A stretch of 64,000 nucleotides of DNA, from positions 1 through 64,000 of IMG/VR virus record IMGVR_UViG_3300032286_000505; one strand, given 5' to 3'. Positions 1 to 64,000 of the stretch are shown piece after piece (position 1 is the first letter of the stretch; each line of letters begins with the position of its first letter). A program made the position numbers and the translations under genes. The notes beneath the pieces were generated by a model. That model was not told the DNA's origin, did no database searches, and worked only from the letters and a program-made list of their open reading frames with translations. This stretch comes from a virus. Taxonomy: Duplodnaviria; Heunggongvirae; Uroviricota; Caudoviricetes.

Positions 1-142
1 TGACGACAACGTACAATCAACTAATTCTTGCACAACTGTTATTAGATTTTGGTCAACAGGCAATAAGAGTATAAACGATTACTTCAGTAGAAGAATTGCA
101 GCAAATGAATCTACAGATCCATTATTCTATTATTTCCCTCTC

Positions 143-796
143 ATGACTGAGAATGTTATGGTAAGAGATGATTCAGTTTATATTAAGACTGTTGTATCTA
201 ACGCTACTACACCTGTTACTAAGTTTTATCTAACAGACAAAGATCAAAAGATTGATGTAAACTATCAAATGTCGGGCAACGGCCTGTCAAGAAAAGGTAC
301 ACTGTTATTAAATGTTGCGTCTGATGGCTATGTCAGCTACACAGACTATTACAATTATAGTCAAACAGTACAGTCATTAGACGAACCGTTTTACGTAACA
401 GAGCCACTGTCAACATCGAGTTTTACCATACTAAGAACTACGGCCACAAATTACATCGATACAGTGAATGCAGCGGGTAACTGGTATATTGTCGGTGTTA
501 ATGATGAAAACATAGGCGGCCAGATAGTTTCAATAACAACTGCAACTTCAGCGGGCTCACCGTACTTTGCCGGCGCCCAATATTATACTATTGATGTGGC
601 GGCCGCACCATTTGTAGATTTTACAGTCAATCCATCAACTACATCATACGACTTTGCCTATAGTGACTTCGAACAACCAACGGTCAATGTAAATACTGCA
701 TCAATCGGTACTACTACTAATTGGGCTTCACTAGAAGTAATTAGTGGTTCAGAATTTGATATGATGTTAGAATATAGAATCGATCAACAACTATAA
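143..796 (+). CDS. hypothetical protein (217 aa, Thr/Ser/Tyr-rich; possibly virion-associated)
   Basis: Intact ORF in six-frame track; composition resembles structural or fibre proteins; no motif recognised. Confidence 0.35.
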   Translation: MTENVMVRDDSVYIKTVVSNATTPVTKFYLTDKDQKIDVNYQMSGNGLSRKGTLLLNVASDGYVSYTDYYNYSQTVQSLDEPFYVTEPLSTSSFTILRTTATNYIDTVNAAGNWYIVGVNDENIGGQIVSITTATSAGSPYFAGAQYYTIDVAAAPFVDFTVNPSTTSYDFAYSDFEQPTVNVNTASIGTTTNWASLEVISGSEFDMMLEYRIDQQL

Positions 797-798
797 AA

Positions 799-1233
799 AT
801 GTTTAATTTATCCATTGACGACAGACTGTCGTCGTGGTCAAAGTTTAGAGCCGACTTAGACCATTCCACACAGCCGCTTGAGGATGTATGGGAATTTTGG
901 AGGCCTGCTCCATACATCCCTTACAATAAAGAAATTGATCCATATTATCAAGACTCTTGGCCGAGTCCTTGGGAAATCATCGTAGTCAACAAGTATGATG
1001 ATTTTACCAAATCATTAATGATTGGCTGGACATTAAAACTATCAAATCGATATAAAAATAATGTCATAGTGGTTAAAACATACCTAGACAAATCTAAAAA
1101 TTCCATATATAATGTTGTAAGCATTGACGACGCATGGCTCATTAACTATAGTGATAATGGGCCTATTAGAATGGAAAATTTGCCAGAGACGGTTTCTTTA
1201 CATAATCTTATTGAACTAAAGACTCCCAGGTAA
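799..1233 (+). CDS. hypothetical protein (144 aa)
   Basis: ORF begins 3 nt after upstream stop; no motif recognised. Confidence 0.35.
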   Translation: MFNLSIDDRLSSWSKFRADLDHSTQPLEDVWEFWRPAPYIPYNKEIDPYYQDSWPSPWEIIVVNKYDDFTKSLMIGWTLKLSNRYKNNVIVVKTYLDKSKNSIYNVVSIDDAWLINYSDNGPIRMENLPETVSLHNLIELKTPR

Positions 1234-1267
1234 ATATCTTCCTCGGAACAAGAAAAGGTAATAATTT

Positions 1268-3610
1268 ATGATCACAGTCGTGAAGCGTAGTGGAACTCGC
1301 GTTCCTCTAGACATTGGGAAGATACAGAGACAGGTAGCATACGCATGTAATGGTATTGATGGCGTTAGCCCATCAATGATTGAAATCAAAGCGCAATTAG
1401 AATTCCACGACGGGATGACTACAGAAACAATCGATGAACTATTATTGAAAGCAATGGTTAATCTAATTGACGAAGAAGAAAATTCAGAAATAAACAATAT
1501 AAACTATCAATATGTAGCAGGCCGTCAAATGAACAGTATGCTGCGAAAGAGAGCGTACGGACAATTTATACCCCCTTCATTATATGATATTGTAAAAAAG
1601 AATATCATGCTGGGCATGTACACTAGCGAACTATTGAATTGGTATACTAAAGAAGAATGGGATATTATTGATCTATTCATTGATCATGCCAAAGATGAAG
1701 ACTACACCTATGCCGCTATTGCACAGCTAACAGAAAAGTATCTGGTGCAGAATCGTGCCAATGGAAAAGTTTATGAAAGTCCCCAAGTTCGATATGCAAT
1801 AGCTGCCGCTACAGCGTTCCATGCTGAGTCAAAAGAAACACGCCTAAAGTGGGTTAAAGACTATTATGAGTGTGCCAGCTCTGGACACTTTACCCTGGCT
1901 ACACCAGTCTTGGCCGGCCTAGGAACAACCACCAAACAATTCAGTTCGTGTGTATTGATCAGCAGTGATGACACATTAGATAGCATCTTTGCTAGCGGCG
2001 AAATGATGGCCAAATATGCTTCAAAACGAGCCGGAATTGGCTTGGAAATAGGCAGAATTCGCCCCTTAGGCGCACCAATTCGCAACGGTGAGATCAAGCA
2101 TACTGGAATGATTCCTTTCTTAAAAAAGTGGTTTGCAGACCTACGTAGCTGTTCACAAGGCGGCATTCGAAATGCCAGTTGCACAGTTACATTCCCTGTT
2201 TGGCATTATCAATTTGAAGATTTAATTGTGTTAAAAAACAATCAGGGAACTGACGAAGTACGTGTGCGTCAGATGGATTACTCAGTAGTAGTTAATAAAA
2301 TGTTTTGGAATCGTTATCGCAACGGTGAAATGATCAGTCTATTTGATCCAGCAGAAGTTCCAGATCTGTATGAAGCCTATTACAGAGACAGTACAGAATT
2401 TGAAAAATTGTATCTACAATATGAGCAAGACAAGACAAAGAAAAAGAAGGTTGTATCGGCAGATGCGATATTCAAAGCTGGAATCCTTAAAGAGAGAACT
2501 GATACGGGGCGTATATATCTTGTCAATATCGACAACGTTATTAACCAGGGCCCATTTGATACAACTTTGGATCCAATATATCAATCAAACTTATGCCAGG
2601 AGATACTTTTACCCACCCGTCCTTTCCAGAGAATTGAAGATCCAGAGGGACGCATTGCTCTTTGCACTCTTGGCAGCATCAACTGGGGAGCGTTCCGCAA
2701 TCCACAGGAGATGAAAAAAGCATGTCGTGTATTAGTTCGTAGCCTAAGTAATTTGTTAAGCTATCAAGACTTCTTAAGTATTCAAAGTAAACTGGCCAAT
2801 ACAGACTTTGAACCTCTAGGCGTTGGCATTACCAACTTGGCCTACTGGCATGCAAAGCGTAACTTCAAATATGGTGAAGTTGATGCACTAGCCGAAGTTA
2901 AGCGTTGGATGGAACATCAAGCGTTCTATCTAACCGAGACCAGTGTAGAACTAGCTCAAGAGCGCGGCCCATGTAAGCGTAGCGAATACACTCACTATGG
3001 CAAAGGAGTATTTCCTTGGGAGCGTAGAGCAGAAGGTGTCAATGAACTAACCGACTTTACTCCCAGTATGGATTGGGAACCATTGCGTGAGCGCATGAAG
3101 AAGTATGGTATTCGTAATGCTACATTGATGGCTGTGGCACCGGTCGAGTCCAGCTCAGTTGTTCTAAACAGTACCAACGGAATTGAAATGCCGATGGAAT
3201 TGATTAGCGTTAAGGAATCAAAAGCTGGATCGTTTGTACAGGTCGTGCCAGAGTACAAACGTCTAAAGAATCGTTATCAGTTGATGTGGGATCAAAAGGA
3301 TTGTATAGATTACTTAAAGACAGCCGCAGTGCTTGCTGTTTACATTGATCAAAGTTTGAGTACCAATACATTTTATAACCCTGCTAATTATTCAGATAAC
3401 AAAGTTCCCGGCACATTAATTGCTAAGAATTTAATGTTGGCCTACAAGTGGGGCATTAAGACAATCTATTATAGCTTGATCAACAAGGTTGGTGCCAAGG
3501 CAGGTGTAACTGCTACTTCAGTTCCTATCGTAGCTGCCGGATATATCAATGCCGCAGACAATGTAGTGCTTTATGAAGACGAAGATGATTGTTTGGCCTG
3601 CAAGCTCTAA
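1268..3610 (+). CDS. nrdA: ribonucleoside-diphosphate reductase class Ia large subunit
   Basis: 780 aa; N-terminal ATP-cone (VVKRSGTRVPLDIGKI); active-site region YQSNLCQEILLP; C-terminal redox Cys pair CLACKL; RBS-like AAAAGG upstream. Confidence 0.9.
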   Translation: MITVVKRSGTRVPLDIGKIQRQVAYACNGIDGVSPSMIEIKAQLEFHDGMTTETIDELLLKAMVNLIDEEENSEINNINYQYVAGRQMNSMLRKRAYGQFIPPSLYDIVKKNIMLGMYTSELLNWYTKEEWDIIDLFIDHAKDEDYTYAAIAQLTEKYLVQNRANGKVYESPQVRYAIAAATAFHAESKETRLKWVKDYYECASSGHFTLATPVLAGLGTTTKQFSSCVLISSDDTLDSIFASGEMMAKYASKRAGIGLEIGRIRPLGAPIRNGEIKHTGMIPFLKKWFADLRSCSQGGIRNASCTVTFPVWHYQFEDLIVLKNNQGTDEVRVRQMDYSVVVNKMFWNRYRNGEMISLFDPAEVPDLYEAYYRDSTEFEKLYLQYEQDKTKKKKVVSADAIFKAGILKERTDTGRIYLVNIDNVINQGPFDTTLDPIYQSNLCQEILLPTRPFQRIEDPEGRIALCTLGSINWGAFRNPQEMKKACRVLVRSLSNLLSYQDFLSIQSKLANTDFEPLGVGITNLAYWHAKRNFKYGEVDALAEVKRWMEHQAFYLTETSVELAQERGPCKRSEYTHYGKGVFPWERRAEGVNELTDFTPSMDWEPLRERMKKYGIRNATLMAVAPVESSSVVLNSTNGIEMPMELISVKESKAGSFVQVVPEYKRLKNRYQLMWDQKDCIDYLKTAAVLAVYIDQSLSTNTFYNPANYSDNKVPGTLIAKNLMLAYKWGIKTIYYSLINKVGAKAGVTATSVPIVAAGYINAADNVVLYEDEDDCLACKL

Positions 3611-3639
3611 GCACAGACAGATTATAAAGGGAAAATAAA

Positions 3640-4740
3640 ATGAGTAAAGAACAATACAATTTATCAAAGCAGACAAACTATCTAAAACGCACAATGTTTT
3701 TAGATCCAGCAGGTCCGGTAACAGTACAAAGATTTGAAGAAGTCAAATATCCTAAGATTGCCAAATATGAAGAATTGGCTCGTGGATTTTTTTGGGTCCC
3801 TGAGGAGATCAGTCTAACCAAAGACAAGATGGATCATAAAGAAGCCAGTGATGCGGTTAAACATATCTTTACCAGCAACCTACTTCGTCAAACAGCATTG
3901 GACAGTATACAAGGTCGTGCACCCAGTCAAGTATTTCAACCTGTTATCAGTATCCCCGAACTAGAAGCACTGGTCAGCAATTGGAGTTTCTTCGAGACTA
4001 ATATTCATAGCAAAAGCTATTCACATATTATTAGGAATGTTTATGGAGTACCTAAAGAAGAGTTTAACAAGATTCACGACACAACTGAAATTGTTGGTAT
4101 GGCTGCTAACATTGGTCGTTACTATGAGGATCTTCATACTCTCAACTGCCGTAAAGAGTTGGGCGAAGAAATTAACACAATGGATCACAAGCGAGCCATT
4201 TGGTTGGCATTACATGCAAGCTACGCTCTGGAGGCCCTTCGCTTTATGGTGAGCTTTGCTACAAGTCTAGCTATGGTAGAGAATCGTATCTATATTGGTA
4301 ACGGCAACATTATCAGTCTTATTTTACAAGACGAACTATTGCATACTGAATGGACTGCTTGGTTGATCAACAATGTAACCAAAGACGATCCAGACTTTCT
4401 ACAATTAGAAAAAGAATGCGAAGCTGAAGTCTATGCAATGTACATGGAGGTTATCCAAGAAGAAAAAGATTGGGCAACCTTCTTGTTTAAGAAAGGTGTA
4501 GTCATTGGACTCAACGCTGCTATTCTATCTAACTTTGTGGACTACACAGCATTTACACGTTTAAAAGATATCGGTATTAAGTACTTGGGTGAGCATCCTA
4601 AGAACAGTCCCATCCCTTGGTTTAACAAGCACGTCAACATCAACAAGAAACAAACAGCTCTGCAGGAAAATGAGTCTACCAATTACGTTATTGGTGTTAT
4701 GTCTGAGAAAGTTGACAAAGAAGAACTCCCATCTCTGTAA
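3640..4740 (+). CDS. nrdB: ribonucleoside-diphosphate reductase class Ia small subunit
   Basis: 366 aa; FFWVPEEISL motif matches the NrdB di-iron and tyrosyl-radical family; lies immediately downstream of nrdA. Confidence 0.85.
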   Translation: MSKEQYNLSKQTNYLKRTMFLDPAGPVTVQRFEEVKYPKIAKYEELARGFFWVPEEISLTKDKMDHKEASDAVKHIFTSNLLRQTALDSIQGRAPSQVFQPVISIPELEALVSNWSFFETNIHSKSYSHIIRNVYGVPKEEFNKIHDTTEIVGMAANIGRYYEDLHTLNCRKELGEEINTMDHKRAIWLALHASYALEALRFMVSFATSLAMVENRIYIGNGNIISLILQDELLHTEWTAWLINNVTKDDPDFLQLEKECEAEVYAMYMEVIQEEKDWATFLFKKGVVIGLNAAILSNFVDYTAFTRLKDIGIKYLGEHPKNSPIPWFNKHVNINKKQTALQENESTNYVIGVMSEKVDKEELPSL

Positions 4741-4751
4741 GGAATTATCAT

Positions 4752-4919
4752 ATGGCAAAAATACAAGAAGAACTCGTAGTAATACGACTAAGCAAATTAA
4801 TTAAAAGTACCGACGACGACACGGAATCGTTGACAAATAAAGATTTTTCTGTTAATCTAGAAGCAATAGTACAAGAACTAGTCGGGGAGACAGTTGTTGT
4901 AGAAATAGAAAAGGAATAA
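4752..4919 (+). CDS. small acidic hypothetical protein (56 aa)
   Basis: Unlisted short ORF MAKIQEELVVIRLSKL... fills the gap between nrdB and glutaredoxin; found by my own reading. Confidence 0.25.
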   Translation: MAKIQEELVVIRLSKLIKSTDDDTESLTNKDFSVNLEAIVQELVGETVVVEIEKE

Positions 4920-4920
4920 A

Positions 4921-5145
4921 ATGAAAGCTATTGTATGGAGTAAGTATCATTGTCCGTATTGTGACCAAGCAAAGGCGTTGTTAAAACAACGAGGTATTGC
5001 ATTCGAAGAAAAGAAAATTGGAGATGGCTACACCAAAGAAGAACTGTTAGAAGCTGTGCCAGCAGCACGTACTGTTCCTCAGATTTTTTTAGATGATAAA
5101 TTAATCGGCGGATTCACGGAGTTAAAAGCTCACTTAAATGGCTAA
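4921..5145 (+). CDS. glutaredoxin (RNR reductant, NrdH/Grx-like)
   Basis: 74 aa; CPYC active site (SKYHCPYCDQAKALL); adjacent to nrdAB; RBS GAAAAGGAATAAA. Confidence 0.8.
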   Translation: MKAIVWSKYHCPYCDQAKALLKQRGIAFEEKKIGDGYTKEELLEAVPAARTVPQIFLDDKLIGGFTELKAHLNG

Positions 5146-5512
5146 TTATTTTTCTACATCGACTTCGTACACAATAGGTACTCAGGGCGCAACCGGATCT
5201 TATGGTACGATTGGTACCGCAGGACAGTTTTTAACAAGTGGGTCTAACGGAACATCTTGGTCCACTGCTAATAATAGCAACATGGCCTTTTCAACTTATT
5301 CCAATAGTGCCACTATGAGCGTTAACGGCAATCTCGACGTAAACGGAAACATAAAGATTAATGGAAAAGATTTGGCAAAGATAATGGAAAAAATTGAAGA
5401 ACGGCTCGCTATACTTCAAGAACCAGATCCTATTAAGTTAGAAAAGTTTCCTGCTTTAAAGAAGGCATACGATCATTACAAATTAATGGAAAAACTCATC
5501 GGTGAGGAATAA
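5138..5512 (+). CDS. hypothetical protein, Gly/Ser/Thr-rich N-terminus with coiled-coil C-terminus
   Basis: ORF overlaps glutaredoxin stop; low-complexity TIGTQGATGSYGTIGTAG repeats. Confidence 0.4.
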   Translation: MANYFSTSTSYTIGTQGATGSYGTIGTAGQFLTSGSNGTSWSTANNSNMAFSTYSNSATMSVNGNLDVNGNIKINGKDLAKIMEKIEERLAILQEPDPIKLEKFPALKKAYDHYKLMEKLIGEE

Positions 5513-5994
5513 TGGAACATAATTCTGCCAAAGGTAGAAACAGCTACGACAGCACTTCAACAGGTGCAGTCGTGGCTTTTTTTAACCGCAATGTTACTGA
5601 GTATCCTACTGAAGCCGGCGGATTTAAGTTTGATCTTGTACCTGTAGAAAAACAAAAAGACATCATGTTGAATGTTGCCAGGATGCACGCTCAACAGGAA
5701 TATGATCGTATCATGGATCTTGTCAGGGTGCTACACAAACAAGCAGACAGTATTAAACGTAGACTAGAAATTACAGATATGGTACATGCTGCCAAATATG
5801 AATTCCAAGTCTATCACGACCAAATATATTGGTTAGTTCACGATACACGAAAAGACCTTGCTAGATTAGTAAGGCATGGTCCCCAAGAATGGTCTACAGG
5901 ACCTCCTGCAGAATATAACTATATCTGCAGGGTCAAGTGGTTAGGTGACCATACATGGATAGAAATAGACAAAGAAGGAAATTATGTTAATTGA
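5512..5994 (+). CDS. hypothetical protein (160 aa)
   Basis: ATGA stop-start overlap with upstream ORF. Confidence 0.4.
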   Translation: MEHNSAKGRNSYDSTSTGAVVAFFNRNVTEYPTEAGGFKFDLVPVEKQKDIMLNVARMHAQQEYDRIMDLVRVLHKQADSIKRRLEITDMVHAAKYEFQVYHDQIYWLVHDTRKDLARLVRHGPQEWSTGPPAEYNYICRVKWLGDHTWIEIDKEGNYVN

Positions 5995-6271
5995 AAAACC
6001 TATTACTAGCGGCGATGTCGTTAGTTTAAAAATTGCAAACGGCGACGAACTAATTGCTCGCTACGAAAGCGAAACTGCTGACGAGATTAAAATCAACAGA
6101 CCATTAGCATTATCTGCAGGTCCACAAGGACTAGGCATGATGCCGTGGATTTTCTTAGGAGATAAGGAAACTATCAGCATCAAAAAAATGCATGTGTTTG
6201 TCATGGTACCTAGTAAGAAAGACGCTGCCGATCAATACATGCAAGGGACCACCGGTATCGCTCTAAAATAA
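5984..6271 (+). CDS. hypothetical protein (95 aa)
   Basis: Overlapping start with upstream ORF. Confidence 0.4.
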   Translation: MLIEKPITSGDVVSLKIANGDELIARYESETADEIKINRPLALSAGPQGLGMMPWIFLGDKETISIKKMHVFVMVPSKKDAADQYMQGTTGIALK

Positions 6272-6316
6272 ACTCAATATATTGATAGATAAATACTATC
6301 ATAGAGGAGAATAACT

Positions 6317-7078
6317 ATGGGTATCCCAATTACCACCCCAATGGGGGCAACTGGTGGCGCAGGGCTTTTTACTGCTATCGATAATAGCTTAGAACTTGGT
6401 GCAATATCGGTAGAGTTAGCTACTATCGCTGCGGCCCTTACCACAATAATTACAGTCAACGAAGCGAAATATTGGGGGACCACTGCGTTAGTTGTGCCAG
6501 GCAGTCCAGCAGCTAGTTTAGCTAACATCAGTAGTCAACTTGCAAACTTAAATGACACAATGATTGATATTCAAAAAGGTCAATCGGCGCTTACTGGTGC
6601 AATTGGGGAATTATCCAGTGCAATGAAACAGCAGTCACTAGGCGCAAGCAGATTAGAAACTTTACAGGCAATGGCCGTTGCTGATCAAATTGAAACTAAT
6701 AGATTTCAGAAAACTGAAACCATTGCAGCTCTACAACGAAACGGGATTGCCCCTCAGCCAACTCCGCCAATCATCGACACACTAAAAGAAAAAATATCAC
6801 AAGGTGCATTGCTTAACTTATCTACAGAGTTCCAAACAAGTGTGCAAGGTGTAGCAACCAAATTGATCACTCAACTTAAAGATTACATTGTTAACTCTTC
6901 AATAGTAACATGGGGCCAGGCGCAACTTACCAGCTTCTGGGCGTACCTCGGTCTTAACAAACTTACGGCGGCAGTGGCAGATCCTGCCAAAGCAGCGGCA
7001 GAACTTGCTAAGAAAGCAAGTAGCACAGCAGCTAGAACTGGTGTTTGGGTTCCTCCGGTAATTCCGCCGAACCCTTAA
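6317..7078 (+). CDS. hypothetical Ala-rich protein (253 aa), possibly structural
   Basis: RBS AGAGGAGAATAACTATG; Ala/Leu-rich heptad-like stretches. Confidence 0.4.
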   Translation: MGIPITTPMGATGGAGLFTAIDNSLELGAISVELATIAAALTTIITVNEAKYWGTTALVVPGSPAASLANISSQLANLNDTMIDIQKGQSALTGAIGELSSAMKQQSLGASRLETLQAMAVADQIETNRFQKTETIAALQRNGIAPQPTPPIIDTLKEKISQGALLNLSTEFQTSVQGVATKLITQLKDYIVNSSIVTWGQAQLTSFWAYLGLNKLTAAVADPAKAAAELAKKASSTAARTGVWVPPVIPPNP

Positions 7079-7087
7079 AGGATTAAT

Positions 7088-8002
7088 ATGTCTTACGGCA
7101 GTTCTATACAATCTAGGCTAGGGTTTAATTTTGATACTGCTAAATTCGGATCAGCAATAGATCCTTACGGCGATTTAGATCAACGTCTTGCAAAAGAATC
7201 GTCACTTATTAGAGATAATACTGCAACTGTTTATACAGCAATTGCAACTAGTAATGTTTCTACGTCAACATATTTTAAAAACCCTGTAGCATCAGTTGTA
7301 TCTTTGTTAACATCTATCTCAACAAACTTGTATTTTTCAATATGGAATTACTATGTGCCTATCCTCGATGGTGAAGGCGGATTTACTGCTGATTATATAC
7401 TAAGATCATATGCTAGTGAAATGGATACAAGATATACAGCCATAACAAAAGAATTAACAACTAGCGATACTAAAGCCAACGGAACACCCGAAGAATTTAA
7501 CACTTTTATTAGTCACACAGAACGATTAAGTAATCTTAGACAATCAAACAGTGCTGCACGACCTTCCTTTACTTCTGCTCAATCAGTATTAAAAACTGTT
7601 CAAACATTGGTGTATCAAACCGAAACTACTTCATCGTCTACCGTTGGGGCACTGGGTCTAGGAGCCTTTACTAGTTTGTTTATAGTATCAGATCTCGAAG
7701 GCTATTATACAGCGTTACTTAGTAATGTAAATACTATCAATACACTGCTGGCACCAAGTCCTACAGTTGTTACTCCGGCTATCAGTGCTGCCGTTAATTC
7801 AGCAAATACAAATTTTGCAAATTTATTATCTTTATTAGTTACTAGAAGAACAGGAGATGAGAGTTTCTATCAAAATGCAATGTCAATTACCCAAGACTTA
7901 GGTAAAATATCAACTAATAAAAGTGCAACATCAACATCATCTGCTGTATCGAGTTATCTGATTGATAATTTAATCGGCACCAACGCCTTAAAGAATCTAT
8001 AA
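7088..8002 (+). CDS. hypothetical Ser/Thr-rich protein (304 aa), possibly baseplate or fibre associated
   Basis: RBS AAGGATTAATATG; S/T-rich low-complexity sequence; sits immediately upstream of the PAAR-CHAP gene. Confidence 0.4.
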   Translation: MSYGSSIQSRLGFNFDTAKFGSAIDPYGDLDQRLAKESSLIRDNTATVYTAIATSNVSTSTYFKNPVASVVSLLTSISTNLYFSIWNYYVPILDGEGGFTADYILRSYASEMDTRYTAITKELTTSDTKANGTPEEFNTFISHTERLSNLRQSNSAARPSFTSAQSVLKTVQTLVYQTETTSSSTVGALGLGAFTSLFIVSDLEGYYTALLSNVNTINTLLAPSPTVVTPAISAAVNSANTNFANLLSLLVTRRTGDESFYQNAMSITQDLGKISTNKSATSTSSAVSSYLIDNLIGTNALKNL

Positions 8003-8003
8003 C

Positions 8004-8969
8004 ATGACTAATAGAGCAGTAGCTCGTGTTGAGCTTGATGGTACTGCTAGAAGTAAAATTGCCACCGGCGTTAACACTGTCTTTACAAACAACAAAAAAA
8101 CTGCACACGAAGGATCTATTACCCAGCGAGGAAATGCAGTAGTTCAGGGCGCAACCACTGTGTTTGTGGAAAATAAACCCATTGCTCGTGCAGGTGATTT
8201 AGTAGCAAGGGAAGGTGCTATTTTACAAGGGTCAAATAATGTGTTTGCCAGTGATATACTGGCTGCTACTGTAGACGCAAATGCGGTAAGCGTAGTGGCA
8301 TTGAATACACAAGCCTATGTAGGTAATCCTCAGCAGTACAATAACACTGTTGCAGCTCAAAATGGAGTAAAACAGTATTACACTCCTGTGCCAGTAGCTG
8401 TCACTGCTCCTACAGAAAATAGAGACCCTGTAGCATCTTCAAATGATCTTATACCTTGGCTTGAAGCTAGGCTAGAAGAAGCAGATAGGGGATTATGGAG
8501 AGAATCTGGTCAACGTGGCAGGCCTAGTAATCCAAGAATTCTTAATGTTTGGACTGAATTGGGATTTTCGCAATCTAGTCCCTGGAACACTGATCAGACA
8601 GCTTGGTGTGCAGGATTTGTTAATTATGCATTAAAAAATTGCGGATACCGTTGGGCGCCCGAAGCTCTTACCGTTGCTTTTCAAAATAATCCCAAACGAT
8701 GGAAAGCTCAGGTTGTATCTATAAAAGATGCACAGCCGGGCGATATAGTACGCTGGAATTTTAGTCATGTGTCATTTATATATCAGATAGCAGGCGGTAA
8801 GTATTCTTTCGTAGGTGGCAATCAAACTCCTAAAGCAGTAGCAGGTAAAAATAATAATCCAGACGATGGAGACCTAACAGTAGCTTGGGGCGGTCCAACT
8901 GGTAAAACACCTATTTGGACTCCTAGCCAAGGCGGCATTACGATAGTTCTACGTCCAAGTAAAACTTAA
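8004..8969 (+). CDS. PAAR-like repeat domain fused to CHAP-type peptidoglycan hydrolase (putative tail-tip or needle lysin)
   Basis: N-terminus carries repeated G-N/S-x-V-F-x-x-x-K-P-I-A-R-A-G-D units typical of PAAR spikes; C-terminus carries a Cys...His pair (AWCAGFVNYAL ... SHVSFIYQIAGG) typical of CHAP amidase or peptidase. Confidence 0.6.
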   Translation: MTNRAVARVELDGTARSKIATGVNTVFTNNKKTAHEGSITQRGNAVVQGATTVFVENKPIARAGDLVAREGAILQGSNNVFASDILAATVDANAVSVVALNTQAYVGNPQQYNNTVAAQNGVKQYYTPVPVAVTAPTENRDPVASSNDLIPWLEARLEEADRGLWRESGQRGRPSNPRILNVWTELGFSQSSPWNTDQTAWCAGFVNYALKNCGYRWAPEALTVAFQNNPKRWKAQVVSIKDAQPGDIVRWNFSHVSFIYQIAGGKYSFVGGNQTPKAVAGKNNNPDDGDLTVAWGGPTGKTPIWTPSQGGITIVLRPSKT

Positions 8970-9095
8970 TCATAAATAATTTAGACATAAATCTTATGTT
9001 GCTTTCGCAGGGGCAAGCTGCATAGCAGTAAGCAGTAGATCGGTACTACGGGCTCGGCAAAGGCCAAACACACTCTGGGAAGTTTGTCAAAGATA

Positions 9096-9124
9096 TTGAC
9101 ATTTTTGCAAAAAGATGTTTAAAT
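9096..9124 (+). promoter_or_regulatory. sigma70-like promoter (TTGACA-17-TTAAAT)
   Basis: Consensus -35 with 17-bp spacer and 4/6 -10; immediately precedes direct-repeat copy 1. Confidence 0.4.
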
Positions 9125-9175
9125 ATAAGTTAAGACTGTATGAAGTAGACAGAAAAGGATTCAAGACGCGGGGCA
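9125..9175 (+). repeat. approx. 50-bp direct repeat copy 1 (TAAGTTAAGACTGTATGAAGTAGACAGAAAAGGATTCAAGACGCGGG)
   Basis: About 92% identical to 11546..11596; both copies sit just downstream of a sigma70-like promoter. Confidence 0.7.
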
Positions 9176-9229
9176 AAACCGTGTTTCTACCATTTGGATA
9201 ATAGGCCTATTATTTTGGACAAACTGACC

Positions 9230-9258
9230 TTGACAAACTGGTAAAACTTTGCTATAAT
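9230..9258 (+). promoter_or_regulatory. sigma70 promoter TTGACA-17-TATAAT
   Basis: Perfect consensus hexamers with 17-bp spacer, 28 nt upstream of the ORF at 9286. Confidence 0.6.
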
Positions 9259-9285
9259 ATATATACAAACACACAGAGGTGATAA

Positions 9286-10182
9286 ATGCTAAAGTTCAAA
9301 TCCAAAGAGCAAAACTTACTTGTTGAAGCAGGTAAATTGGCCGACGAAAATTCTCGTGATTTTATTCGCGGGGCACTTGGATTAAAGAATAAAAAGGTAG
9401 AAGCAACACGCCATACTATCTTGTCAGGACCACCAGGAGTTGGTAAGACATACGGCACACAAGACGAGTGTAATAAGGCCAAAGTTAAATCTATTCTTAT
9501 TCCTCCAGGAATGACCGACATTGCTCTAACTATTAAACTGGCCTGCGGTGTGTATTCTCTCAAGCAAGGCGAAGAACTTGTTGTTATACTCGACGATGCC
9601 GACGATGTTGTGTTTAACAGTTATGAAACTCTAAACAAGTGGAAAATTGCAATGGCCGATGTTGATTACGACCAGGGCATTATTCCTACTTTTAATCACC
9701 CTGTTAGTATGACTAACACTCTTACTTCTTTACAAAAGCAAGCGGATACTGATCCCAAGCGTCAGGGCATTGTTGATGCTCTTAAAGAGTATATGCCAAG
9801 CGACGGAGTAGGCGTAAGTATTCCTATGGACCGTGTCCGTTTTATTGTTCTGTGTAATTTAGACTTAGAAGATCCAAAAGCATTCCGTGGCAAACTAAAA
9901 TCTGCTATTGGTCCTGTGTTAGACAGGGTTAAGTATAAACGAATGAATGTTGATTGGGAGAAGCAATGGGGCTGGACCGCGTTTGTTCTTGGTGATACAC
10001 AACCATTTGAAGGTCACGATCTTGATGAAGATCAAAAAACAGAACTGATGGGATGGATGTATTCAAACTGGGACAAACTCCGTAGCACATCTTACAGGAC
10101 TGTCCGCCGCCTTGCTGAGGCAATGATCAACGATCCAGAAAATTACATCGACCAGTGGCAACAGGAAATGAAAGGCCATTAA
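9286..10182 (+). CDS. AAA+ family ATPase
   Basis: Walker A ILSGPPGVGKTY; Walker B-like VVILDDADD. Confidence 0.6.
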   Translation: MLKFKSKEQNLLVEAGKLADENSRDFIRGALGLKNKKVEATRHTILSGPPGVGKTYGTQDECNKAKVKSILIPPGMTDIALTIKLACGVYSLKQGEELVVILDDADDVVFNSYETLNKWKIAMADVDYDQGIIPTFNHPVSMTNTLTSLQKQADTDPKRQGIVDALKEYMPSDGVGVSIPMDRVRFIVLCNLDLEDPKAFRGKLKSAIGPVLDRVKYKRMNVDWEKQWGWTAFVLGDTQPFEGHDLDEDQKTELMGWMYSNWDKLRSTSYRTVRRLAEAMINDPENYIDQWQQEMKGH

Positions 10183-10186
10183 AATA

Positions 10187-11020
10187 ATGACTACTAAAAA
10201 GAAATCGTTTAATTCCGAACTTGATGATTTGTTAGCAGGGTTAAAACTTCCATCTGACGAAGATATCAAAAGAGATACCACATCATTAAAAATATCAGAA
10301 AACAATCGAAGAACATGGGCAAACCCTAATGTATCAAATAAAAGATCTTCATCTATTAAACAGGCAAAAAAAGATGCTGGGGCGTGTCCAACTGAATTAT
10401 ATGAAGAGATTTACTTAAACAGTTTTGGATCAGATCGCAGAGATGGGTATGTAGATACAGCAAGAAAATTCTTAAAATCTAAAGGGTTTGACTTTCATAA
10501 AGATCGTGTGTATCACATTATCAATAACGGTCTCAATACTGTTGATGTAGAGACTCACGAACAAAATATTTCTAAGTGGGAAAAAACTTTTGGATTTGGT
10601 GTTTGGGAAATAACTTCGCCGGGTGTTGATCTACTTGAAGAATATGATATTGTATGGGGTGATAATAAGTTTCCACCGAGTGTTATATATCATATTCGAT
10701 TTAATATGTCAACTTGTTCTCCTAAAGAAATTAGAGATTATTTGCTTCCGTGGACTAACGGAGATTATATTAGGTCATCCGACGGTAGTAAAGTAGAAAA
10801 TGGTAGGTATATAAATCTTAGAAAAAAACAATACCCATTCCTTACAGATAAATCTTCTATTACAATTTCTATTTCTGATAGAGATGAAATGTGTGATTGG
10901 TTAAAGAAAAAAATGAAAAGGAAATCTCTTACTATAGGGTATATGTGGCAAATCCTAAATCAAGGAACTGATATAAAGCAGGTAGGGGAACTACAAGGTT
11001 GGTTGATTAGGAAACTATAA
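10187..11020 (+). CDS. hypothetical protein (277 aa)
   Basis: ORF follows the ATPase after a 4-nt gap; no motif recognised. Confidence 0.4.
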   Translation: MTTKKKSFNSELDDLLAGLKLPSDEDIKRDTTSLKISENNRRTWANPNVSNKRSSSIKQAKKDAGACPTELYEEIYLNSFGSDRRDGYVDTARKFLKSKGFDFHKDRVYHIINNGLNTVDVETHEQNISKWEKTFGFGVWEITSPGVDLLEEYDIVWGDNKFPPSVIYHIRFNMSTCSPKEIRDYLLPWTNGDYIRSSDGSKVENGRYINLRKKQYPFLTDKSSITISISDRDEMCDWLKKKMKRKSLTIGYMWQILNQGTDIKQVGELQGWLIRKL

Positions 11021-11522
11021 TAACACTATATCCTTTGTGCGGCTTACCTCTACCAACACATTGGTTATGAAAACTGTTGTAGTTCAAGCCGTTTGATTCA
11101 CACCAAGTTTTAAGAGATTTGATTGTTTCGGTAGTCCCGTCCGGATATACTACTGTAAATTCTTTAGCACTAGGATTTTTTTCGCCTTTGCGGGTGCCTA
11201 GTGCTTTAATTTTTTCCATATTATATTTCATACCTTTGTTCCCACCTTTAGATTGTCTTATAGCCCTGCCCTTTTTTCCTGCCGCAGATAACACTAGTTT
11301 TATATGTTCTTTATTAATAGAAAGTTTAGCAAGACCCTGCCACGCTAGATAATCTTGCCAATGTCCGTATTCTTCATACAATTTACGATGTGCCTCTGCG
11401 TGTTCTTCTGGACTTAGTTCTACTAGATTAGTAGTATCATCAGACCCTCCGCGATGCTTTGGAACAATATGGTGTTTATGTTTCATACATATATTTATGT
11501 CGATCCTAAAAGTTCTTGACAA
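11007..11522 (-). CDS. HNH homing endonuclease
   Basis: HHIVPKHRGGSDDTTNLVELSPEEHAEAHR His-Me finger motif; lone minus-strand gene in a + strand block. Confidence 0.8.
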   Translation of the reverse strand: MSRTFRIDINICMKHKHHIVPKHRGGSDDTTNLVELSPEEHAEAHRKLYEEYGHWQDYLAWQGLAKLSINKEHIKLVLSAAGKKGRAIRQSKGGNKGMKYNMEKIKALGTRKGEKNPSAKEFTVVYPDGTTETIKSLKTWCESNGLNYNSFHNQCVGRGKPHKGYSVIIVS

Positions 11523-11544
11523 GATTTACATATAAATATATAAT
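11516..11544 (+). promoter_or_regulatory. sigma70 promoter TTGACA-17-TATAAT
   Basis: Perfect consensus; fires into direct-repeat copy 2 and a non-coding stretch. Confidence 0.6.
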
Positions 11545-11545
11545 G

Positions 11546-11596
11546 TAAGTTAAGACTGTATGAAGTTGACAGAAACGGATTCAAGACGTGGGTTCG
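11546..11596 (+). repeat. approx. 50-bp direct repeat copy 2
   Basis: Matches 9125..9175; continues into a tRNA-like T-arm GTGGGTTCGACTCCCAC followed by CACCTCCACC. Confidence 0.7.
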
Positions 11597-11821
11597 ACTC
11601 CCACCACCTCCACCTAAGTGTATAAGGTATATTTAGGTGGGGGTGACCAGGCTATCGATTGGGTCAAGAGTACGGAAATGGACAGTCCGGCAATGTAGAA
11701 GCCGTTAGGATTGGGGATTCCCGGTTGCAGAAGCAAAACAAAGTAAATGCAAATGATGAAGCATTTTTGATGGCCGCCTAAATCGGCTATCGGGGCAGCT
11801 ATGCCTAGCAACAGGAAATAG

Positions 11822-11853
11822 CAGAAAGCACCTTCGGGTGCTTTCTTTATTGT
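11822..11853 (+). terminator. Rho-independent terminator (GAAAGCACC-TTCG-GGTGCTTTC followed by TTTATTGTT)
   Basis: 9-bp GC-containing stem, tetraloop, T-rich tail. Confidence 0.6.
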
Positions 11854-11987
11854 TAAAATCTATTGAGCTCATAAAAATATATTAGATAAAAGTTATTAAA
11901 AATGCTTGCTCTATAGTGTAAATAAAAGCATAATATAATTATAGAACACGAAGTTCTCAATATTCATTTCACACACAAGGAGAAGAT

Positions 11988-12548
11988 ATGAAAACAGTTG
12001 GCGATAAATTAGAAAAATTTGCAGTGATCGGTGTAAGGTTTGGTCAGCCAGAAGATGCTTTCTTTACAATTACAGATGAGAGCTTTCCGGGCAAGTGGAA
12101 AGTAATCGTTTACTATCCAAAAGACTTTACATTCGTTTGCCCTACAGAAATTGTAGCCTATGATAAGTTAGCAGCAGACTTTGACGACCGTGATGCAGTA
12201 TTGCTCACTGGTTCAACAGACAACGAGTTTTGTAAAGTAGCTTGGCAAAACGCACATCCAGATCTAAAGAACATTCGTCATAATCAGTTTGCCGACACTG
12301 CTCGTCACCAACCAGGTGAAGAACGTGGCAGTGTAAGTTTGATTGAACAGCTCGGTGTGTTCTATGCTCCGGCAGGTGCCGCACTTCGTGCTACATTCAT
12401 TGTTGACCCAGATAACGTTATTCAGCACGTGACTGTGAACAACTTGAACGTAGGTCGTAGCCCAGAAGAAACACTTCGTGTATTGGACGCATTGCAAACA
12501 GGTGAACTGTGTGCTTGCAACCGCACAGTGGGCGGCGAGACTCTCTAA
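11988..12548 (+). CDS. peroxiredoxin (AhpC/TSA 2-Cys family)
   Basis: FTFVCPTEI peroxidatic-Cys motif; RBS AAGGAGAAGATATG. Confidence 0.85.
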   Translation: MKTVGDKLEKFAVIGVRFGQPEDAFFTITDESFPGKWKVIVYYPKDFTFVCPTEIVAYDKLAADFDDRDAVLLTGSTDNEFCKVAWQNAHPDLKNIRHNQFADTARHQPGEERGSVSLIEQLGVFYAPAGAALRATFIVDPDNVIQHVTVNNLNVGRSPEETLRVLDALQTGELCACNRTVGGETL

Positions 12549-12745
12549 TGCTAAAATTCTTCAGTCGAGGCGTAGAAACTCTGCGCCAGCCTGATCGAAA
12601 TCCCAGATGTTATGAATTAACTGACCAAGAGCGACTTAATAAAATTCGTGAATGGAACAATCGTAACATCTGGAACGATCTTTCACTTACATACGAAGAC
12701 GCACTTGCTGTAGATATGCCAAAAAATAGATACTACGGAGCATAA
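12509..12745 (+). CDS. hypothetical protein (78 aa)
   Basis: ORF overlaps the end of the peroxiredoxin gene; weak support. Confidence 0.3.
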   Translation: MCLQPHSGRRDSLMLKFFSRGVETLRQPDRNPRCYELTDQERLNKIREWNNRNIWNDLSLTYEDALAVDMPKNRYYGA

Positions 12746-13384
12746 ATGTTAGAAACAATTTGTGAAGTTCTTGAAGACGCTTACCAGCGCAACTGGATTA
12801 CCAGCCGTGATGGTAATGTAAGTATTCGTCACCACGACCGCGATCACTTTTATATCACTCCCTCGGGTGTGCGTAAGCAGACTCTACAACCAGATCAGTT
12901 CAAGAAGATTGGTCTAATGTTCCAGCCCAATGACCTAAATCAGGATTGGTTCGATATGCCCTACACTGACATCAGTGCCAATCTCAAACCGTCTGGAGAG
13001 ATTCCTCTACATTTTGGACTACAACGAAAAATGGGACAACACAGCACAGATGTTCGAGTTGTAGTGCATGTTCATCCTACTTACTGTATCGCAGCCATGC
13101 ACGCCGGTATTGATTTGAGTACTATTAGCGATGCGTTTCCAGAACTTAATCGTTATACACGAGTTGCACCCAATGTAGGTGACGTTGCTCCCATCAGTCA
13201 AGAGCTTGCAGATCAATGTCATAAAGCATTACAACTAGATGATCAAGGAAATATTGCTTATGACATAGTGGGCATCAAAGGACACGGGGTTGTGGCTATT
13301 GATACTAGCCCCTGGCGTGCTTACGAGCATATTGAGCGCTTAGAGCATATTTGTAAGATTGTATTAGCTTCGGGGAAATATTAA
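12746..13384 (+). CDS. class II aldolase/adducin-family protein
   Basis: N-terminal GNVSIRHHDRDHFYITPSGV pattern, HVHPTYCIAAMHAG metal-binding-like region. Confidence 0.5.
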   Translation: MLETICEVLEDAYQRNWITSRDGNVSIRHHDRDHFYITPSGVRKQTLQPDQFKKIGLMFQPNDLNQDWFDMPYTDISANLKPSGEIPLHFGLQRKMGQHSTDVRVVVHVHPTYCIAAMHAGIDLSTISDAFPELNRYTRVAPNVGDVAPISQELADQCHKALQLDDQGNIAYDIVGIKGHGVVAIDTSPWRAYEHIERLEHICKIVLASGKY

Positions 13385-13385
13385 A

Positions 13386-13799
13386 ATGTTAGAATGTTTG
13401 ATTATAGGTGATAGTATTGCCGTTGGTACTGCTATGGCTCGCAAAGAATGTGTGAGCCATGCTCGAGGCGGTTGGAACAGTTGGCAATGGAACAAAGATT
13501 ACTTAGAAAAAGTAAAAGGCAATCCTGCCAAAACTGTGATCATCAGTCTGGGTGCTAATGACCATGCGGGCGTAAAAACTGAACGAGAACTTCGTAAAAT
13601 GCGAGAAGCAATTACAGCTCACAGGGTATTTTGGATTGATCCGGGAAAGGATCGAAAGCCAGTACCGCACGATGCTATAGTTCGTATTGCACAAGAATAC
13701 GGAGACACAATATTACCGAGACCCAAGGATCATATGAGTGCAGATGGCATTCATCCTACAGGTCGAGGATATAGAATTTTAGGAGATCAAACACGATGA
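13386..13799 (+). CDS. SGNH/GDSL-type hydrolase
   Basis: N-terminal IIGDSIAVG catalytic Ser block; GANDH block. Confidence 0.5.
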   Translation: MLECLIIGDSIAVGTAMARKECVSHARGGWNSWQWNKDYLEKVKGNPAKTVIISLGANDHAGVKTERELRKMREAITAHRVFWIDPGKDRKPVPHDAIVRIAQEYGDTILPRPKDHMSADGIHPTGRGYRILGDQTR

Positions 13800-14338
13800 C
13801 ACAATGGGTAGATATGGTCAAAGAGGCATTACCTGAATATGCCAAAGATACAAAGTTAAATCTTGACGCAGTCATCAAGCGTTCAACACTAGATCCTGTA
13901 GAAGCAGAAGCATGTGCTTTGGCTGCTCTAGTAGCAACAGGCAATGGCAAATTACTTGCTTGGGTTCTAGCAAACACAGATTTAAATATTAAGACAGACA
14001 CAGTAGACAATGTTAAAGAGCGTGATGCCGCAATGACGGCTGCAAGCATTATGGCACAGAATAACGTATGGTATCCCTATGTTGAAATGGCAGAAGATCC
14101 GGCATTAAAAGGATTGCCAGCACAGTTGCGTATGAACGCTATTGCCAGCCACGGTGGTACAACCAAAGCTCGTTTTGAAGCATATAGTTTAGCCGCTAGT
14201 ATTGTTGGCAAGTGTCACTTCTGCGTTAAGGCACACTATGACACGCTAAAGAAGGAAGGCTATACTGTGGAACAACTTCGTGACATTGGACGTATTGCAT
14301 CTGTTATAAATTCAGTTGCTAAAGTATTAAACAGTTGA
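13796..14338 (+). CDS. AhpD-like alkylhydroperoxidase / carboxymuconolactone decarboxylase family protein
   Basis: CHFCVKAH matches the AhpD C-x-x-C-x3-H redox motif; sits in the same block as the AhpC-type peroxiredoxin. Confidence 0.6.
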   Translation: MTQWVDMVKEALPEYAKDTKLNLDAVIKRSTLDPVEAEACALAALVATGNGKLLAWVLANTDLNIKTDTVDNVKERDAAMTAASIMAQNNVWYPYVEMAEDPALKGLPAQLRMNAIASHGGTTKARFEAYSLAASIVGKCHFCVKAHYDTLKKEGYTVEQLRDIGRIASVINSVAKVLNS

Positions 14339-14346
14339 TGTAAATC

Positions 14347-14378
14347 ACCAAAGGGTCTTGATAGACCCTTTGTTTACG
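14347..14378 (+). terminator. putative intrinsic terminator (CAAAGGGTC-TTGATA-GACCCTTTG then TTTACG)
   Basis: 9-bp stem directly after the AhpD-like gene; weak T-tail. Confidence 0.4.
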
Positions 14379-14392
14379 TATATAATATACAG

Positions 14393-14629
14393 ATGAAAAA
14401 ACATTTAATAAAACTATTACCAATTATTGGATTGTTGTTGACAGGATGTGCTACACCTGATGTAGAAAAGAGTGTTAGCCGTGATAAAACAATGAACGAT
14501 ATGGCAAAAACTGCGTTGATTGGCGAGATGCTTAACAGCGCGGATCCCGCAGTAAGATTGGAAGGCTCTAGAATTGCCAAAGATTTTATCGTGCCAAAAC
14601 GCAGTTTGATTGATGTTTTGGTAAAATAA
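14393..14629 (+). CDS. small lipoprotein (78 aa)
   Basis: Signal peptide with lipobox LLTGC. Confidence 0.4.
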   Translation: MKKHLIKLLPIIGLLLTGCATPDVEKSVSRDKTMNDMAKTALIGEMLNSADPAVRLEGSRIAKDFIVPKRSLIDVLVK

Positions 14630-14634
14630 TCGAT

Positions 14635-14663
14635 TTACAACAGGAAAGAAAACCTGTATAATA
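14635..14663 (+). promoter_or_regulatory. sigma70-like promoter TTTACA-17-TATAAT
   Basis: 5/6 -35, perfect -10, 17-bp spacer; 55 nt upstream of the nadM-like gene. Confidence 0.5.
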
Positions 14664-14718
14664 AATACATACAGCAAAGAGATAGACTCTGAGCGTATAT
14701 TATTCAAAGGATTTTTGA

Positions 14719-15738
14719 ATGTCAAAGAAATATCACACCCTAGTGCTCATTGGTAGGTTTCAACCGTTTCATTCAGCACACCTTGAGATTGTAAAACGTG
14801 CTACTGCCCTGTGCGAACAGTTAATCATCATCACTGGTTCAGCGGCTCAACCGCGCACCTACAAGAACCCATTTACATCAGCTGAACGTGCGGGCATGAT
14901 CAAATCAGCTACTCGTGGGTTGAATATGCAGATCTACGTTGAACCCAATGTGGACACTATCTATAACGACCAAGCCTGGGCCGTGCGTATCCAAGGTATT
15001 GTCAGCAAGTATGTAGTCCTTGGTACCAAAACTGGCATCATTGGCCACAAGAAAGACGACAGCAGCTTCTATTTGGACATGTTCCCGCAGTGGGGATACG
15101 AAAACGTAGAACTGATTGAGTTCCTTAGTGCCGTAGACATTCGTGACCTGTACTTCAAGCGTGATGTCAACATGAAGTTCATCCGTGGTGTAGTGCCAGA
15201 AACTGTGTTTGACTTTTTGGAAGAATTCCGCCATCATGCTGAATATGAACAGATCATACGTGAGCGTGAGTTTGTTGCCAACTACAAAAAACAGTATGCC
15301 TCGCTACCTTATCCTCCTATCTTTAGTACTGCTGATTCGATTGTAATCTGTAGTGGACACGTACTAATGATCAAGCGCCGTGCTGAGCCTGGCAAGGGTC
15401 TTTGGGCACTGCCCGGTGGCTATGTCAATGCTAACACAGATAAAAGCGTAGAGGATGCTGCCATACGAGAGTTACGTGAAGAAACAATGATTCGGGTACC
15501 TGCTCCAGTGTTGCGCGGTAGCATTGTACGTAGTAAGGTGTTTGATGCTGTTGACCGTAGTCCACGTGGACGTATCATTACCCACGCATTCCACATTCAA
15601 TTGCCAGATGGTGAACTGCCCAAGGTAAAGGGATCAGACGATGCTGAAAAGGCACGTTGGGTTCCTATCGCAGAGGTGCGTAGCGAAGAATGCTTCGAAG
15701 ACCATTATGAAATCATCCAACATTTTCTAGGAGCTTAA
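14719..15738 (+). CDS. nadM: bifunctional NMN adenylyltransferase / Nudix ADP-ribose pyrophosphatase (NadM-Nudix)
   Basis: N-terminal nucleotidyltransferase GRFQPFHSAHL (H-x-G-H class); C-terminal Nudix box GGYVNANTDKSVEDAAIRELREETMI. Confidence 0.8.
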   Translation: MSKKYHTLVLIGRFQPFHSAHLEIVKRATALCEQLIIITGSAAQPRTYKNPFTSAERAGMIKSATRGLNMQIYVEPNVDTIYNDQAWAVRIQGIVSKYVVLGTKTGIIGHKKDDSSFYLDMFPQWGYENVELIEFLSAVDIRDLYFKRDVNMKFIRGVVPETVFDFLEEFRHHAEYEQIIREREFVANYKKQYASLPYPPIFSTADSIVICSGHVLMIKRRAEPGKGLWALPGGYVNANTDKSVEDAAIRELREETMIRVPAPVLRGSIVRSKVFDAVDRSPRGRIITHAFHIQLPDGELPKVKGSDDAEKARWVPIAEVRSEECFEDHYEIIQHFLGA

Positions 15739-15739
15739 T

Positions 15740-15961
15740 ATGAACGAACGAATTCGAGAACTTATCAACCAAATGAATCAAGCAGGTCTTCCATATGGCG
15801 ATAACGCAATGACCGTCACAGACCGAGACTTGGAATATTTTGCCGAGTTGATTGTTCAGGAATGTGCCGAATTGTGTATTAATGAAGGTCGGACACACGA
15901 CCAATGGTTTGGGTCACATTGCGCTATCACAGTAAAAGAACATTTCGGAGTTGAAGAATGA
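15740..15961 (+). CDS. hypothetical protein (73 aa)
   Basis: Tightly packed ORF. Confidence 0.35.
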   Translation: MNERIRELINQMNQAGLPYGDNAMTVTDRDLEYFAELIVQECAELCINEGRTHDQWFGSHCAITVKEHFGVEE

Positions 15962-16149
15962 AAAAAGATACAAATACAGATACTGCAATTGCAGAATTCC
16001 TGGCCAGAGGCGGAGTTATTCAACAGGCAGCATACCGAGAAAGCGGTAGAGTAGAAGGTGCTCCCCCGTCGCCTTGGGGTGCTAAAAAAGCCGGCCGTAC
16101 TCCAAAAGCGGACTTGCCGCCCGAAGATTTGCACGAGGACGAAGAATGA
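15958..16149 (+). CDS. hypothetical protein (63 aa), acidic C-terminus
   Basis: Overlapping stop-start with its neighbours. Confidence 0.3.
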   Translation: MKKDTNTDTAIAEFLARGGVIQQAAYRESGRVEGAPPSPWGAKKAGRTPKADLPPEDLHEDEE

Positions 16150-16652
16150 AACACTATACAAACACAGACAATCCGGTTGACTTTCCCCAGTCAGCATTGA
16201 AACACACCAAGGGTAATCTACTAGATCTAGCAGAAGCAGGTGAATTCGATATTATTGTACAGGGATGTAACTGCTTCAACACAATGGGCGGAGGAATTGC
16301 CCGAGAGATCCGTGAACGATATCCAATGGCGGCAGAAGTTGATAACGAAACTCTAAAGGGCGACTATTGCAAGTTGGGCAATTTTACCACTGCCTTTACT
16401 GGAAAGTTTTTGATTGTCAACGCCTATACACAGTACAATATGAGTCAAGGTAACGATGTGTTTGAGTATACTGCTTTCTTGTTGATTCTGGAAAAATTGT
16501 TATACGCTTACGGCGATAAACGAATTGGCTTGCCCTACATTGGTATGGGTCTGGCAGGTGGCGATCGTGAGACAATCATTCCAATGATTGAAGAATTTGC
16601 CTACCGTGTTGCCGCTAAAGGTGGAACAGTAACTTTGGTAGAATTTGGTTAA
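16146..16652 (+). CDS. macro domain protein (ADP-ribose binding or processing)
   Basis: GCNCFNTMGGGIAREIRERYP resembles the macro-domain glycine-rich ADP-ribose-binding loop. Confidence 0.6.
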   Translation: MKHYTNTDNPVDFPQSALKHTKGNLLDLAEAGEFDIIVQGCNCFNTMGGGIAREIRERYPMAAEVDNETLKGDYCKLGNFTTAFTGKFLIVNAYTQYNMSQGNDVFEYTAFLLILEKLLYAYGDKRIGLPYIGMGLAGGDRETIIPMIEEFAYRVAAKGGTVTLVEFG

Positions 16653-16659
16653 GAATAGT

Positions 16660-16688
16660 TTGACACAGGAATAGGCCTGTGTTATACT
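16660..16688 (+). promoter_or_regulatory. sigma70 promoter TTGACA-17-TATACT with a 7-bp inverted repeat in the spacer
   Basis: ACACAGG...CCTGTGT hairpin or operator lies between the hexamers. Confidence 0.55.
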
Positions 16689-16741
16689 GTAAACAAGTCC
16701 AAGCGATAGACGCCTGGCATTTTAAATAAAGGAACTTTATT

Positions 16742-18139
16742 ATGAAACTCGCAAAAAACATCATCCTGAACACCGACTCATATAAAGTGAGTATGGATCG
16801 CCAATATCCAGTAGGTACTACCGGTGTATATTCATATATTGAGAGCCGCGGAGGCCGATACGATCAAACAGTATTCTTCGGACTACAGGCTTTTATCAAA
16901 GAGTACCTGCTGGAACCAATCACTCAAGCAGACATCGACATTGCTGAAGAAATCCTTACCGCTCACGGTGAGCCTTTCAACCGATCAGGATGGCAGTACA
17001 TTCTTGACAAACACATGGGATACCTCCCAGTTGTCATCAAATCTGTCCCCGAAGGCACAGTCGTCCCTGTTAAAAATGTACTTGCAACCATTGAAAACAC
17101 AGACCCCGAGTGCTTCTGGCTCACAACATGGCTAGAAACAGCCTTGCTTCGTGCAGTGTGGTACGGTACTACTGTGGCAACACAAAGCTGGACAATTAAA
17201 CAAGTCATTCTTGACTATCTGGAGAAAACTGGTGATCCTAGCACTATCGATTTTAAGTTGCATGACTTTGGCGCTCGGGGCGTATCTAGCCTTGAATCTG
17301 CTGCCATTGGGGGCGCGGCCCACTTGGTCAACTTTATGGGGACCGATACTATCAGTGGTATCCTACACGCTCGTGAGTTTTATAACGCTGGTATTGCTGG
17401 CTTCTCAATTCCTGCTGCCGAACACAGCACCATTACAAGCTGGGGACGAGATGGAGAAGTCGATGCCTACCGCAACATGCTCGATCAGTTCGCCAAGCCC
17501 GGAAGCATTGTTGCTGTCGTGTCTGATTCCTATGACATCTTCAACGCCGCCCGAACCCTCTGGGGAGAAGAACTTCGGCAACAAGTTATTGACAGCGGTG
17601 CAACTGTAGTCATTCGTCCAGATAGTGGAGATCCACTTACTATCAACCAACAGTTGATTGAGATCCTTGGAGAGAAATTTGGTTACACCAAAAACGCCAA
17701 AGGCTTCAAAGTACTTAACAATGTGCGTTTGATCCAAGGCGACGGTGTAAACGAATTGAGTATCCGTAGTATCCTCGGTGGGTTCATGGCCATGGGCTGG
17801 AGTGCTGATAACATTGCATTTGGTATGGGCGGCGCATTGCTCCAGCAATTGGATCGTGATACACTGAAGTTTGCAATGAAGTGTTCTAGTGCAGAAGTCA
17901 ACGGTCGTTGGATCGATGTACAAAAAGATCCGATTACTGACAGCGGCAAGAAGTCTAAAGCAGGTCGCGTAACATTGTGGCAAAGTGGACGCGAGTATTT
18001 TAGCTCTGTTGACAAGCCAAAGACCTGGACAGACTACGGCGTTGGTGACGCAACTGAAGTTCTTGAAGAAGTCTACCGTGACGGTAAGCTGATTAAAGAA
18101 ATCGACTTTGCTACTGTTCGAGCTAACGCTCGCAAATAA
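16742..18139 (+). CDS. nadV: nicotinamide phosphoribosyltransferase (NAMPT/NadV)
   Basis: 465 aa; VVIRPDSGDP and SDSYDIF motifs of the NAMPT/PncB-type phosphoribosyltransferase fold. Confidence 0.8.
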   Translation: MKLAKNIILNTDSYKVSMDRQYPVGTTGVYSYIESRGGRYDQTVFFGLQAFIKEYLLEPITQADIDIAEEILTAHGEPFNRSGWQYILDKHMGYLPVVIKSVPEGTVVPVKNVLATIENTDPECFWLTTWLETALLRAVWYGTTVATQSWTIKQVILDYLEKTGDPSTIDFKLHDFGARGVSSLESAAIGGAAHLVNFMGTDTISGILHAREFYNAGIAGFSIPAAEHSTITSWGRDGEVDAYRNMLDQFAKPGSIVAVVSDSYDIFNAARTLWGEELRQQVIDSGATVVIRPDSGDPLTINQQLIEILGEKFGYTKNAKGFKVLNNVRLIQGDGVNELSIRSILGGFMAMGWSADNIAFGMGGALLQQLDRDTLKFAMKCSSAEVNGRWIDVQKDPITDSGKKSKAGRVTLWQSGREYFSSVDKPKTWTDYGVGDATEVLEEVYRDGKLIKEIDFATVRANARK

Positions 18140-18142
18140 AAC

Positions 18143-18176
18143 TAACAAGGGGATTTACAACCCCTTGTTTTTATTG
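18143..18176 (+). terminator. Rho-independent terminator (CAAGGGGATTTACAACCCCTTG then TTTTTATT)
   Basis: Strong stem-loop with U-tract directly after the NAMPT stop. Confidence 0.7.
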
Positions 18177-18182
18177 TATAAT
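18169..18182 (+). promoter_or_regulatory. extended -10 promoter (TGTATAAT)
   Basis: TGn plus TATAAT directly after the terminator, upstream of the ORF at 18213. Confidence 0.35.
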
Positions 18183-18212
18183 TTATACATAACAACACAC
18201 TGAAAGACAGCA

Positions 18213-19295
18213 ATGACTTATTTTATGAAATCAGGTACTCGATTCAATGTTTCTACCAAGGAAGCAATGGATCTACATGAGCGCCTACCTGCTGGTAATT
18301 ACACTGTTAAGTTTGACAAAATGGCTGGGTGCTTTTATCTTGAACAGATTGAATCATTTGAGATCCGAGGCAAGGTCTACGGCGATACTCGCAAACAGAG
18401 CCAGCGTATCCTCAACACTTTTAATGATCGCACAGCATCTACTGGTGTAATGCTTACCGGAGAAAAAGGTTCAGGTAAAACTCTGTTGGCTAAGATGTTG
18501 GCAGTCACTGCCGCAGAAGCCGGAGTTCCGACTATTGTTATTAACGAACCATGGTGCGGCGAAGGATTCAATGCTTTCATGCAGATGATTGAGCAACCCA
18601 CTGTGATCTTGTTTGACGAGTTTGAAAAGGTCTACAGCAAGGATGACCAAGAAAAAATGTTGACCTTACTGGACGGTGTTTACCCCAGTAAGAAACTGTT
18701 CATCTTGACCTGTAACGACAAGTGGCGTATTGATAATCATATGCGTAACCGTCCCGGTCGTATCTTCTACAGTTTGGACTTTAAAGGCCTGGAACAGGAC
18801 TTCATTGTGGAATACTGTGAAGATAATCTAGTGAACAAGACACACATCCAAGGCGTGTGCCGTGTAGCTGCTATGTTCGATCAGTTCAACTTTGACATGC
18901 TAAAGGCATTGGTTGAAGAAATGAATCGCTACAACGAAAGCCCAAGCGAAAGCATGAAGATGCTGAACGCCAAGCCAGAGTTTGGCGGTGACAGCAAGTA
19001 CAAGGTTAGTCTTCAGATCAAAGGGCTAGACATCGATCCAGGGAAGGTTGAACCAGATCACTGGTCTGGCAACCCATTAACAAATCGTGTCTGTATTGAC
19101 TACAAGGTCTACGAGGACGAAAAGGATGACAACGGCGATGATGTCTGGAATTGGGAAGATGCCAGTTTTACTCAAGAAGATCTCAAGCAGATCGATCCGA
19201 CTGCTGGTAAGTTTGTCTTTATTAACGCAGAAGGCGACCGTGTCACTTTGAACCGTGTTAAAGAAAAGTATTACAACTATATGGACGCTTTTTAA
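18213..19295 (+). CDS. AAA+ ATPase
   Basis: Walker A GEKGSGKTLLAKM, Walker B ILFDEFE. Confidence 0.5.
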   Translation: MTYFMKSGTRFNVSTKEAMDLHERLPAGNYTVKFDKMAGCFYLEQIESFEIRGKVYGDTRKQSQRILNTFNDRTASTGVMLTGEKGSGKTLLAKMLAVTAAEAGVPTIVINEPWCGEGFNAFMQMIEQPTVILFDEFEKVYSKDDQEKMLTLLDGVYPSKKLFILTCNDKWRIDNHMRNRPGRIFYSLDFKGLEQDFIVEYCEDNLVNKTHIQGVCRVAAMFDQFNFDMLKALVEEMNRYNESPSESMKMLNAKPEFGGDSKYKVSLQIKGLDIDPGKVEPDHWSGNPLTNRVCIDYKVYEDEKDDNGDDVWNWEDASFTQEDLKQIDPTAGKFVFINAEGDRVTLNRVKEKYYNYMDAF

Positions 19296-19315
19296 TCAGT
19301 ATATAGCTTGAGGAG

Positions 19316-19627
19316 TTGATTTTGAGTAAAGAGGAAGATAAATTCAAACATAGCAAGAGATTGCTCAAAGATGGGAATGCTATTAAAAAGCAAACTAAAA
19401 TTGCCAAACAACATAATTCATTTGCTGATGAAAACAAGGTTTTAAAAGAACCGCATCGACTGGTCAAACACCATGCAATGGATTGTGGTAATCCACAATG
19501 CTTTATGTGTGGCAATCCTCGCAAGACTCATAAGGATAAGCTAACAGCACAAGAGAAACGTCTATTCCAAGACGTTGATGCACATACAGATAAAAAAAGT
19601 AACGGTATTCTTCCTAACGAACCATGA
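19316..19627 (+). CDS. hypothetical basic protein (103 aa)
   Basis: RBS GAGGAG upstream of a TTG/ATG start region. Confidence 0.35.
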   Translation: MILSKEEDKFKHSKRLLKDGNAIKKQTKIAKQHNSFADENKVLKEPHRLVKHHAMDCGNPQCFMCGNPRKTHKDKLTAQEKRLFQDVDAHTDKKSNGILPNEP

Positions 19628-19908
19628 CCAAGAGTATTTTGTCAGCTGATTGTATTAGCAAACTGACTCCTAAAGAGGCTCAAGCGTTTCTACGTAAAGT
19701 AATGGGGCCTCCAAAAAGGACACTTGAAGGAAAAGAACGAGAACAAGTTCTATTATTGTTGGCAATGATGGAACCTTACGAAACTTCAAACAATCAGCAC
19801 AGTTGGACAAGTTGTTATATGATTGGTGATAAAGATTATCATGTAACATCGTTGCCCAACTTTGAGGATATCGTGGATTTAATATTACCCGAAGATATTG
19901 AAGAATAA
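19624..19908 (+). CDS. hypothetical protein (94 aa)
   Basis: ATGA overlap with upstream ORF. Confidence 0.35.
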   Translation: MTKSILSADCISKLTPKEAQAFLRKVMGPPKRTLEGKEREQVLLLLAMMEPYETSNNQHSWTSCYMIGDKDYHVTSLPNFEDIVDLILPEDIEE

Positions 19909-19914
19909 TTGGAT

Positions 19915-19948
19915 AAACCAGTTCTTGACAGGACTGGTTTTTTCTTGT
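19915..19948 (+). terminator. intrinsic terminator hairpin AACCAGTTCTTGACAGGACTGGTT then TTTTCTT
   Basis: Stem-loop with T-tract; the loop carries the -35 of the next promoter. Confidence 0.55.
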
Positions 19949-19954
19949 ATAATA
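19926..19954 (+). promoter_or_regulatory. sigma70 promoter TTGACA-17-TATAAT
   Basis: Perfect consensus. Confidence 0.6.
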
Positions 19955-19987
19955 TATACATACAGACACACTACTGAAAGGTAAAAA

Positions 19988-22159
19988 ATGATTCTCAACA
20001 ATGCTCCAGTTAACGAAGCAGTTGTTTCCAATGTTGGTGAAATTGGCGAGTTCCGTATTCGCAACAGTGCCAAAGCATTCTCTATTTTGAGCTCTGGACT
20101 TTATGCAAACAAAATTCGGGCGATTGTTCGAGAGTTGAGCTGCAATGCTACCGACAGTCATGTTGCCGCTGGCAATACTGCTACTCCTTTTAATGTACAT
20201 CTTCCTAATACATTAGAACCCTATTTTTCCATCCGTGATTACGGTACAGGTCTAAGCCATGAACAAGTTACAAACATTTACACAACATACTTTGAGTCTA
20301 CTAAGACTGATAGCAATGCCTTCATCGGCGCTTTGGGTCTCGGCAGCAAGTCTCCTTTTAGTTATACTGATAACTTCACTGTAACCGCCATCAAAGGCGG
20401 CCGTAAAGGCATCTACACCGCGTTCATTAACGAGTCAGGTGTTCCATCTATTGCAAAGATGATGGAAGAAGCTACAGATGAACCTAGCGGTGTTGAGGTC
20501 AAGTTCAGCGTCAACGAACGCTACGACTTTGACAAGTTCCGTCAAGAAGCTCGAAATGTGTATCGTCACTTTGCTCTCAAACCTGTCATTACAGGCAATG
20601 CAGACTTTACATTTGATCTTATTGATTACGAAAGTCGTGATATTGTTCCCGGCGTCCATGCGCTGAAGAATCAACGCCAAAGCACGGCTGTTATGGGTAA
20701 TATTGCATACCCTATTGATATTCCAGCCGCTGATCAAACTATTGACGCAGATGTTCGTGCACTGTTGGGTTGCGGGTTGGAAATGCACTTTGGCATTGGC
20801 GAGCTGGACTTCCAAGCCAGTCGAGAAGGTTTGAGTTACATTCCGTCGACCATTGCGTCTATCAAAGCCAAGTTGGAACAGGTCAACTCGGCTCTAGCAG
20901 TGGTTATTGCTCGAGAAGCAGATCTCATTGAGAACCTGTGGGATCGTGCTGTGTTCTTATACAAGAAGAAAGAGCACCGACTGTGGACCGCGGCTGTGGC
21001 CAAGTATGCCTTTGACACTAACTTGCCTACTTATAATACTAAACAATACAGCCAAATGGCTCGCTTTGATTTCAAAGTAGAGGACTTGGCTAAAGACTGG
21101 AACATCCAAATTCGTCAACTACGTCAAAACCGCGGTATTAAGACTGTGAATAACGGCAAGTCAACTACCGAATATGCAGATAATCATGCTAAAGATGCCA
21201 ACGGACATTACATCACTTGGCAAGAATGGCAAGTGAATGTTGACGACAGCAGCCACTTCATCGTCAATGATTTGAAGACCGGTGCTGCTGAACGTGCTCG
21301 ATATCACTATCGTGAAACTGGTTGCGATGTTTATGCTCGTACTATCTGGATTTTGGAACGAGCTGACAAGACCAAGGTCATGGATACTGCCGCGTTCTTT
21401 GCCGCTATCCAAGAGCCCCCTACTGCTCGACGCTTTGCCGCAAGTACACTGAAACAACGTGAACGTGAGACTTTGGGCAAGAACGTTACTATCCTAAGCC
21501 TTCAAAAGCGTAACAGTAATAACTATCGCCGCAGTGATGAAGATATGGTTTGGCGTGACGCTGGCAAGGCTAACACGTTTGATAAAACAGCTACCTTCTA
21601 CTATGTTCCGTTGAGTGGTTTTACAATGCAGAGTGCCAAGGGATATTCCAGCGGTGCTGAGCTGTACGATGACGTCAAGGGCTTACCCGGATTGTTCAGT
21701 GGAACTATCTACGGTGTTCGCAAGAGCGATATTGAAGAAATCAAGAAGATGAAGAACTGGATCAACTTTGAAGAGCATGTTGCCGCAACATTGAATGGCA
21801 AAGATACTTCGAAGATTTTGATGAGTTTGGTTAAGAGCCGACTTGATAATGCGGATATTTTGCAGTACAATAAGAGTGTACTGGAACTGATTGATGGCAA
21901 TAGTCCCTACGCCAAAATTGTAGAGACATTTGCCAAAATTGATAAGTTCCAAGGTAACTCTTACAATGTTGAACGCTTGTTCCGTCGCTTTGCACCTTCA
22001 GCTAATCTTAGCCCGGACGCACTGTTGGTCAAGTACAACAATGAAATGAAGTTAGTAGCAAATAGGTATCCACTTTTGAACAAGCTGAACACCTACCGCG
22101 TAGAGGCAAGCGACATTGCCGAGTATGTAAATCTAATTGATGCAAAAAAGGGCATTTAA
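19988..22159 (+). CDS. rIIA-like protein with GHKL/HATPase_c-like N-terminus
   Basis: 723 aa, T4 rIIA size class; LYANKIRAIVRELSCNATDSH resembles the Bergerat-fold N-box (E-x-x-N-A-x-D). Confidence 0.4.
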   Translation: MILNNAPVNEAVVSNVGEIGEFRIRNSAKAFSILSSGLYANKIRAIVRELSCNATDSHVAAGNTATPFNVHLPNTLEPYFSIRDYGTGLSHEQVTNIYTTYFESTKTDSNAFIGALGLGSKSPFSYTDNFTVTAIKGGRKGIYTAFINESGVPSIAKMMEEATDEPSGVEVKFSVNERYDFDKFRQEARNVYRHFALKPVITGNADFTFDLIDYESRDIVPGVHALKNQRQSTAVMGNIAYPIDIPAADQTIDADVRALLGCGLEMHFGIGELDFQASREGLSYIPSTIASIKAKLEQVNSALAVVIAREADLIENLWDRAVFLYKKKEHRLWTAAVAKYAFDTNLPTYNTKQYSQMARFDFKVEDLAKDWNIQIRQLRQNRGIKTVNNGKSTTEYADNHAKDANGHYITWQEWQVNVDDSSHFIVNDLKTGAAERARYHYRETGCDVYARTIWILERADKTKVMDTAAFFAAIQEPPTARRFAASTLKQRERETLGKNVTILSLQKRNSNNYRRSDEDMVWRDAGKANTFDKTATFYYVPLSGFTMQSAKGYSSGAELYDDVKGLPGLFSGTIYGVRKSDIEEIKKMKNWINFEEHVAATLNGKDTSKILMSLVKSRLDNADILQYNKSVLELIDGNSPYAKIVETFAKIDKFQGNSYNVERLFRRFAPSANLSPDALLVKYNNEMKLVANRYPLLNKLNTYRVEASDIAEYVNLIDAKKGI

Positions 22160-22597
22160 ATGAGAGAATTTATTAACATTGTAGAAGGCACGGGTATTAC
22201 TGACAACTGGTTTAAAAATGGCGGATTTGAAACTTACAAAAAGCCTGCCAAAGAAAAATACACTATTGCAGATCAGGATGGAGTCATTCAAACCCTAGAA
22301 GGACCAGTTAATTACAAAAAAGGGTTTTACATCCTTACTGGCCCTAAAGGCGAACAGTATCCTATCCCTCCAGAAAAGTTTCACAGCCTCAAAGACGATT
22401 TAGGTAATGGTATTTGTCAGCCTAAGAAGATTATGAAGGTTGCCAAGTTAGCCGATCATTCCGGATCGGTTGACACTAGTTGGGGAGAGAAGTTACAATA
22501 TAATACCGGAGAAGACTATATCGTCCGTCACGGCTCAAATGACTACGGTGTAGTCAAAAAAGACATTTTTTATCAAACTTATCACACAGGAAATTAA
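22160..22597 (+). CDS. hypothetical protein (145 aa)
   Basis: 1-nt intergenic gap. Confidence 0.4.
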   Translation: MREFINIVEGTGITDNWFKNGGFETYKKPAKEKYTIADQDGVIQTLEGPVNYKKGFYILTGPKGEQYPIPPEKFHSLKDDLGNGICQPKKIMKVAKLADHSGSVDTSWGEKLQYNTGEDYIVRHGSNDYGVVKKDIFYQTYHTGN

Positions 22598-22598
22598 A

Positions 22599-23612
22599 AT
22601 GAGTTATCCGTTTATCCTCCAAGGATCCAATGTTACTGTTGTCATTGACGGCAAGCCACATACGATCTCTAAAACCCACGTCACTTACCAAAAGGTAGTT
22701 GATGCTATCAAAGCACAAGATTGGGACACTGTTAAAAGTATCATCGATCCAGTTAAGGTTGTGTTGAACTACGGTGCTGGCAACATCAGCGTCAAGGGCG
22801 AGCAACTGTTCTGGAAAGGTCAACCTTTTGCAGGTGTACTGGCAAGCCGCATGATTGCTATGTTGCAGGACGGTTTCACTATTGAGCCAATGGTTCTGTT
22901 CATGCATAATCTGATGAAGAACCCAAGCAAGCGTAGTGTCGATGAGCTCTATGGCTTTTTGGAAAAGAACAGTTTGCCGATTACTCCGGATGGTTACTTC
23001 TTGGCTTACAAGAAAGTACGCCGTGACTTCAAAGACATTCACAGTGGTACTATGGACAATAGCCCAGGTACTGTTGTTGAAATGGAACGCAACCAGGTCG
23101 ATGACAACAAGGACCAAACTTGCAGTACTGGTCTGCACTTCTGTGGTTTGAGCTACTTGGATCACTTTGGTGGCAGTGACAGCCGTATTGTTATCGTTAA
23201 GATTGACCCAGCTGATGTAGTATCCATCCCAAGTGACTACAACGGTGCCAAGGGCCGTGCTTGCCGATATGAAGTTATTGGTGAAATGGGTGTCGAAGCA
23301 AAGGATGCTTTTACTGCACCTGTCCAAAGTAATGCTCACGGTACAACCACAGTTCGTGCTCCTGCTCCTGAGCCAAAAGTTAACTACGGGCCGTTTAGCA
23401 AGGGTTACAGTGATGGCTTTTATGACAAAGGCTATAACGACGGTGAGTATCTAACTGACAAGGAATTTCAAGCATACGAAGACGGATTCGATGCTGGTAC
23501 AGAAGATCGTGAAGATGGTACTCCAGAACGCTATCGCTATGAGCCAAAGACTCCTCTAGGCACCGTGTTCAAAGCACAAGGCGGTGATTGGCCTTTTCCA
23601 ACTAACGGATAA
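22599..23612 (+). CDS. hypothetical protein (337 aa); possible rIIB-like by position
   Basis: Only synteny with the rIIA-like gene; no motif. Confidence 0.3.
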   Translation: MSYPFILQGSNVTVVIDGKPHTISKTHVTYQKVVDAIKAQDWDTVKSIIDPVKVVLNYGAGNISVKGEQLFWKGQPFAGVLASRMIAMLQDGFTIEPMVLFMHNLMKNPSKRSVDELYGFLEKNSLPITPDGYFLAYKKVRRDFKDIHSGTMDNSPGTVVEMERNQVDDNKDQTCSTGLHFCGLSYLDHFGGSDSRIVIVKIDPADVVSIPSDYNGAKGRACRYEVIGEMGVEAKDAFTAPVQSNAHGTTTVRAPAPEPKVNYGPFSKGYSDGFYDKGYNDGEYLTDKEFQAYEDGFDAGTEDREDGTPERYRYEPKTPLGTVFKAQGGDWPFPTNG

Positions 23613-23625
23613 ATGATATGATTAA

Positions 23626-23793
23626 ACTTTGGTTTGCATTCGCTATCCTTGCCGTTTTGATACATTTTGGCATTCGTGCCCTGAGAAATATGAACGGTTT
23701 GGAACAACTAGCCTTGACAAAAAGCATAGGCTATAGTATACTTGTATCACTGGCAGCAGTAATGTTGATGGCAGTGTTTGTAATTTTATTTTA
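23626..23793 (+). CDS. small hydrophobic membrane protein (55 aa)
   Basis: Unlisted ORF MIKLWFAFAILAVLIHFG... with two predicted TM segments. Confidence 0.25.
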
Positions 23794-23889
23794 AGGTATT
23801 ATATGATCAATGATCGTTGGCTCAGGCCCTTGTATTTTGTGTTTGGTTTTGTTGTTTGTCTTAATCTTTTTTTGTATGGAGTTATCTAA

Positions 23890-24693
23890 ATGAATCGTTA
23901 TTTTAAACTTGGCATTATTGCCGCCGCAGTTGCATTGACCAGTGCCTGCACTCGTATCGAAACTGGTGAGGTCGGTGTTCGAATTGGATTTGATAAACAG
24001 GTACAGCCAGGTGAACTGTTGCCCGGGTCGTTTAATCAGGTATTGATCGGTGATGTACTTACATTCCCAATCAAAGACGTTAATGTGGCACTGAATGACA
24101 TGACTCCTGTTGCCGCTGACAATTCAACAATGAAAGACTTTGATGCTGTGGTTGTTTATAACATCAACCCACAACAAGTGGCGGAACTGTATTCAACTAA
24201 GAACAAGAGTTTCCACGCCGAGTTCAAAGGCGACACCTATGTGATGTATAACTACATTGTTCAAAATGCTCGTAATGCCATCTACAAGGCAGCACGTAAG
24301 TACGAAGCATTGGACATGGCAGACAAGCGTAGCGAAATGGAAAAGTTCATTCAAGACGAAATCGTTCGTAACTTGGCAGAAGAAAAGTTGGACGGCACTA
24401 TTATGATCAGTCAGGTTTTGATTCGTAATATTGTGCCAGCAGACAGTGTTGTGGCCAGTGCTAACGAATTGGTCAAGGCCAAGAATGAGTTGAAGCAGAA
24501 GGAAATTGAAGTTAAGACTGCCGAAGCTGAATCGCGTCGTATGGCGGCGTTGGCTAACAACTCAACTAGCTCAATTGCGTTTATGCGGGCGCAGGCTGAA
24601 CTTAACATCTCTGAAGGTATTAAGAACGGCAAAGTGCAAACTATTGTTGTGCCAAGTAACATGACTGCATTGGGTAACATCAGCGGTCGATAA
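23890..24693 (+). CDS. lipoprotein with SPFH/band-7-like features
   Basis: Lipobox LTSAC; C-terminal Ala-rich coiled region ending GKVQTIVVP, as in HflK/C-type proteins. Confidence 0.35.
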   Translation: MNRYFKLGIIAAAVALTSACTRIETGEVGVRIGFDKQVQPGELLPGSFNQVLIGDVLTFPIKDVNVALNDMTPVAADNSTMKDFDAVVVYNINPQQVAELYSTKNKSFHAEFKGDTYVMYNYIVQNARNAIYKAARKYEALDMADKRSEMEKFIQDEIVRNLAEEKLDGTIMISQVLIRNIVPADSVVASANELVKAKNELKQKEIEVKTAEAESRRMAALANNSTSSIAFMRAQAELNISEGIKNGKVQTIVVPSNMTALGNISGR

Positions 24694-24736
24694 TTGTTAG
24701 AAACAATCGTTTTAACGATTATGGAAGGGCTGGTTC

Positions 24737-24775
24737 TTTTTGGGCTAGCCCTTTTATTGATTCCTGTAATAGGAA
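24737..24775 (+). terminator. putative terminator (AAGGGCT...AGCCCTT then TTATTG)
   Basis: Imperfect hairpin after the lipoprotein gene. Confidence 0.3.
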
Positions 24776-24805
24776 TTATGTTTGAATTATTAAGGAAGAT
24801 ATAAA

Positions 24806-25366
24806 ATGATTAATATTAAACAATGGATGGAAGTTACTGAGTATCGAATTACCGAAGGCGATACCTATGGTTGGAACTGCTACGGCTACACTGCATATCA
24901 ACTAAGTGCATGGAACGGAATTCACGGCAAGGGTGGCTGGAGCATTGATATAGTGTTTGATACTAAAACTCAAACAGTGTACGAAGTCGGCGTATGTGAT
25001 TACACGCACGATCGAGCGTATCGAATTATCAATCCTGATTACAAATCTGCATATGATGCAGAAGTTAGTCAGCGTGGCGAATTGGGCAATCAAGCATGGG
25101 ATAATGTGGACTACACAGATTTGGAAACTGATGAAGACTGGATCGAAAAGACTCGGGCTATTGTTGCAGGTGAAGATTACGACACTCGTGTTAGTATTCC
25201 ACTTGACTTCACAGACGAAGAACTGCTCAAATATATGAAATTGGCACACGACCGTGATATGACGTTTAATCAGTTTATCGAAGAAGCACTTCGTTCGGCT
25301 CTTGAAGATTACAAGCGTGATCCGGAAGGTACGAAGCAACGTGCCAAAGAGTGGATCAATAGTTGA
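24806..25366 (+). CDS. hypothetical acidic protein (186 aa)
   Basis: RBS AAGGAAGATATAAAATG. Confidence 0.4.
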   Translation: MINIKQWMEVTEYRITEGDTYGWNCYGYTAYQLSAWNGIHGKGGWSIDIVFDTKTQTVYEVGVCDYTHDRAYRIINPDYKSAYDAEVSQRGELGNQAWDNVDYTDLETDEDWIEKTRAIVAGEDYDTRVSIPLDFTDEELLKYMKLAHDRDMTFNQFIEEALRSALEDYKRDPEGTKQRAKEWINS

Positions 25367-25391
25367 CAAAACCTTAAAATTTTGTTATAAT
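25363..25391 (+). promoter_or_regulatory. sigma70 promoter TTGACA-17-TATAAT
   Basis: Perfect consensus. Confidence 0.6.
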
Positions 25392-25410
25392 ATGCTATAG
25401 GAGATTTATA

Positions 25411-25725
25411 ATGAACGCAGAACACACACTTACACAGTTAAAACTTTGGTGCAGTAATCAATCTGGTGATGAACAAATTTGGGCAAACAAAGGAGTTACC
25501 TATCATTGGAACAGAGGTAAAGATACTGCTACTGGTTTGATTAACGGAGTTGTCCGAAAGCTAGCGGGCGTTGATGCTAACGGGTCTAAAATTTGGGTAG
25601 TAGCAGGTAGTCTTAAAATTGACCAAACTGGCACTATTCTTCGATTTACAGGTATTCCTAAAAAAATACAAAAGACCTTTGAATTAGCAGTTCAATCTGT
25701 AGAACTCGAAACTGAAACTGTATGA
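25411..25725 (+). CDS. hypothetical protein (104 aa)
   Basis: RBS GGAGATTTATAATG. Confidence 0.4.
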   Translation: MNAEHTLTQLKLWCSNQSGDEQIWANKGVTYHWNRGKDTATGLINGVVRKLAGVDANGSKIWVVAGSLKIDQTGTILRFTGIPKKIQKTFELAVQSVELETETV

Positions 25726-26012
25726 TTTACTTTAATGTAAACATTCGAAATCCCAAATGGTGTAATCGATTTGACAGCCTTTGGTCCAAGCACGGAAAGA
25801 CTCCGTTCAAACACAAGTTCTGGGAAGTGCAGTTTATGAAGAACTCTGAACTTTTTCGTATTGAGTTTAACTGGACTGTTTGTCAGGACCACGCAGGCGC
25901 ACGTCTTGAATTAGGACTATTTGGTTATCAATTGGATATGAGTTTTACTGATAGTCGCCACTGGAATTATGAAAAAGGTCAGTGGTGTGAATATAATGAA
26001 GAAAAAGGATAG
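25722..26012 (+). CDS. hypothetical Trp-rich protein (96 aa)
   Basis: ATGA overlap. Confidence 0.35.
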   Translation: MIYFNVNIRNPKWCNRFDSLWSKHGKTPFKHKFWEVQFMKNSELFRIEFNWTVCQDHAGARLELGLFGYQLDMSFTDSRHWNYEKGQWCEYNEEKG

Positions 26013-26014
26013 TA

Positions 26015-26296
26015 TTGATGTTTGATTGGTTTAATAAAGGCAAAGAGCCTAGTAACATTGTTCCATTTCCAGAACTTAAAGAAATTCCTAAAATGCCCTA
26101 TATTGTTCCACCAGAACCTAAAGAAGCACCTGCACGTACATACTACCGATTGGGTCGAACTGATAATAATCGAGTTAGTTTACAAATAGGAGTCAACGAG
26201 ATTACAATGAATAAAGAGGGTGTTCAAAATCTTATTGAACAGCTTAATGTGTTTATGAATCAATTATCGGATGAAGATTATGACGATGCATCTTGA
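26015..26296 (+). CDS. hypothetical protein (93 aa)
   Basis: ORF. Confidence 0.35.
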   Translation: MMFDWFNKGKEPSNIVPFPELKEIPKMPYIVPPEPKEAPARTYYRLGRTDNNRVSLQIGVNEITMNKEGVQNLIEQLNVFMNQLSDEDYDDAS

Positions 26297-26672
26297 AGGT
26301 CCTTGGCTCAGTACCACAGGTAAGAAAAAAGGCAAAGTCAAATTCCGCAATGCTGAAGAAGCTCGCAAGGCACGTGAACTAGACGAGTCATGGAATGCTA
26401 TTCAGAAAAAGTGGGGTGTTGAAGCTGAAGATAAAAAACGCAAGCGAGCAATGGCAGCAGAGACATTAACTTACTCCCTGCCCACACCTATTGGTAGAAC
26501 AAATACACATCATATCAAGAGTCTCAATTCCGGCGCAGGGGTTGCTACTCTGTTACCTGCAAAAATATACACTGGTACTAAGGTAAAAGGTATTGCTACT
26601 ATGCATAAATCGAATGCTGTGCCAGTTTTTAGTGATGAAGAAGCAATTGACATTTCGAGGATGCGACGATGA
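26271..26672 (+). CDS. hypothetical basic protein (133 aa)
   Basis: ORF. Confidence 0.35.
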   Translation: MKIMTMHLEGPWLSTTGKKKGKVKFRNAEEARKARELDESWNAIQKKWGVEAEDKKRKRAMAAETLTYSLPTPIGRTNTHHIKSLNSGAGVATLLPAKIYTGTKVKGIATMHKSNAVPVFSDEEAIDISRMRR

Positions 26673-27196
26673 TTACACAATATATTCCAGCCGTTTACAC
26701 TATAGATTTTAAAACTATTGACGACTACACAGATATTATGAGATTCTGTCGTCTGAGAGATATCCAAATCTATGTTTACTGTTTCACATGGAAGGGGCAT
26801 ATATTAAAATACGGCATTCAACATAAGTTTGGCAATGGGGGTAATGATTACGGTGAACGTACATACACACAAGCAGGGCATATGCCAGGCTGGTCTAAAC
26901 CCAATCTCGCCCGAGCACCTTCCACTAAGGTAGATATCGATGAGATGATTAATAAAATAGAGACTACGTTTAACGTTATTTTTGATAAGAATGATGTAGT
27001 ATTGACTATTATGGATTACACTCTTGCTCCCTTTGAAATTGATAATCCTCGTGCCGAATTACAACGTATTGAAGATAAACTAGTTGAGTCTCATGTAACA
27101 AAACACGGATATAGACCTATAGGTAATAAAATCCAAATAATTTCCACCAAAAAGACACCGTTGTTAAGATCTACAGGCCTCTTTAATTGGAAATAA
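26669..27196 (+). CDS. hypothetical protein (175 aa)
   Basis: ATGA overlap. Confidence 0.35.
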   Translation: MITQYIPAVYTIDFKTIDDYTDIMRFCRLRDIQIYVYCFTWKGHILKYGIQHKFGNGGNDYGERTYTQAGHMPGWSKPNLARAPSTKVDIDEMINKIETTFNVIFDKNDVVLTIMDYTLAPFEIDNPRAELQRIEDKLVESHVTKHGYRPIGNKIQIISTKKTPLLRSTGLFNWK

Positions 27197-28392
27197 ATAT
27201 CATTCTTATGAACATAACTTATAGTGAAAAAATCATTGCTTTCTTAGCATTATTATCAGGTCTTAGTATTTCTGCCGTGGCGGTCTACTACTCAGTAGTG
27301 GGTCTTACGGCTATTTTTGCGGCTGCTGCCATTCCCATTATCATTATGGGAGCAGTACTAGAAGTTAGCAAACTGGTCGCCACAGTATGGTTAAAACAAA
27401 ACTGGGCAATTGCTCCGTGGACAGTTAGAGCCTATCTGTTAGCCTCTATTGTTATACTCATGGTGATCACATCAATGGGTATTTTTGGATTCTTAAGTAA
27501 AGCACACAGTGATCAAAGTTTGGTAAGTGGAGATGTACAAAGCAAGATTGCTGTGTATGATGAAAAGATTAAAACAGCAAAGGATAATATAGATGCTAAC
27601 CGTAAGGCGCTTAAACAGATGGATGAGGCTGTGGACCAAGTCATGGCAAGGAGCAGTTCAGAGACGGGTGCGGATAAAGCAGTTGGACTACGCCGCGCAC
27701 AACAAAAAGAACGTACCCGCCTTCAATCTGAGATCTCCGCCGAACAGAAAACTATTGCTGGCCTTACAGAAGAAAGGGCTCCGATTGCCGCAGACGTTCG
27801 AAAGATCGAAGCGGAAGTTGGTCCAATAAAGTATATTGCACAGTTTGTCTACGGTGAAACAGACGCCAACGTATTAGAAAAATCAGTAACATGGGTTATC
27901 ATTCTAATTGTTTCAGTATTTGATCCGCTAGCAGTTATTCTATTATTGTCTAGTCAAATTAGTTTCCAAAATTTCCGCAAGCGAGAGAAAGAATTAGAGG
28001 AGGGTAACAGCCCATCAGGACCGGTTGTTGATGTAGTCTCCCCGGAACCCACTGTTACAGAACAACAAGAGACCACGGAGGGTAACAGCCCTGAAAAGGA
28101 ATCTGACGTAGTCAGCACAGCCACTGTTACATCTATTTTAGCGCAGCATCCGTATCTAAACCAACCGTTTACACATTTTAAAGATCTCAAACCTGTAGTA
28201 TCTACTCCGGAAACTGAAGAAAACGAAGAATGGAAGCGATGGGTTGAGCACGGAGAAATTCCTAATGTAGAAACTCCAAACAACGATCCGTTGTTTATAC
28301 AGAATGAAGAACAGAAGGATAGTCATCTTTGGAGTGAGATAACTCAAGAAGAATATCTAAAGGCTGCACAACAAAGAAAAAACAAAGAATAA
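27187..28392 (+). CDS. membrane protein with long coiled-coil region (401 aa)
   Basis: Two or three N-terminal TM helices, central heptad region, C-terminal acidic tail. Confidence 0.4.
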   Translation: MEINIILMNITYSEKIIAFLALLSGLSISAVAVYYSVVGLTAIFAAAAIPIIIMGAVLEVSKLVATVWLKQNWAIAPWTVRAYLLASIVILMVITSMGIFGFLSKAHSDQSLVSGDVQSKIAVYDEKIKTAKDNIDANRKALKQMDEAVDQVMARSSSETGADKAVGLRRAQQKERTRLQSEISAEQKTIAGLTEERAPIAADVRKIEAEVGPIKYIAQFVYGETDANVLEKSVTWVIILIVSVFDPLAVILLLSSQISFQNFRKREKELEEGNSPSGPVVDVVSPEPTVTEQQETTEGNSPEKESDVVSTATVTSILAQHPYLNQPFTHFKDLKPVVSTPETEENEEWKRWVEHGEIPNVETPNNDPLFIQNEEQKDSHLWSEITQEEYLKAAQQRKNKE

Positions 28393-28393
28393 T

Positions 28394-28804
28394 ATGGACG
28401 GAAGAATAACATTAATTACACCACCGGATATATTTGAAAATAGCAATACCAGTGTATTGTTTGTAAATCTCAGTGAGCCCGATCAAGACATTGTCAGTCG
28501 CTGGTTGTCAGCCAACACAATAACAGAAAACTTAAATTTTTATGTGTATTCGGGAGAGCCCAGCGTTCCTTGGTTTTTACACGCTTCGAGTCGTTGTGAG
28601 CATAAGTATATAGACTTAAATAATTCTAACTATGTTATAAATGCATTAAGCAGCTACATGTTGAGTAAGAGTGGAGTTTACTATAAAGTTGACGATGAAA
28701 ACATCTCTTCAATTTATAGTCATATCAATCCAAATAAAATAACACGTATTGAAACATTTCTCGAAAGGTTGTTAATTGAACAAGGATACAAACCACAGTT
28801 GTGA
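28394..28804 (+). CDS. hypothetical protein (136 aa)
   Basis: ORF. Confidence 0.35.
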   Translation: MDGRITLITPPDIFENSNTSVLFVNLSEPDQDIVSRWLSANTITENLNFYVYSGEPSVPWFLHASSRCEHKYIDLNNSNYVINALSSYMLSKSGVYYKVDDENISSIYSHINPNKITRIETFLERLLIEQGYKPQL

Positions 28805-30005
28805 TTTCTGCGGCAAAAGTAAAGAAGACGTAGAAAAACTGATCGTAGGAGAAAACGCAGCCATTTGTAATGACTGTATTGATCTCTGTGTTGATATACT
28901 AAAAGACGAAAAGATCAAGACTCGGCCTTCTGATAAGAAAATTCTCAATCCTGCGTCTCTCAAAGACTACCTTGACGAATTTGTTATTGGACAGGACGAA
29001 GCTAAAATTGCTTTGAGTGTAGCAGTTAGTCAACACTTTAAAAGAATAAACAATCCTAGCAAAAATATCAAACTAGAGAAGACCAACGTACTGTTGCTTG
29101 GTCCTACTGGCTGTGGCAAGACCATGTTGGCTCGTAAAATTGCCGAATACCTAGATCTACCATTTGCTATCTGTGATGCTACTGGTATTACAGAAGCAGG
29201 ATATGTAGGCGACGATGTAGAAAGTATCTTAACTCGCTTGATCAATGAAGCTGACGGCGACATTGAAAAGGCAGGGCGAGGTATTGTCTACATTGACGAG
29301 ATTGACAAAATTGCCCGCAAAGGCGAAAGTGCCAGTCTTACTCGAGATGTTAGCGGAGAAGGTGTACAGCAGGCTCTACTTAAGATGGTAGAAGGCAGTA
29401 TTATGCGTATTCCTAGTACAGGCAAGCGTAAGCATCCTGGTAGCGATATGCAGGAAATTGATACTAGCGGTATTCTTTTTATCTGCGGTGGCGCCTTTGT
29501 TGGTTTAGATAAAATCATACAGCATCGATTAGAAGCTCGAAGTATTGGATTTAGTGCTAAGATAGCTGACAAAGAAGACAATAGTAAAAGCTACAGCGAT
29601 GTGAGTACAAAGGATCTTGTCCAATTTGGATTCATTCCAGAATTTATTGGCCGATTTGGATTGATCACTAATGTAGAAGAGCTTACACAAGATCAACTAG
29701 TATCTGTACTAGTCGATACTAAAAATAGCACTGTGCAACAGTATCAATACATATTTGAATTAGATGGAATTGAGTTAGAATTTGAAAAATCAGCTCTCCG
29801 AGAGATTGCCAGAAAAGCTAAAGATCTTAAAACCAATGCCCGAGGACTTAAAAATATCATAGAAAAGATACTATTACCGTATCAGTTTGATGCTATGAAC
29901 CTTGTAGAGCGTGGTTTGATAAAGATACTGATAAGTAAAGATACGGTGAGCGGAAAGGCCGCTACTATGATATTTGATAAAAAAGCAAACAATGAGCAAA
30001 AATAA
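28776..30005 (+). CDS. clpX: ATP-dependent protease ATPase subunit ClpX
   Basis: N-terminal C4 zinc finger CDFCGKS...CNDC; Walker A LLGPTGCGKT; sensor and arginine-finger regions; TTG start at 28776 or a downstream start. Confidence 0.85.
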   Translation: MNKDTNHSCDFCGKSKEDVEKLIVGENAAICNDCIDLCVDILKDEKIKTRPSDKKILNPASLKDYLDEFVIGQDEAKIALSVAVSQHFKRINNPSKNIKLEKTNVLLLGPTGCGKTMLARKIAEYLDLPFAICDATGITEAGYVGDDVESILTRLINEADGDIEKAGRGIVYIDEIDKIARKGESASLTRDVSGEGVQQALLKMVEGSIMRIPSTGKRKHPGSDMQEIDTSGILFICGGAFVGLDKIIQHRLEARSIGFSAKIADKEDNSKSYSDVSTKDLVQFGFIPEFIGRFGLITNVEELTQDQLVSVLVDTKNSTVQQYQYIFELDGIELEFEKSALREIARKAKDLKTNARGLKNIIEKILLPYQFDAMNLVERGLIKILISKDTVSGKAATMIFDKKANNEQK

Positions 30006-30225
30006 AGTTTTAACAGGCTGCAAAGTTATTGTGGGAGATCTGCCTATAAATGTGGCTTTGAGAAAGTTTAAACAACGAGTAGACGACAACGGCGTGTTAG
30101 AAGTTATTAAAGAGCGTATGCACTTTGAAAAACCAACTACAGAACGCAAAAGAAAAGCAGGAGCCGCTAAAGCTCGTTGGCTTAAAAAATTGCGCGAGCA
30201 AGAGCTACCTAAAAAAATGTATTGA
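29992..30225 (+). CDS. rpsU: 30S ribosomal protein bS21
   Basis: KVIVGDLPINVALRKFKQ...FEKPTTERKRKAGAAKARWLKKL aligns with bacterial S21 (VALRRFKR...YEKPTTERKR). Confidence 0.7.
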   Translation: MSKNKVLTGCKVIVGDLPINVALRKFKQRVDDNGVLEVIKERMHFEKPTTERKRKAGAAKARWLKKLREQELPKKMY

Positions 30226-30250
30226 CGCACAATACATAAGATGTTATACT
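30222..30250 (+). promoter_or_regulatory. sigma70 promoter TTGACG-17-TATACT
   Basis: 17-bp spacer; upstream of the restriction-modification genes. Confidence 0.5.
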
Positions 30251-30367
30251 CAATGTATGACAAAATTTAAAGTAACTAAATTAGGTAACGTTGGTATTCT
30301 TGTAGATGACACTATGGCTGATCGGAGTTATAAGATGTCAACACAAACAGGCACAAAGGAATACTAA

Positions 30368-31027
30368 ATGGCTAATTCAGCTCAACTCTCTAAAAACAAT
30401 AAAAATGCCCAAATATGGACCAATTGGGGTGATAACACAGAACGAGATTTTAAAACTTGTATCAAAGAAGTATTTGAACAATTGTCAACAATCTATCCAA
30501 ACTATGATTTTACACATCAAGGTAAAGTTAACAATCAAAAATTGATTGAGAGTTTTAACAATTACAACCCATCACATACATCTATCTTAAATGGTTCCAA
30601 CGGCGGTGGCTGCAATCCAGATGGTGGTGTAATTTACGTTAAAATTAATAATGGAAAATATATGCCTGTATTCATTGGTGAAAATAAACACCAAGAAGAT
30701 AATCCAGGAAATGCTATTGAACGATCTTTAAAAAATATATCGTTTTTTAAAAATCTTCTTATTAATGAAGATTACTTTCCATATCTTCTTAACATAAATG
30801 GTCCTATTGTAAATGATAGAAAAGGTAGTCTGTTTGATAGGATTGCACAGGACGGAGGATTTATGCCGATAAATACTGTACATGTAAAAAATAATCCAAA
30901 TACTCCACGACTCCGACCCTTTACTATTATACTTGATAAAAACTTTGATTATGATAAAGTCAAAAAAGTAAGTTTTGAAATTATAAAAGAATCAATTGAT
31001 CATTTAAAAAATGTTAATAAACTTTAA
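30368..31027 (+). CDS. EcoRI/RsrI-family type II restriction endonuclease
   Basis: NPDGGVIYVK...IGENKHQ...GNAIERSLKNISFF...YFPYLLNINGP parallels the EcoRI core (PDGGIVEVK...AEAKHQ...AAGNAIERSHKNISEI...HFPYVLFLEG) including the PD...E-x-K catalytic triad. Confidence 0.75.
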   Translation: MANSAQLSKNNKNAQIWTNWGDNTERDFKTCIKEVFEQLSTIYPNYDFTHQGKVNNQKLIESFNNYNPSHTSILNGSNGGGCNPDGGVIYVKINNGKYMPVFIGENKHQEDNPGNAIERSLKNISFFKNLLINEDYFPYLLNINGPIVNDRKGSLFDRIAQDGGFMPINTVHVKNNPNTPRLRPFTIILDKNFDYDKVKKVSFEIIKESIDHLKNVNKL

Positions 31028-32105
31028 GACTCCTTATCTAACTGAAAACATTATTACCTATATAGGTAATAAGCGAAAACTACTAATTGAAATTAGTGAT
31101 GTAGTTGATGACATTGTAAAGGATAATGAATCCTTTACAACTTGTCTCGATGCATTTAGTGGTAGCGGTATTGTCAGTCGATTGCTACGCCTTAAAGGAT
31201 TTACTGTATATGCCAACGATCTAGAAGATTATACACTTCCGATCAATCGAGCATTTTTAACACTTTCATCCGATCCGTTAACAACAGTAGATTATGAATT
31301 CTTAAATTCTGTTAATACAACTAACGCTCCTTATTTTAGTAAACACTATGCTCCTAAGAATACGGCAAATCCAGATTTAATAAATGAACGATTGTTCTAT
31401 TCAGCTGAGAATGCAGTGTTTATAGACGGAGTGTTAGAACACATACAGCAGTGGCCACAAAATAAAAAAGACGCCGTGCTGGCAAATCTTCTTTATAAAA
31501 TGAGTAAGAACATCAACACCAGTGGTGTGATGAAAGGATTTTATAATGGATTTGGCGGACCGAAAGGTCAAAACTTAGGAAGAATATTAGGAAAAATACA
31601 AATAGATCCTATCTATTATGTAGATAAACCGATTGGTGGAGTTTTTCAATCAAAGGCTGAAGAACTTTATTCCACTACAAGATGTCCGGCTGTTGACATA
31701 GCATACCTCGATCCTCCATATAACGGACATCAATACAGTTCAAATTATCATTTATTAAACAGTGCTGTAAAATATGATTTTTATGATCCAGGACTTACTA
31801 CCGCTAAGAAATCAAAAGTTGGTATTAGGAAAGATCATAACAGAAGTGTGTTTTGTTATAAGGATCAAGCAAAAGACGGATTTAAATCTGTAATCGATAC
31901 ACTACAGGCAAAATATCTTATTATTAGTTATAATAACGAAGGTATACTATCCATCAAAGAAATTGAAGATCTTTTGAAAACAAAATCCTCAAACATTAAA
32001 ATCCTATCAAAAAATTATAAAAAGTTTGCTGGTGGTTATGGCGGATATGAAAATACCTTAAACAAAAAAGTTCAAGAATTTTTTATTGTTGCAAAAATGA
32101 AATAA
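31011..32105 (+). CDS. N6-adenine DNA methyltransferase (Dam/D12-like alpha class)
   Basis: YIGNKRKLL, FSGSG (F-x-G-x-G) and LDPPY motifs in alpha-class order. Confidence 0.75.
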   Translation: MLINFKTPYLTENIITYIGNKRKLLIEISDVVDDIVKDNESFTTCLDAFSGSGIVSRLLRLKGFTVYANDLEDYTLPINRAFLTLSSDPLTTVDYEFLNSVNTTNAPYFSKHYAPKNTANPDLINERLFYSAENAVFIDGVLEHIQQWPQNKKDAVLANLLYKMSKNINTSGVMKGFYNGFGGPKGQNLGRILGKIQIDPIYYVDKPIGGVFQSKAEELYSTTRCPAVDIAYLDPPYNGHQYSSNYHLLNSAVKYDFYDPGLTTAKKSKVGIRKDHNRSVFCYKDQAKDGFKSVIDTLQAKYLIISYNNEGILSIKEIEDLLKTKSSNIKILSKNYKKFAGGYGGYENTLNKKVQEFFIVAKMK

Positions 32106-32109
32106 CTTC

Positions 32110-32138
32110 TTGACAATCTCTCTATATTCCTGTAAAAT
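32110..32138 (+). promoter_or_regulatory. sigma70 promoter TTGACA-17-TAAAAT
   Basis: Consensus -35, 17-bp spacer. Confidence 0.5.
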
Positions 32139-32163
32139 ATACTTTTACATATAGAAAGACAAT

Positions 32164-32694
32164 ATGGCAAAACATTTGATGCTAGATATGGAGACAATGG
32201 CAGTCTCCCCAAACGCAGTTGTTTTATCCCTGGGAGCTGTGCATTTTAACCCTTATGGCAATGGCTACGGAGATAAACTTTATTTCCGAGTCAGTATCGA
32301 CGACCAAGATGCTCTAGGTCGCGAAGTTGATCCAAATACTATAGATTGGTGGAGTAAACAGGATCCTGCTATTATGGAGGAAGCGTTTAGTCCAGACAAT
32401 CGTATCAGTTTAGTAGATGCAATGGATCAGTTCCATAAGTTTGCATGGGGTTGTAGTGCGTTTTGGTCACATGGCGCTACCTTCGACTTGATGATTATTC
32501 AAAATATCTACAAGCAGCTTAACAAGCCATTGCCTTGGAATTATTGGCAATTGCGTGATACTCGTACTTTATTTGATTTGGGTGTAGATCCGGATATGCC
32601 TCAAGGCAGTAAGCATGATGCTTTACAAGATGCTATCCGGCAAGCAGTCGGTGTACAAAACGTCTATGCTAAACTAAAGATTCGTCCACGTTAA
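32164..32694 (+). CDS. DEDDh 3'-5' exonuclease (DnaQ/RNase T superfamily)
   Basis: Exo I LDMET; Exo III H-x4-D KHDALQDA. Confidence 0.55.
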   Translation: MAKHLMLDMETMAVSPNAVVLSLGAVHFNPYGNGYGDKLYFRVSIDDQDALGREVDPNTIDWWSKQDPAIMEEAFSPDNRISLVDAMDQFHKFAWGCSAFWSHGATFDLMIIQNIYKQLNKPLPWNYWQLRDTRTLFDLGVDPDMPQGSKHDALQDAIRQAVGVQNVYAKLKIRPR

Positions 32695-33110
32695 CGGAAC
32701 CAGCCAATCTTTTTGCCAGCGGCCTTACGTTGATCATATTCTTCTGGGGTGCTAGGATAACGTAGTGCCCAGATAGCACATAGTGCCATGCCGGCAGCTA
32801 CTCCCAATACCAGCTTCCAGTTTTGGGTAGTGACCCAAAGTATGATCAAACTAATGTCCATTGTAATGATCATGGCCCATTTTCCATAAGTTGGAAATAC
32901 TCTTTTTTCTGCCCAATTGCGTAAGAAAGGTCCAAACAGTTTGTGATTCATAATCCAATTGTGCCAGCGTTCGCTTCCTTTGGCAAAGCAGTAAGCGGCA
33001 ATAACAGTGGGTGTTGACCACGGGATTCCAGGTGTAACTACTCCGATATAGGCAATGCCTAAAAAGATAAAACCTAATGTTGCCCAAAGGGCCTTTTTGA
33101 ATTTGTTCAT
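32691..33110 (-). CDS. inner-membrane protein, YbaN/DUF454 family
   Basis: GIAYIGVVTPGIPWSTPTVIAAYCFAKGSERWHNW resembles E. coli YbaN. Confidence 0.5.
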   Translation of the reverse strand: MNKFKKALWATLGFIFLGIAYIGVVTPGIPWSTPTVIAAYCFAKGSERWHNWIMNHKLFGPFLRNWAEKRVFPTYGKWAMIITMDISLIILWVTTQNWKLVLGVAAGMALCAIWALRYPSTPEEYDQRKAAGKKIGWFR

Positions 33111-33116
33111 AACTAG

Positions 33117-33145
33117 TTGACTTTCTTGGTAAAATACTGTATAAT
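33117..33145 (+). promoter_or_regulatory. sigma70 promoter TTGACT-17-TATAAT
   Basis: 17-bp spacer; divergent from the minus-strand YbaN-like gene. Confidence 0.55.
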
Positions 33146-33151
33146 ATACTT

Positions 33152-33964
33152 ATGATAATTAATCTCATCTCAGATCTACATTTGGACATCAGCAAACACC
33201 TGGAATTGCCTGGGGGTGATGTTCTAATCATTGCCGGTGATGCTTGCGAGGCACGTGAACTGGTCAAAGAACATCACAGTACAAAACCCTTGCCCTATAC
33301 AGGTGGTAGTTTTCCCTGCTACGACTTCTTTGAGTTCGAGTGCGCCAAGTACAAAAAAGTGTTTTACGTAATGGGTAACCATGAACACTATCGCGGAAAG
33401 TTTTGGAAGACCAAATCTGAGCTAGAACGTGTTCTGCCCAAGAACGTGACTGTGCTTGAGAATCAATGTGAGGTCTACGAAGGTGTATTGTTCATCGGTG
33501 CTACTCTGTGGACTGATATGAACAAGGGCGACCCGATGACCATGCACTCAATGCAAAACTACATGAACGACTATAAGGCTATTACTTTCAGTTACCCGCA
33601 GTATAACGCATATCACAAAATGCGACCTGCAGATACTGTTAAGATGCACCACGAGTCTAAGCGTTACATTGAAGAAAAAGTCATAGAACATCCAAACTTG
33701 CCAGTTGTTGTTATCACTCATATGGCTCCTACCTTTATGAGTGTTAACGACAAATACAAAGGTCAGTTGAGCAACGGTGCGTATGCGTCCGACCTGTCTG
33801 ATTTGATCTTGGATCATACCAACATTAAGGTGTGGGTACATGGTCATATGCATAATCCTTGTGATTACAAGGTAGGCGATACTCGTGTGCTCTGCAACCC
33901 TAGAGGTTATATACCTTGGGAAGAAGGCAACGGATTTGAACCAGGACTTTACTTCGAGGTATAA
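33152..33964 (+). CDS. calcineurin-like metallophosphoesterase
   Basis: ISDLHLD, GDACE, GNHEHY, ITHMAP, GHMH motif series. Confidence 0.7.
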   Translation: MIINLISDLHLDISKHLELPGGDVLIIAGDACEARELVKEHHSTKPLPYTGGSFPCYDFFEFECAKYKKVFYVMGNHEHYRGKFWKTKSELERVLPKNVTVLENQCEVYEGVLFIGATLWTDMNKGDPMTMHSMQNYMNDYKAITFSYPQYNAYHKMRPADTVKMHHESKRYIEEKVIEHPNLPVVVITHMAPTFMSVNDKYKGQLSNGAYASDLSDLILDHTNIKVWVHGHMHNPCDYKVGDTRVLCNPRGYIPWEEGNGFEPGLYFEV

Positions 33965-33965
33965 C

Positions 33966-34166
33966 ATGAAACCTATTCATTTACCATGTGGTGATACAGC
34001 ATACTTTGATCATGATTCAGGTATCAGTTATCGTTGTGAAACTTGCTTTGCTGTCGTAGGATCTGTGGGTCAGCCAAGGTCCTGCACGGAAGAAGCACAG
34101 AAGTACGAAGCATGGGAAGCCATTGGCGGCAAGGGTTGGGACTATGATAAAGGGTGTTCAAAATGA
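33966..34166 (+). CDS. small Cys-rich (zinc-ribbon-like) protein (66 aa)
   Basis: Internal ATG of listed ORF 33885..34166 chosen to avoid the 80-nt overlap; CGD...C...C motifs. Confidence 0.3.
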   Translation: MKPIHLPCGDTAYFDHDSGISYRCETCFAVVGSVGQPRSCTEEAQKYEAWEAIGGKGWDYDKGCSK

Positions 34167-34414
34167 CATCAACTGTTCGTATTCCTTGGATCCGTAAATA
34201 CGATAACCAATTCTATTGGAATGAAGTCTGTGCCTGGGCAATTGAATATTTTGGATTGCCTGGGGACAGATTCCAAACTCACGCCAATGTACATCATATG
34301 GACTTTGTTTTTAAAAGTAACAAGGATGCATTATTGATGGCGTTACATTGGAATGCCAACATTGTACCCGATGACGAATTAACTGTGGAAACTATAGGAA
34401 GGTTTATGCGATGA
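34154..34414 (+). CDS. small protein, WC-x-QQFG paralogue family member
   Basis: CAWAIEYFGLPGDRF...DALLMALHW shares a motif with 35018, 35489 and 35731. Confidence 0.4.
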   Translation: MFKMTSTVRIPWIRKYDNQFYWNEVCAWAIEYFGLPGDRFQTHANVHHMDFVFKSNKDALLMALHWNANIVPDDELTVETIGRFMR

Positions 34415-34674
34415 AACTTTGGTCTTTTATTAAATGGCAATGGGCCAAGTGTGAAGCTTGGCAAAAGTGGTTTATCTTTACAGCGTTTTTATTTGGAATT
34501 GGAGTAACATCTAAATCTACAGTTGGAGCATTTTGCTTAGGATTTAGTATCAGTATCTTTTTCTATTTTGTTACCAAATGGTTTTTAGTAGATCCTGTTA
34601 GAAAAAGTTGGGAAGAATTCAAAAAAGAGCAGAACGGCTTGTTCGATACAATTAAAGACAGCGACAAAAAATGA
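34411..34674 (+). CDS. small membrane protein (87 aa)
   Basis: Two TM helices. Confidence 0.35.
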   Translation: MKLWSFIKWQWAKCEAWQKWFIFTAFLFGIGVTSKSTVGAFCLGFSISIFFYFVTKWFLVDPVRKSWEEFKKEQNGLFDTIKDSDKK

Positions 34675-35021
34675 CAACCAATTCTTACATCTTTAGCTGG
34701 GATAATCTAGGCATAGAAAGCATTGTGCCTATCACACAATACGAACATCATGATAAACAAAATTTGATTCGTATGCTGTCTGAAAAGAAAACAGAAACTA
34801 ATCCCCTTAATGCTATCATGCATAATCTATTGTTACGGGCAAGATTTAACACACAGCGACACTACGAAATCTATGCTATAGATTGTGACAGTAGCATGGA
34901 CGAAAAGTTTTGGCAGGAGCAATGGAACGAGTATCCGCAAGAAACCGCTGACTTGATCAGAGAGCGCGGCCATAAAATTTATAGCGATAGACTCAAACCT
35001 GGCAAGATGAAGATAACATGA
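34671..35021 (+). CDS. hypothetical protein (116 aa)
   Basis: ATGA overlap. Confidence 0.35.
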   Translation: MTTNSYIFSWDNLGIESIVPITQYEHHDKQNLIRMLSEKKTETNPLNAIMHNLLLRARFNTQRHYEIYAIDCDSSMDEKFWQEQWNEYPQETADLIRERGHKIYSDRLKPGKMKIT

Positions 35022-35284
35022 AATTAAAAAAGTTAGATAAGAGACATAAAGGACATGGTCAGTTTAAGTACATGGCCTCCTTTACGCAAAGAGAAAAAGA
35101 AAAGTTCTGTCAGGTTAGAAATTGGTGTTGGCAACAATGGGGACCAGGTTGTGAGATAGACTTTTATCCTAACGTTACCAGTAGAAGTAATGAGTGGTCC
35201 TGGGTAAGTGAGCAATATAGAATGAACGTCTATATTGCTACCGATAAAGAATATCAATGGTTCCTACTAAAGTGGCATGATTAA
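35018..35284 (+). CDS. small protein, WC-x-QQFG paralogue family member
   Basis: NWCWQQWGPG...EYQWFLLKWHD. Confidence 0.4.
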   Translation: MKLKKLDKRHKGHGQFKYMASFTQREKEKFCQVRNWCWQQWGPGCEIDFYPNVTSRSNEWSWVSEQYRMNVYIATDKEYQWFLLKWHD

Positions 35285-35492
35285 AATAACATTACATAGG
35301 AAAAATGTAGGCGAGGTAATGGACATTCTATATTCACTTAGGGAGATGGGTTGGGTACAAGGACAAGATTTTGATTTTGCATTTAATCAAAGCAAGTGGG
35401 ATGACATGATCGGAGAGATACCTAAATACACTGAGTTTACTTTTTATACTGAAAAGTATGCTTCTTTCTTTTCTTTAAAATACGGATCATGA
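35277..35492 (+). CDS. hypothetical protein (71 aa)
   Basis: ORF. Confidence 0.3.
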   Translation: MIKITLHRKNVGEVMDILYSLREMGWVQGQDFDFAFNQSKWDDMIGEIPKYTEFTFYTEKYASFFSLKYGS

Positions 35493-35734
35493 CCTCAACT
35501 GAAGTTGTTAAAGAAGAATTTAGACACTTAGACCACGAAGTGTTAGTAGATTCTATAAAACATAATGACGCAGCTCGATGGTGTGTCCAACAGTTCGGAC
35601 AGCGTTGGGAAGCTATAGGCTATCGGTACGGTCGATGGTGTATGTTTTGGGCCGGGCGAGACAATCCGGGCAAGTACCGTTTTTGTTTTGCCCACGAACG
35701 AGATTTGTTGCTTTTTATTTTAAGGTGGATATGA
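35489..35734 (+). CDS. small protein, WC-x-QQFG paralogue family member
   Basis: ARWCVQQFGQRW...ERDLLLFILRWI; stop overlaps the next start (ATGA). Confidence 0.4.
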   Translation: MTSTEVVKEEFRHLDHEVLVDSIKHNDAARWCVQQFGQRWEAIGYRYGRWCMFWAGRDNPGKYRFCFAHERDLLLFILRWI

Positions 35735-36006
35735 ATATTAATTCAAATGTTTTTAACAACATTCAACTAGAGCCCGAACTTGAAGCGATGCAAACCGGCA
35801 AGGCCAAAGGCTGGATAGGTGAATACCATTGGGTATCAATGCCGGTTACTGATCAGAATAAGTATGATGATACAACAACACCTGCGATCGAATGGTGCCA
35901 ACAGTATTTTGGTAAAAGTGGTTCACGATGGTTTGAAAAGAAAAAGAAGTTTTACTTCAAAGACGAAAAGGACATGACCATGTTCATTCTTAGATTCTGT
36001 TCATAA
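35731..36006 (+). CDS. small protein, WC-x-QQFG paralogue family member
   Basis: Start moved to ATG 35731 (RBS AAGGTGG); EWCQQYFGKSGSRWF...MTMFILRFCS. Confidence 0.4.
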   Translation: MNINSNVFNNIQLEPELEAMQTGKAKGWIGEYHWVSMPVTDQNKYDDTTTPAIEWCQQYFGKSGSRWFEKKKKFYFKDEKDMTMFILRFCS

Positions 36007-36007
36007 A

Positions 36008-36226
36008 ATGATCTTGTTAAAGATAAAAGATCAACGCAAGGTAGAACATTATTGTGTAAAAAATATAGGGCGCAGGCTGTACTACCTGCATAATAAAATA
36101 GGCGGACAAGGATGGTCAATTAAAAAACAGAGTACAGAATTATTATTGACTATAGACGATGATAAAAAAGCGCTAATGGCTGTATTGATTTTGAGCGACG
36201 AAATATATGAAGCCCAGAGAAGGTGA
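36008..36226 (+). CDS. hypothetical protein (72 aa)
   Basis: ORF. Confidence 0.3.
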   Translation: MILLKIKDQRKVEHYCVKNIGRRLYYLHNKIGGQGWSIKKQSTELLLTIDDDKKALMAVLILSDEIYEAQRR

Positions 36227-36509
36227 AGATTATGCAGCATGGTTAGATCGTGCTAAAATGTACGAACACGGAATTGCCATGCAACGTATTGCCAAGGGCG
36301 AAGATTCAATCAAAGTTATGGAAGAGATGAGCAGGCGTTTGATAGAAAAAGCACTACACCCGATTTTTAAAGCTATTAAAGAAAGCTCAACGCAACCTTT
36401 TGATGCAGAGAAAAGCAGGCAAGAATACGAAGAAAAGTACTTAAAAAACAGCAAACCTGTAGCAGATCACGTGGATGGCAACTTATTTGACAATACTGAT
36501 AAAAGATAG
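36207..36509 (+). CDS. hypothetical protein (100 aa)
   Basis: ORF. Confidence 0.3.
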   Translation: MKPREGEDYAAWLDRAKMYEHGIAMQRIAKGEDSIKVMEEMSRRLIEKALHPIFKAIKESSTQPFDAEKSRQEYEEKYLKNSKPVADHVDGNLFDNTDKR

Positions 36510-36597
36510 TATAAATATATGTGTAGCAGATACTTTATAGGTCAGTTACACGGGCACAGTGCCCAAAAAATGATTCTTACTTATTAAGGAGAAAATT

Positions 36598-37032
36598 ATG
36601 AATCAACTAGTACGCTTCGACACCAACGCTTTAAACAAAGCCCTTTTAGGATTTGACCAACTGTTCGATAACTTCGAACATCGTTTTGCAAATCAAATCC
36701 AGCAAAACTACCCCCCATATAATGTCTTGAAACACAATGACGATTCTTACGAATTGGAAATTGCTGTTACTGGATTTACTCCGGAGGAAATTACAGTTGA
36801 GATCGATCAGACTCAACTAATTGTTAAAGGACAGCGATTGCGTGACGAAGACACAAACACACAGTATCTACACCGCAGTCTTGCCACTCGCGACTTTACA
36901 CGATCATGGACTCTTGCAGAGCACATGGAAGTAGGCGAAGGCAAGATTAAAAACGGCGTTCTTACTATTGCTCTAACACGAGTGATTCCAGAAGCGCTTA
37001 AACCGCGTCAACTGAAAATTACTGCCGAGTAA
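36598..37032 (+). CDS. small heat-shock protein, Hsp20/IbpA family
   Basis: Alpha-crystallin domain; YPPYNV, AVTGFTPEEITVE, LTIALTRVIPEALKPR closely parallel E. coli IbpA; RBS AAGGAGAAAATTATG. Confidence 0.85.
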   Translation: MNQLVRFDTNALNKALLGFDQLFDNFEHRFANQIQQNYPPYNVLKHNDDSYELEIAVTGFTPEEITVEIDQTQLIVKGQRLRDEDTNTQYLHRSLATRDFTRSWTLAEHMEVGEGKIKNGVLTIALTRVIPEALKPRQLKITAE

Positions 37033-37035
37033 TCC

Positions 37036-37062
37036 CCGGGGGCGTAAATGCCCCCATTTTTT
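37036..37062 (+). terminator. Rho-independent terminator GGGGGCGTAAATGCCCCC then ATTTTTTAA
   Basis: GC stem with T-tract after the Hsp20 gene. Confidence 0.65.
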
Positions 37063-37081
37063 AACTCTTATTAAATAAAAA

Positions 37082-37390
37082 ATGAGCACCGAAACACCAG
37101 TTATCGAAAAGAAAAAACAAACAAGTAGGCAAATTAAAGAACCAGGTAAGTTCAAAGTTGTTGTTTGTAATGATGATGTAACCACAGCAGATTTTGTTGT
37201 AGCCATGCTAATGAACATTTTCCGCTACGACGAGAAGCGGGCATATGAATTAACTATTTTAATTCATCAAAGGGGTAGTGCAGTAGCAGGTGTTTATTCA
37301 TACGAGATTGCTGAACAAAAAGCAGTCGATGCAACCAATATGGCTCGTATCAACGGATTCCCTTTGATAACTAAAGTGGAACCAGAATGA
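37082..37390 (+). CDS. clpS: ATP-dependent Clp protease adaptor ClpS
   Basis: FKVVVCNDDVTTADFVVAMLMNIF matches the ClpS core ([24 protein letters not shown]). Confidence 0.85.
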   Translation: MSTETPVIEKKKQTSRQIKEPGKFKVVVCNDDVTTADFVVAMLMNIFRYDEKRAYELTILIHQRGSAVAGVYSYEIAEQKAVDATNMARINGFPLITKVEPE

Positions 37391-37397
37391 GGATACT

Positions 37398-37934
37398 GTG
37401 AGCCTAAAAGACCTAACAGCAGAAAAACATAAACTAGCAGAATCAACTCCCTTTATGAAAGCGGTGTTTGCTCAAACTTTGCCGCGTGATATTTGGGTTG
37501 ATTGGACTTATCAGAAATGGTTGTTCTACGGTGCCATCGAAGGTGCCGCAGGTGCTAATCGTTTACTAGAAGACTTGCCAGATTTGCGTAGAGCATTTTA
37601 TTTGGCAATGGACTATGCAGAAATGAACGGCAGTAATCCACTACATGAGTTCCGCCCCGTTGTTGTAGACTACTACAACTACCTGCTATCCATTAGCAAA
37701 GACCCCGAGAAGATTATGGCGCACTTGTACACATGGCACATGGGCGACATGTTCGGTGGGCAAATGATTAAGAAGATTGTTTCAGGACCACATCGTAATT
37801 TAGAATTTGAAGACCCCCGCACACTAATGACCAACATTCGTGCTAAACTAGACGACAGCATGGGCGACGAAGCCAATGTGGCCTTTGACTGGGCAATACG
37901 CATGATGAGAGATTATGACAGTAGTTTGGGATAA
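37398..37934 (+). CDS. heme oxygenase
   Basis: YTWHMGDMFGGQMIKKIV parallels cyanobacterial HO1 YTRYLGDLSGGQILKKIA; N-terminal LKDLTAEKHKLAE helix. Confidence 0.7.
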   Translation: MSLKDLTAEKHKLAESTPFMKAVFAQTLPRDIWVDWTYQKWLFYGAIEGAAGANRLLEDLPDLRRAFYLAMDYAEMNGSNPLHEFRPVVVDYYNYLLSISKDPEKIMAHLYTWHMGDMFGGQMIKKIVSGPHRNLEFEDPRTLMTNIRAKLDDSMGDEANVAFDWAIRMMRDYDSSLG

Positions 37935-38586
37935 GATTAGTAAATTAGCCGCCGATATTACAGAACGATTTAATGCTAATGGTGAACAGACAACTACACC
38001 GTCTGAACATCAATACAATTGGCATAATACCCTGTGGACTAGCAATCGATTTCGCAGGGCACATGTTGAAATTGTAGATTTCCGAGAATCCCACAATATC
38101 TACATATTACACTGTACGGTATTTCCGCACTACAACGATCCGAGTCCTATCTACGGGTTTGATGCAGTATGCGGTCCCAACAAAATAACAGGTGCCTTCC
38201 ACGATTTTAGCCATGCTGGTGACCCCCATAGTTTTATGTATCTGTGGTTCAAAGCCCAAGTACACGGTCTAGAGTGGAACAAGCCCAGAGCGCTTCCTGA
38301 ATGGGCTCAGCAGATCTTTAGTCCGGCCATGGTAGCTGCTGGTAACCTACAGGACGAAGCAGAAATAGATCAATTGTGCAGTACAGCACTGACTACGCTA
38401 GATTTCTATTTAAAGAATGTAGGGTTAGATCAACAAGATACTGCGGATTTTCATATAGCACAGAACCGTTATTGCCATTGGCAAAAGCAGAATCCGCATG
38501 TAGTTAAGAGCATGATTAGCATGGGTGTGCCTGAATCTACTATGAAGAAGTTTGTTAGCGAAGTGTTGTTTCCTGAAGTTAGATAA
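37915..38586 (+). CDS. ferredoxin-dependent bilin reductase (PcyA/PcyX/PebS family)
   Basis: RAHVEIVDFRESHNIYILHCTVFPHYNDPSPIYGFDAVCGPNKITGAFHDFS and C-terminal QNRYCHWQKQ...VLFPEV align with the PcyA core and C-terminus. Confidence 0.7.
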   Translation: MTVVWDKISKLAADITERFNANGEQTTTPSEHQYNWHNTLWTSNRFRRAHVEIVDFRESHNIYILHCTVFPHYNDPSPIYGFDAVCGPNKITGAFHDFSHAGDPHSFMYLWFKAQVHGLEWNKPRALPEWAQQIFSPAMVAAGNLQDEAEIDQLCSTALTTLDFYLKNVGLDQQDTADFHIAQNRYCHWQKQNPHVVKSMISMGVPESTMKKFVSEVLFPEVR

Positions 38587-38596
38587 ATATTAGATT

Positions 38597-40399
38597 ATGA
38601 GATCACGTGAATTTTTAAAAGAAGCAACCCTTCAAAGCTCGTCCACTTCTAGCTGGCCCACTTATCTAGCAAATCTTATTACTGCAAAAGATATCGGAGT
38701 TGGTCCACAGGGTGAAAAACGTAGCGGACAACAATTAGACGATAAATCTAAAAAAATAGTAAAAGATCTAATAACACTGCTTAAAAACAACATTAATACA
38801 GGAGAACTAACTTCTCGAGAAATAAAAGCATCAATAGAAAATACTGTTGTTACATTAATTCCAGATGAAGTATCTGTTCCAATAAAATTTATTTACAAAA
38901 ATGCAGAAATTAAAGGCGGAAAATCAGAGGCAGGCTCTGAAAAGAAACCTTGGAATGAAGGTGAAGTTACCGAAACAATCCTCGGCGCTGCCTTATACGC
39001 TAGATTTATCAGTAATAAAAATATCTCAGGCGGCGAAGTTTTAAATGCTCTCAAAGAGTTTGTACAGAATCCTACACCAAATGGATTTGAAATTACAGAT
39101 GCTGTGAGAAACAAAACAAGTCCTATTCAAATGAAGGCATTAAATAAACCTGGAAACAATGAAGTTATCAACGAATACATAACTAATAAAAAAGATCTAG
39201 CTCTTAAATTTCCAGAAGGCGTAGCAGCTCTAGATCGTAAAGTAGAAGCCTGTGCTGCCTATGTAAATGAATCATCTAAAGTAAAAAAAGCATTGGAAGA
39301 AGCAGATGCCGTTCCTGGTAATACAATTATTATTAAAACTGACGGTGTAACTGAGCAAAAAGGAACTAAGGCTGACTTAGAAATTAGTGTTGGGAAATAT
39401 AAACAGCTACTAAGTTTAAAAGTAAACGATGTCAAGCAATTTGGTCAAGACAGCGGTTCAAGTGGTGTTATAGTATCTACGTTTTTTAAACGTTTTATTC
39501 CAGATTTAGACATATCAAATCTATACATGAATGGAGATATACCTAAGTCCTGGACTCCAGAAACAGGTGAGGGCTGGCCCAATATGGGTAGCAAGGCATC
39601 GACAAATGCGCTCAAACGTGACGGACTATGGGAATCAGCAGTTGATCAAGTATACAAGTTAACTGGCATGGCCTATCAACAGGCACACGATTTGTTACAA
39701 CGGCAACTGTCAACTCCGGTCGGAGCAGAGCAAGTTATTTCAAATATTTACAACGGCATACTACATCACGCACAAGGCAGTAATGCTGACCAATCTTTGG
39801 TTATATTAAATCCAGATACTAAGACAGCTTGGAAAGAATTAGAATTTGGACCTCCACTACTTCAAGCGTTAAAAAATTATCGCTTGGAAGTCTCGGTTCA
39901 AATAGCACCACCTGGAACTGATAGCAATCACCGACTTAAAGTCTTCGGTAGACCACTGACTCCAATAGCTGGCGCGGCAGCGGCCATTGATATTAGCAGT
40001 CCAGAAAAAGCCAAGAAAGTCAAGAAAGATCTAGATTCTAATAAACCTGTAAGAGAAAAAATGGATCCGGAGATGTTATTCCAATTAAGATCCTATATAC
40101 AAGAATCTGGTAATATGCGTAATCCAGTAGAAATGGGACCATTGCTAAAGAGTCTTACCGAAGTACAGGCAATTAATGCAGCGCCTGAGGTTGCGCCTGC
40201 GGCCGTTCCGGACGAATTAGACAGAATTAAAAATCTAGCAGGTGTTCCTGCAACTCCTCCAAAACCTGGACCAAATACAACTACTATGCAGGGAACTACT
40301 ATGCAGACCCCTACAACAGCTGGTATAACCAATCAAAATCGTACACTGGGTAACAAGATTCCTATGGGATCTGCGCCGTTGCCTACAATGCCACAATAA
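38597..40399 (+). CDS. hypothetical protein (600 aa), Pro/Ala/Thr-rich C-terminus
   Basis: Large ORF; no motif recognised. Confidence 0.4.
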   Translation: MRSREFLKEATLQSSSTSSWPTYLANLITAKDIGVGPQGEKRSGQQLDDKSKKIVKDLITLLKNNINTGELTSREIKASIENTVVTLIPDEVSVPIKFIYKNAEIKGGKSEAGSEKKPWNEGEVTETILGAALYARFISNKNISGGEVLNALKEFVQNPTPNGFEITDAVRNKTSPIQMKALNKPGNNEVINEYITNKKDLALKFPEGVAALDRKVEACAAYVNESSKVKKALEEADAVPGNTIIIKTDGVTEQKGTKADLEISVGKYKQLLSLKVNDVKQFGQDSGSSGVIVSTFFKRFIPDLDISNLYMNGDIPKSWTPETGEGWPNMGSKASTNALKRDGLWESAVDQVYKLTGMAYQQAHDLLQRQLSTPVGAEQVISNIYNGILHHAQGSNADQSLVILNPDTKTAWKELEFGPPLLQALKNYRLEVSVQIAPPGTDSNHRLKVFGRPLTPIAGAAAAIDISSPEKAKKVKKDLDSNKPVREKMDPEMLFQLRSYIQESGNMRNPVEMGPLLKSLTEVQAINAAPEVAPAAVPDELDRIKNLAGVPATPPKPGPNTTTMQGTTMQTPTTAGITNQNRTLGNKIPMGSAPLPTMPQ

Positions 40400-40463
40400 T
40401 TCAGTTTTCTTTTCTAAGACTTAAATAAGTCTACAGAGTTAAATACTCTTATATAGGAAAGAT

Positions 40464-40835
40464 ATGGAAATACTGTTCTTACTGCTATTATTCCAAATCA
40501 AGCACTGGTACGCTGATTTTAAGATTCAAACCTACATGCAGACTGTAAAGAAGGGCGTGTGGTTAGATCCAATTGGCATGAGCCATACATGGGACCACGT
40601 TAAGTTTACTATTGTAGTCCTAGCAATCTTTTGGTTTATTCATCCAATAAGTTTATGGTCGGCACTATTAGTCATATTGCTAGAGGGCCCGTATCACTAT
40701 ATAATTGATTATACCAAAGTTAGATACGGTTGTAAAGATAATACCAAACCGTTATTCTGGAATCAGTTTGGCTTAGACCAATTAGCTCATCAAATATCTT
40801 ATCTTGCCATTGCGTGGTATCTATTAGTTTTTTAA
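40464..40835 (+). CDS. integral membrane protein (4 TM, 123 aa)
   Basis: Hydrophobic helices. Confidence 0.4.
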   Translation: MEILFLLLLFQIKHWYADFKIQTYMQTVKKGVWLDPIGMSHTWDHVKFTIVVLAIFWFIHPISLWSALLVILLEGPYHYIIDYTKVRYGCKDNTKPLFWNQFGLDQLAHQISYLAIAWYLLVF

Positions 40836-40903
40836 TCTAGACTAAAGTACTACGATAATTTGTAGTAATTACTCCTTAAATATTATTAATAAGGGAGCAG
40901 TCT

Positions 40904-41389
40904 ATGAAAAAGATCGTAGTAGCATTAGGGGTATGGCTCGCACTAGCTGTAAATTCCGCAAATGCAGAGCTAGTTCAACAGTTTAAAAATCCAGCTTTTA
41001 GCGGTATTGGATACAGCAGTCATGTATTGACTATTGACAGTATCGAAAAATCACGCAAAGATGCAATTGAAGCTGATAAAAAAGCAACCATTGCTAGAGC
41101 AGAAGCTGAACTGCTAAACACACCTTTGAATAGATTCATGGGCCTATTTCAAAGCCAAGTTTATGCTCAACTTGCAACACAATTAAGCAATAACCTATTC
41201 ACAAATAAATGCGCTAATGCAGACGGCACTGCAATTCCGGGCTGTGTAAATCCAACAACAGGTAACTTTAATCTAGACGGTAATACAGTTACCTGGGCCA
41301 AAGCCAATGACAAAGTTACACTGACAGTTGTAGATGCCAAAGGCACTGTAACTCGAGTTATTGTTCCAATTGCTAGTTTCAGTTTTTAA
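40904..41389 (+). CDS. csgF: curli assembly protein CsgF-like
   Basis: Signal peptide followed by ELVQQFKNPAFSG, matching the CsgF N-terminus TMTFQFRNPNFGG; RBS AAGGGAG. Confidence 0.65.
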   Translation: MKKIVVALGVWLALAVNSANAELVQQFKNPAFSGIGYSSHVLTIDSIEKSRKDAIEADKKATIARAEAELLNTPLNRFMGLFQSQVYAQLATQLSNNLFTNKCANADGTAIPGCVNPTTGNFNLDGNTVTWAKANDKVTLTVVDAKGTVTRVIVPIASFSF

Positions 41390-41399
41390 GGAGTAAACA

Positions 41400-42248
41400 A
41401 TGAAAGCAATTAAATTATCCTTAATCACACTAGCCGCAGTGACTCTAGTAGGTTGCTCAACTGTACGCCCATTTGGCAGTACACAAATCAAAGAAGAAGC
41501 TCGAGTCAGTGAAACTATCAATAAAAGTTTTGTTGATGTTCCAAGTCCAGCAGGCCCAGCAGTCACTGTGGCAGTCTATGGCTTCAAAGACCTAACAGGA
41601 CAGCGTAAACCAAGTTCAACATTGAGCTTGTTTAGTACAGCAGTTACACAAGGTGCTGAAGCATACTTGATGAAAAGTTTACAAGAAGTTGGCAATCGTC
41701 AATGGTTCACAGTAGTTGAACGTGTTGGCCTTGACAACCTATTGAAAGAGCGTCAGATGATCAAACAGACACGTGAGATCTACGAAGGCGCAAATGCCAA
41801 ACCTTTACCTCCACTACAAATGGCGGGCGTTATTTTAGAAGGCGGCATTATTGACTACAACAGTAACACCTTAACAGGCGGAACTGGAGCACGTTGGTTA
41901 GGTATTGGAACACAAACAGCTTACACTCAGGACGTGGTTGTTATTAGTCTGCGTCTAGTAAGCGTACAAACTGGCGAAGTCTTAACTACGGTAACAGTGG
42001 AAAAGAATTTGCTCAGTACCGCCGATGGTGCAACAGCGTTGAAGTTTTTCAACCAGGCAACACAGGCGTTCGAATTTGATACGAGTCAAACATTCAATGA
42101 GCCGGGCAACTATGCCCTACGTTCAGCAATTGAGACAGCGGTTATCGAATTGATTAAAAAAGGTGAGCGTCAAAACCTGTGGAAATTCAAAGAGCAAACA
42201 ACTGAGTTGGTTCAAGACAATACCTCACTTGAAGAAAGCAAAAAATAA
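41400..42248 (+). CDS. csgG: curli secretion channel lipoprotein CsgG
   Basis: Lipobox LVGCS; VAVYGFKDLTGQRKP, FSTAVTQGAEAYLMKSLQ, WFTVVERVGLDNLLKERQ, VILEGGIIDYNSNTLTGGTGARWLGIG, LRLVSVQTGEVL align along the length of E. coli CsgG. Confidence 0.85.
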   Translation: MKAIKLSLITLAAVTLVGCSTVRPFGSTQIKEEARVSETINKSFVDVPSPAGPAVTVAVYGFKDLTGQRKPSSTLSLFSTAVTQGAEAYLMKSLQEVGNRQWFTVVERVGLDNLLKERQMIKQTREIYEGANAKPLPPLQMAGVILEGGIIDYNSNTLTGGTGARWLGIGTQTAYTQDVVVISLRLVSVQTGEVLTTVTVEKNLLSTADGATALKFFNQATQAFEFDTSQTFNEPGNYALRSAIETAVIELIKKGERQNLWKFKEQTTELVQDNTSLEESKK

Positions 42249-42284
42249 AGTAAAACAGGTTGAACAGACCAGGAGCAAACAAAA

Positions 42285-43079
42285 ATGAAAAAAACACTAT
42301 TAACAATTTTATTAGCCGCAACACTACCGGCTTTTGCACAGACAGCAGTATCTGCACCATCAGCACCTATTATTCCATCAATGACTACAGTTAGTCCTAA
42401 TGCAACAGCCGCATTGGCCATTGCTACTACTAACCGTGTCTTCATTGATCAAAGTGGTGCAAACCCTAATGTCAACATGACACAAGATGGTACAGGCAAC
42501 AAGGCAGGTTCAGCTGCTCGACCAGTATACCTACGTGGCATTGACCAAGTTATTGTTACCAGACAAGTTGGTATCAACAATGAAATCAATCTAGAAGTAT
42601 CAAACGATACTACTGGAACAGGTAAAGGTGCAAAGGTCACTATTCAACAATTAGGTGACAGTAACACGGTTGACGCGGCCTGCGGATACGGTTTTGCCAG
42701 TAACGGCACAACGGCACTAACAGGATGTAACAATGCTGATCTAAACTGGAAATTCAATACCGGCAGTGATAGCAATGTATTACAGTTCCGTGGATCGGGA
42801 ACAGATCTAAAGAGTGCAATTGATGTTACAGGTGATACTAACAAGTTCTATGTAGATACTATTGGTAATAAACACAGCCAGACTATCAAAGTAGTAGGTA
42901 ACACTAACGAGTTCAATATTAACCAACAATCGACTGGTGCAGCAGGATCTAGCATTTGGGTTGATGTTAATGGTGATGGCAACAAGTTTGCTATGAGCCA
43001 AACTGGAACTATTGATAACGTTATTAATATCAAAAGTGTAGCCACAAGCGGCACATTTAACATCACTCAGAAGAACTAA
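42285..43079 (+). CDS. secreted curlin-repeat protein (CsgA/CsgB-like)
   Basis: Signal peptide; repeated x-I/V-x-Q-x-G-x-x-N-x-x-x-V units (IDQSGANPNVNM, IQQLGDSNTV, INQQSTG, MSQTGTIDNV). Confidence 0.5.
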   Translation: MKKTLLTILLAATLPAFAQTAVSAPSAPIIPSMTTVSPNATAALAIATTNRVFIDQSGANPNVNMTQDGTGNKAGSAARPVYLRGIDQVIVTRQVGINNEINLEVSNDTTGTGKGAKVTIQQLGDSNTVDAACGYGFASNGTTALTGCNNADLNWKFNTGSDSNVLQFRGSGTDLKSAIDVTGDTNKFYVDTIGNKHSQTIKVVGNTNEFNINQQSTGAAGSSIWVDVNGDGNKFAMSQTGTIDNVINIKSVATSGTFNITQKN

Positions 43080-43088
43080 GGAGCGGCA

Positions 43089-44267
43089 ATGAGAGTTGCC
43101 TCTCTTATCATTGGCTTATTGGTAGCCAGTTCAGCTTGGGCGGAAATTGGTTCCGTTACAGAAGCCTCTGGAACTGCTATCATTAAGCGTGGTAAAGAAA
43201 CTATTCAAGTTTCTAAAGGAACTCTTATTGAAACCAACGACCGAGTTGAGACCAAAAACGGTAAGATTAAAATTGTTTTTAAAGACGATACTAATGTTAC
43301 CGTTACTGAGTCTAGTAGCTTAATCATAGATGACTTTGTTTATGATCCCAAAAGCGGTGCTGGAAAGCTAGGACTTAAAGCAGCCGCAGGTACGATACGC
43401 TATGTATCTGGCAACATTGCTAAAGATCCTAAGAATGTAAAAATCAATACGCCTACAGCAGCCATTGCTGTTCGTGGTACTGATTTTGTTATGGCAGTCA
43501 GTGAAACTGGCGCTAGTATGGTCATGCTGATGCCCACCTGTGAAATAGAACAAAATGTAAACTTAAAAGGTCTTAGCTGTGGCAGTGGTGCTATCGATGT
43601 AGAAACACCAGCAGGCATTGTTAAACTAAATCGCCCTTATCAAGCTACCCTAGTTGAAACACTAAACGGCATGCCCAGTCCTGCTGTAGTTGTTGCTCTT
43701 AATGGCATGGCTATTGGCAATAACTTAATAGTTAGTCCTCCACAAACAACTACCGGTATAAATGTTATTGCTGCTGCCCGTGCTGCCGCAGTAGCTACAG
43801 GTGATGCAAAGAAAGACGATAAAAAAGATAAGCGTGACGATAAAGAAGATAAAGATGACGCCAAAGAAGAACGTCAACATGCTGCCAATAAAGATAACGG
43901 TGGAGCAAATAAGTCACAGAAGCAAGGACGCGGATCTAACGACAACAGTGAAGAAGAGAAAACTAGAACTGCTGCCAATAGCATCGATCCTCCTACAAAT
44001 AAAGAAGTTGCATCTAGTGAATCTACAGCAATAGGTGATATTGAAAATCCCTACGTTAAGAAGTTATGGAAAGACAAAAGCGAAACGCAACAAGTTGGAT
44101 GGATGTATGAAAGTTTAAGTCCAAACAATCGTAACTATGCAAATATCGTTATGCCTTTAGACACTAAAGTTCAGGTTACTGTAACACAAGATATGCAAAC
44201 CAATCAATGGAACTTTGCTCCAGGCAAACCTATAGGACAGATTGTTATCAATCAGAACTTCAGATGA
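43089..44267 (+). CDS. secreted FecR-domain protein with charged low-complexity linker
   Basis: Signal peptide; IIKRGKETIQVSKGTLIETNDRVETKNGKIKIVFKDDTNVTV resembles a FecR/DUF4974-type beta sandwich. Confidence 0.45.
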   Translation: MRVASLIIGLLVASSAWAEIGSVTEASGTAIIKRGKETIQVSKGTLIETNDRVETKNGKIKIVFKDDTNVTVTESSSLIIDDFVYDPKSGAGKLGLKAAAGTIRYVSGNIAKDPKNVKINTPTAAIAVRGTDFVMAVSETGASMVMLMPTCEIEQNVNLKGLSCGSGAIDVETPAGIVKLNRPYQATLVETLNGMPSPAVVVALNGMAIGNNLIVSPPQTTTGINVIAAARAAAVATGDAKKDDKKDKRDDKEDKDDAKEERQHAANKDNGGANKSQKQGRGSNDNSEEEKTRTAANSIDPPTNKEVASSESTAIGDIENPYVKKLWKDKSETQQVGWMYESLSPNNRNYANIVMPLDTKVQVTVTQDMQTNQWNFAPGKPIGQIVINQNFR

Positions 44268-46345
44268 AAAAGATATTTCTAGCCTTAATGTTGTTATGTG
44301 CCAATGCATATGCCGACCTAACTGATATCAAGTTTGGTCAAAGCCAGATCGCTGATAGTCAGTGGAATGTCAACGCTTGTCTTAATACCACTACCTGCCA
44401 AATCTACAGTAAGAATCCAGGTACTGCCTATAAGATTCCTTGGACTAACGGGCAGGTATCTTGGGCCTCAGGAGACTATGTAAAATTCAGCTCTAGCGGT
44501 AATGGTTCCTTTCCTTATACAGCAACACAATATACAAATGCAGGCACAGTAAAATCCACATTGGGCAACGGTAAGATTGTCAATATGGGTCCTGACTATT
44601 TCTTTTTTGTAGGCAGTGACAACAACACAGGACAGTTATTCAGCGGCAGTACTGGTATGAGCGGAACTACTGGTGTTAGTTGGACTGGCACATTAAACCC
44701 TACAGTAGCACAGGCCAACGCTTATGCCAATGCTACATATTCTACAGTTCCTTTAACAGCGGGACAGACTGCTACAACTACGCCAAGTAGTCCTCCGCCG
44801 GCACCTCCTAATTTGGGTTTCGAAACAGGTAATACTAACTCATGGACTATTAGTAATACTACAGGTGCCGCAAACTGGGGCAGTGGTTCTGGCGCGGCAG
44901 TTGTTACAGGACTCCAGCATACACCTGACGGCGGAAAGTCCTGGACCGTAACTCCGTATGGAACTTATATGTTGAGTCTACAGCCAGGTAGTGGAGCACC
45001 TACATTTGATGCTGCAACTACTAGTCTAGGTTTGACTTCAGCACAAAATATAGCAATTAAAAATTTATTAACGCAACAGGCACAGACTAGTGGTGGCGAT
45101 CCAACTCCTACTAATGCCTCTTGGGTTAAGAGGGATATGTCCTTAAAGGCAGGTGTAACGTATTCAATTGCATGGCAGTATCTATCAACTGATTATACAC
45201 CATTCAATGACGGTAGTGTTATTACACTGGTTCACAAAACAGACAGTAGTAAAGTTCCTACACTAAACAACGCGGTTCGAAACTATTCCTTATTAGGATT
45301 TACCAATCCTGGAACAGGTGACTATTCTACCAACAGTTACGGATCAACTGGATGGCAGGTAGCAACATTTACAGTTCCAACTGATGGAGATTATAGTTTA
45401 GGATTTGCAGTTTTTAATCTTGGAGACACTGCTCTAAGTCCTATTTTACTAATTGACGAAATGCAGGGAACTACTATGTTAAACGGATCAGCGTTTAATC
45501 CAGTTCCTCCTAACCCGGGTACTGGCGCTCCAGCAACGGGTGGCGGTACAGTTGAACCTACTTGGCCAACAACTAGCGACATTACAGCAGGACAGACTAC
45601 ACAAAAAAACGCTGCCAAGACTCGTGTTACTAATATCCAATTAGGTAACTATGTTTATATTGATCAAAAGATTGGTAGCAGTAGTAATACAGTAACTATT
45701 GAACAAACTGGCAACTACAACAAGATTAGTGGGTTGGGTGGCGGAACTTACGCGGTGTCAGATGGTGACAGCAATACTATTAACATTAAGCAAGGCGATA
45801 CTTTGGGTAAAAACTTGATTGAGTTTAACATTGTAGGTAATACTAATAATGTCAGTATATGGCAAGCACGTAATCCTACAACAGGTTTACAAGATGGCAA
45901 CGAAAGTGGTGGACACTATCTAGGCCTAAATATAAACGGTAACACAAATAATCTATCATTAAAACAAAGTAACAACGGCGGAACATCAAGTGGACACTTT
46001 GCCTATGTTGATGTTACAGGTAACGGCAACAACGGGACATTAAACCAGCTAGGCAATGGTGAAAAAACATTCTTTGGTATTGTTAATGGCAACACCAATG
46101 TGTTTGATATTACCCAACAAGGTTCAGGCAGTTACTTTGATCTAAGTTTAACAGGCACCGGTCACAATGTCTCTGCTAACCAAAAAGACGCAGGAAGTCA
46201 CAAAGCCACAATCAACTTAACCAACGCTGGTGGTGCTAGCAATGTTACCCTAGTTCAACAAGGTGCTACAGCACAAAACATCAACATTACACAGCAGTGT
46301 GCTACATTATCCGGTTGCTCCGTAAGTGTTACACAAGGTCAATAA
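44264..46345 (+). CDS. large secreted protein with C-terminal curlin-like repeats (693 aa)
   Basis: Start moved to MKKIFLALMLLCANAYA (ATGA overlap with upstream stop); C-terminal third carries 10 or more N-x-x-x-V-x-Q-x-G-x-x-N units. Confidence 0.5.
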   Translation: MKKIFLALMLLCANAYADLTDIKFGQSQIADSQWNVNACLNTTTCQIYSKNPGTAYKIPWTNGQVSWASGDYVKFSSSGNGSFPYTATQYTNAGTVKSTLGNGKIVNMGPDYFFFVGSDNNTGQLFSGSTGMSGTTGVSWTGTLNPTVAQANAYANATYSTVPLTAGQTATTTPSSPPPAPPNLGFETGNTNSWTISNTTGAANWGSGSGAAVVTGLQHTPDGGKSWTVTPYGTYMLSLQPGSGAPTFDAATTSLGLTSAQNIAIKNLLTQQAQTSGGDPTPTNASWVKRDMSLKAGVTYSIAWQYLSTDYTPFNDGSVITLVHKTDSSKVPTLNNAVRNYSLLGFTNPGTGDYSTNSYGSTGWQVATFTVPTDGDYSLGFAVFNLGDTALSPILLIDEMQGTTMLNGSAFNPVPPNPGTGAPATGGGTVEPTWPTTSDITAGQTTQKNAAKTRVTNIQLGNYVYIDQKIGSSSNTVTIEQTGNYNKISGLGGGTYAVSDGDSNTINIKQGDTLGKNLIEFNIVGNTNNVSIWQARNPTTGLQDGNESGGHYLGLNINGNTNNLSLKQSNNGGTSSGHFAYVDVTGNGNNGTLNQLGNGEKTFFGIVNGNTNVFDITQQGSGSYFDLSLTGTGHNVSANQKDAGSHKATINLTNAGGASNVTLVQQGATAQNINITQQCATLSGCSVSVTQGQ

Positions 46346-46781
46346 ATACAGCATAGAAGAACATTATGCACAAATTTATTGTATGAGAGCAAACGAATTT
46401 ATTAGTGAACTAGTTAATCCCGACGTGCAGGATATGCGTTTCCACCATAAGCAAGCAATTGGGGATTTTGTTTATACTGCTACTACAGAAATAGAACCCT
46501 ATCACAAAACTAAAATGTTAGTCATTAGAGCACTTGACGGTAAAGAAGCAATAGGCAAGGCCAAATTTTATATTGATCACGGTGATACATTAACAGCGGC
46601 ATTGACTACAGTTCGACCCGAATACCAAAAGCACGGCATTGCCAGCACCATGTATGCGTATGCTAAAATGTTAGGCAACGACATTGAGCCTAGCAAGAAT
46701 CAACTACCGCCCGGAAAGGCCATGTGGCGCAGTTGGAAAAAATCCGGCGATGCTAAATTCCTACTTCCTGACAAAAAATAA
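46326..46781 (+). CDS. GNAT-family N-acetyltransferase
   Basis: RPEYQKHGIASTMYAYA resembles the GNAT acetyl-CoA-binding motif A. Confidence 0.45.
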   Translation: MLHKVNKYSIEEHYAQIYCMRANEFISELVNPDVQDMRFHHKQAIGDFVYTATTEIEPYHKTKMLVIRALDGKEAIGKAKFYIDHGDTLTAALTTVRPEYQKHGIASTMYAYAKMLGNDIEPSKNQLPPGKAMWRSWKKSGDAKFLLPDKK

Positions 46782-46786
46782 ACTTT

Positions 46787-46830
46787 GAAGATCTTTCCAA
46801 AATCTTCATTTGTGATCATTTTGGATCACC
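46787..46830 (+). terminator. tandem hairpins (TGAAGATC...ATCTTCA; GTGATC...GATCAC) with T-runs
   Basis: Directly after the GNAT gene. Confidence 0.4.
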
Positions 46831-47279
46831 TGTATACTGTATAAACACACAAATACACTATACAGCGAGACATAAGGTTGGCAGGCCGGGCTACAATTCT
46901 GCTGAAAAATCCGTTCTGATGTGTGACGGTAATCATTCTTTTCCTCCGCAAAAGGCTTCAACTCACTACCTCAAGCCTTGACTTGAGATGCCTTAAAAAC
47001 GCCAGTCCCTTGACTGTTCACGTTTGAGTTGTCGTAACAGGTTGCACAATATTTTCCAATACGTCCATGAGAGCAATGACACCGAAGCTCTCTTAAAAAT
47101 CGTAGTAGGTTGGGTAAGGTACAGAGCCCAGAGACGTGGAATACAAATACCTACTGTCCTAGTGTGGCTGAAGCAACTCAGCAAACATCTCATGCGGCAT
47201 CCTTAACAGGGTGTCGTATGGCCTCACAATCTAGCAAAACTTCAAAATTCTTCCTCTGAGGAATTTAATAAATATCTGT
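46831..47279 (+). other. long GC-elevated untranslated leader with hairpins and a 13-bp palindrome TTCCTC-T-GAGGAA at 47262..47274
   Basis: 480 nt without a credible ORF, upstream of the CHASE2-cyclase gene. Confidence 0.4.
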
Positions 47280-49346
47280 ATGTTTAAAAAGCTCTTACTT
47301 AATCCTTGGACTGCATTGTTCACCCTCGCACTAGTTCTACTAGTTAGATTCATTGATCCCTCATTTGTAGAATCAGTTCGACTTAGGTATTTTGATCAAT
47401 TAATTACCAGTCAACCCACAAATACTGCTCCCGTACACACAGTCAATATAGATGAAGCTACCTTAGACAAATATGGGCAATTCCCATTCCCTAGAGGAAC
47501 TTATGCAAACATTATTAAAGACCTTTATGATAGAAATGCTGGACTTGTTGTGTTCAATATCCTTATGCCTGAGCAAGATAGGTTTGGTCAAGATAATCAA
47601 TTGGCCCGAGTGTTAGAGAAATATCCTACTATACTCCCGGAGTTGGGAAGCATATCAGGAAAGAACAAAACATTTGGTTCTGCTGTACAGGTAATTGGTC
47701 AAGATCCTGGCGGTGCACTAGTCGACTATCTAGGCATTATTGCCAACGTCCCTGTTTTAGAAGAACGTGCAGCCGGCGTGGGCATTGTAAATACCTTTCC
47801 TGAGATCGACGGTGTTGTTCGTCGTATGCCGTTGCTTATTATGAGTAACAATACTGTGCATCCTAGTATAGCATTAGAGACGCTACGCATTGCCGCAGGT
47901 GATACAAAGATACAGGTTAAAATAACAGACATGGGCGTAGAAGCTCTACGTGTTCCAAAGTTGAGTAAAATTACTGTAGATTCGTTAAGCCGAGTTTGGA
48001 TTGATTGGGCACAAACTCCTAAAGAACATAGCTTGGCTGATTTGCCAAAAGACTTTAACGGTGAAATTGTTATAGTAGGATTAAGTGCAGCAGGGCTGGT
48101 TCAACCAGTTGCTACTGCCCGTGGCGAGGTGTGGCCGCAATATTTGCAGGCCAGTTTGCTAGGCACAATGCTTAACGGCAAGACTATTCAACGTCCGAGC
48201 TATGCAGATGATTTAGAAATTGTTGCCATCTTACTAGCAGGCGTTGCTTTACTGTTATTAACAAGGTGGACTTATGTTGGACTTGCCGCAGTGGTTGTAT
48301 TGGTTGGTGGTGGTGTCGCTGGCAGCATCTATGCTTACAGCAATTTTTTATGGTTATTCGATACTACTGCCTTTGCAGTTGGCACAACTTTGGTCGCTTT
48401 GCATGCCTATGGCGTCAAGTTTGTAAGTGAGTTCTTACAGAAGTCAGCAATCAAAAAACAGTTTGGAAGTTATGTGAATCCTGTTATTGTGGAGCGCCTA
48501 CAAAAAGATCCTAGTTTTATCAAATTGGGCGGTGAGAAAAAAGACCTTACAGTTATCATGAGTGACATGCGTAACTTTACAGGACTAGGTGAAACCTATG
48601 GTGACGACGTTGTAGCATTTACACAAACCATGAACCGTTACATGACTGCCATTGCGGAGCCTATCCTACGCAACAACGGTTGTTTGATCAAATTCATTGG
48701 TGATGCGTCATTACACGTACACGGTGCTCCTATTCAAGAAGAACAAGATCCTGACCACGTGTTGGCCGCTGTTCGTACTGGTTTAGAAATGTTACACGCC
48801 GTTGAACTGTTTAACATTGAACTTACCAAAGAAGGCAAACCTTTGGTAGGTTGCGGACTAGGTATCAACACAGGTCCTACACTAATTGGTAACATTGGTA
48901 GCAAAGACCGTTTTGGTTATGACGTACTAGGTGACAGTGTAAGTCTTACTGCTCGACTAGAAGGACAGACCAAGAATTACGGTGTGTTGATTATCATCAG
49001 TGAATTTACACAGGCTAGAGTAGGGGACAACTATTTTACAATCGAACTTGATAACATTGCTGTTAAAGGTAAGAGCATTGGAGTTACTATCTACACAGTG
49101 TTCTACAATCCAGATATCACAGTGGCAGCAGATTGGATCATGGCTCGTGATATGCACAATGGTATGTTGACTTATTATCGTCAGCAAAAATGGGATCTTG
49201 CCATTGAACTATGTCAAGAACTTACAGGAGAGTTTGATGGTAAGATGGATGATTACTATACGCTATGGCAAGAACGTATTGCTGAAATGCGCTCTAGAGA
49301 TCTTCCTGCAGATTGGGATGGTACTTACAGGGCTACGTCAAAGTGA
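47280..49346 (+). CDS. CHASE2 sensor domain, TM helices, class III adenylate/guanylate cyclase
   Basis: N-terminal TM then periplasmic CHASE2-like domain; three TM helices; cyclase core KDLTVIMSDMRNFTGL...FIGDASL...LGDSVSLTARLEG. Confidence 0.75.
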   Translation: MFKKLLLNPWTALFTLALVLLVRFIDPSFVESVRLRYFDQLITSQPTNTAPVHTVNIDEATLDKYGQFPFPRGTYANIIKDLYDRNAGLVVFNILMPEQDRFGQDNQLARVLEKYPTILPELGSISGKNKTFGSAVQVIGQDPGGALVDYLGIIANVPVLEERAAGVGIVNTFPEIDGVVRRMPLLIMSNNTVHPSIALETLRIAAGDTKIQVKITDMGVEALRVPKLSKITVDSLSRVWIDWAQTPKEHSLADLPKDFNGEIVIVGLSAAGLVQPVATARGEVWPQYLQASLLGTMLNGKTIQRPSYADDLEIVAILLAGVALLLLTRWTYVGLAAVVVLVGGGVAGSIYAYSNFLWLFDTTAFAVGTTLVALHAYGVKFVSEFLQKSAIKKQFGSYVNPVIVERLQKDPSFIKLGGEKKDLTVIMSDMRNFTGLGETYGDDVVAFTQTMNRYMTAIAEPILRNNGCLIKFIGDASLHVHGAPIQEEQDPDHVLAAVRTGLEMLHAVELFNIELTKEGKPLVGCGLGINTGPTLIGNIGSKDRFGYDVLGDSVSLTARLEGQTKNYGVLIIISEFTQARVGDNYFTIELDNIAVKGKSIGVTIYTVFYNPDITVAADWIMARDMHNGMLTYYRQQKWDLAIELCQELTGEFDGKMDDYYTLWQERIAEMRSRDLPADWDGTYRATSK

Positions 49347-49439
49347 TGGAAGATATCTTAGATGAATATGCCAGGCTTTTTATCCTGGCATATTATTGGC
49401 CTTATTTTGTTTTAGGAAACGCTGACAACATTAAAGAAA

Positions 49440-49796
49440 TTAATCGTCTCCGGCAGAATCCTTAATTTCTTCTCTAGTTGCTCTGCGTTTGTGTCCGATC
49501 GACGTATCATTTTCTTCTGAAACTTTGTTAATCTCATGTTCAGCTTTGATACGCTCGTACTCAATAGTCTTGCCGCGTAGTTCCATAACCGTCTCTACTT
49601 TCTGGTTTAATCTGATAAGATCGTTGTCTAACATACGAATACGATCAATAAGAGCAATGAGGGTTCCGTTAGCCTGTCCTATGACAGGTTTAATCTCTGT
49701 AGTAACCCAGGTCCACACGTAGTAGATGAAATAGCCCATGCCGCCGGCAGCAACAATAGGGAAACCGTACTTGTTTACTAATTCTACCGGATCCAT
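49440..49796 (-). CDS. small TM plus coiled-coil protein (paralogue A; holin/XhlA-like?)
   Basis: N-terminal TM KYGFPIVAAGGMGYFIYYVW then coiled coil; paralogue of 50121..50396. Confidence 0.4.
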   Translation of the reverse strand: MDPVELVNKYGFPIVAAGGMGYFIYYVWTWVTTEIKPVIGQANGTLIALIDRIRMLDNDLIRLNQKVETVMELRGKTIEYERIKAEHEINKVSEENDTSIGHKRRATREEIKDSAGDD

Positions 49797-49802
49797 TATT
49801 TG

Positions 49803-49979
49803 TATCCTTTTATAAATTTTATTAACGGATCAACCCGAACTAATTCAACTTGCCCGTCTTTTTCTTTAACTTCAAAGTAGTCACCTTTGTTCCATTCGAG
49901 TTTTTTAAGAGTTATTTCTCGGTCAAGCAGTATTCTTTCTTTAGAAAGATCTAGATCATAGTCTATATATTTCATCGGG
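49803..49979 (-). CDS. small hypothetical protein (58 aa)
   Basis: Unlisted ORF MKYIDYDLDLSKERILLDREITLKK... sits between the two paralogues. Confidence 0.25.
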
Positions 49980-50120
49980 CATTTTCCACTGTGTTAAGAA
50001 TAAGATAGACCTGTTGATAAGCCTTTTCAATCATTTCTAACTGTTCTTCGCTTAATTCGCTCTGTTCAAAAATTACTAAATCTTTTGCCAGTTCAGTCTG
50101 TAGTCGCTTAATTGCATTCA

Positions 50121-50396
50121 TTAGTCTTTCCTTTGGTCTACTTGCTCTGCTCTGCTGATTCGATCATAGTCGGGTTGTAACCCTAGGGCGTGACTTACCT
50201 TAACATCAATACGTTGCAGTTGATTAGTCATAGTATCAACTCGACTATCTAATCCTTTAATAATTCCGCCCATTCCGTTGACACTACTAGTAACACCTGC
50301 CAAAATGAACTTCAGTGTAAGGAAAACAAAGTAGCCAGCAGCCATTGCACCAGCTATAGGAAAACCTAATTCTGCTACTAATTTTAAAAAATCCAT
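50121..50396 (-). CDS. small TM plus coiled-coil protein (paralogue B)
   Basis: ELGFPIAGAMAAGYFVFLTL TM then coiled coil. Confidence 0.4.
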   Translation of the reverse strand: MDFLKLVAELGFPIAGAMAAGYFVFLTLKFILAGVTSSVNGMGGIIKGLDSRVDTMTNQLQRIDVKVSHALGLQPDYDRISRAEQVDQRKD

Positions 50397-50461
50397 AGTT
50401 TGCTCCCAATACAGCTATATTTACTGAGTAATATAACTATCGAAATATTGGTAGATAACTC

Positions 50462-50490
50462 TTGACGGTTAAATAAACTTAGTATATAAT
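50462..50490 (+). promoter_or_regulatory. sigma70 promoter TTGACG-17-TATAAT
   Basis: 17-bp spacer, directly upstream of tRNA-Arg. Confidence 0.6.
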
Positions 50491-50497
50491 AAACTAT

Positions 50498-50569
50498 CTG
50501 GCGTTAGGTAAATGGATATACCAGGAGCCTTCTAAGCTCTTATTCCAGGTTCGATTCCTGGACGCCGGA
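50498..50569 (+). tRNA. tRNA-Arg (anticodon TCT)
   Basis: Hand-folded cloverleaf: acceptor CTGGCGT/ACGCCGG, D-arm GGTA/TACC, anticodon loop CTTCTAA, T-arm CCAGG-TTCGATT-CCTGG, encoded CCA. Confidence 0.7.
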
Positions 50570-50586
50570 CCAATATAAAAATAACA

Positions 50587-51372
50587 ATGAGCCGAAAATT
50601 AACCGTAATTCTAAGAACCTGCGGAAGGGTGTTTGCACAACACGGTACAAGATACTTAGACAAAACCAAGCCAGAAATTATCAATGTCTGTGTTAGCAGT
50701 CTTATAGACAGTATCAATCGGGTAAAAGGTCATCAAATAGAGCTGTTTGTTCTAGACGATGCTAGCCCAGACGAATGTGCCAGTGATTTGATTAAAATTG
50801 TTAGTCAGTGTAAATTTCCTGCAACTTTTGTCCCTGTGCAAAATGGTAGCGGCAACGCATTTACTATGAAGGAGGTCTACAATATTGTAGAAACTCACTG
50901 TACAGATCTTTGGTACCATGTAGAAGATGATTATCTACATTTTCCAACTGCAATACAGGATCTTATAGACAGCGTAGATCAGTTTGAAGCCAACACAGAG
51001 CAAATGGTAGCCATTAATCCACATGATGACATATGGCGCTATAACATGAATCTCTATAAGAGTTTTATCCTATTAGGACCTTATAGGCATTATAGAACAG
51101 TTGAGCATACTACCTATACTTGCCTTGCCAGTAAAGATATCTACAACAAGTATAAAAAGCATTTTCAAGATGTTGTAACACTTACTGAACAGGGCGCTGA
51201 TTGGGTTGAAGACAAAAGTATCAATCTGGTATGGCGTAAGGATGATGTCATGTTGTTCAGTCCAATTCCCAGTCTAGCACTGCACATTATGGATCCTAGC
51301 GGCAAAGATCCTTATATTGATTTTGATGCTTTATGGAACAGTGTTCCAGAATTGTGGAGGCTCGGTGAGTAA
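50587..51372 (+). CDS. putative glycosyltransferase (GT2-like)
   Basis: N-terminal LTVILRTCGR and ELFVLDDASPDE (DxD-like). Confidence 0.4.
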   Translation: MSRKLTVILRTCGRVFAQHGTRYLDKTKPEIINVCVSSLIDSINRVKGHQIELFVLDDASPDECASDLIKIVSQCKFPATFVPVQNGSGNAFTMKEVYNIVETHCTDLWYHVEDDYLHFPTAIQDLIDSVDQFEANTEQMVAINPHDDIWRYNMNLYKSFILLGPYRHYRTVEHTTYTCLASKDIYNKYKKHFQDVVTLTEQGADWVEDKSINLVWRKDDVMLFSPIPSLALHIMDPSGKDPYIDFDALWNSVPELWRLGE

Positions 51373-52114
51373 AAATATCACACTTTTTATAGCAGACAAC
51401 AGAAATCATGCTCTGGCCAAGTTTGCTATTGAAAAGACTCTAGAGAACATTGACTGTAGAGAAATTATTACCTACAGTGATCGTTCCATTATAGATGGTG
51501 CCAAACATGTACCTCTGAGAAAAGAAATCAATCTATATGACTACAGTAGTATTGTGCTTAAACAACTATGGAGCCATGTGGAAACTGATCATGTGCTGAT
51601 CATTCAATATGACGGAATGGCCATAAGGGGAGACCTTTGGGACGATGCCTGGCTACAATATGATTACATCGGTGCAGTATGGCCGTGGCCCATTAAGGGT
51701 AGAAATATGGGCAATGGTGGATTTAGTCTACGCAGTCGCAAACTTATCGATGCCTGTAGAGACAATGCAATACAGTTAGGCGGTGAAAGTGGACAAAACG
51801 AAGACACCGCTATCTGTGTAGAGTTTAGGCCTTACTTAGAAGAAAAATATAGTATTCAATATGCATCCAAAGAAACTGCTACCAAGTTTAGTACGGAAAA
51901 TTACTTTCAAGGAGCTAGCTTTGGATTCCATGGTCTATGGAACGCTGCTAAATTCATGAACAAGAAAGATGTTGAATTCATAATGAATCACATACAGCCC
52001 TACACATGGAAAGATGCTAGTAAAACTCGAGTGTGGATACAGATGCTTATGGAGAGAGGATTTGACGATCTTGTTATGCAGACAATAAAAATACTCGAAA
52101 AGGCAGATCAATGA
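51317..52114 (+). CDS. DUF5672-like protein (glycosylation-associated); start may be GTG 51365
   Basis: GGFSLRSRKLIDAC and WDDAWLQYDYIG blocks shared with 61125..62009. Confidence 0.45.
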   Translation: MILMLYGTVFQNCGGSVSKNITLFIADNRNHALAKFAIEKTLENIDCREIITYSDRSIIDGAKHVPLRKEINLYDYSSIVLKQLWSHVETDHVLIIQYDGMAIRGDLWDDAWLQYDYIGAVWPWPIKGRNMGNGGFSLRSRKLIDACRDNAIQLGGESGQNEDTAICVEFRPYLEEKYSIQYASKETATKFSTENYFQGASFGFHGLWNAAKFMNKKDVEFIMNHIQPYTWKDASKTRVWIQMLMERGFDDLVMQTIKILEKADQ

Positions 52115-52965
52115 AGATATACGATTGTTTTACTTTTAATAACGAACTAGACCTGCTGGAACTTAGGCTAGAAGAAATGTCTAGCAGTGTTGATTATTTT
52201 GTTGTTGTAGAAGCAAACCACACTTTCCAAGGATCTCCCAAATCTCTGCACTTAAAGAACAACTGGGACCGATACAGCAAGTGGCACAATCAAATTATAC
52301 ATGTCGTGGTCGAAGACATGCCTAATGACGGTAATGCTTGGCACAATGAACACCACCAGAGAAACAGTATCATGCGCGGTTTGGTTAGTGCTGCTGATGA
52401 CGATTTTATCATTGTAGGAGACGTAGACGAAATACTGCGAGCAGCTACGGTAGACTCTCTAAGAACAGATCCTAGGGACCTGGTAGGATTTAGAATGCCC
52501 TATTTTAATTTCCGGCTAAACTATATGCTTCTAAAGGATAAAGAAACTTATCACGTTTGGACCGTGGGCAGTCGTAAAAAATATCTAGTTCCTAACCCAG
52601 AAAGTTTTAGGAATAGGCGCTTTGGCTTACAGGGACTCAGTTACGGATTTGACGACGGTCGTACACAAGTCTGCGAACATGCTGGATGGCATTTTACCTA
52701 TCTAGGCAATACAGACTGGGTCCGAGACAAGATACGTAGTTTTGCTCACAGCGAATTGAACAGACAGGATGTTCTGGATCAAATTAATGTGGAAGACATG
52801 ATGAACAAGGGCGTGGGCTTTAACCCACTAAATCCTTTACCTTTTATCAAGGTAAAATTAGATGACTACTTTCCTGCGACATTGATAGCAGACACCATTA
52901 AATACGCAGATTATATCACAACCGGCGGAACTGAATCTGCCAGAGAATACTTACCGAAAGAATAA
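52111..52965 (+). CDS. GT17-like glycosyltransferase (bisecting GlcNAc transferase-like)
   Basis: IYDCFTFNNELDLLELRLEEM...DYFVVVEANHTFQG N-terminal signature; paralogue of 60128..60943. Confidence 0.55.
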   Translation: MKIYDCFTFNNELDLLELRLEEMSSSVDYFVVVEANHTFQGSPKSLHLKNNWDRYSKWHNQIIHVVVEDMPNDGNAWHNEHHQRNSIMRGLVSAADDDFIIVGDVDEILRAATVDSLRTDPRDLVGFRMPYFNFRLNYMLLKDKETYHVWTVGSRKKYLVPNPESFRNRRFGLQGLSYGFDDGRTQVCEHAGWHFTYLGNTDWVRDKIRSFAHSELNRQDVLDQINVEDMMNKGVGFNPLNPLPFIKVKLDDYFPATLIADTIKYADYITTGGTESAREYLPKE

Positions 52966-52967
52966 AA

Positions 52968-53516
52968 ATGGAACACTTTTTTCAAAACATACACGGATGG
53001 TTTAACTTCATCAGCATTTACAATTATGTAATAGAGGACGGAGAAGACGGAGATCACTTTGTCGAAGTAGGCGCTTGGAAAGGACGTAGTGCTGCTTACA
53101 TGGCTGTAAATATTGCCAATAGCGGCAAGAAGATCAAGTTTGATGTAGTAGATACTTGGCAAGGTAGTGAAGAACACAAAGATGACGACAGTGTAAAGAA
53201 TGATAATCTATACCAAGAATTCTTAACCAACATGGAACCTGTCAAAGACTATTATACACCCTTGCGAACGACCAGCTTAGAAGCTGCTGCCCAGTACCCG
53301 GACGACAGTCTTAGCTTTGTATTGTTGGATGCAAGTCATACATACAACGACGTAGCAGCAGATATAGAAGCTTGGTTGCCAAAAGTCAAAAGCGGCGGCA
53401 TCCTTGCAGGAGATGATTATCATCACACATGGCAAGGCGTAGTCGATGCTGTTGACGAACTACTACCTGATGCGGAAATTATCGACAATGTCAGCTGGGC
53501 CTACAGAAAGCCATGA
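52968..53516 (+). CDS. class I SAM-dependent methyltransferase (Methyltransf_24-like)
   Basis: VEVGAWKGRSAAYMA glycine-rich SAM loop; LDASHTY; GGILAGDDY. Confidence 0.55.
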   Translation: MEHFFQNIHGWFNFISIYNYVIEDGEDGDHFVEVGAWKGRSAAYMAVNIANSGKKIKFDVVDTWQGSEEHKDDDSVKNDNLYQEFLTNMEPVKDYYTPLRTTSLEAAAQYPDDSLSFVLLDASHTYNDVAADIEAWLPKVKSGGILAGDDYHHTWQGVVDAVDELLPDAEIIDNVSWAYRKP

Positions 53517-54328
53517 ACATATTAATCACAGGAGCTGCTGGATACATAGGACAACATCTTATCAAGTATCTAACTTCTGTTGATTATAACATTGATACCT
53601 TAGATATTTTAGATTCAGCTAATCCTATTGACATTAGGTCGTTGCCTAAGATTAAGAAAGAGTATCATACTGTGATACATCTTGCCGCGTTGGTTAGAGT
53701 AAATGAATCTGTTAAACACCCCGAAGAATATTACAAAACAAACATAACAGGCACTCTCAACATTCTTAACCAAATTAACTTTAAGAATTTTATATTTGCC
53801 AGTACTGGTGCTGCCGAACACTGCAACAGTCCTTATGCACTCAGTAAACGAGCAGCTGAAGATCTAGTCAGCAGCATCTGTAACAGAAATAGCATAGACT
53901 ACACAATTTTTAGATTTTATAACGTACTGGGCAGTGATGGTCCTGCACCTACAAACACAGATGGTCTTTTTTACAATTTAATCAAAGCAGAGTCGACAGG
54001 GGTGTTTAACTTATATGGTACAGATTATTGTACCAAAGATGGCACCTGTGTTAGAGATTATGTGCATGTTAACGAAATATGCAGTGCTATCATAAAAGCA
54101 ATAGACTCACCGTCAAACAGTGTAGAAAACTTAGGACATGGCACTGGATGGACAGTGCGAGAAATCATCAATACTTACAAACAAGCAAATCTTGTTGACT
54201 TTAAAGTTAATGAATTTCCTCGCAGGACGGGCGATTTAGAAATTAGTGTGCTAGATCGTCCGTCTAAGTATATGGAAACTCTCTATACAATAGAACAACT
54301 ACTAACTAACCCCTCATTAAAATTATGA
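53513..54328 (+). CDS. NAD-dependent sugar epimerase/dehydratase (SDR)
   Basis: ILITGAAGYIGQHL Rossmann motif; catalytic YALSK (Y-x3-K). Confidence 0.75.
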   Translation: MNILITGAAGYIGQHLIKYLTSVDYNIDTLDILDSANPIDIRSLPKIKKEYHTVIHLAALVRVNESVKHPEEYYKTNITGTLNILNQINFKNFIFASTGAAEHCNSPYALSKRAAEDLVSSICNRNSIDYTIFRFYNVLGSDGPAPTNTDGLFYNLIKAESTGVFNLYGTDYCTKDGTCVRDYVHVNEICSAIIKAIDSPSNSVENLGHGTGWTVREIINTYKQANLVDFKVNEFPRRTGDLEISVLDRPSKYMETLYTIEQLLTNPSLKL

Positions 54329-55170
54329 ACGAATTAACCATTGTATGGAATAGAGCTAGATCTGCCAGTTGGGAAAGCACTTGGATAGAATACCTTTTTC
54401 GAAATATTCCTCACAAGACTATAGAAAATTTAGATCGCTCACAGTTTATAGACAACAGTATAATTGTTGAAAGTATCTGCTGGGCTCCGCACCATAACCA
54501 GTATTGTCAAGACCTGCATGATCGTGGTCTTAAATTTGGTATCATACATTTAACAGACGAAAGCACTAGAGATAATATTGACAGCTATCGACATGCAAAA
54601 TTTGTTCTACGTAATTACTATAGAGAAGGTCTGCCAGAAAAAGTCTTGAACATTCCCTTGGGCTATAATGACAACTTTACGGACCTCACAAATAATCTCA
54701 ATTCTAGAGAAAGAAAATATCTTTGGAGTTACGTAGGGGAACGCTGGGACCAAAACAGAAACGTCATGGCGGGTGCCATGCGAACTGTCCCTAATGGGAA
54801 CTTGTATGTTGTTCATCATACCGGACCTAGGATGAGTGTAGTTGATATGAGTCGCATGTATCGAGACAGCGTGTTTGTGCCTTGCCCTAGAGGCGCAATC
54901 AGCATGGATAACTTTAGAGTGACAGAAGCACTAGAAGCCGGCTGCATCCCTATTGTAGAACGTAGTGACTATTGGGCAAAAATGCACGGTCCTAATCCCC
55001 CTTTGATACAAATTGGCAATTGGCAGGAGGTGCCAAATATCATTGCTGACCTAGCCAATGATCCAGCACGTTTAGAAATGGTTAGATTAACCTGTAAACA
55101 ATGGTGGGAAGAAAGAAAATTACAGCTAACAGATCAAATAGAAGATCTAGTAGCATCAAGAATGGGTTAA
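54325..55170 (+). CDS. exostosin-like (GT47-like) glycosyltransferase, paralogue 1
   Basis: C-terminal FRVTEALEAGCIPIV resembles the exostosin motif; paralogue of 55860..56696. Confidence 0.4.
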   Translation: MNELTIVWNRARSASWESTWIEYLFRNIPHKTIENLDRSQFIDNSIIVESICWAPHHNQYCQDLHDRGLKFGIIHLTDESTRDNIDSYRHAKFVLRNYYREGLPEKVLNIPLGYNDNFTDLTNNLNSRERKYLWSYVGERWDQNRNVMAGAMRTVPNGNLYVVHHTGPRMSVVDMSRMYRDSVFVPCPRGAISMDNFRVTEALEAGCIPIVERSDYWAKMHGPNPPLIQIGNWQEVPNIIADLANDPARLEMVRLTCKQWWEERKLQLTDQIEDLVASRMG

Positions 55171-55171
55171 T

Positions 55172-55876
55172 ATGCAATATAGTCAACTTATAACACAAAG
55201 CGATAAATTCTTCTGGCACGGATATATTCCTTTTTACGAACAATTCTTTAAAGATAGAGATTTCAAAAGCATTGCTGAGATCGGTGTTTTTAAAGGAAAC
55301 AGTGTTCGTTGGCTGATGGAGAGATTCCCTAATAGCAAAGTACTGGCAGGAGATATTTTACCTGTACAGGACACCTGGCCTCAAGATACTAGGGTAAGTT
55401 ATATTCAAATGGATCAGTCTCAGGCAGCTGATGTTGATACTTTTTTTGGAAACAATTCCTTTGATCTCATCATTGATGATGGTAGTCATATACCAGAACA
55501 CCAAGTTACAAGTCTAGTAATCGGGTGGAATAACTTAGAATCAGGTGGCGTCTATATTCTAGAAGACATTCATACTAATCTTGGGCATGACAAAGGCACA
55601 GCAATGAGCGCTTTGATGGCCATAGACCATTGCCTGCGTACAGGGCTACCGTTTAACTTTGATAAAATTACCAAAAATAACTATATGACTGCACCAGATG
55701 CAGCCAATATTGTTGGAAGTCTAAAGCGAGTTAGCTTTTTTAGACGTACACAGTTGCCCCTAAGCTGCCATAATTGCGGCAGCACTGACTTCGATTACAG
55801 TCAACTTCTTTGTAGTTGTGGTGTTGATCTATTCAGCGCCACTGACAGTATGACCTGTGTTATTGAGAAAATTTAA
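55172..55876 (+). CDS. class I SAM-dependent methyltransferase (Methyltransf_24-like)
   Basis: IAEIGVFKGNSVRWL and IIDDGSH motifs. Confidence 0.5.
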   Translation: MQYSQLITQSDKFFWHGYIPFYEQFFKDRDFKSIAEIGVFKGNSVRWLMERFPNSKVLAGDILPVQDTWPQDTRVSYIQMDQSQAADVDTFFGNNSFDLIIDDGSHIPEHQVTSLVIGWNNLESGGVYILEDIHTNLGHDKGTAMSALMAIDHCLRTGLPFNFDKITKNNYMTAPDAANIVGSLKRVSFFRRTQLPLSCHNCGSTDFDYSQLLCSCGVDLFSATDSMTCVIEKI

Positions 55877-56696
55877 TCAATTCGTTTGCAATACGATTAA
55901 TTAGGTTCTGTTTGTAGTTTTGCCACCAAATTAACGTATCAAATCTGCGCTTTTCTAGGGCAAGTTTGTCCTGCAATAACTTGTTAATCATGTCGGGTGC
56001 CTGGTCCCAATTCTCGATCATAAGTAACGGATGGTCAGGACCATACAATTGTGACCAATAATCGCTAGCCTCTACTATAGGCAGTGCTCCTACCTGTAGA
56101 GCTTCGTTGACTCTTAGTGTGTCAAAACTCATATTTCCTCGGCTGCAAGGCACAAAGATGCTTTTACTATAGTATTCAGCCATTTCTATGCTGGTAATAG
56201 CAAAGGAAATATGACTGGGAATATAGTAGTAAACACCCATAGGCACAGACAGCATGGCATCTGCCATATGCTTACGAGTAGGCTTGCCTTCAATGTGTCC
56301 AAAGAAGCTCCAGTTGAATTCGCGTTCAAACACTGTACGGTCTGGAATGTCAGTAGGACTGTCCTTCATCCAACCTGTGCTGAAGTTGATTACATTGGGA
56401 CCGCAATCTTTGTAATAGGTTCTCAACACTAGATCCGCATACTGGTAAGCTTCTGTACTGTCCACTAGCCATTCATCGGACAAATGTACTAACACAAACT
56501 TTTTTCCTTGACTGTGCAGCCGTTTGAGATAGGCTAGGTTATCAACTGTGCTGTTATAGACAATGATAGATCTATCTTCTTCTAGTTGCAGAGCATGGTC
56601 CTCAACTGTTTGGTGAGGTACCTTTTTAAAAATGTATTCAATCCAGTCTCGACTCCAATCAACGTGTCGATCTACTTGCCATATTAGTTTAATCAT
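55860..56696 (-). CDS. exostosin-like glycosyltransferase, paralogue 2
   Basis: LRVNEALQVGALPIV; convergent with the + strand cluster. Confidence 0.4.
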   Translation of the reverse strand: MIKLIWQVDRHVDWSRDWIEYIFKKVPHQTVEDHALQLEEDRSIIVYNSTVDNLAYLKRLHSQGKKFVLVHLSDEWLVDSTEAYQYADLVLRTYYKDCGPNVINFSTGWMKDSPTDIPDRTVFEREFNWSFFGHIEGKPTRKHMADAMLSVPMGVYYYIPSHISFAITSIEMAEYYSKSIFVPCSRGNMSFDTLRVNEALQVGALPIVEASDYWSQLYGPDHPLLMIENWDQAPDMINKLLQDKLALEKRRFDTLIWWQNYKQNLINRIANELIKFSQ

Positions 56697-56771
56697 ATGA
56701 GGTATTTATAGACTAGTAAAAAGTACTAAAAACTTTTTGATCAATTTGTGGCAAAATTACAACAATAATTG

Positions 56772-56800
56772 TTGACAAATATAAATAGTTCAAGTACACT
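56772..56800 (+). promoter_or_regulatory. sigma70 promoter TTGACA-17-TACACT (tandem 1 of 3)
   Basis: 17-bp spacer. Confidence 0.5.
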
Positions 56801-56865
56801 AGCTGTATGGTTAGATAGTGATGTAAAGAAAGACCCTACAATTTGCTCAAGTTTGCAAATAAGGG

Positions 56866-56894
56866 TTGACAAGAGAACTAAATAACTGTACAAT
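56866..56894 (+). promoter_or_regulatory. sigma70 promoter TTGACA-17-TACAAT (tandem 2 of 3)
   Basis: 17-bp spacer; shares AAATAACTGTA spacer text with tandem 3. Confidence 0.55.
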
Positions 56895-56953
56895 AGAGAC
56901 TAGTTAGGAAGAGAAGTTGTTAAAAACTTTTTGTTCAAAAGAATAAAAAGAGG

Positions 56954-56982
56954 TTGACAAGGATGCTAAATAACTGTATAAT
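56954..56982 (+). promoter_or_regulatory. sigma70 promoter TTGACA-17-TATAAT (tandem 3 of 3)
   Basis: Perfect consensus. Confidence 0.6.

Positions 56983-64000: not shown

Follow-up and report, generated by a model that had tools for sequence, protein, structure and literature searches.

Two questions are raised by this locus: why a phage should carry a membrane-bound sensor cyclase, and what occupies the 498 nt between the stop of the upstream ORF (46781) and the cyclase ATG. The window (the whole stretch of 64,000 nt of viral DNA that was analysed) comes from a T4-like phage; it carries the T4-like markers RIIA, NrdAB and NAMPT, together with 23 tRNAs and a two-piece tmRNA. Zero matches were obtained by blastn in cultured-phage records (n=50,697) with the module region and the RNA described below, and a query of contigs for the exact 688-aa cyclase protein returned zero records. 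In the original prediction, 46831–47279 was read as a long, structured leader of the cyclase gene. From the sequence comparisons described here, it is likely that the locus holds two neighbours instead, a receptor adenylate cyclase that ends a gene module and a free-standing RNA gene that would act in trans, with any read-through from one into the other being incidental.

The cyclase gene and its parts are:

47280–49346, + strand: CHASE2-sensor class III adenylate cyclase, 688 aa (ORF, Pfam, PHROG 35576 with E 2e-198, hydropathy)
about 47301–47360, + strand: TM1
47325–48248, + strand: CHASE2
48210–48449, + strand: TM block
48537–49076, + strand: cyclase domain
from there to 49343, + strand: C-terminal helical extension

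CHASE2 (PF05226) was matched at residues 16–323 (128.8 bits, E 3.6e-37) and Guanylate_cyc (PF00211) at residues 420–599 (55.7 bits against a cut-off of 21.9, E 6.2e-15) in the HMM search that the original prediction had proposed. Hydropathy analysis placed an N-terminal TM helix at about residues 8–27 and a hydrophobic block at residues 311–390, which fits three helices, two of them above the 1.6 cut-off and the third weaker. CHASE2 sits between the N-terminal helix and this block. The order that had been claimed (N-terminal TM helix, CHASE2, three TM helices, class III cyclase core) thus agrees with both Pfam and hydropathy. Judged by these matches, the protein, carried by a phage, joins a CHASE2 sensor to a class III cyclase.

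Absence of the metal-binding Asp residues, the mark of a pseudo-cyclase, was not seen. The best-matching solved structures are Synechocystis Cya2 (2W01, E 1.5e-25) and P. aeruginosa CyaB (3R5G, E 1.5e-20); their metal Asp residues align with D429 and D475 of the phage protein and their Arg with R559. In class III cyclases, Lys with Asp or Thr is the ATP signature, and Glu with Cys, Gly or Ser the GTP signature. The aligned substrate residues of the phage protein, K471 and D548, are of the ATP type, whereas Cya2, a guanylate cyclase, has Glu/Gly. All of D429, K471, D475 and R559 are conserved without exception among 40 phage homologues, with sequences down to 35–40% identity, which points to selection on the active site.

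The transition-state position is unusual. The column that is Asn in Cya2, CyaB, the bacterial homologues and 19 of the phage homologues is Ser (S555) in all 21 members of the window's clade, where it is coupled with Asp (D548) as the substrate residue; in the sister phage clade, as in the bacterial homologues, the two positions hold Thr/Ser and Asn. In a mammalian cyclase the Asn-to-Ser change lowers kcat 30–100 fold, so the phage cyclase with S555 could be low or altered in activity. The coupled Ser and Asp, and their departure from the pair kept in the sister clade and in bacteria, would suit a cyclase domain that is weak, inactive or re-specified, serving as a receptor or scaffold or making another cNMP aimed at host cNMP-based immunity. 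We consider such a role unlikely, since the invariance of both metal Asp residues, the substrate Lys and the Arg points to selection, and since Lys with Asp is classically the mark of an ATP-using enzyme, where the guanylate cyclase Cya2 has Glu/Gly. The preferred assignment is that of an adenylate cyclase.

The gene itself is not new. It is already annotated in cultured phages, and it closes a conserved CsgF/CsgG/curlin/FecR module. The original prediction had missed both the annotation and the module membership. Upstream of the cyclase the window contains:

40464–40835, + strand: DUF3307 membrane protein, which opens the module block (Pfam DUF3307 E 6e-08; PHROG 2470, membrane protein)
40904–41389, + strand: CsgF-like protein with signal peptide (Pfam CsgF E 2.4e-11; N-terminus MKKIVVALGVWLALAVNSANA)
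41400–42248, + strand: CsgG-like outer-membrane lipoprotein (Pfam CsgG E 1.1e-50; lipobox LVGC)
42285–43079, + strand: 264-aa secreted protein in CsgB-like position (Curlin_rpt E 0.0011, below the Pfam cut-off)
43089–44267, + strand: FecR-domain periplasmic protein (Pfam FecR E 9.5e-10; signal peptide)
44264–46345, + strand: secreted repeat protein of about 693 aa in CsgA-like position (signal peptide MKKIFLALMLLCANAYA)
46326–46781, + strand: GNAT-like ORF, a lineage-specific insertion (Acetyltransf_1 E 3.4e-4, borderline)

Both CsgG and CsgF of curli (type VIII) secretion were found in the window by Pfam, and signal peptides are present on all module proteins. The 264-aa protein occupies the position of the 'curlin' genes in phages Melnitz and HTVC008M. 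The likely start of the repeat protein is the ATG at 44264, overlapping the FecR stop. Its 712-aa ORF gave zero Pfam domain matches; orthologues in the same position carry curlin repeats and a lectin-like domain in the relative L019 (Curlin_rpt 4e-11 and F5/8 type C), in HTVC008M (Curlin_rpt and PA14) and in Melnitz, the curlin repeats passing the cut-off in all three. The GNAT-like ORF is missing from the corresponding position in all three, and the segment that links the curlin-type gene to the cyclase is hypervariable (two small basic ORFs in L019, the GNAT-like ORF in the window).

HTVC008M (AGE60353, a Pelagibacter phage) and Melnitz (QZI94833, a Methylophilales phage), which are also T4-like, encode full-length homologues of the cyclase with 35% and 41% identity respectively. 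In their 'curli operon' too the cyclase comes last, after CsgF, CsgG, curlin-repeat, FecR and curlin-repeat genes. The Melnitz enzyme has Asp and Ser as in the window, while that of HTVC008M has Ser and Asn and is without the C-terminal extension. In both phages the cyclase begins 8–15 nt after the previous gene, whereas in the window the GNAT-like ORF and the RNA gene lie between. The papers on the phage curli operon say nothing of the cyclase or FecR (PMC7029224, PMC9004378), and discussion of the puzzle that this operon poses has so far left its last two signalling genes out of account.

The same pair of genes is found in bacteria. Alphaproteobacterial cyclases (S. meliloti CyaD1/CyaD2 type, Ruegeria pTHAF33_a, Paracoccus pAMI5) share the domains over 84–94% of the length at 28–30% identity. 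In Ruegeria and Paracoccus, which have the closest full-length homologues, the gene immediately before the cyclase is a FecR gene, and in S. meliloti a FecR gene adjoins the cyclase; the window FecR protein matches the FecR neighbour of the Paracoccus cyclase (phmmer E 2.9e-13). A DUF3307 gene, such as opens the block in the window, is also a neighbour of the FecR-cyclase pair in Paracoccus pAMI5, where it comes after the pair. Unlike the phage module, the bacterial cassettes have no CsgF, CsgG or curlin genes within 6 kb. The FecR-cyclase core of the phage module matches this alphaproteobacterial cassette, which is of the S. meliloti CyaD type. The window FecR gene is co-directional with the cyclase but 3 kb upstream with other genes between, and this lack of direct adjacency speaks against our preferred explanation.

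In S. meliloti, CHASE2 restrains the cyclase, and CyaD1 without CHASE2 makes cAMP constitutively (PMC5498481). There the cAMP is read by Clr; no such reader or other cNMP-binding protein was found among the ORFs of the 64-kb window by phmmer with two seeds (CRP and a Paracoccus cNMP-patatin), a search of low sensitivity whose outcome counts against the proposal that follows. We propose that the 688-aa protein serves as a receptor adenylate cyclase in the inner membrane and completes a phage envelope module whose other members are DUF3307, CsgF, CsgG, the periplasmic FecR-domain protein and the two curlin-type repeat proteins, which are secreted. Its gene is the last of the module. During infection the exported proteins would assemble in the host envelope. 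The periplasmic CHASE2, probably with the FecR-like protein, would read this assembly or the state of the envelope, and would gate dimerisation and activity of the cytoplasmic domain, which would then produce cAMP from ATP. With a FecR-like protein and a CHASE2 receptor cyclase as constant members, probably derived from a bacterial receptor-cyclase cassette, the module can be tested as a device that signals from the envelope to cAMP, in aquatic phages that are very abundant.

The gap in front of the cyclase contains the following features:

46810–46838, + strand: candidate sigma70-like promoter of the RNA gene, TTGTGA-17-TATACT (consensus scan)
46864–47242, + strand: unclassified structured RNA gene, conserved core of 379 nt (homologues, covariation, no Rfam match)
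46880–46884/46899–46903, 46959–46965/47025–47031, 47060–47065/47133–47138 and 47069–47074/47087–47092, + strand: helices of the RNA (covariation)
47102–47110/47149–47157, + strand: pseudoknot of the RNA
47112–47129, + strand: invariant hairpin of the RNA
47176–47186, + strand: twin word M1 (ACTCAGCAAAC), single-stranded
47229–47240, + strand: twin word M2 (ATCTAGCAAAAC), single-stranded, close to where the core ends at its 3′ side
47251–47263, no strand assigned: 13-nt palindrome TTCCTCTGAGGAA, followed by TTTAAT, at the site of a two-hairpin 3′ domain in other copies

The fold comprises 13 helices, including the pseudoknot. In 34 copies, 96.7% of the cells were paired, against 37–45% in slid controls, with double changes in 37 of the 64 pairs. 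When 100 distinct copies were compared, some of them very divergent, 90.7% of cells were paired (39–44% in slid controls), compensatory changes were seen in 43 of the 64 pairs, and double-change cells numbered 863 against 137–243 in the controls. About 13% of the paired cells are G-U, which fixes the + strand as that of the RNA. Single-sequence folding was no better than shuffles (z = -1.03 on the + strand, +1.29 on the - strand). The idea of a structured region was therefore sound as far as the comparative data go, whereas the stability of the single sequence is at shuffle level on both strands.

An alternative reading takes the gap for a decayed coding gene or a non-functional spacer, conserved through recent common descent only, and the hypervariable junction in which it lies would fit such an origin. 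The claim that the region is free of ORFs held on comparison: 60-aa and 66-aa ORFs in the gap are open in just 5 and 6 of 34 homologous copies, respectively, indels among the copies are not multiples of three, and no reading frame is conserved. A 21-mer is invariant, and the 13 helices are kept by compensatory changes across the 100 distinct copies. Decay or a spacer thus appears extremely unlikely, and is to a large extent already refuted by the comparative data. On the same evidence, 46864–47242 is a structured RNA gene of about 380 nt that matches no Rfam 15 family.

The Rfam scan of the leader that had been suggested, which covered RNase P, tmRNA, group I/II introns, 6S, GOLLD, ROOL, HEARO, OLE and riboswitches among the families of Rfam 15, returned no family for the RNA: none at E <= 10 on the window element (491 nt, lax filters), none at E <= 5 in seven other loci of the RNA, only chance-level matches at permissive thresholds on 2 kb of the window, and, at the gathering threshold over the whole window, tRNAs and tmRNA and nothing else. 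On these results it is very unlikely that the RNA belongs to a known class (RNase P RNA, a tmRNA piece, a group I intron, 6S, GOLLD/ROOL/HEARO) and is so divergent or permuted that covariance models miss it, even though these phages are rich in tRNAs and have a tmRNA in permuted form, and the RNA adjoins the tmRNA gene in three loci (L046, L065, L067). Short resemblances to E. coli RNase P RNA (UAAGGUAC, ACAGA.CCC, CUAGAUGAAU), which we take as leads only, count in favour of a known class; the helix order given by covariation, compared informally, is in our estimation unlike the P1–P4 architecture of RNase P, which we count against it.

RNAs of a comparable kind have been described. The GOLLD and ROOL RNAs are likewise large, ornate and strongly covarying with optional GNRA-capped hairpins, and are likewise phage-encoded near tRNA or tmRNA genes with function unknown (PMC12286853); their Rfam models gave no sequence or structure match to the present RNA, which is about half their size. 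Candidate structured RNAs of the DNAVirus_X set were predicted from IMG/VR, the same data source, by the same type of evidence (covariation in viral intergenic regions); they measure 29–151 nt (PMC10690425), so that, compared by length, at most fragments of the 380-nt RNA could be among them.

The distribution of the RNA bears on the choice between a leader and a separate gene. It was confirmed in more than 160 phage and metagenome stretches, single-copy per contig and in varying positions. The cyclase is its commonest neighbour (11 of 39 IMG/VR copies, 22 of 119 metagenome loci) and always on the same strand, so a functional link may exist. The RNA lies directly 5′ of a same-strand cyclase in the window, in the lineage of L048, L056, L057 and L106, and in similar metagenome loci. 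In the window its core ends 37 nt before the cyclase ATG with no canonical terminator between them, so the RNA there may physically belong to the cyclase transcript. All this is what a cis-acting 5′ leader of the cyclase (riboswitch, attenuator or operator) at 46831–47279 would predict. Most copies, however, have no cyclase within 4 kb, in some phages the two are kilobases apart, and in four loci (L005, L044, L053, L058) the RNA lies 52–104 nt downstream of the cyclase stop. The gene that follows the RNA is frequently encoded on the other strand, an arrangement that speaks against a riboswitch or an operator. Of 36 relatives, 33 have a cyclase that begins at -44 to +53 nt relative to the ORF before it and is without any leader; the other long gaps all contain the RNA. 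With a promoter motif of its own and, in many copies, a terminator-like 3′ hairpin of its own, the RNA is quite improbable as a dedicated leader, and the view of the gap as a conserved 5′ element of the cyclase had to be given up. The elevated GC content ascribed to the region also did not stand out (0.43, the mean for the window being 0.405 +/- 0.039; of stretches of the same size, 29% have as high a GC content or a higher one).

The palindrome, which had been put forward as an operator, is present; it precedes the ATG by 16 nt, where 6 nt had been stated. The window has no second copy of it and 107 related loci have none, and six-bp inverted repeats in the gap number 3 against 1.2 +/- 1.4 in shuffles. 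Since the palindrome is peculiar to the window, lacks conservation, does not exceed chance and received no terminator score, it was rejected as operator and as terminator; its lack of conservation weighs against the leader as well.

The preferred explanation of the 498-nt 'leader' is the insertion of a GNAT-like ORF and of a separate RNA gene between the module and the cyclase; a long 'leader' can thus turn out to be an independent gene. Widespread and single-copy in related uncultured T4-like phages, the RNA would most likely act in trans, whether as a ribozyme, as a ribonucleoprotein or as a structured RNA that is stable. Weak termination in the window probably lets its transcription run into the cyclase, and such read-through would be an accident of arrangement, with no dedicated regulatory leader involved. 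At the level of consensus a sigma70-type promoter belongs to the RNA gene itself: in about 20 of 39 copies ..ATTTTGG.TA..TGTATA[AC]T precedes the core by 12–57 nt. That about half of the copies are without it counts against the preferred explanation. A CRP-like site in the promoter was discarded on inspection (half-site spacing wrong, asymmetric in most copies), as was a hammerhead motif that other copies have in their 3′ hairpin (required core missing).

The twin words evolve in concert. At their four variable columns M1 and M2 are the same in 97–100% of the 100 distinct copies, though varying between lineages, and their mutual information equals the full column entropy. No complementary partner was found within +/-400 nt of each copy or in local tRNA/tmRNA genes. 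A tmRNA-like tag, read in frame from M1 to M2, was rejected on inspection, the frame being lost in other variants. To our knowledge, twin co-evolving words are not a feature of GOLLD or ROOL. They are probably twin contacts for one external partner. We suggest tentatively, as a possibility that we would not call the expected outcome, that the RNA belongs to a hitherto undescribed class of large, folded phage RNAs and that its twin words guide to or dock one external partner, a nucleic acid or a symmetric protein, and that it may be tied to the cAMP module, for example by responding to the cyclase output or by acting at the same stage of infection. RNAs of this kind, here about 380 nt, pseudoknotted, with at least 40 covarying pairs, no Rfam relative and an unusual word pair that evolves in concert, have yielded new ribozymes, ribonucleoproteins and guide RNAs.

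Two objects meet at this junction. The cyclase (688 aa, 47280-49346, + strand) adds a new member to a phage family that is already annotated and has a clear bacterial counterpart. The stretch in front of it, originally predicted to be a cyclase leader, is best read as an independent, widespread, pseudoknotted RNA gene of no known family, and is the more novel of the two. The mechanisms suggested for both are drawn from domain architecture, gene order and comparative sequence data.

ORF calling on the window returned the cyclase reading frame exactly as originally predicted. Both domains proposed for the product were matched in Pfam, CHASE2 at residues 16-323 (E 3.6e-37) and a class III cyclase domain at residues 420-599 (E 6.2e-15). 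Hydropathy analysis revealed a single hydrophobic helix at the N-terminus and a second hydrophobic region, at 311-390, compatible with the three further helices expected; together with the Pfam domains, these predict the usual CHASE2 topology, sensor outside and cyclase domain inside.

Among cultured phages, Methylophilales phage Melnitz and Pelagibacter phage HTVC008M were found by tblastn to encode full-length homologues that carry the annotation adenylate/guanylate cyclase. For analysis of the active site, the window protein was aligned with 39 phage homologues and the nearest solved domains, Synechocystis Cya2 and P. aeruginosa CyaB. The metal-binding D429 and D475, the substrate Lys K471 and the transition-state Arg R559 were invariant. 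Loss of the metal-binding Asp residues had been named as the mark of a pseudo-cyclase; with both present, the protein is by that measure not one. Asp occupies the second substrate position (D548, codon at window 48921). A Lys and Asp pair is the classical ATP signature of class III cyclases, and the proposed check of substrate-specifying residues thus gives the ATP type. In contrast, Cya2, a guanylate cyclase, has Glu and Gly at these positions. The canonical Asn is replaced by Ser (S555, codon at window 48942). Coupling was perfect across the phage cyclases: 21 sequences, including that of Melnitz (41% identity), have Asp+Ser and the remaining 19, including that of HTVC008M, have Thr/Ser+Asn, the combination also seen in the bacterial homologues checked. 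S555 is a derived, conserved peculiarity of the Asp+Ser clade that may affect catalysis.

In Melnitz and HTVC008M, co-directional CsgF, CsgG, curlin-repeat, FecR-domain and curlin-repeat genes are followed by the cyclase as the last gene, 8-15 nt after the preceding one. The window carries a block of the same kind, with a signal peptide on every member:

40464-40835, DUF3307
40904-41389, CsgF
41400-42248, CsgG
42285-43079, weak curlin-repeat protein, 264 aa
43089-44267, FecR
44264-46345, secreted repeat protein, ~693 aa

Orthologues of the last protein carry curlin repeats joined to discoidin or PA14 domains. The cyclase family forms its own PHROG and is very abundant (7,518 scored candidates at E <= 1e-20; the best 120 of these are each at least 79% identical). 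Cyclase and FecR are mentioned nowhere in the two papers on the phage "curli operon" (PMC7029224, PMC9004378). The recognition of FecR and the receptor cyclase as constant parts of this operon, and of the Asp+Ser active-site variant, is what the present analysis adds.

The nearest full-length bacterial homologues found on large replicons were from Ruegeria, Paracoccus and rhizobia, with a FecR-domain gene directly before or adjoining the cyclase. The order on Paracoccus pAMI5 (locus L109, 1-8491) is TPR protein, FecR, cyclase, DUF3307. By these parallels, the phage module appears to interleave a bacterial FecR-receptor-cyclase cassette with a curli-type secretion cassette. In S. meliloti, the CHASE2 cyclases CyaD1/D2/K supply the cAMP regulator Clr, and CyaD1 is constitutively active once its CHASE2 domain is removed (PMC5498481). 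Just upstream of the pAMI5 cassette are a GNAT gene and a cNMP-binding patatin-like phospholipase, which could be a cAMP-activated effector; a GNAT-like ORF also lies beside the cyclase in the window.

The cyclase ATG lies 498 nt past the upstream ORF. The original prediction regarded 46831-47279 as a GC-elevated, structured leader. Its GC was ordinary (0.43 vs 0.405 +/- 0.039 in the window), the single-sequence fold was no more stable than shuffles, and no Rfam 15 family matched in the window or at seven other loci. The predicted palindrome is present; it lies 16 nt rather than 6 nt before the ATG, occurs at chance-level frequency and is unique to the window. The distance from the preceding co-directional ORF to the start of the cyclase ORF is -44 to +53 nt in 33/36 informative relatives. 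Long gaps elsewhere (643-671 nt) were seen only in the related loci L048, L056 and L057, each holding the RNA element of the window, an element found elsewhere at varying positions. On this comparison, the "leader" sequence is not conserved ahead of the cyclase, and its reading as a leader is not supported. This junction is a gene-exchange hot spot. In L019, a close relative (cyclase 86% identical), two small basic ORFs, one DUF6321, occupy the place of the GNAT-like ORF and RNA (L019 7381-7997). L048, L056 and L057 also have a 12-bp inverted repeat, TTCGTGTTAACC ... GGTTAACACGAA, enclosing two copies of CCGCAAAAATATGG, ~20-190 nt past the RNA core and 5' of the cyclase start; this could be a regulatory element of its own, in a lineage that likewise has the RNA ahead of the cyclase.

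The features of the RNA region are as follows:

46810-46838, sigma70-like promoter TTGTGA-17-TATACT, 5' of the core
46864-47242, + strand, conserved RNA core
47176-47186, single-stranded word ACUCAGCAAAC
47229-47240, single-stranded word AUCUAGCAAAAC
47251-47263, palindrome

Homologues of the RNA were located 7 kb 3' of the cyclase (L003), immediately behind its stop codon (L005) or 3.6 kb off (L008), each in ORF-free DNA. An invariant 21-mer (47112-47132) retrieved 46 IMG/VR stretches and a degenerate pattern 54; a metagenome scan gave at least 120, and 119 of those listed were profile-confirmed. No contig in any of these sets carried a second copy. Species-representative genomes gave two matches, both short MAG contigs, and a sequence search of cultured phages gave none. 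One RNA-bearing contig (L099) was binned with a Polynucleobacter MAG.

Thirteen helices emerged from RNAalifold combined with a search for covarying diagonals, among them a pseudoknot (47102-47110/47149-47157 crossing 47060-47065/47133-47138). In 34 copies, standard pairs filled 96.7% of cells (slid controls 37-45%), 37/64 pairs had changes on both sides, and double-change cells numbered 366 vs 26-52 in slid controls. In 100 distinct copies, where MAFFT indels blur two short helices, the values were 90.7% (39-44%), 43/64 and 863 vs 137-243. The AT-rich, very divergent L100 group kept the helices checked by eye with different sequences, and about half of the copies have an optional GNRA-capped hairpin. 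No reading frame was conserved among the copies. G-U pairs make up ~13% of paired cells, which would be A-C on the opposite strand; this places the structured RNA on the + strand.

The two single-stranded words match each other yet vary between lineages, their shared-core variants including GCAA, ACAA, GCGA, GAUG, CAUG and CAUA. Across the 100 distinct copies, the four variable columns were identical in 97-100%, mutual information equalled the full column entropy, and no RNA column showed Watson-Crick covariation with them. A complementary site was found neither within +/-400 nt nor in local tRNA or tmRNA genes. This concerted evolution points to one putative external partner shared by both words.

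The promoter motif of the window recurs upstream of ~20/39 copies, together with a conserved ATTTTGG spacer and TGTATA[AC]T. In the window, the -35 and -10 of this promoter flank an inverted repeat, GTGATC-N6-GATCAC (46815-46829). It resembles CRP half-sites but was rejected as a CRP site, as the spacing is wrong and other copies conserve it only partly. In many copies, the RNA extends 25-35 nt beyond the core into a GA-rich-loop hairpin and then a terminator-like hairpin with a U run (L063, L058, L082, L069, L008 and others). The first hairpin, with a covarying stem and GA...GA(A) loop (e.g. GCUCU-GAGUGCAACGAA-AGAGC), resembles a protein-binding site of the kink-turn or loop-E type. The window copy has the 13-nt palindrome and TTTAAT in place of this 3' domain, and a terminator scan found none there. 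Transcriptional read-through into the cyclase is thus plausible in the window.

The commonest neighbor of the RNA was the cyclase, within 4 kb in 11/39 IMG/VR copies and near it in 22/119 metagenome loci among the matches listed, always on the same strand. Their order varies: the RNA precedes the cyclase in the window and L048 type and follows it in the L005, L044, L053 and L058 types. The majority of copies had no cyclase nearby, only 3/40 cyclase loci had the RNA within 8 kb, and the gene after the RNA was frequently on the opposite strand. The window layout, with the RNA 37 nt 5' of an Asp+Ser-type cyclase, was seen in no other copy examined. The association was read as shared residence in a hypervariable region; a functional link is possible.

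The phage is T4-like (RIIA, NrdA/B, NAMPT, 23 tRNAs, two-piece tmRNA). Of the tmRNA models, the betaproteobacterial one gave the highest score (121 bits), a hint of a freshwater Burkholderiales/Methylophilales-type host. Other features of the window were:

8004-8969, ORF with PAAR-like and baseplate-hub/tail-lysozyme matches, distant from the other structural genes
11502-11872, two-piece (permuted) tmRNA gene, tag ANDEAFLMAA
14719-18139, NAD salvage pair: cytidylyltransferase/NUDIX fusion (PHROG E 4e-76) and nicotinamide phosphoribosyltransferase (2.5e-164)
37915-38586, ferredoxin-dependent bilin reductase homologue (Pfam E 3e-20), in what does not appear to be a cyanophage
50498-50572, isolated tRNA-Arg(tct)
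57730-63484, array of 22 tRNA genes with Asp, Lys, Gln, Glu, Ser and Arg species duplicated

Follow-up and report, generated by a model that had tools for sequence, protein, structure and literature searches.

The uncultured T4-like aquatic phage represented by the window, i.e. the 64,000 nucleotides of viral DNA analysed here, encodes about eleven soluble enzymes with the potential to assemble a sugar chain and methylate it. The block at positions 50587-56696 and the extra genes found beyond it very probably constitute a glycan-building island, whose most likely product is predicted to be a methylated oligosaccharide assembled in the cytoplasm. The core set comprises three glycosyltransferases of the GT-A type (GT2-like, DUF5672, and GT17-like), one exostosin/GT114-like GT-B enzyme, one nucleotide-sugar epimerase, and two SAM methyltransferases; four further glycosyltransferase cassettes are located at 55860 (minus strand), 60128, 61125, and 63497. 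As DUF5672 models as a GT-A glycosyltransferase, the region contains eight predicted glycosyltransferases. The initial annotation had named these families and had suggested a methylated glycan as their product. Each family was recovered at its ORF by means of HMMs, profiles, or structure models, with Pfam and profile assignments agreeing with the names; these assignments and the gene layout are correct, and the suggested product is a reasonable prediction. TM segments were predicted in none of the island enzymes, and an initiating phosphoglycosyl transferase, flippase, polymerase, ligase, or ABC exporter was not found in the 64-kb window.

Seven co-directional, tightly packed genes (50587-55876) follow a leader which the initial annotation had described as a promoter plus tRNA-Arg driving the cluster. 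The leader is indeed present: a sigma-70-type promoter-like site (50462..50490, TTGACG-17-TATAAT; coordinates refer to the plus strand unless stated otherwise) matches 11 of 12 consensus positions and is putatively functional, and tRNA-Arg(TCT) (50498..50572; ARAGORN, Rfam tRNA 58.5 bits) starts 7 nt past its end and lies 15 nt upstream of the first glycosyltransferase ATG. The same arrangement occurs in L077, the closest long relative, where a 12/12 promoter-like site occupies the equivalent place (5400-5428) and is followed by tRNA-Arg(TCT) (5540-5614), an extra called ORF of 235 aa (5554-6261), and the cluster. In a second relative, L080, this tRNA is absent upstream of the cluster. At several junctions start and stop codons overlap or are at most 3 nt apart, and no terminator-like site was detected at any gene boundary. 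Judged by sequence, the seven genes look like one early operon, the early timing being suggested solely by the consensus promoter matches.

The first gene (50587..51372, 261 aa) encodes a GT2-like GT-A glycosyltransferase. A single-sequence Pfam search gave just E=0.012 for GT2; the assignment comes from the family profile, which matches the GT2 enzyme SpsA at 2.5e-6, and 46 of 61 homologues match PF00535. Residues D57/D58 are nearly invariant (≥90%) and D114/D115 invariant; the orthologues in L077 and L080 are 84% and 74% identical. The second gene belongs to DUF5672 (Pfam 2.7e-20), a predicted GT-A-fold glycosyltransferase according to modelling. Its start is uncertain: the ORF (51317-52114) opens with TTG at 51317, ATG at 51326 would give 262 aa (51326..52114), and GTG at 51365, preceded by GGAGG, 249 aa. 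The start of the third gene (52111..52965, 284 aa) overlaps the preceding stop codon (ATGA). Its product is GT17-like (Pfam Glyco_transf_17 1.5e-26, 93.8 bits at a cutoff of 26), with a D104-x-D106-E107 motif kept in 66-68 of 69 viral homologues.

Next in order are a methyltransferase of the Methyltransf_24, TylF/CmcI-like type (52968..53516; Pfam 1.4e-18, TylF 3.5e-5, CmcI 0.021), which is a probable sugar O-methyltransferase, and an extended-SDR nucleotide-sugar epimerase/dehydratase of 271 aa (53513..54328; Pfam Epimerase 4.3e-32). The latter shows the motifs GxxGxxG and YxxxK; its top NCBIfam model is GalE (2.1e-47), at a score under the equivalog cutoff (161.6 vs 262.3). A second SAM methyltransferase (55172..55876, Methyltransf_24/FtsJ-like; Pfam 3.5e-6, phrog_21658 methyltransferase 8e-25) closes the plus-strand operon. 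On other contigs, Methyltransf_24 is fused to an exostosin-like (P0070) or to a GT17 domain, and the order exostosin-like, GT17, Methyltransf_24 is found again, which points to a functional link between these families.

The exostosin-like (GT47/GT114-like) gene (54325..55170, 281 aa) scores just above the Exostosin_GT47 cutoff (1.9e-8, 34.5 vs 33.4 bits), and its AF2 model (pLDDT 95.3) has a predicted GT-B fold. The family profile matches EXT1 (8e-7) and A075L of the chlorovirus PBCV-1 (4.6e-4); residues E79, R96, R145, R198, and E201 are invariant, and D78 is present in 85 of 86 sequences. In BFVD, the model's second-best structural match is a Sylvanvirus protein of 593 aa that carries a DUF5672 annotation and so hints at an exostosin-like/DUF5672 fusion. 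As the initial annotation had noted, the second exostosin-like GT-B gene (55860..56696, minus strand) is convergent: it runs head-on into the plus-strand operon, and 17 nt at its 3' end are shared with the 3' end of the 55172 gene. Its sole Pfam match is RXYLT1_C, below the cutoff; nonetheless, all invariant family residues are present, and it is 37% identical to the 54325 protein (E=9e-63). It represents a separate subfamily with orthologues of its own (47-52% identity). The motif TATAAATA lies 6 nt upstream of its ATG; the frequency of this motif in the window corresponds to chance.

The island had also been described as partly duplicated. Paralogous second genes do exist, but the term is misleading, as identities of 29-37% mark them as ancient. 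The second GT17-like gene (60128..60943; Pfam Glyco_transf_17 5.6e-21, DxDE motif present) is 29% identical to that at 52111 and sits between tRNA-Ser(GCT) and tRNA-Cys, which in L077 are separated by 9 nt and enclose no gene. The second DUF5672 (GT-A-like) gene (61125..62009; Pfam 3.8e-11), 30% identical to that at 51317, lies between tRNA-Arg(TCT) and tRNA-Trp and is absent from L077 and L080. The order of this pair (GT17, tRNA-Cys, tRNA-Arg, DUF5672) is inverted relative to the first one, as had been reported. Likewise, window positions 55877-56862, which hold the minus-strand exostosin-like gene, have no counterpart in L077 or L080. Between the two Methyltransf_24 proteins, no significant similarity was detected beyond a stretch of 57 residues (30% identity, E=4e-4). 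The apparent duplicates are old paralogues, and the extra copies are single-gene insertions missing from the two syntenic relatives. The further GT2 announced at 63497 was confirmed from its 5' part, which runs off the window end (63497..64000; Pfam Glycos_transf_2 2.2e-5, 24.9 bits at a cutoff of 23.3); the L077 orthologue has 222 aa and 74% identity.

The island resides at a fixed site, with a CHASE2 cyclase gene on one side and a tRNA array on the other. A comparison of gene order showed that related contigs of 138-393 kb likewise carry genes at this site, with differing content. On contigs of 393, 355, and 138 kb the order CHASE2 cyclase, GT2-like, DUF5672, variable stretch, exostosin-like, tRNA array is kept; among the relatives, the variable stretch contains GT34, HAD-nucleotidyltransferase, sulfotransferase, CmcI, or Methyltransf_21 genes. 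Directly upstream of the island, CsgF, CsgG, a FecR-domain protein, a 712-aa ORF, and the CHASE2 cyclase form a block, and this CsgF/CsgG-to-CHASE2 neighbourhood is retained in relatives. Broadly similar gene islands have been described before in related phages: pelagimyophages and cyanomyophages carry clusters of LPS/O-chain-type glycosyltransferases in hypervariable regions (Zaragoza-Solas et al. 2020, PMC7029224). The pelagimyophages share with the window the CHASE2 cyclase (35-41% identity to those of Melnitz and HTVC008M), the CsgG/CsgF block, and a tmRNA, as well as glycosyltransferases clustered with sugar-nucleotide enzymes in a variable genome region and a predicted role in host-surface modification. 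They differ in the families, GT8 being dominant in that study in place of GT17-like, exostosin/GT114-like, and DUF5672 proteins, and in the site, which is the tail-fibre region, whereas the window island is bordered by the cyclase gene and a large tRNA array, with single genes inserted among the tRNAs. Moreover, Melnitz and HTVC008M have genomes of ~140-150 kb, whereas the syntenic relatives of the window are contigs of 330-393 kb.

The view that GT17-like and exostosin-like folds are rare in bacterial viruses is valid for reference phages (two GT17-like and no exostosin-like matches among 50,697 phage records; zero PHROG matches for either), but not for uncultured viral contigs of IMG/VR, where they occur in 75 and 53 loci, respectively. 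In addition, BFVD contains an exostosin-domain protein of the cultured Synechococcus phage S-SKS1. A polytopic membrane protein (at least seven TM segments) was found in none of 128 viral GT17 or exostosin-like loci, in contrast to 23 of 79 bacterial ones.

As the acceptor, we tentatively favour a lipid-linked envelope glycan of the host, e.g. LPS core, O-antigen, or a capsule intermediate, over virion proteins, at a confidence somewhat short of even. The soluble enzymes would take up host nucleotide sugars, one of which would be epimerised by the SDR enzyme; several residues would be added stepwise in the cytoplasm, and one or two of them methylated. If built on the host's lipid-linked intermediate, the glycan would be left to the flippase, ligase, or transporter of the host for export. 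Bacterial loci point in this direction: a chromosome contig of a Simkaniaceae MAG (L078/L140) carries exostosin-like and GT17-like genes side by side amid GT9, GT11, GT61, GT4, SDR, and UDP-glucose dehydrogenase genes, thus resembling a surface-polysaccharide locus, and in six Pelagibacteraceae genomes (L199-L213) the two genes are ~2.5-6 kb apart, likewise with SDR and other glycosyltransferase genes; note that identities to the phage proteins are just 26-37%. Sugar-pathway genes also surround the 75 viral GT17 loci (SDR in 48, GT34 in 38, GT9-like in 27, sugar C-methyltransferase in 26), and the island directly follows the envelope-directed CsgF, CsgG, FecR-domain, CHASE2 block. The LPS-type glycosyltransferases of the related pelagimyophages have already been interpreted as modifying the O-chain (PMC7029224). 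The missing flippase, ligase, and exporter genes and the lack of polytopic proteins in the viral loci imply that remodelling of a host glycan would rely entirely on the host machinery and on its acceptance of a foreign structure. Known cases of phage serotype conversion involve membrane Gtr proteins and are typical of temperate phages; neither feature applies to the island phage. Furthermore, there is no sign that the exostosin-like gene was recently captured from a host surface-glycan locus, its nearest bacterial homologues being at most 37% identical and stemming from unrelated taxa, e.g. Chlamydiae and Babeliales.

Alternatively, the soluble enzymes may decorate capsid, tail, or fibre proteins with a methylated oligosaccharide and thereby create a variable particle coat, which we regard as somewhat less likely. 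In chloroviruses the major capsid protein is glycosylated, and in some mycobacteriophages capsid and tail-tube proteins are; in the latter, the responsible genes reportedly adjoin those for the capsid and represent other families, which sets them apart from the island. Enzymes devoid of membrane segments and viral loci without polytopic proteins fit a pathway that runs entirely in the cytoplasm and uses soluble acceptors. The set, moreover, closely matches the chlorovirus capsid-glycosylation toolkit of exostosin-type, GT-A, and GT17 glycosyltransferases with methyltransferase domains (PMC5408694, Table 4), which also argues against the host envelope: PBCV-1 A075L (a cytosolic GT114 xylosyltransferase of the capsid glycan), A064R (GT-A domains plus methyltransferase), and strain-specific GT17 enzymes are likewise virus-encoded, soluble, and small (~280 aa). 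The profile match to A075L spans the nucleotide-sugar-binding motif and the conserved arginine, with the phosphate-binding Arg208 aligned to the invariant R198 in proteins of nearly equal size; A64R was matched by fold, and the fusions of glycosyltransferase and methyltransferase are reminiscent of how the domains of A064R are arranged. However, this similarity is remote (~17% identity or less; the A075L structure ranks 39th in the fold search), chlorovirus glycan genes are dispersed whereas those of the window are arranged as an operon, and the phage's host is a bacterium. Giant-virus MAGs often contain distant exostosin-like relatives, but in 15 such loci GT17, DUF5672, or Methyltransf_24 neighbours were absent. 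According to the account of Freeman et al. 2023 given in PMC12619734, mycobacteriophage glycosyltransferases do act on phage structural proteins; for T4-like aquatic phages, our literature search found no glycosylated virion. Finally, the 64-kb window contains no structural gene, and the island is not beside capsid or tail genes.

We consider it improbable that the acceptor is a secreted phage protein, i.e. a CsgG/CsgF substrate such as the 712-aa ORF, or a small molecule or lipid. The secreted acceptor has adjacency to the retained CsgF-to-CHASE2 block as its sole basis; Melnitz possesses a CHASE2-type cyclase and curli genes, yet no Melnitz record gave a GT17-like match, and the HTVC008M cyclase likewise lacks an accompanying GT17 match, which indicates that the cyclase/curli and glycan modules are separable. 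Small molecules or lipids are substrates of such GT-B and GT-A folds too, and SenB, MshA, and PimA are among the fold matches. Hypermodification of DNA, in which sugars on hydroxymethylated bases would counter restriction as in T4 or in 5mYOX- or ThyS-linked pathways, is highly improbable: phage GT-A and GT-B enzymes, sometimes beside an epimerase, do glycosylate DNA, T4 alpha-glucosyltransferase is among the generic GT-B fold matches, and the putative promoter resembles an early one, but characterised pathways cluster with a C5-methyltransferase plus 5mYOX or a ThyS-type hydroxymethylase (bioRxiv 10.1101/2023.12.21.572611), none of which was found among the ~58 window ORFs scanned against Pfam or PHROGs, the homologues' neighbours are sugar-pathway genes, and eight glycosyltransferases of four families with two TylF/CmcI-like methyltransferases go far beyond what is known of DNA glycans.

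The island is very probably a phage-borne, fast-changing locus for glycan assembly in an uncultured T4-like phage. If a host envelope glycan is the acceptor, the surface of the infected cell would be altered, which would block superinfection or stop the re-adsorption of progeny.

The open reading frames of the block 50587–56696 were called as in the initial annotation, and Pfam returned the families named there, including GT2 for the gene at 63497. Genes are designated here by their start coordinates, and the island comprises this block together with 60128, 61125 and 63497. DUF5672 was assigned to 51317 (2.7e-20) and 61125 (3.8e-11), Glyco_transf_17 to 52111 (1.5e-26) and 60128 (5.6e-21), Methyltransf_24 to 52968 (1.4e-18) and 55172 (3.5e-6), Epimerase to 53513 (4.3e-32), Exostosin_GT47, barely above its cutoff, to 54325 (1.9e-8), and Glycos_transf_2 to 63497 (2.2e-5), which is cut off by the end of the window. 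The GT17-like proteins scored 93.8 bits (52111) and 75.4 bits (60128) with PF04724, whose curated cutoff is 26. Expected of an inverting GT-A enzyme is an acidic DxD-type motif for metal and nucleotide sugar, and they possess it: D104-x-D106-E107 is conserved in 66–68 of 69 viral homologues and present in both window copies. A motif of this type is essential in GnT-III. The eukaryotic founding member of GT17 has a type II membrane anchor and transfers GlcNAc in beta-1,4 linkage to the N-glycan core; this anchor is absent from the GT17-like protein, which has no hydrophobic segment (maximal 19-residue Kyte-Doolittle mean of about 1.0). A sequence search found no solved GT17 structure. An exact-sequence look-up gave no record of the GT17-like protein, and for the exostosin-like protein only an identical 5.2-kb contig.

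As 50587 and 55860 (minus strand) gave weak matches as single sequences, both were examined at the family level. On its own, 50587 reached 15.9 bits with PF00535 (cutoff 23.3, E = 0.012); in its family of 392 representative homologues, PF00535 was matched by 46 of 61 sampled members, SpsA, a GT2 enzyme, is matched by the profile at 2.5e-6, and D114/D115 never vary while D57/D58 hardly do. The gene 63497, incomplete at the window end, gave 24.9 bits with the same model (cutoff 23.3). Among the exostosin-like proteins, 54325 exceeded the PF03016 cutoff marginally (34.5 versus 33.4 bits); 55860(-) had no PF03016 match and only reached 25.8 bits with RXYLT1_C (cutoff 27). Nevertheless, 55860(-) shares 37% identity with 54325 (E = 9e-63) and retains all family-invariant residues. 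The family profile matches the C-terminal 106 residues of human EXT1 (8e-7). An AF2 model of 54325 (pLDDT 95.3) consists of two Rossmann-like halves, i.e. a GT-B fold, and Foldseek matched it to SenB, EXT1/EXT2, PimA and A075L, the capsid-glycan xylosyltransferase of chlorovirus PBCV-1. With A075L, the founder of GT114, the profile aligned over only 68 residues (E = 4.6e-4), and the structure 8asa matched the model with E = 6.7e-6, a TM value of 0.39 and 17% identity. In A075L, Asp73 is the catalytic base, and Arg158 and Arg208 bind phosphate (PMC11571054). Arg208 aligns with the invariant R198 of the exostosin-like family. E79 and R145 likewise never vary, and 85 of 86 members have D78, all at positions comparable to A075L residues; this equivalence is inferred, since the three lie outside the aligned stretch.

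The two DUF5672 proteins scored 73.1 and 43.3 bits with PF18922 (cutoff 24.4), and 1042 homologues were found. Because the profile had no match among PDB sequences, the fold assignment rests on a structure model, according to which DUF5672 can be read as a glycosyltransferase with a predicted Rossmann-like GT-A fold. The product of 53513 is an extended SDR of 271 residues, versus about 330 for GalE, and its 161.6 bits with the GalE model TIGR01179 are below the equivalog cutoff of 262.3. The annotation is sound and the finding is real.

A comparison of gene order with the syntenic contigs L077, L080/L081, L087 and one contig of 355 kb showed that the site is fixed while its interior content changes. 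The order that is kept consists of the CHASE2 cyclase, a few small genes, the GT2-like gene, DUF5672, the interior, the exostosin-like gene and the tRNA array. In the interior of L080, the SDR is replaced by a 456-residue ORF, a Methyltransf_21, a CmcI-type methyltransferase and an additional Methyltransf_24; the 355-kb contig contains a GT34, a HAD-nucleotidyltransferase, a sulfotransferase and a GT17::Methyltransf_24 fusion. Bacterial surface-glycan loci follow the same pattern of a constant site with differing content.

The exostosin-like genes are convergent and the second GT17/DUF5672 pair runs in inverted order, as first described. The assumed partial duplication, in contrast, is an old one: the paralogues are only 29% (GT17), 30% (DUF5672) and 37% (exostosin-like) identical, values on which a recent tandem duplication was rejected, and the two Methyltransf_24 proteins are barely alignable. 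As the two tRNA-Arg(TCT) genes are dissimilar, no unit of tRNA plus gene was copied. The minus-strand gene 55860(-) has orthologues of its own at 47–52% identity. Positions 50581–55876 are collinear with L077 (74% nucleotide identity); both L077 and L080 lack the segment 55877–56862, which holds this gene, and collinearity is back at 56863. Between tRNA-Ser(GCT) and tRNA-Cys, which are 9 nt apart in L077, a GT17-like gene intervenes in the window, and the second DUF5672 gene (61125) is absent from the relatives. These gaps in collinearity with L077 and L080 argue that the extra copies are single-gene cassettes, gained here or lost in the relatives. Their GC content is unremarkable; a foreign composition was rejected (GC 0.37–0.43, GC3 within the range of other window genes). 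An HNH endonuclease gene (62536–63150) lies inside the tRNA array, its 3' end overlapping tRNA-Leu(TAA) (63115–63198), and a 68%-identical copy adjoins a cluster of three GT17 genes in an IMG/VR locus; the endonuclease may be the agent that moves the cassettes. Glycosylation of tRNA, suggested by the position of the genes among tRNAs, was rejected as being without support; insertion of cassettes at inter-tRNA spacers near the HNH gene is the simpler reading. The tRNA arrays of the relatives are dense (42 genes in about 9 kb of L080, 11835–20718; 26 in about 7.6 kb of L077, 12479–20053), and the tRNAs in them follow a shuffled order that differs from that of the window.

The enzyme folds had been called rare in bacterial viruses. 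Judged by searches of phage records, IMG/VR and BFVD, this is true for cultured phages and false for GT17 in environmental ones: GT17 was matched only twice in the collection of 50,697 phage records, and the exostosin-like family not at all, whereas IMG/VR contains 75 GT17-like loci. An alignment-based scan of IMG/VR collected 53 exostosin-like loci, among them about 15 from giant-virus MAGs and about six close phage-type relatives, and BFVD lists an exostosin-domain protein of Synechococcus phage S-SKS1. PHROG has no families for the island glycosyltransferases, and scans of IMG/VR for close relatives returned none for 54325 and 55860(-) and one weak match for 60128. The most frequent neighbours of the 75 viral GT17 genes are SDR (48 loci), GT34 (38), a family without annotation (31), GT9-like (27), sugar C-methyltransferase (26), split transketolase (20), radical SAM/SPASM (16) and Methyltransf_24 genes (15). 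The order exostosin-like, GT17, Methyltransf_24 is found on other contigs too, and one protein (P0070) is an exostosin-like::Methyltransf_24 fusion. The second-best structural match to the exostosin-like model in BFVD was a 593-residue Sylvanvirus protein annotated as DUF5672-containing, which suggests that it fuses both domains; giant-virus proteins thus appear to join two members of the set. In a Simkaniaceae MAG, exostosin-like and GT17-like genes are adjacent, amid genes for GT9, GT11, GT61, GT4, SDR and UDP-glucose dehydrogenase, and in six Pelagibacteraceae genomes they lie about 2.5–6 kb apart. The exostosin-like, GT17-like, DUF5672 and Methyltransf_24 families are a recurring linked gene set in phages and some bacteria, a link that the fusion proteins support, and evidently work together.

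The CHASE2 cyclase (47280) shares 41% identity with its counterpart in Methylophilales phage Melnitz and 35% with the one in Pelagibacter phage HTVC008M; on this basis, the source is a T4-like myophage, aquatic and uncultured, and a distant relative of the pelagimyophage/Melnitz group. The glycan block (50400–57000) had no megablast match among the 50,697 phage records. The syntenic relatives reside on metagenomic contigs of 138, 355 and 393 kb (the last being ENA ERZ25038477 NODE_85), with further homologues on contigs of 330–354 kb; these sizes suggest a very large genome. The "moraphage" jumbo lineage (PMC12619734) was rejected as the group of this phage, being a different one with Bacteroidota hosts. 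Host inference via bacterial homologues failed, the best being at most 37% identical and taxonomically scattered. The larger genes of the window are all on the plus strand; its content includes NrdA, NrdB, nicotinamide phosphoribosyltransferase, RIIA and a CsgF/CsgG block, besides one tmRNA and 23 tRNA genes. The tmRNA (11502–11872, tag peptide ANDEAFLMAA) best matches the betaproteobacterial Rfam type (121 bits) and also the permuted two-piece model (104.5 bits); two-piece tmRNA is known from Melnitz-type phages. Elsewhere, the window contains an EcoRI-like restriction endonuclease gene overlapping one for a D12-class N6-adenine DNA methyltransferase (30368–32105), which looks like a phage-borne restriction-modification pair; genes for heme oxygenase and a ferredoxin-dependent bilin reductase (37398–38586), a pigment-pathway pair in a phage for which nothing points to a cyanobacterial host; NAD salvage genes for a cytidylyltransferase-like/Nudix fusion and the nicotinamide phosphoribosyltransferase (14719–18139); a PAAR motif in a 321-residue protein (8004–8969); and a redox/metabolic run of AhpC/TSA peroxiredoxin, class II aldolase, GDSL-like hydrolase and carboxymuconolactone-decarboxylase-family protein (11988–14338).

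Directly upstream of the island, positions 40904–49346 encode CsgF, CsgG, a 264-residue ORF, a FecR-domain protein, a 712-residue ORF with a faint curlin-repeat match and the CHASE2-sensor nucleotide cyclase, which stays adjacent to the island in L077, L080 and L087; this block was read as envelope-directed. A fatty-acid desaturase gene, absent from the window, lies beside the island in several relatives (L077 3805–4512 and equivalents), another hint of a cell-envelope role for the neighbourhood.

The promoter-like site and tRNA-Arg leader noted at 50462 are both in place: a TTGACG-17-TATAAT site spans 50462–50490, tRNA-Arg(TCT) begins 7 nt downstream, and the first ATG follows 15 nt 3' of it. 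Among the seven plus-strand genes, several overlap or directly adjoin their neighbours, and a terminator-like site occurs at none of their boundaries; it is fair to infer a single operon of early type. Upstream of its cluster, L077 shows a site with full match to the consensus, followed by tRNA-Arg(TCT) and another called ORF of 235 residues; the tRNA is missing in L080. For 55860(-), TATAAATA 6 nt 5' of the ATG was considered as a T4-type late promoter and rejected, since the motif occurs five times in the window versus 5.8 expected; it is a weak hint at most. The adjoining 0.86 kb (56863–57721) are poor in ORFs and 69–79% identical to L077 and L080 at the nucleotide level. They contain tandem near-consensus sigma-70 promoter-like sites at 56866 and 56954 (another lies just upstream at 56772), a hairpin with T-run near 57223–57250, and a tRNA-like element (57632–57718) whose 26.7 bits with the tRNA-Sec model fall short of the gathering score and which ARAGORN did not call. 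The stretch may be an unannotated RNA gene.

In the well-supported part of the proposed mechanism, soluble enzymes would use nucleotide sugars to assemble, in the cytoplasm, a glycan of several residues; the SDR would epimerise one sugar, and the TylF/CmcI-like methyltransferases would methylate one or two residues. The sequence by itself does not specify the acceptor. We tentatively favour a glycan of the host envelope, at slightly below even confidence, because bacterial homologues occupy loci of the surface-polysaccharide type, because GT9-like and heptose-pathway genes are found in related viral islands, and because the island follows the envelope-directed CsgGF/FecR/cyclase block. Published pelagimyophage glycosyltransferases, interpreted as modifying the O-chain (PMC7029224), were counted on the same side. 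A complete O-antigen or capsule cluster was not found in the window, which has no initiating phosphoglycosyl transferase and no Wzx/Wzy/WaaL or ABC exporter; of its ORFs of at least 150 residues, only 27208–28392 and the cyclase have at least three TM-like segments. A Gtr-type serotype-conversion module (GtrA, GtrB, type-specific Gtr) had no Pfam match, and the island proteins are all predicted to be soluble.

Glycosylation of virion proteins is a possible alternative, to which we give about one chance in three. It would agree with the occurrence of a polytopic membrane protein in none of 128 viral loci (2.0 Mb) versus 23 of 79 bacterial loci, an ORF with at least seven TM segments being found in none of the former, and with an enzyme list (exostosin-type, GT-A, GT17, methyltransferase) that matches the chlorovirus capsid-glycan toolkit. 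Slightly less likely still is the further-reaching view that the island is a bacterial-virus counterpart of the chlorovirus system, i.e. an autonomous cytoplasmic protein glycosylation that places a strain-variable methylated glycan on virions, with a module that giant viruses and certain intracellular bacteria would also have; here, the pathway would consist of exostosin/GT114-like, GT17-like and DUF5672 (GT-A) transferases with dedicated methyltransferases, and the lineage would be that of very large T4-like aquatic phages. Other acceptors are improbable. Glycosylation of DNA is very unlikely, because the known pathways cluster with 5mYOX or a hydroxymethylase of the ThyS type, in some cases together with a C5-methyltransferase (bioRxiv 10.1101/2023.12.21.572611), and no such enzyme forming 5hmC or 5hmU was found among about 58 scanned window ORFs.

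Both glycosylation systems encoded by viruses and islands of glycan genes in aquatic T4-like phages are already known. The present island differs in its enzyme families, in its location, which is partly beside and partly within a tRNA array, and in the turnover of its genes as cassettes. Neither the GT-A reading of DUF5672 nor the linked exostosin-like/GT17/DUF5672/Methyltransf_24 module appears to have been described; a full-text literature search for DUF5672 gave one paper, which was unrelated. Both the DUF5672 reading and the recurring gene set hold whatever the acceptor. If the enzymes act as predicted, very large aquatic phages invest eight glycosyltransferases in one sugar structure, and its difference between close relatives would suggest that the surface of the cell or of the virion is the site of an arms race. 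The biology of the island turns on the identity of the acceptor: with a virion acceptor, it would bear on particle glycosylation by tailed phages outside the mycobacteriophages; with a host acceptor, it would put to a first test the remodelling of O-chains that has long been assumed for lytic myophages of marine and fresh waters.
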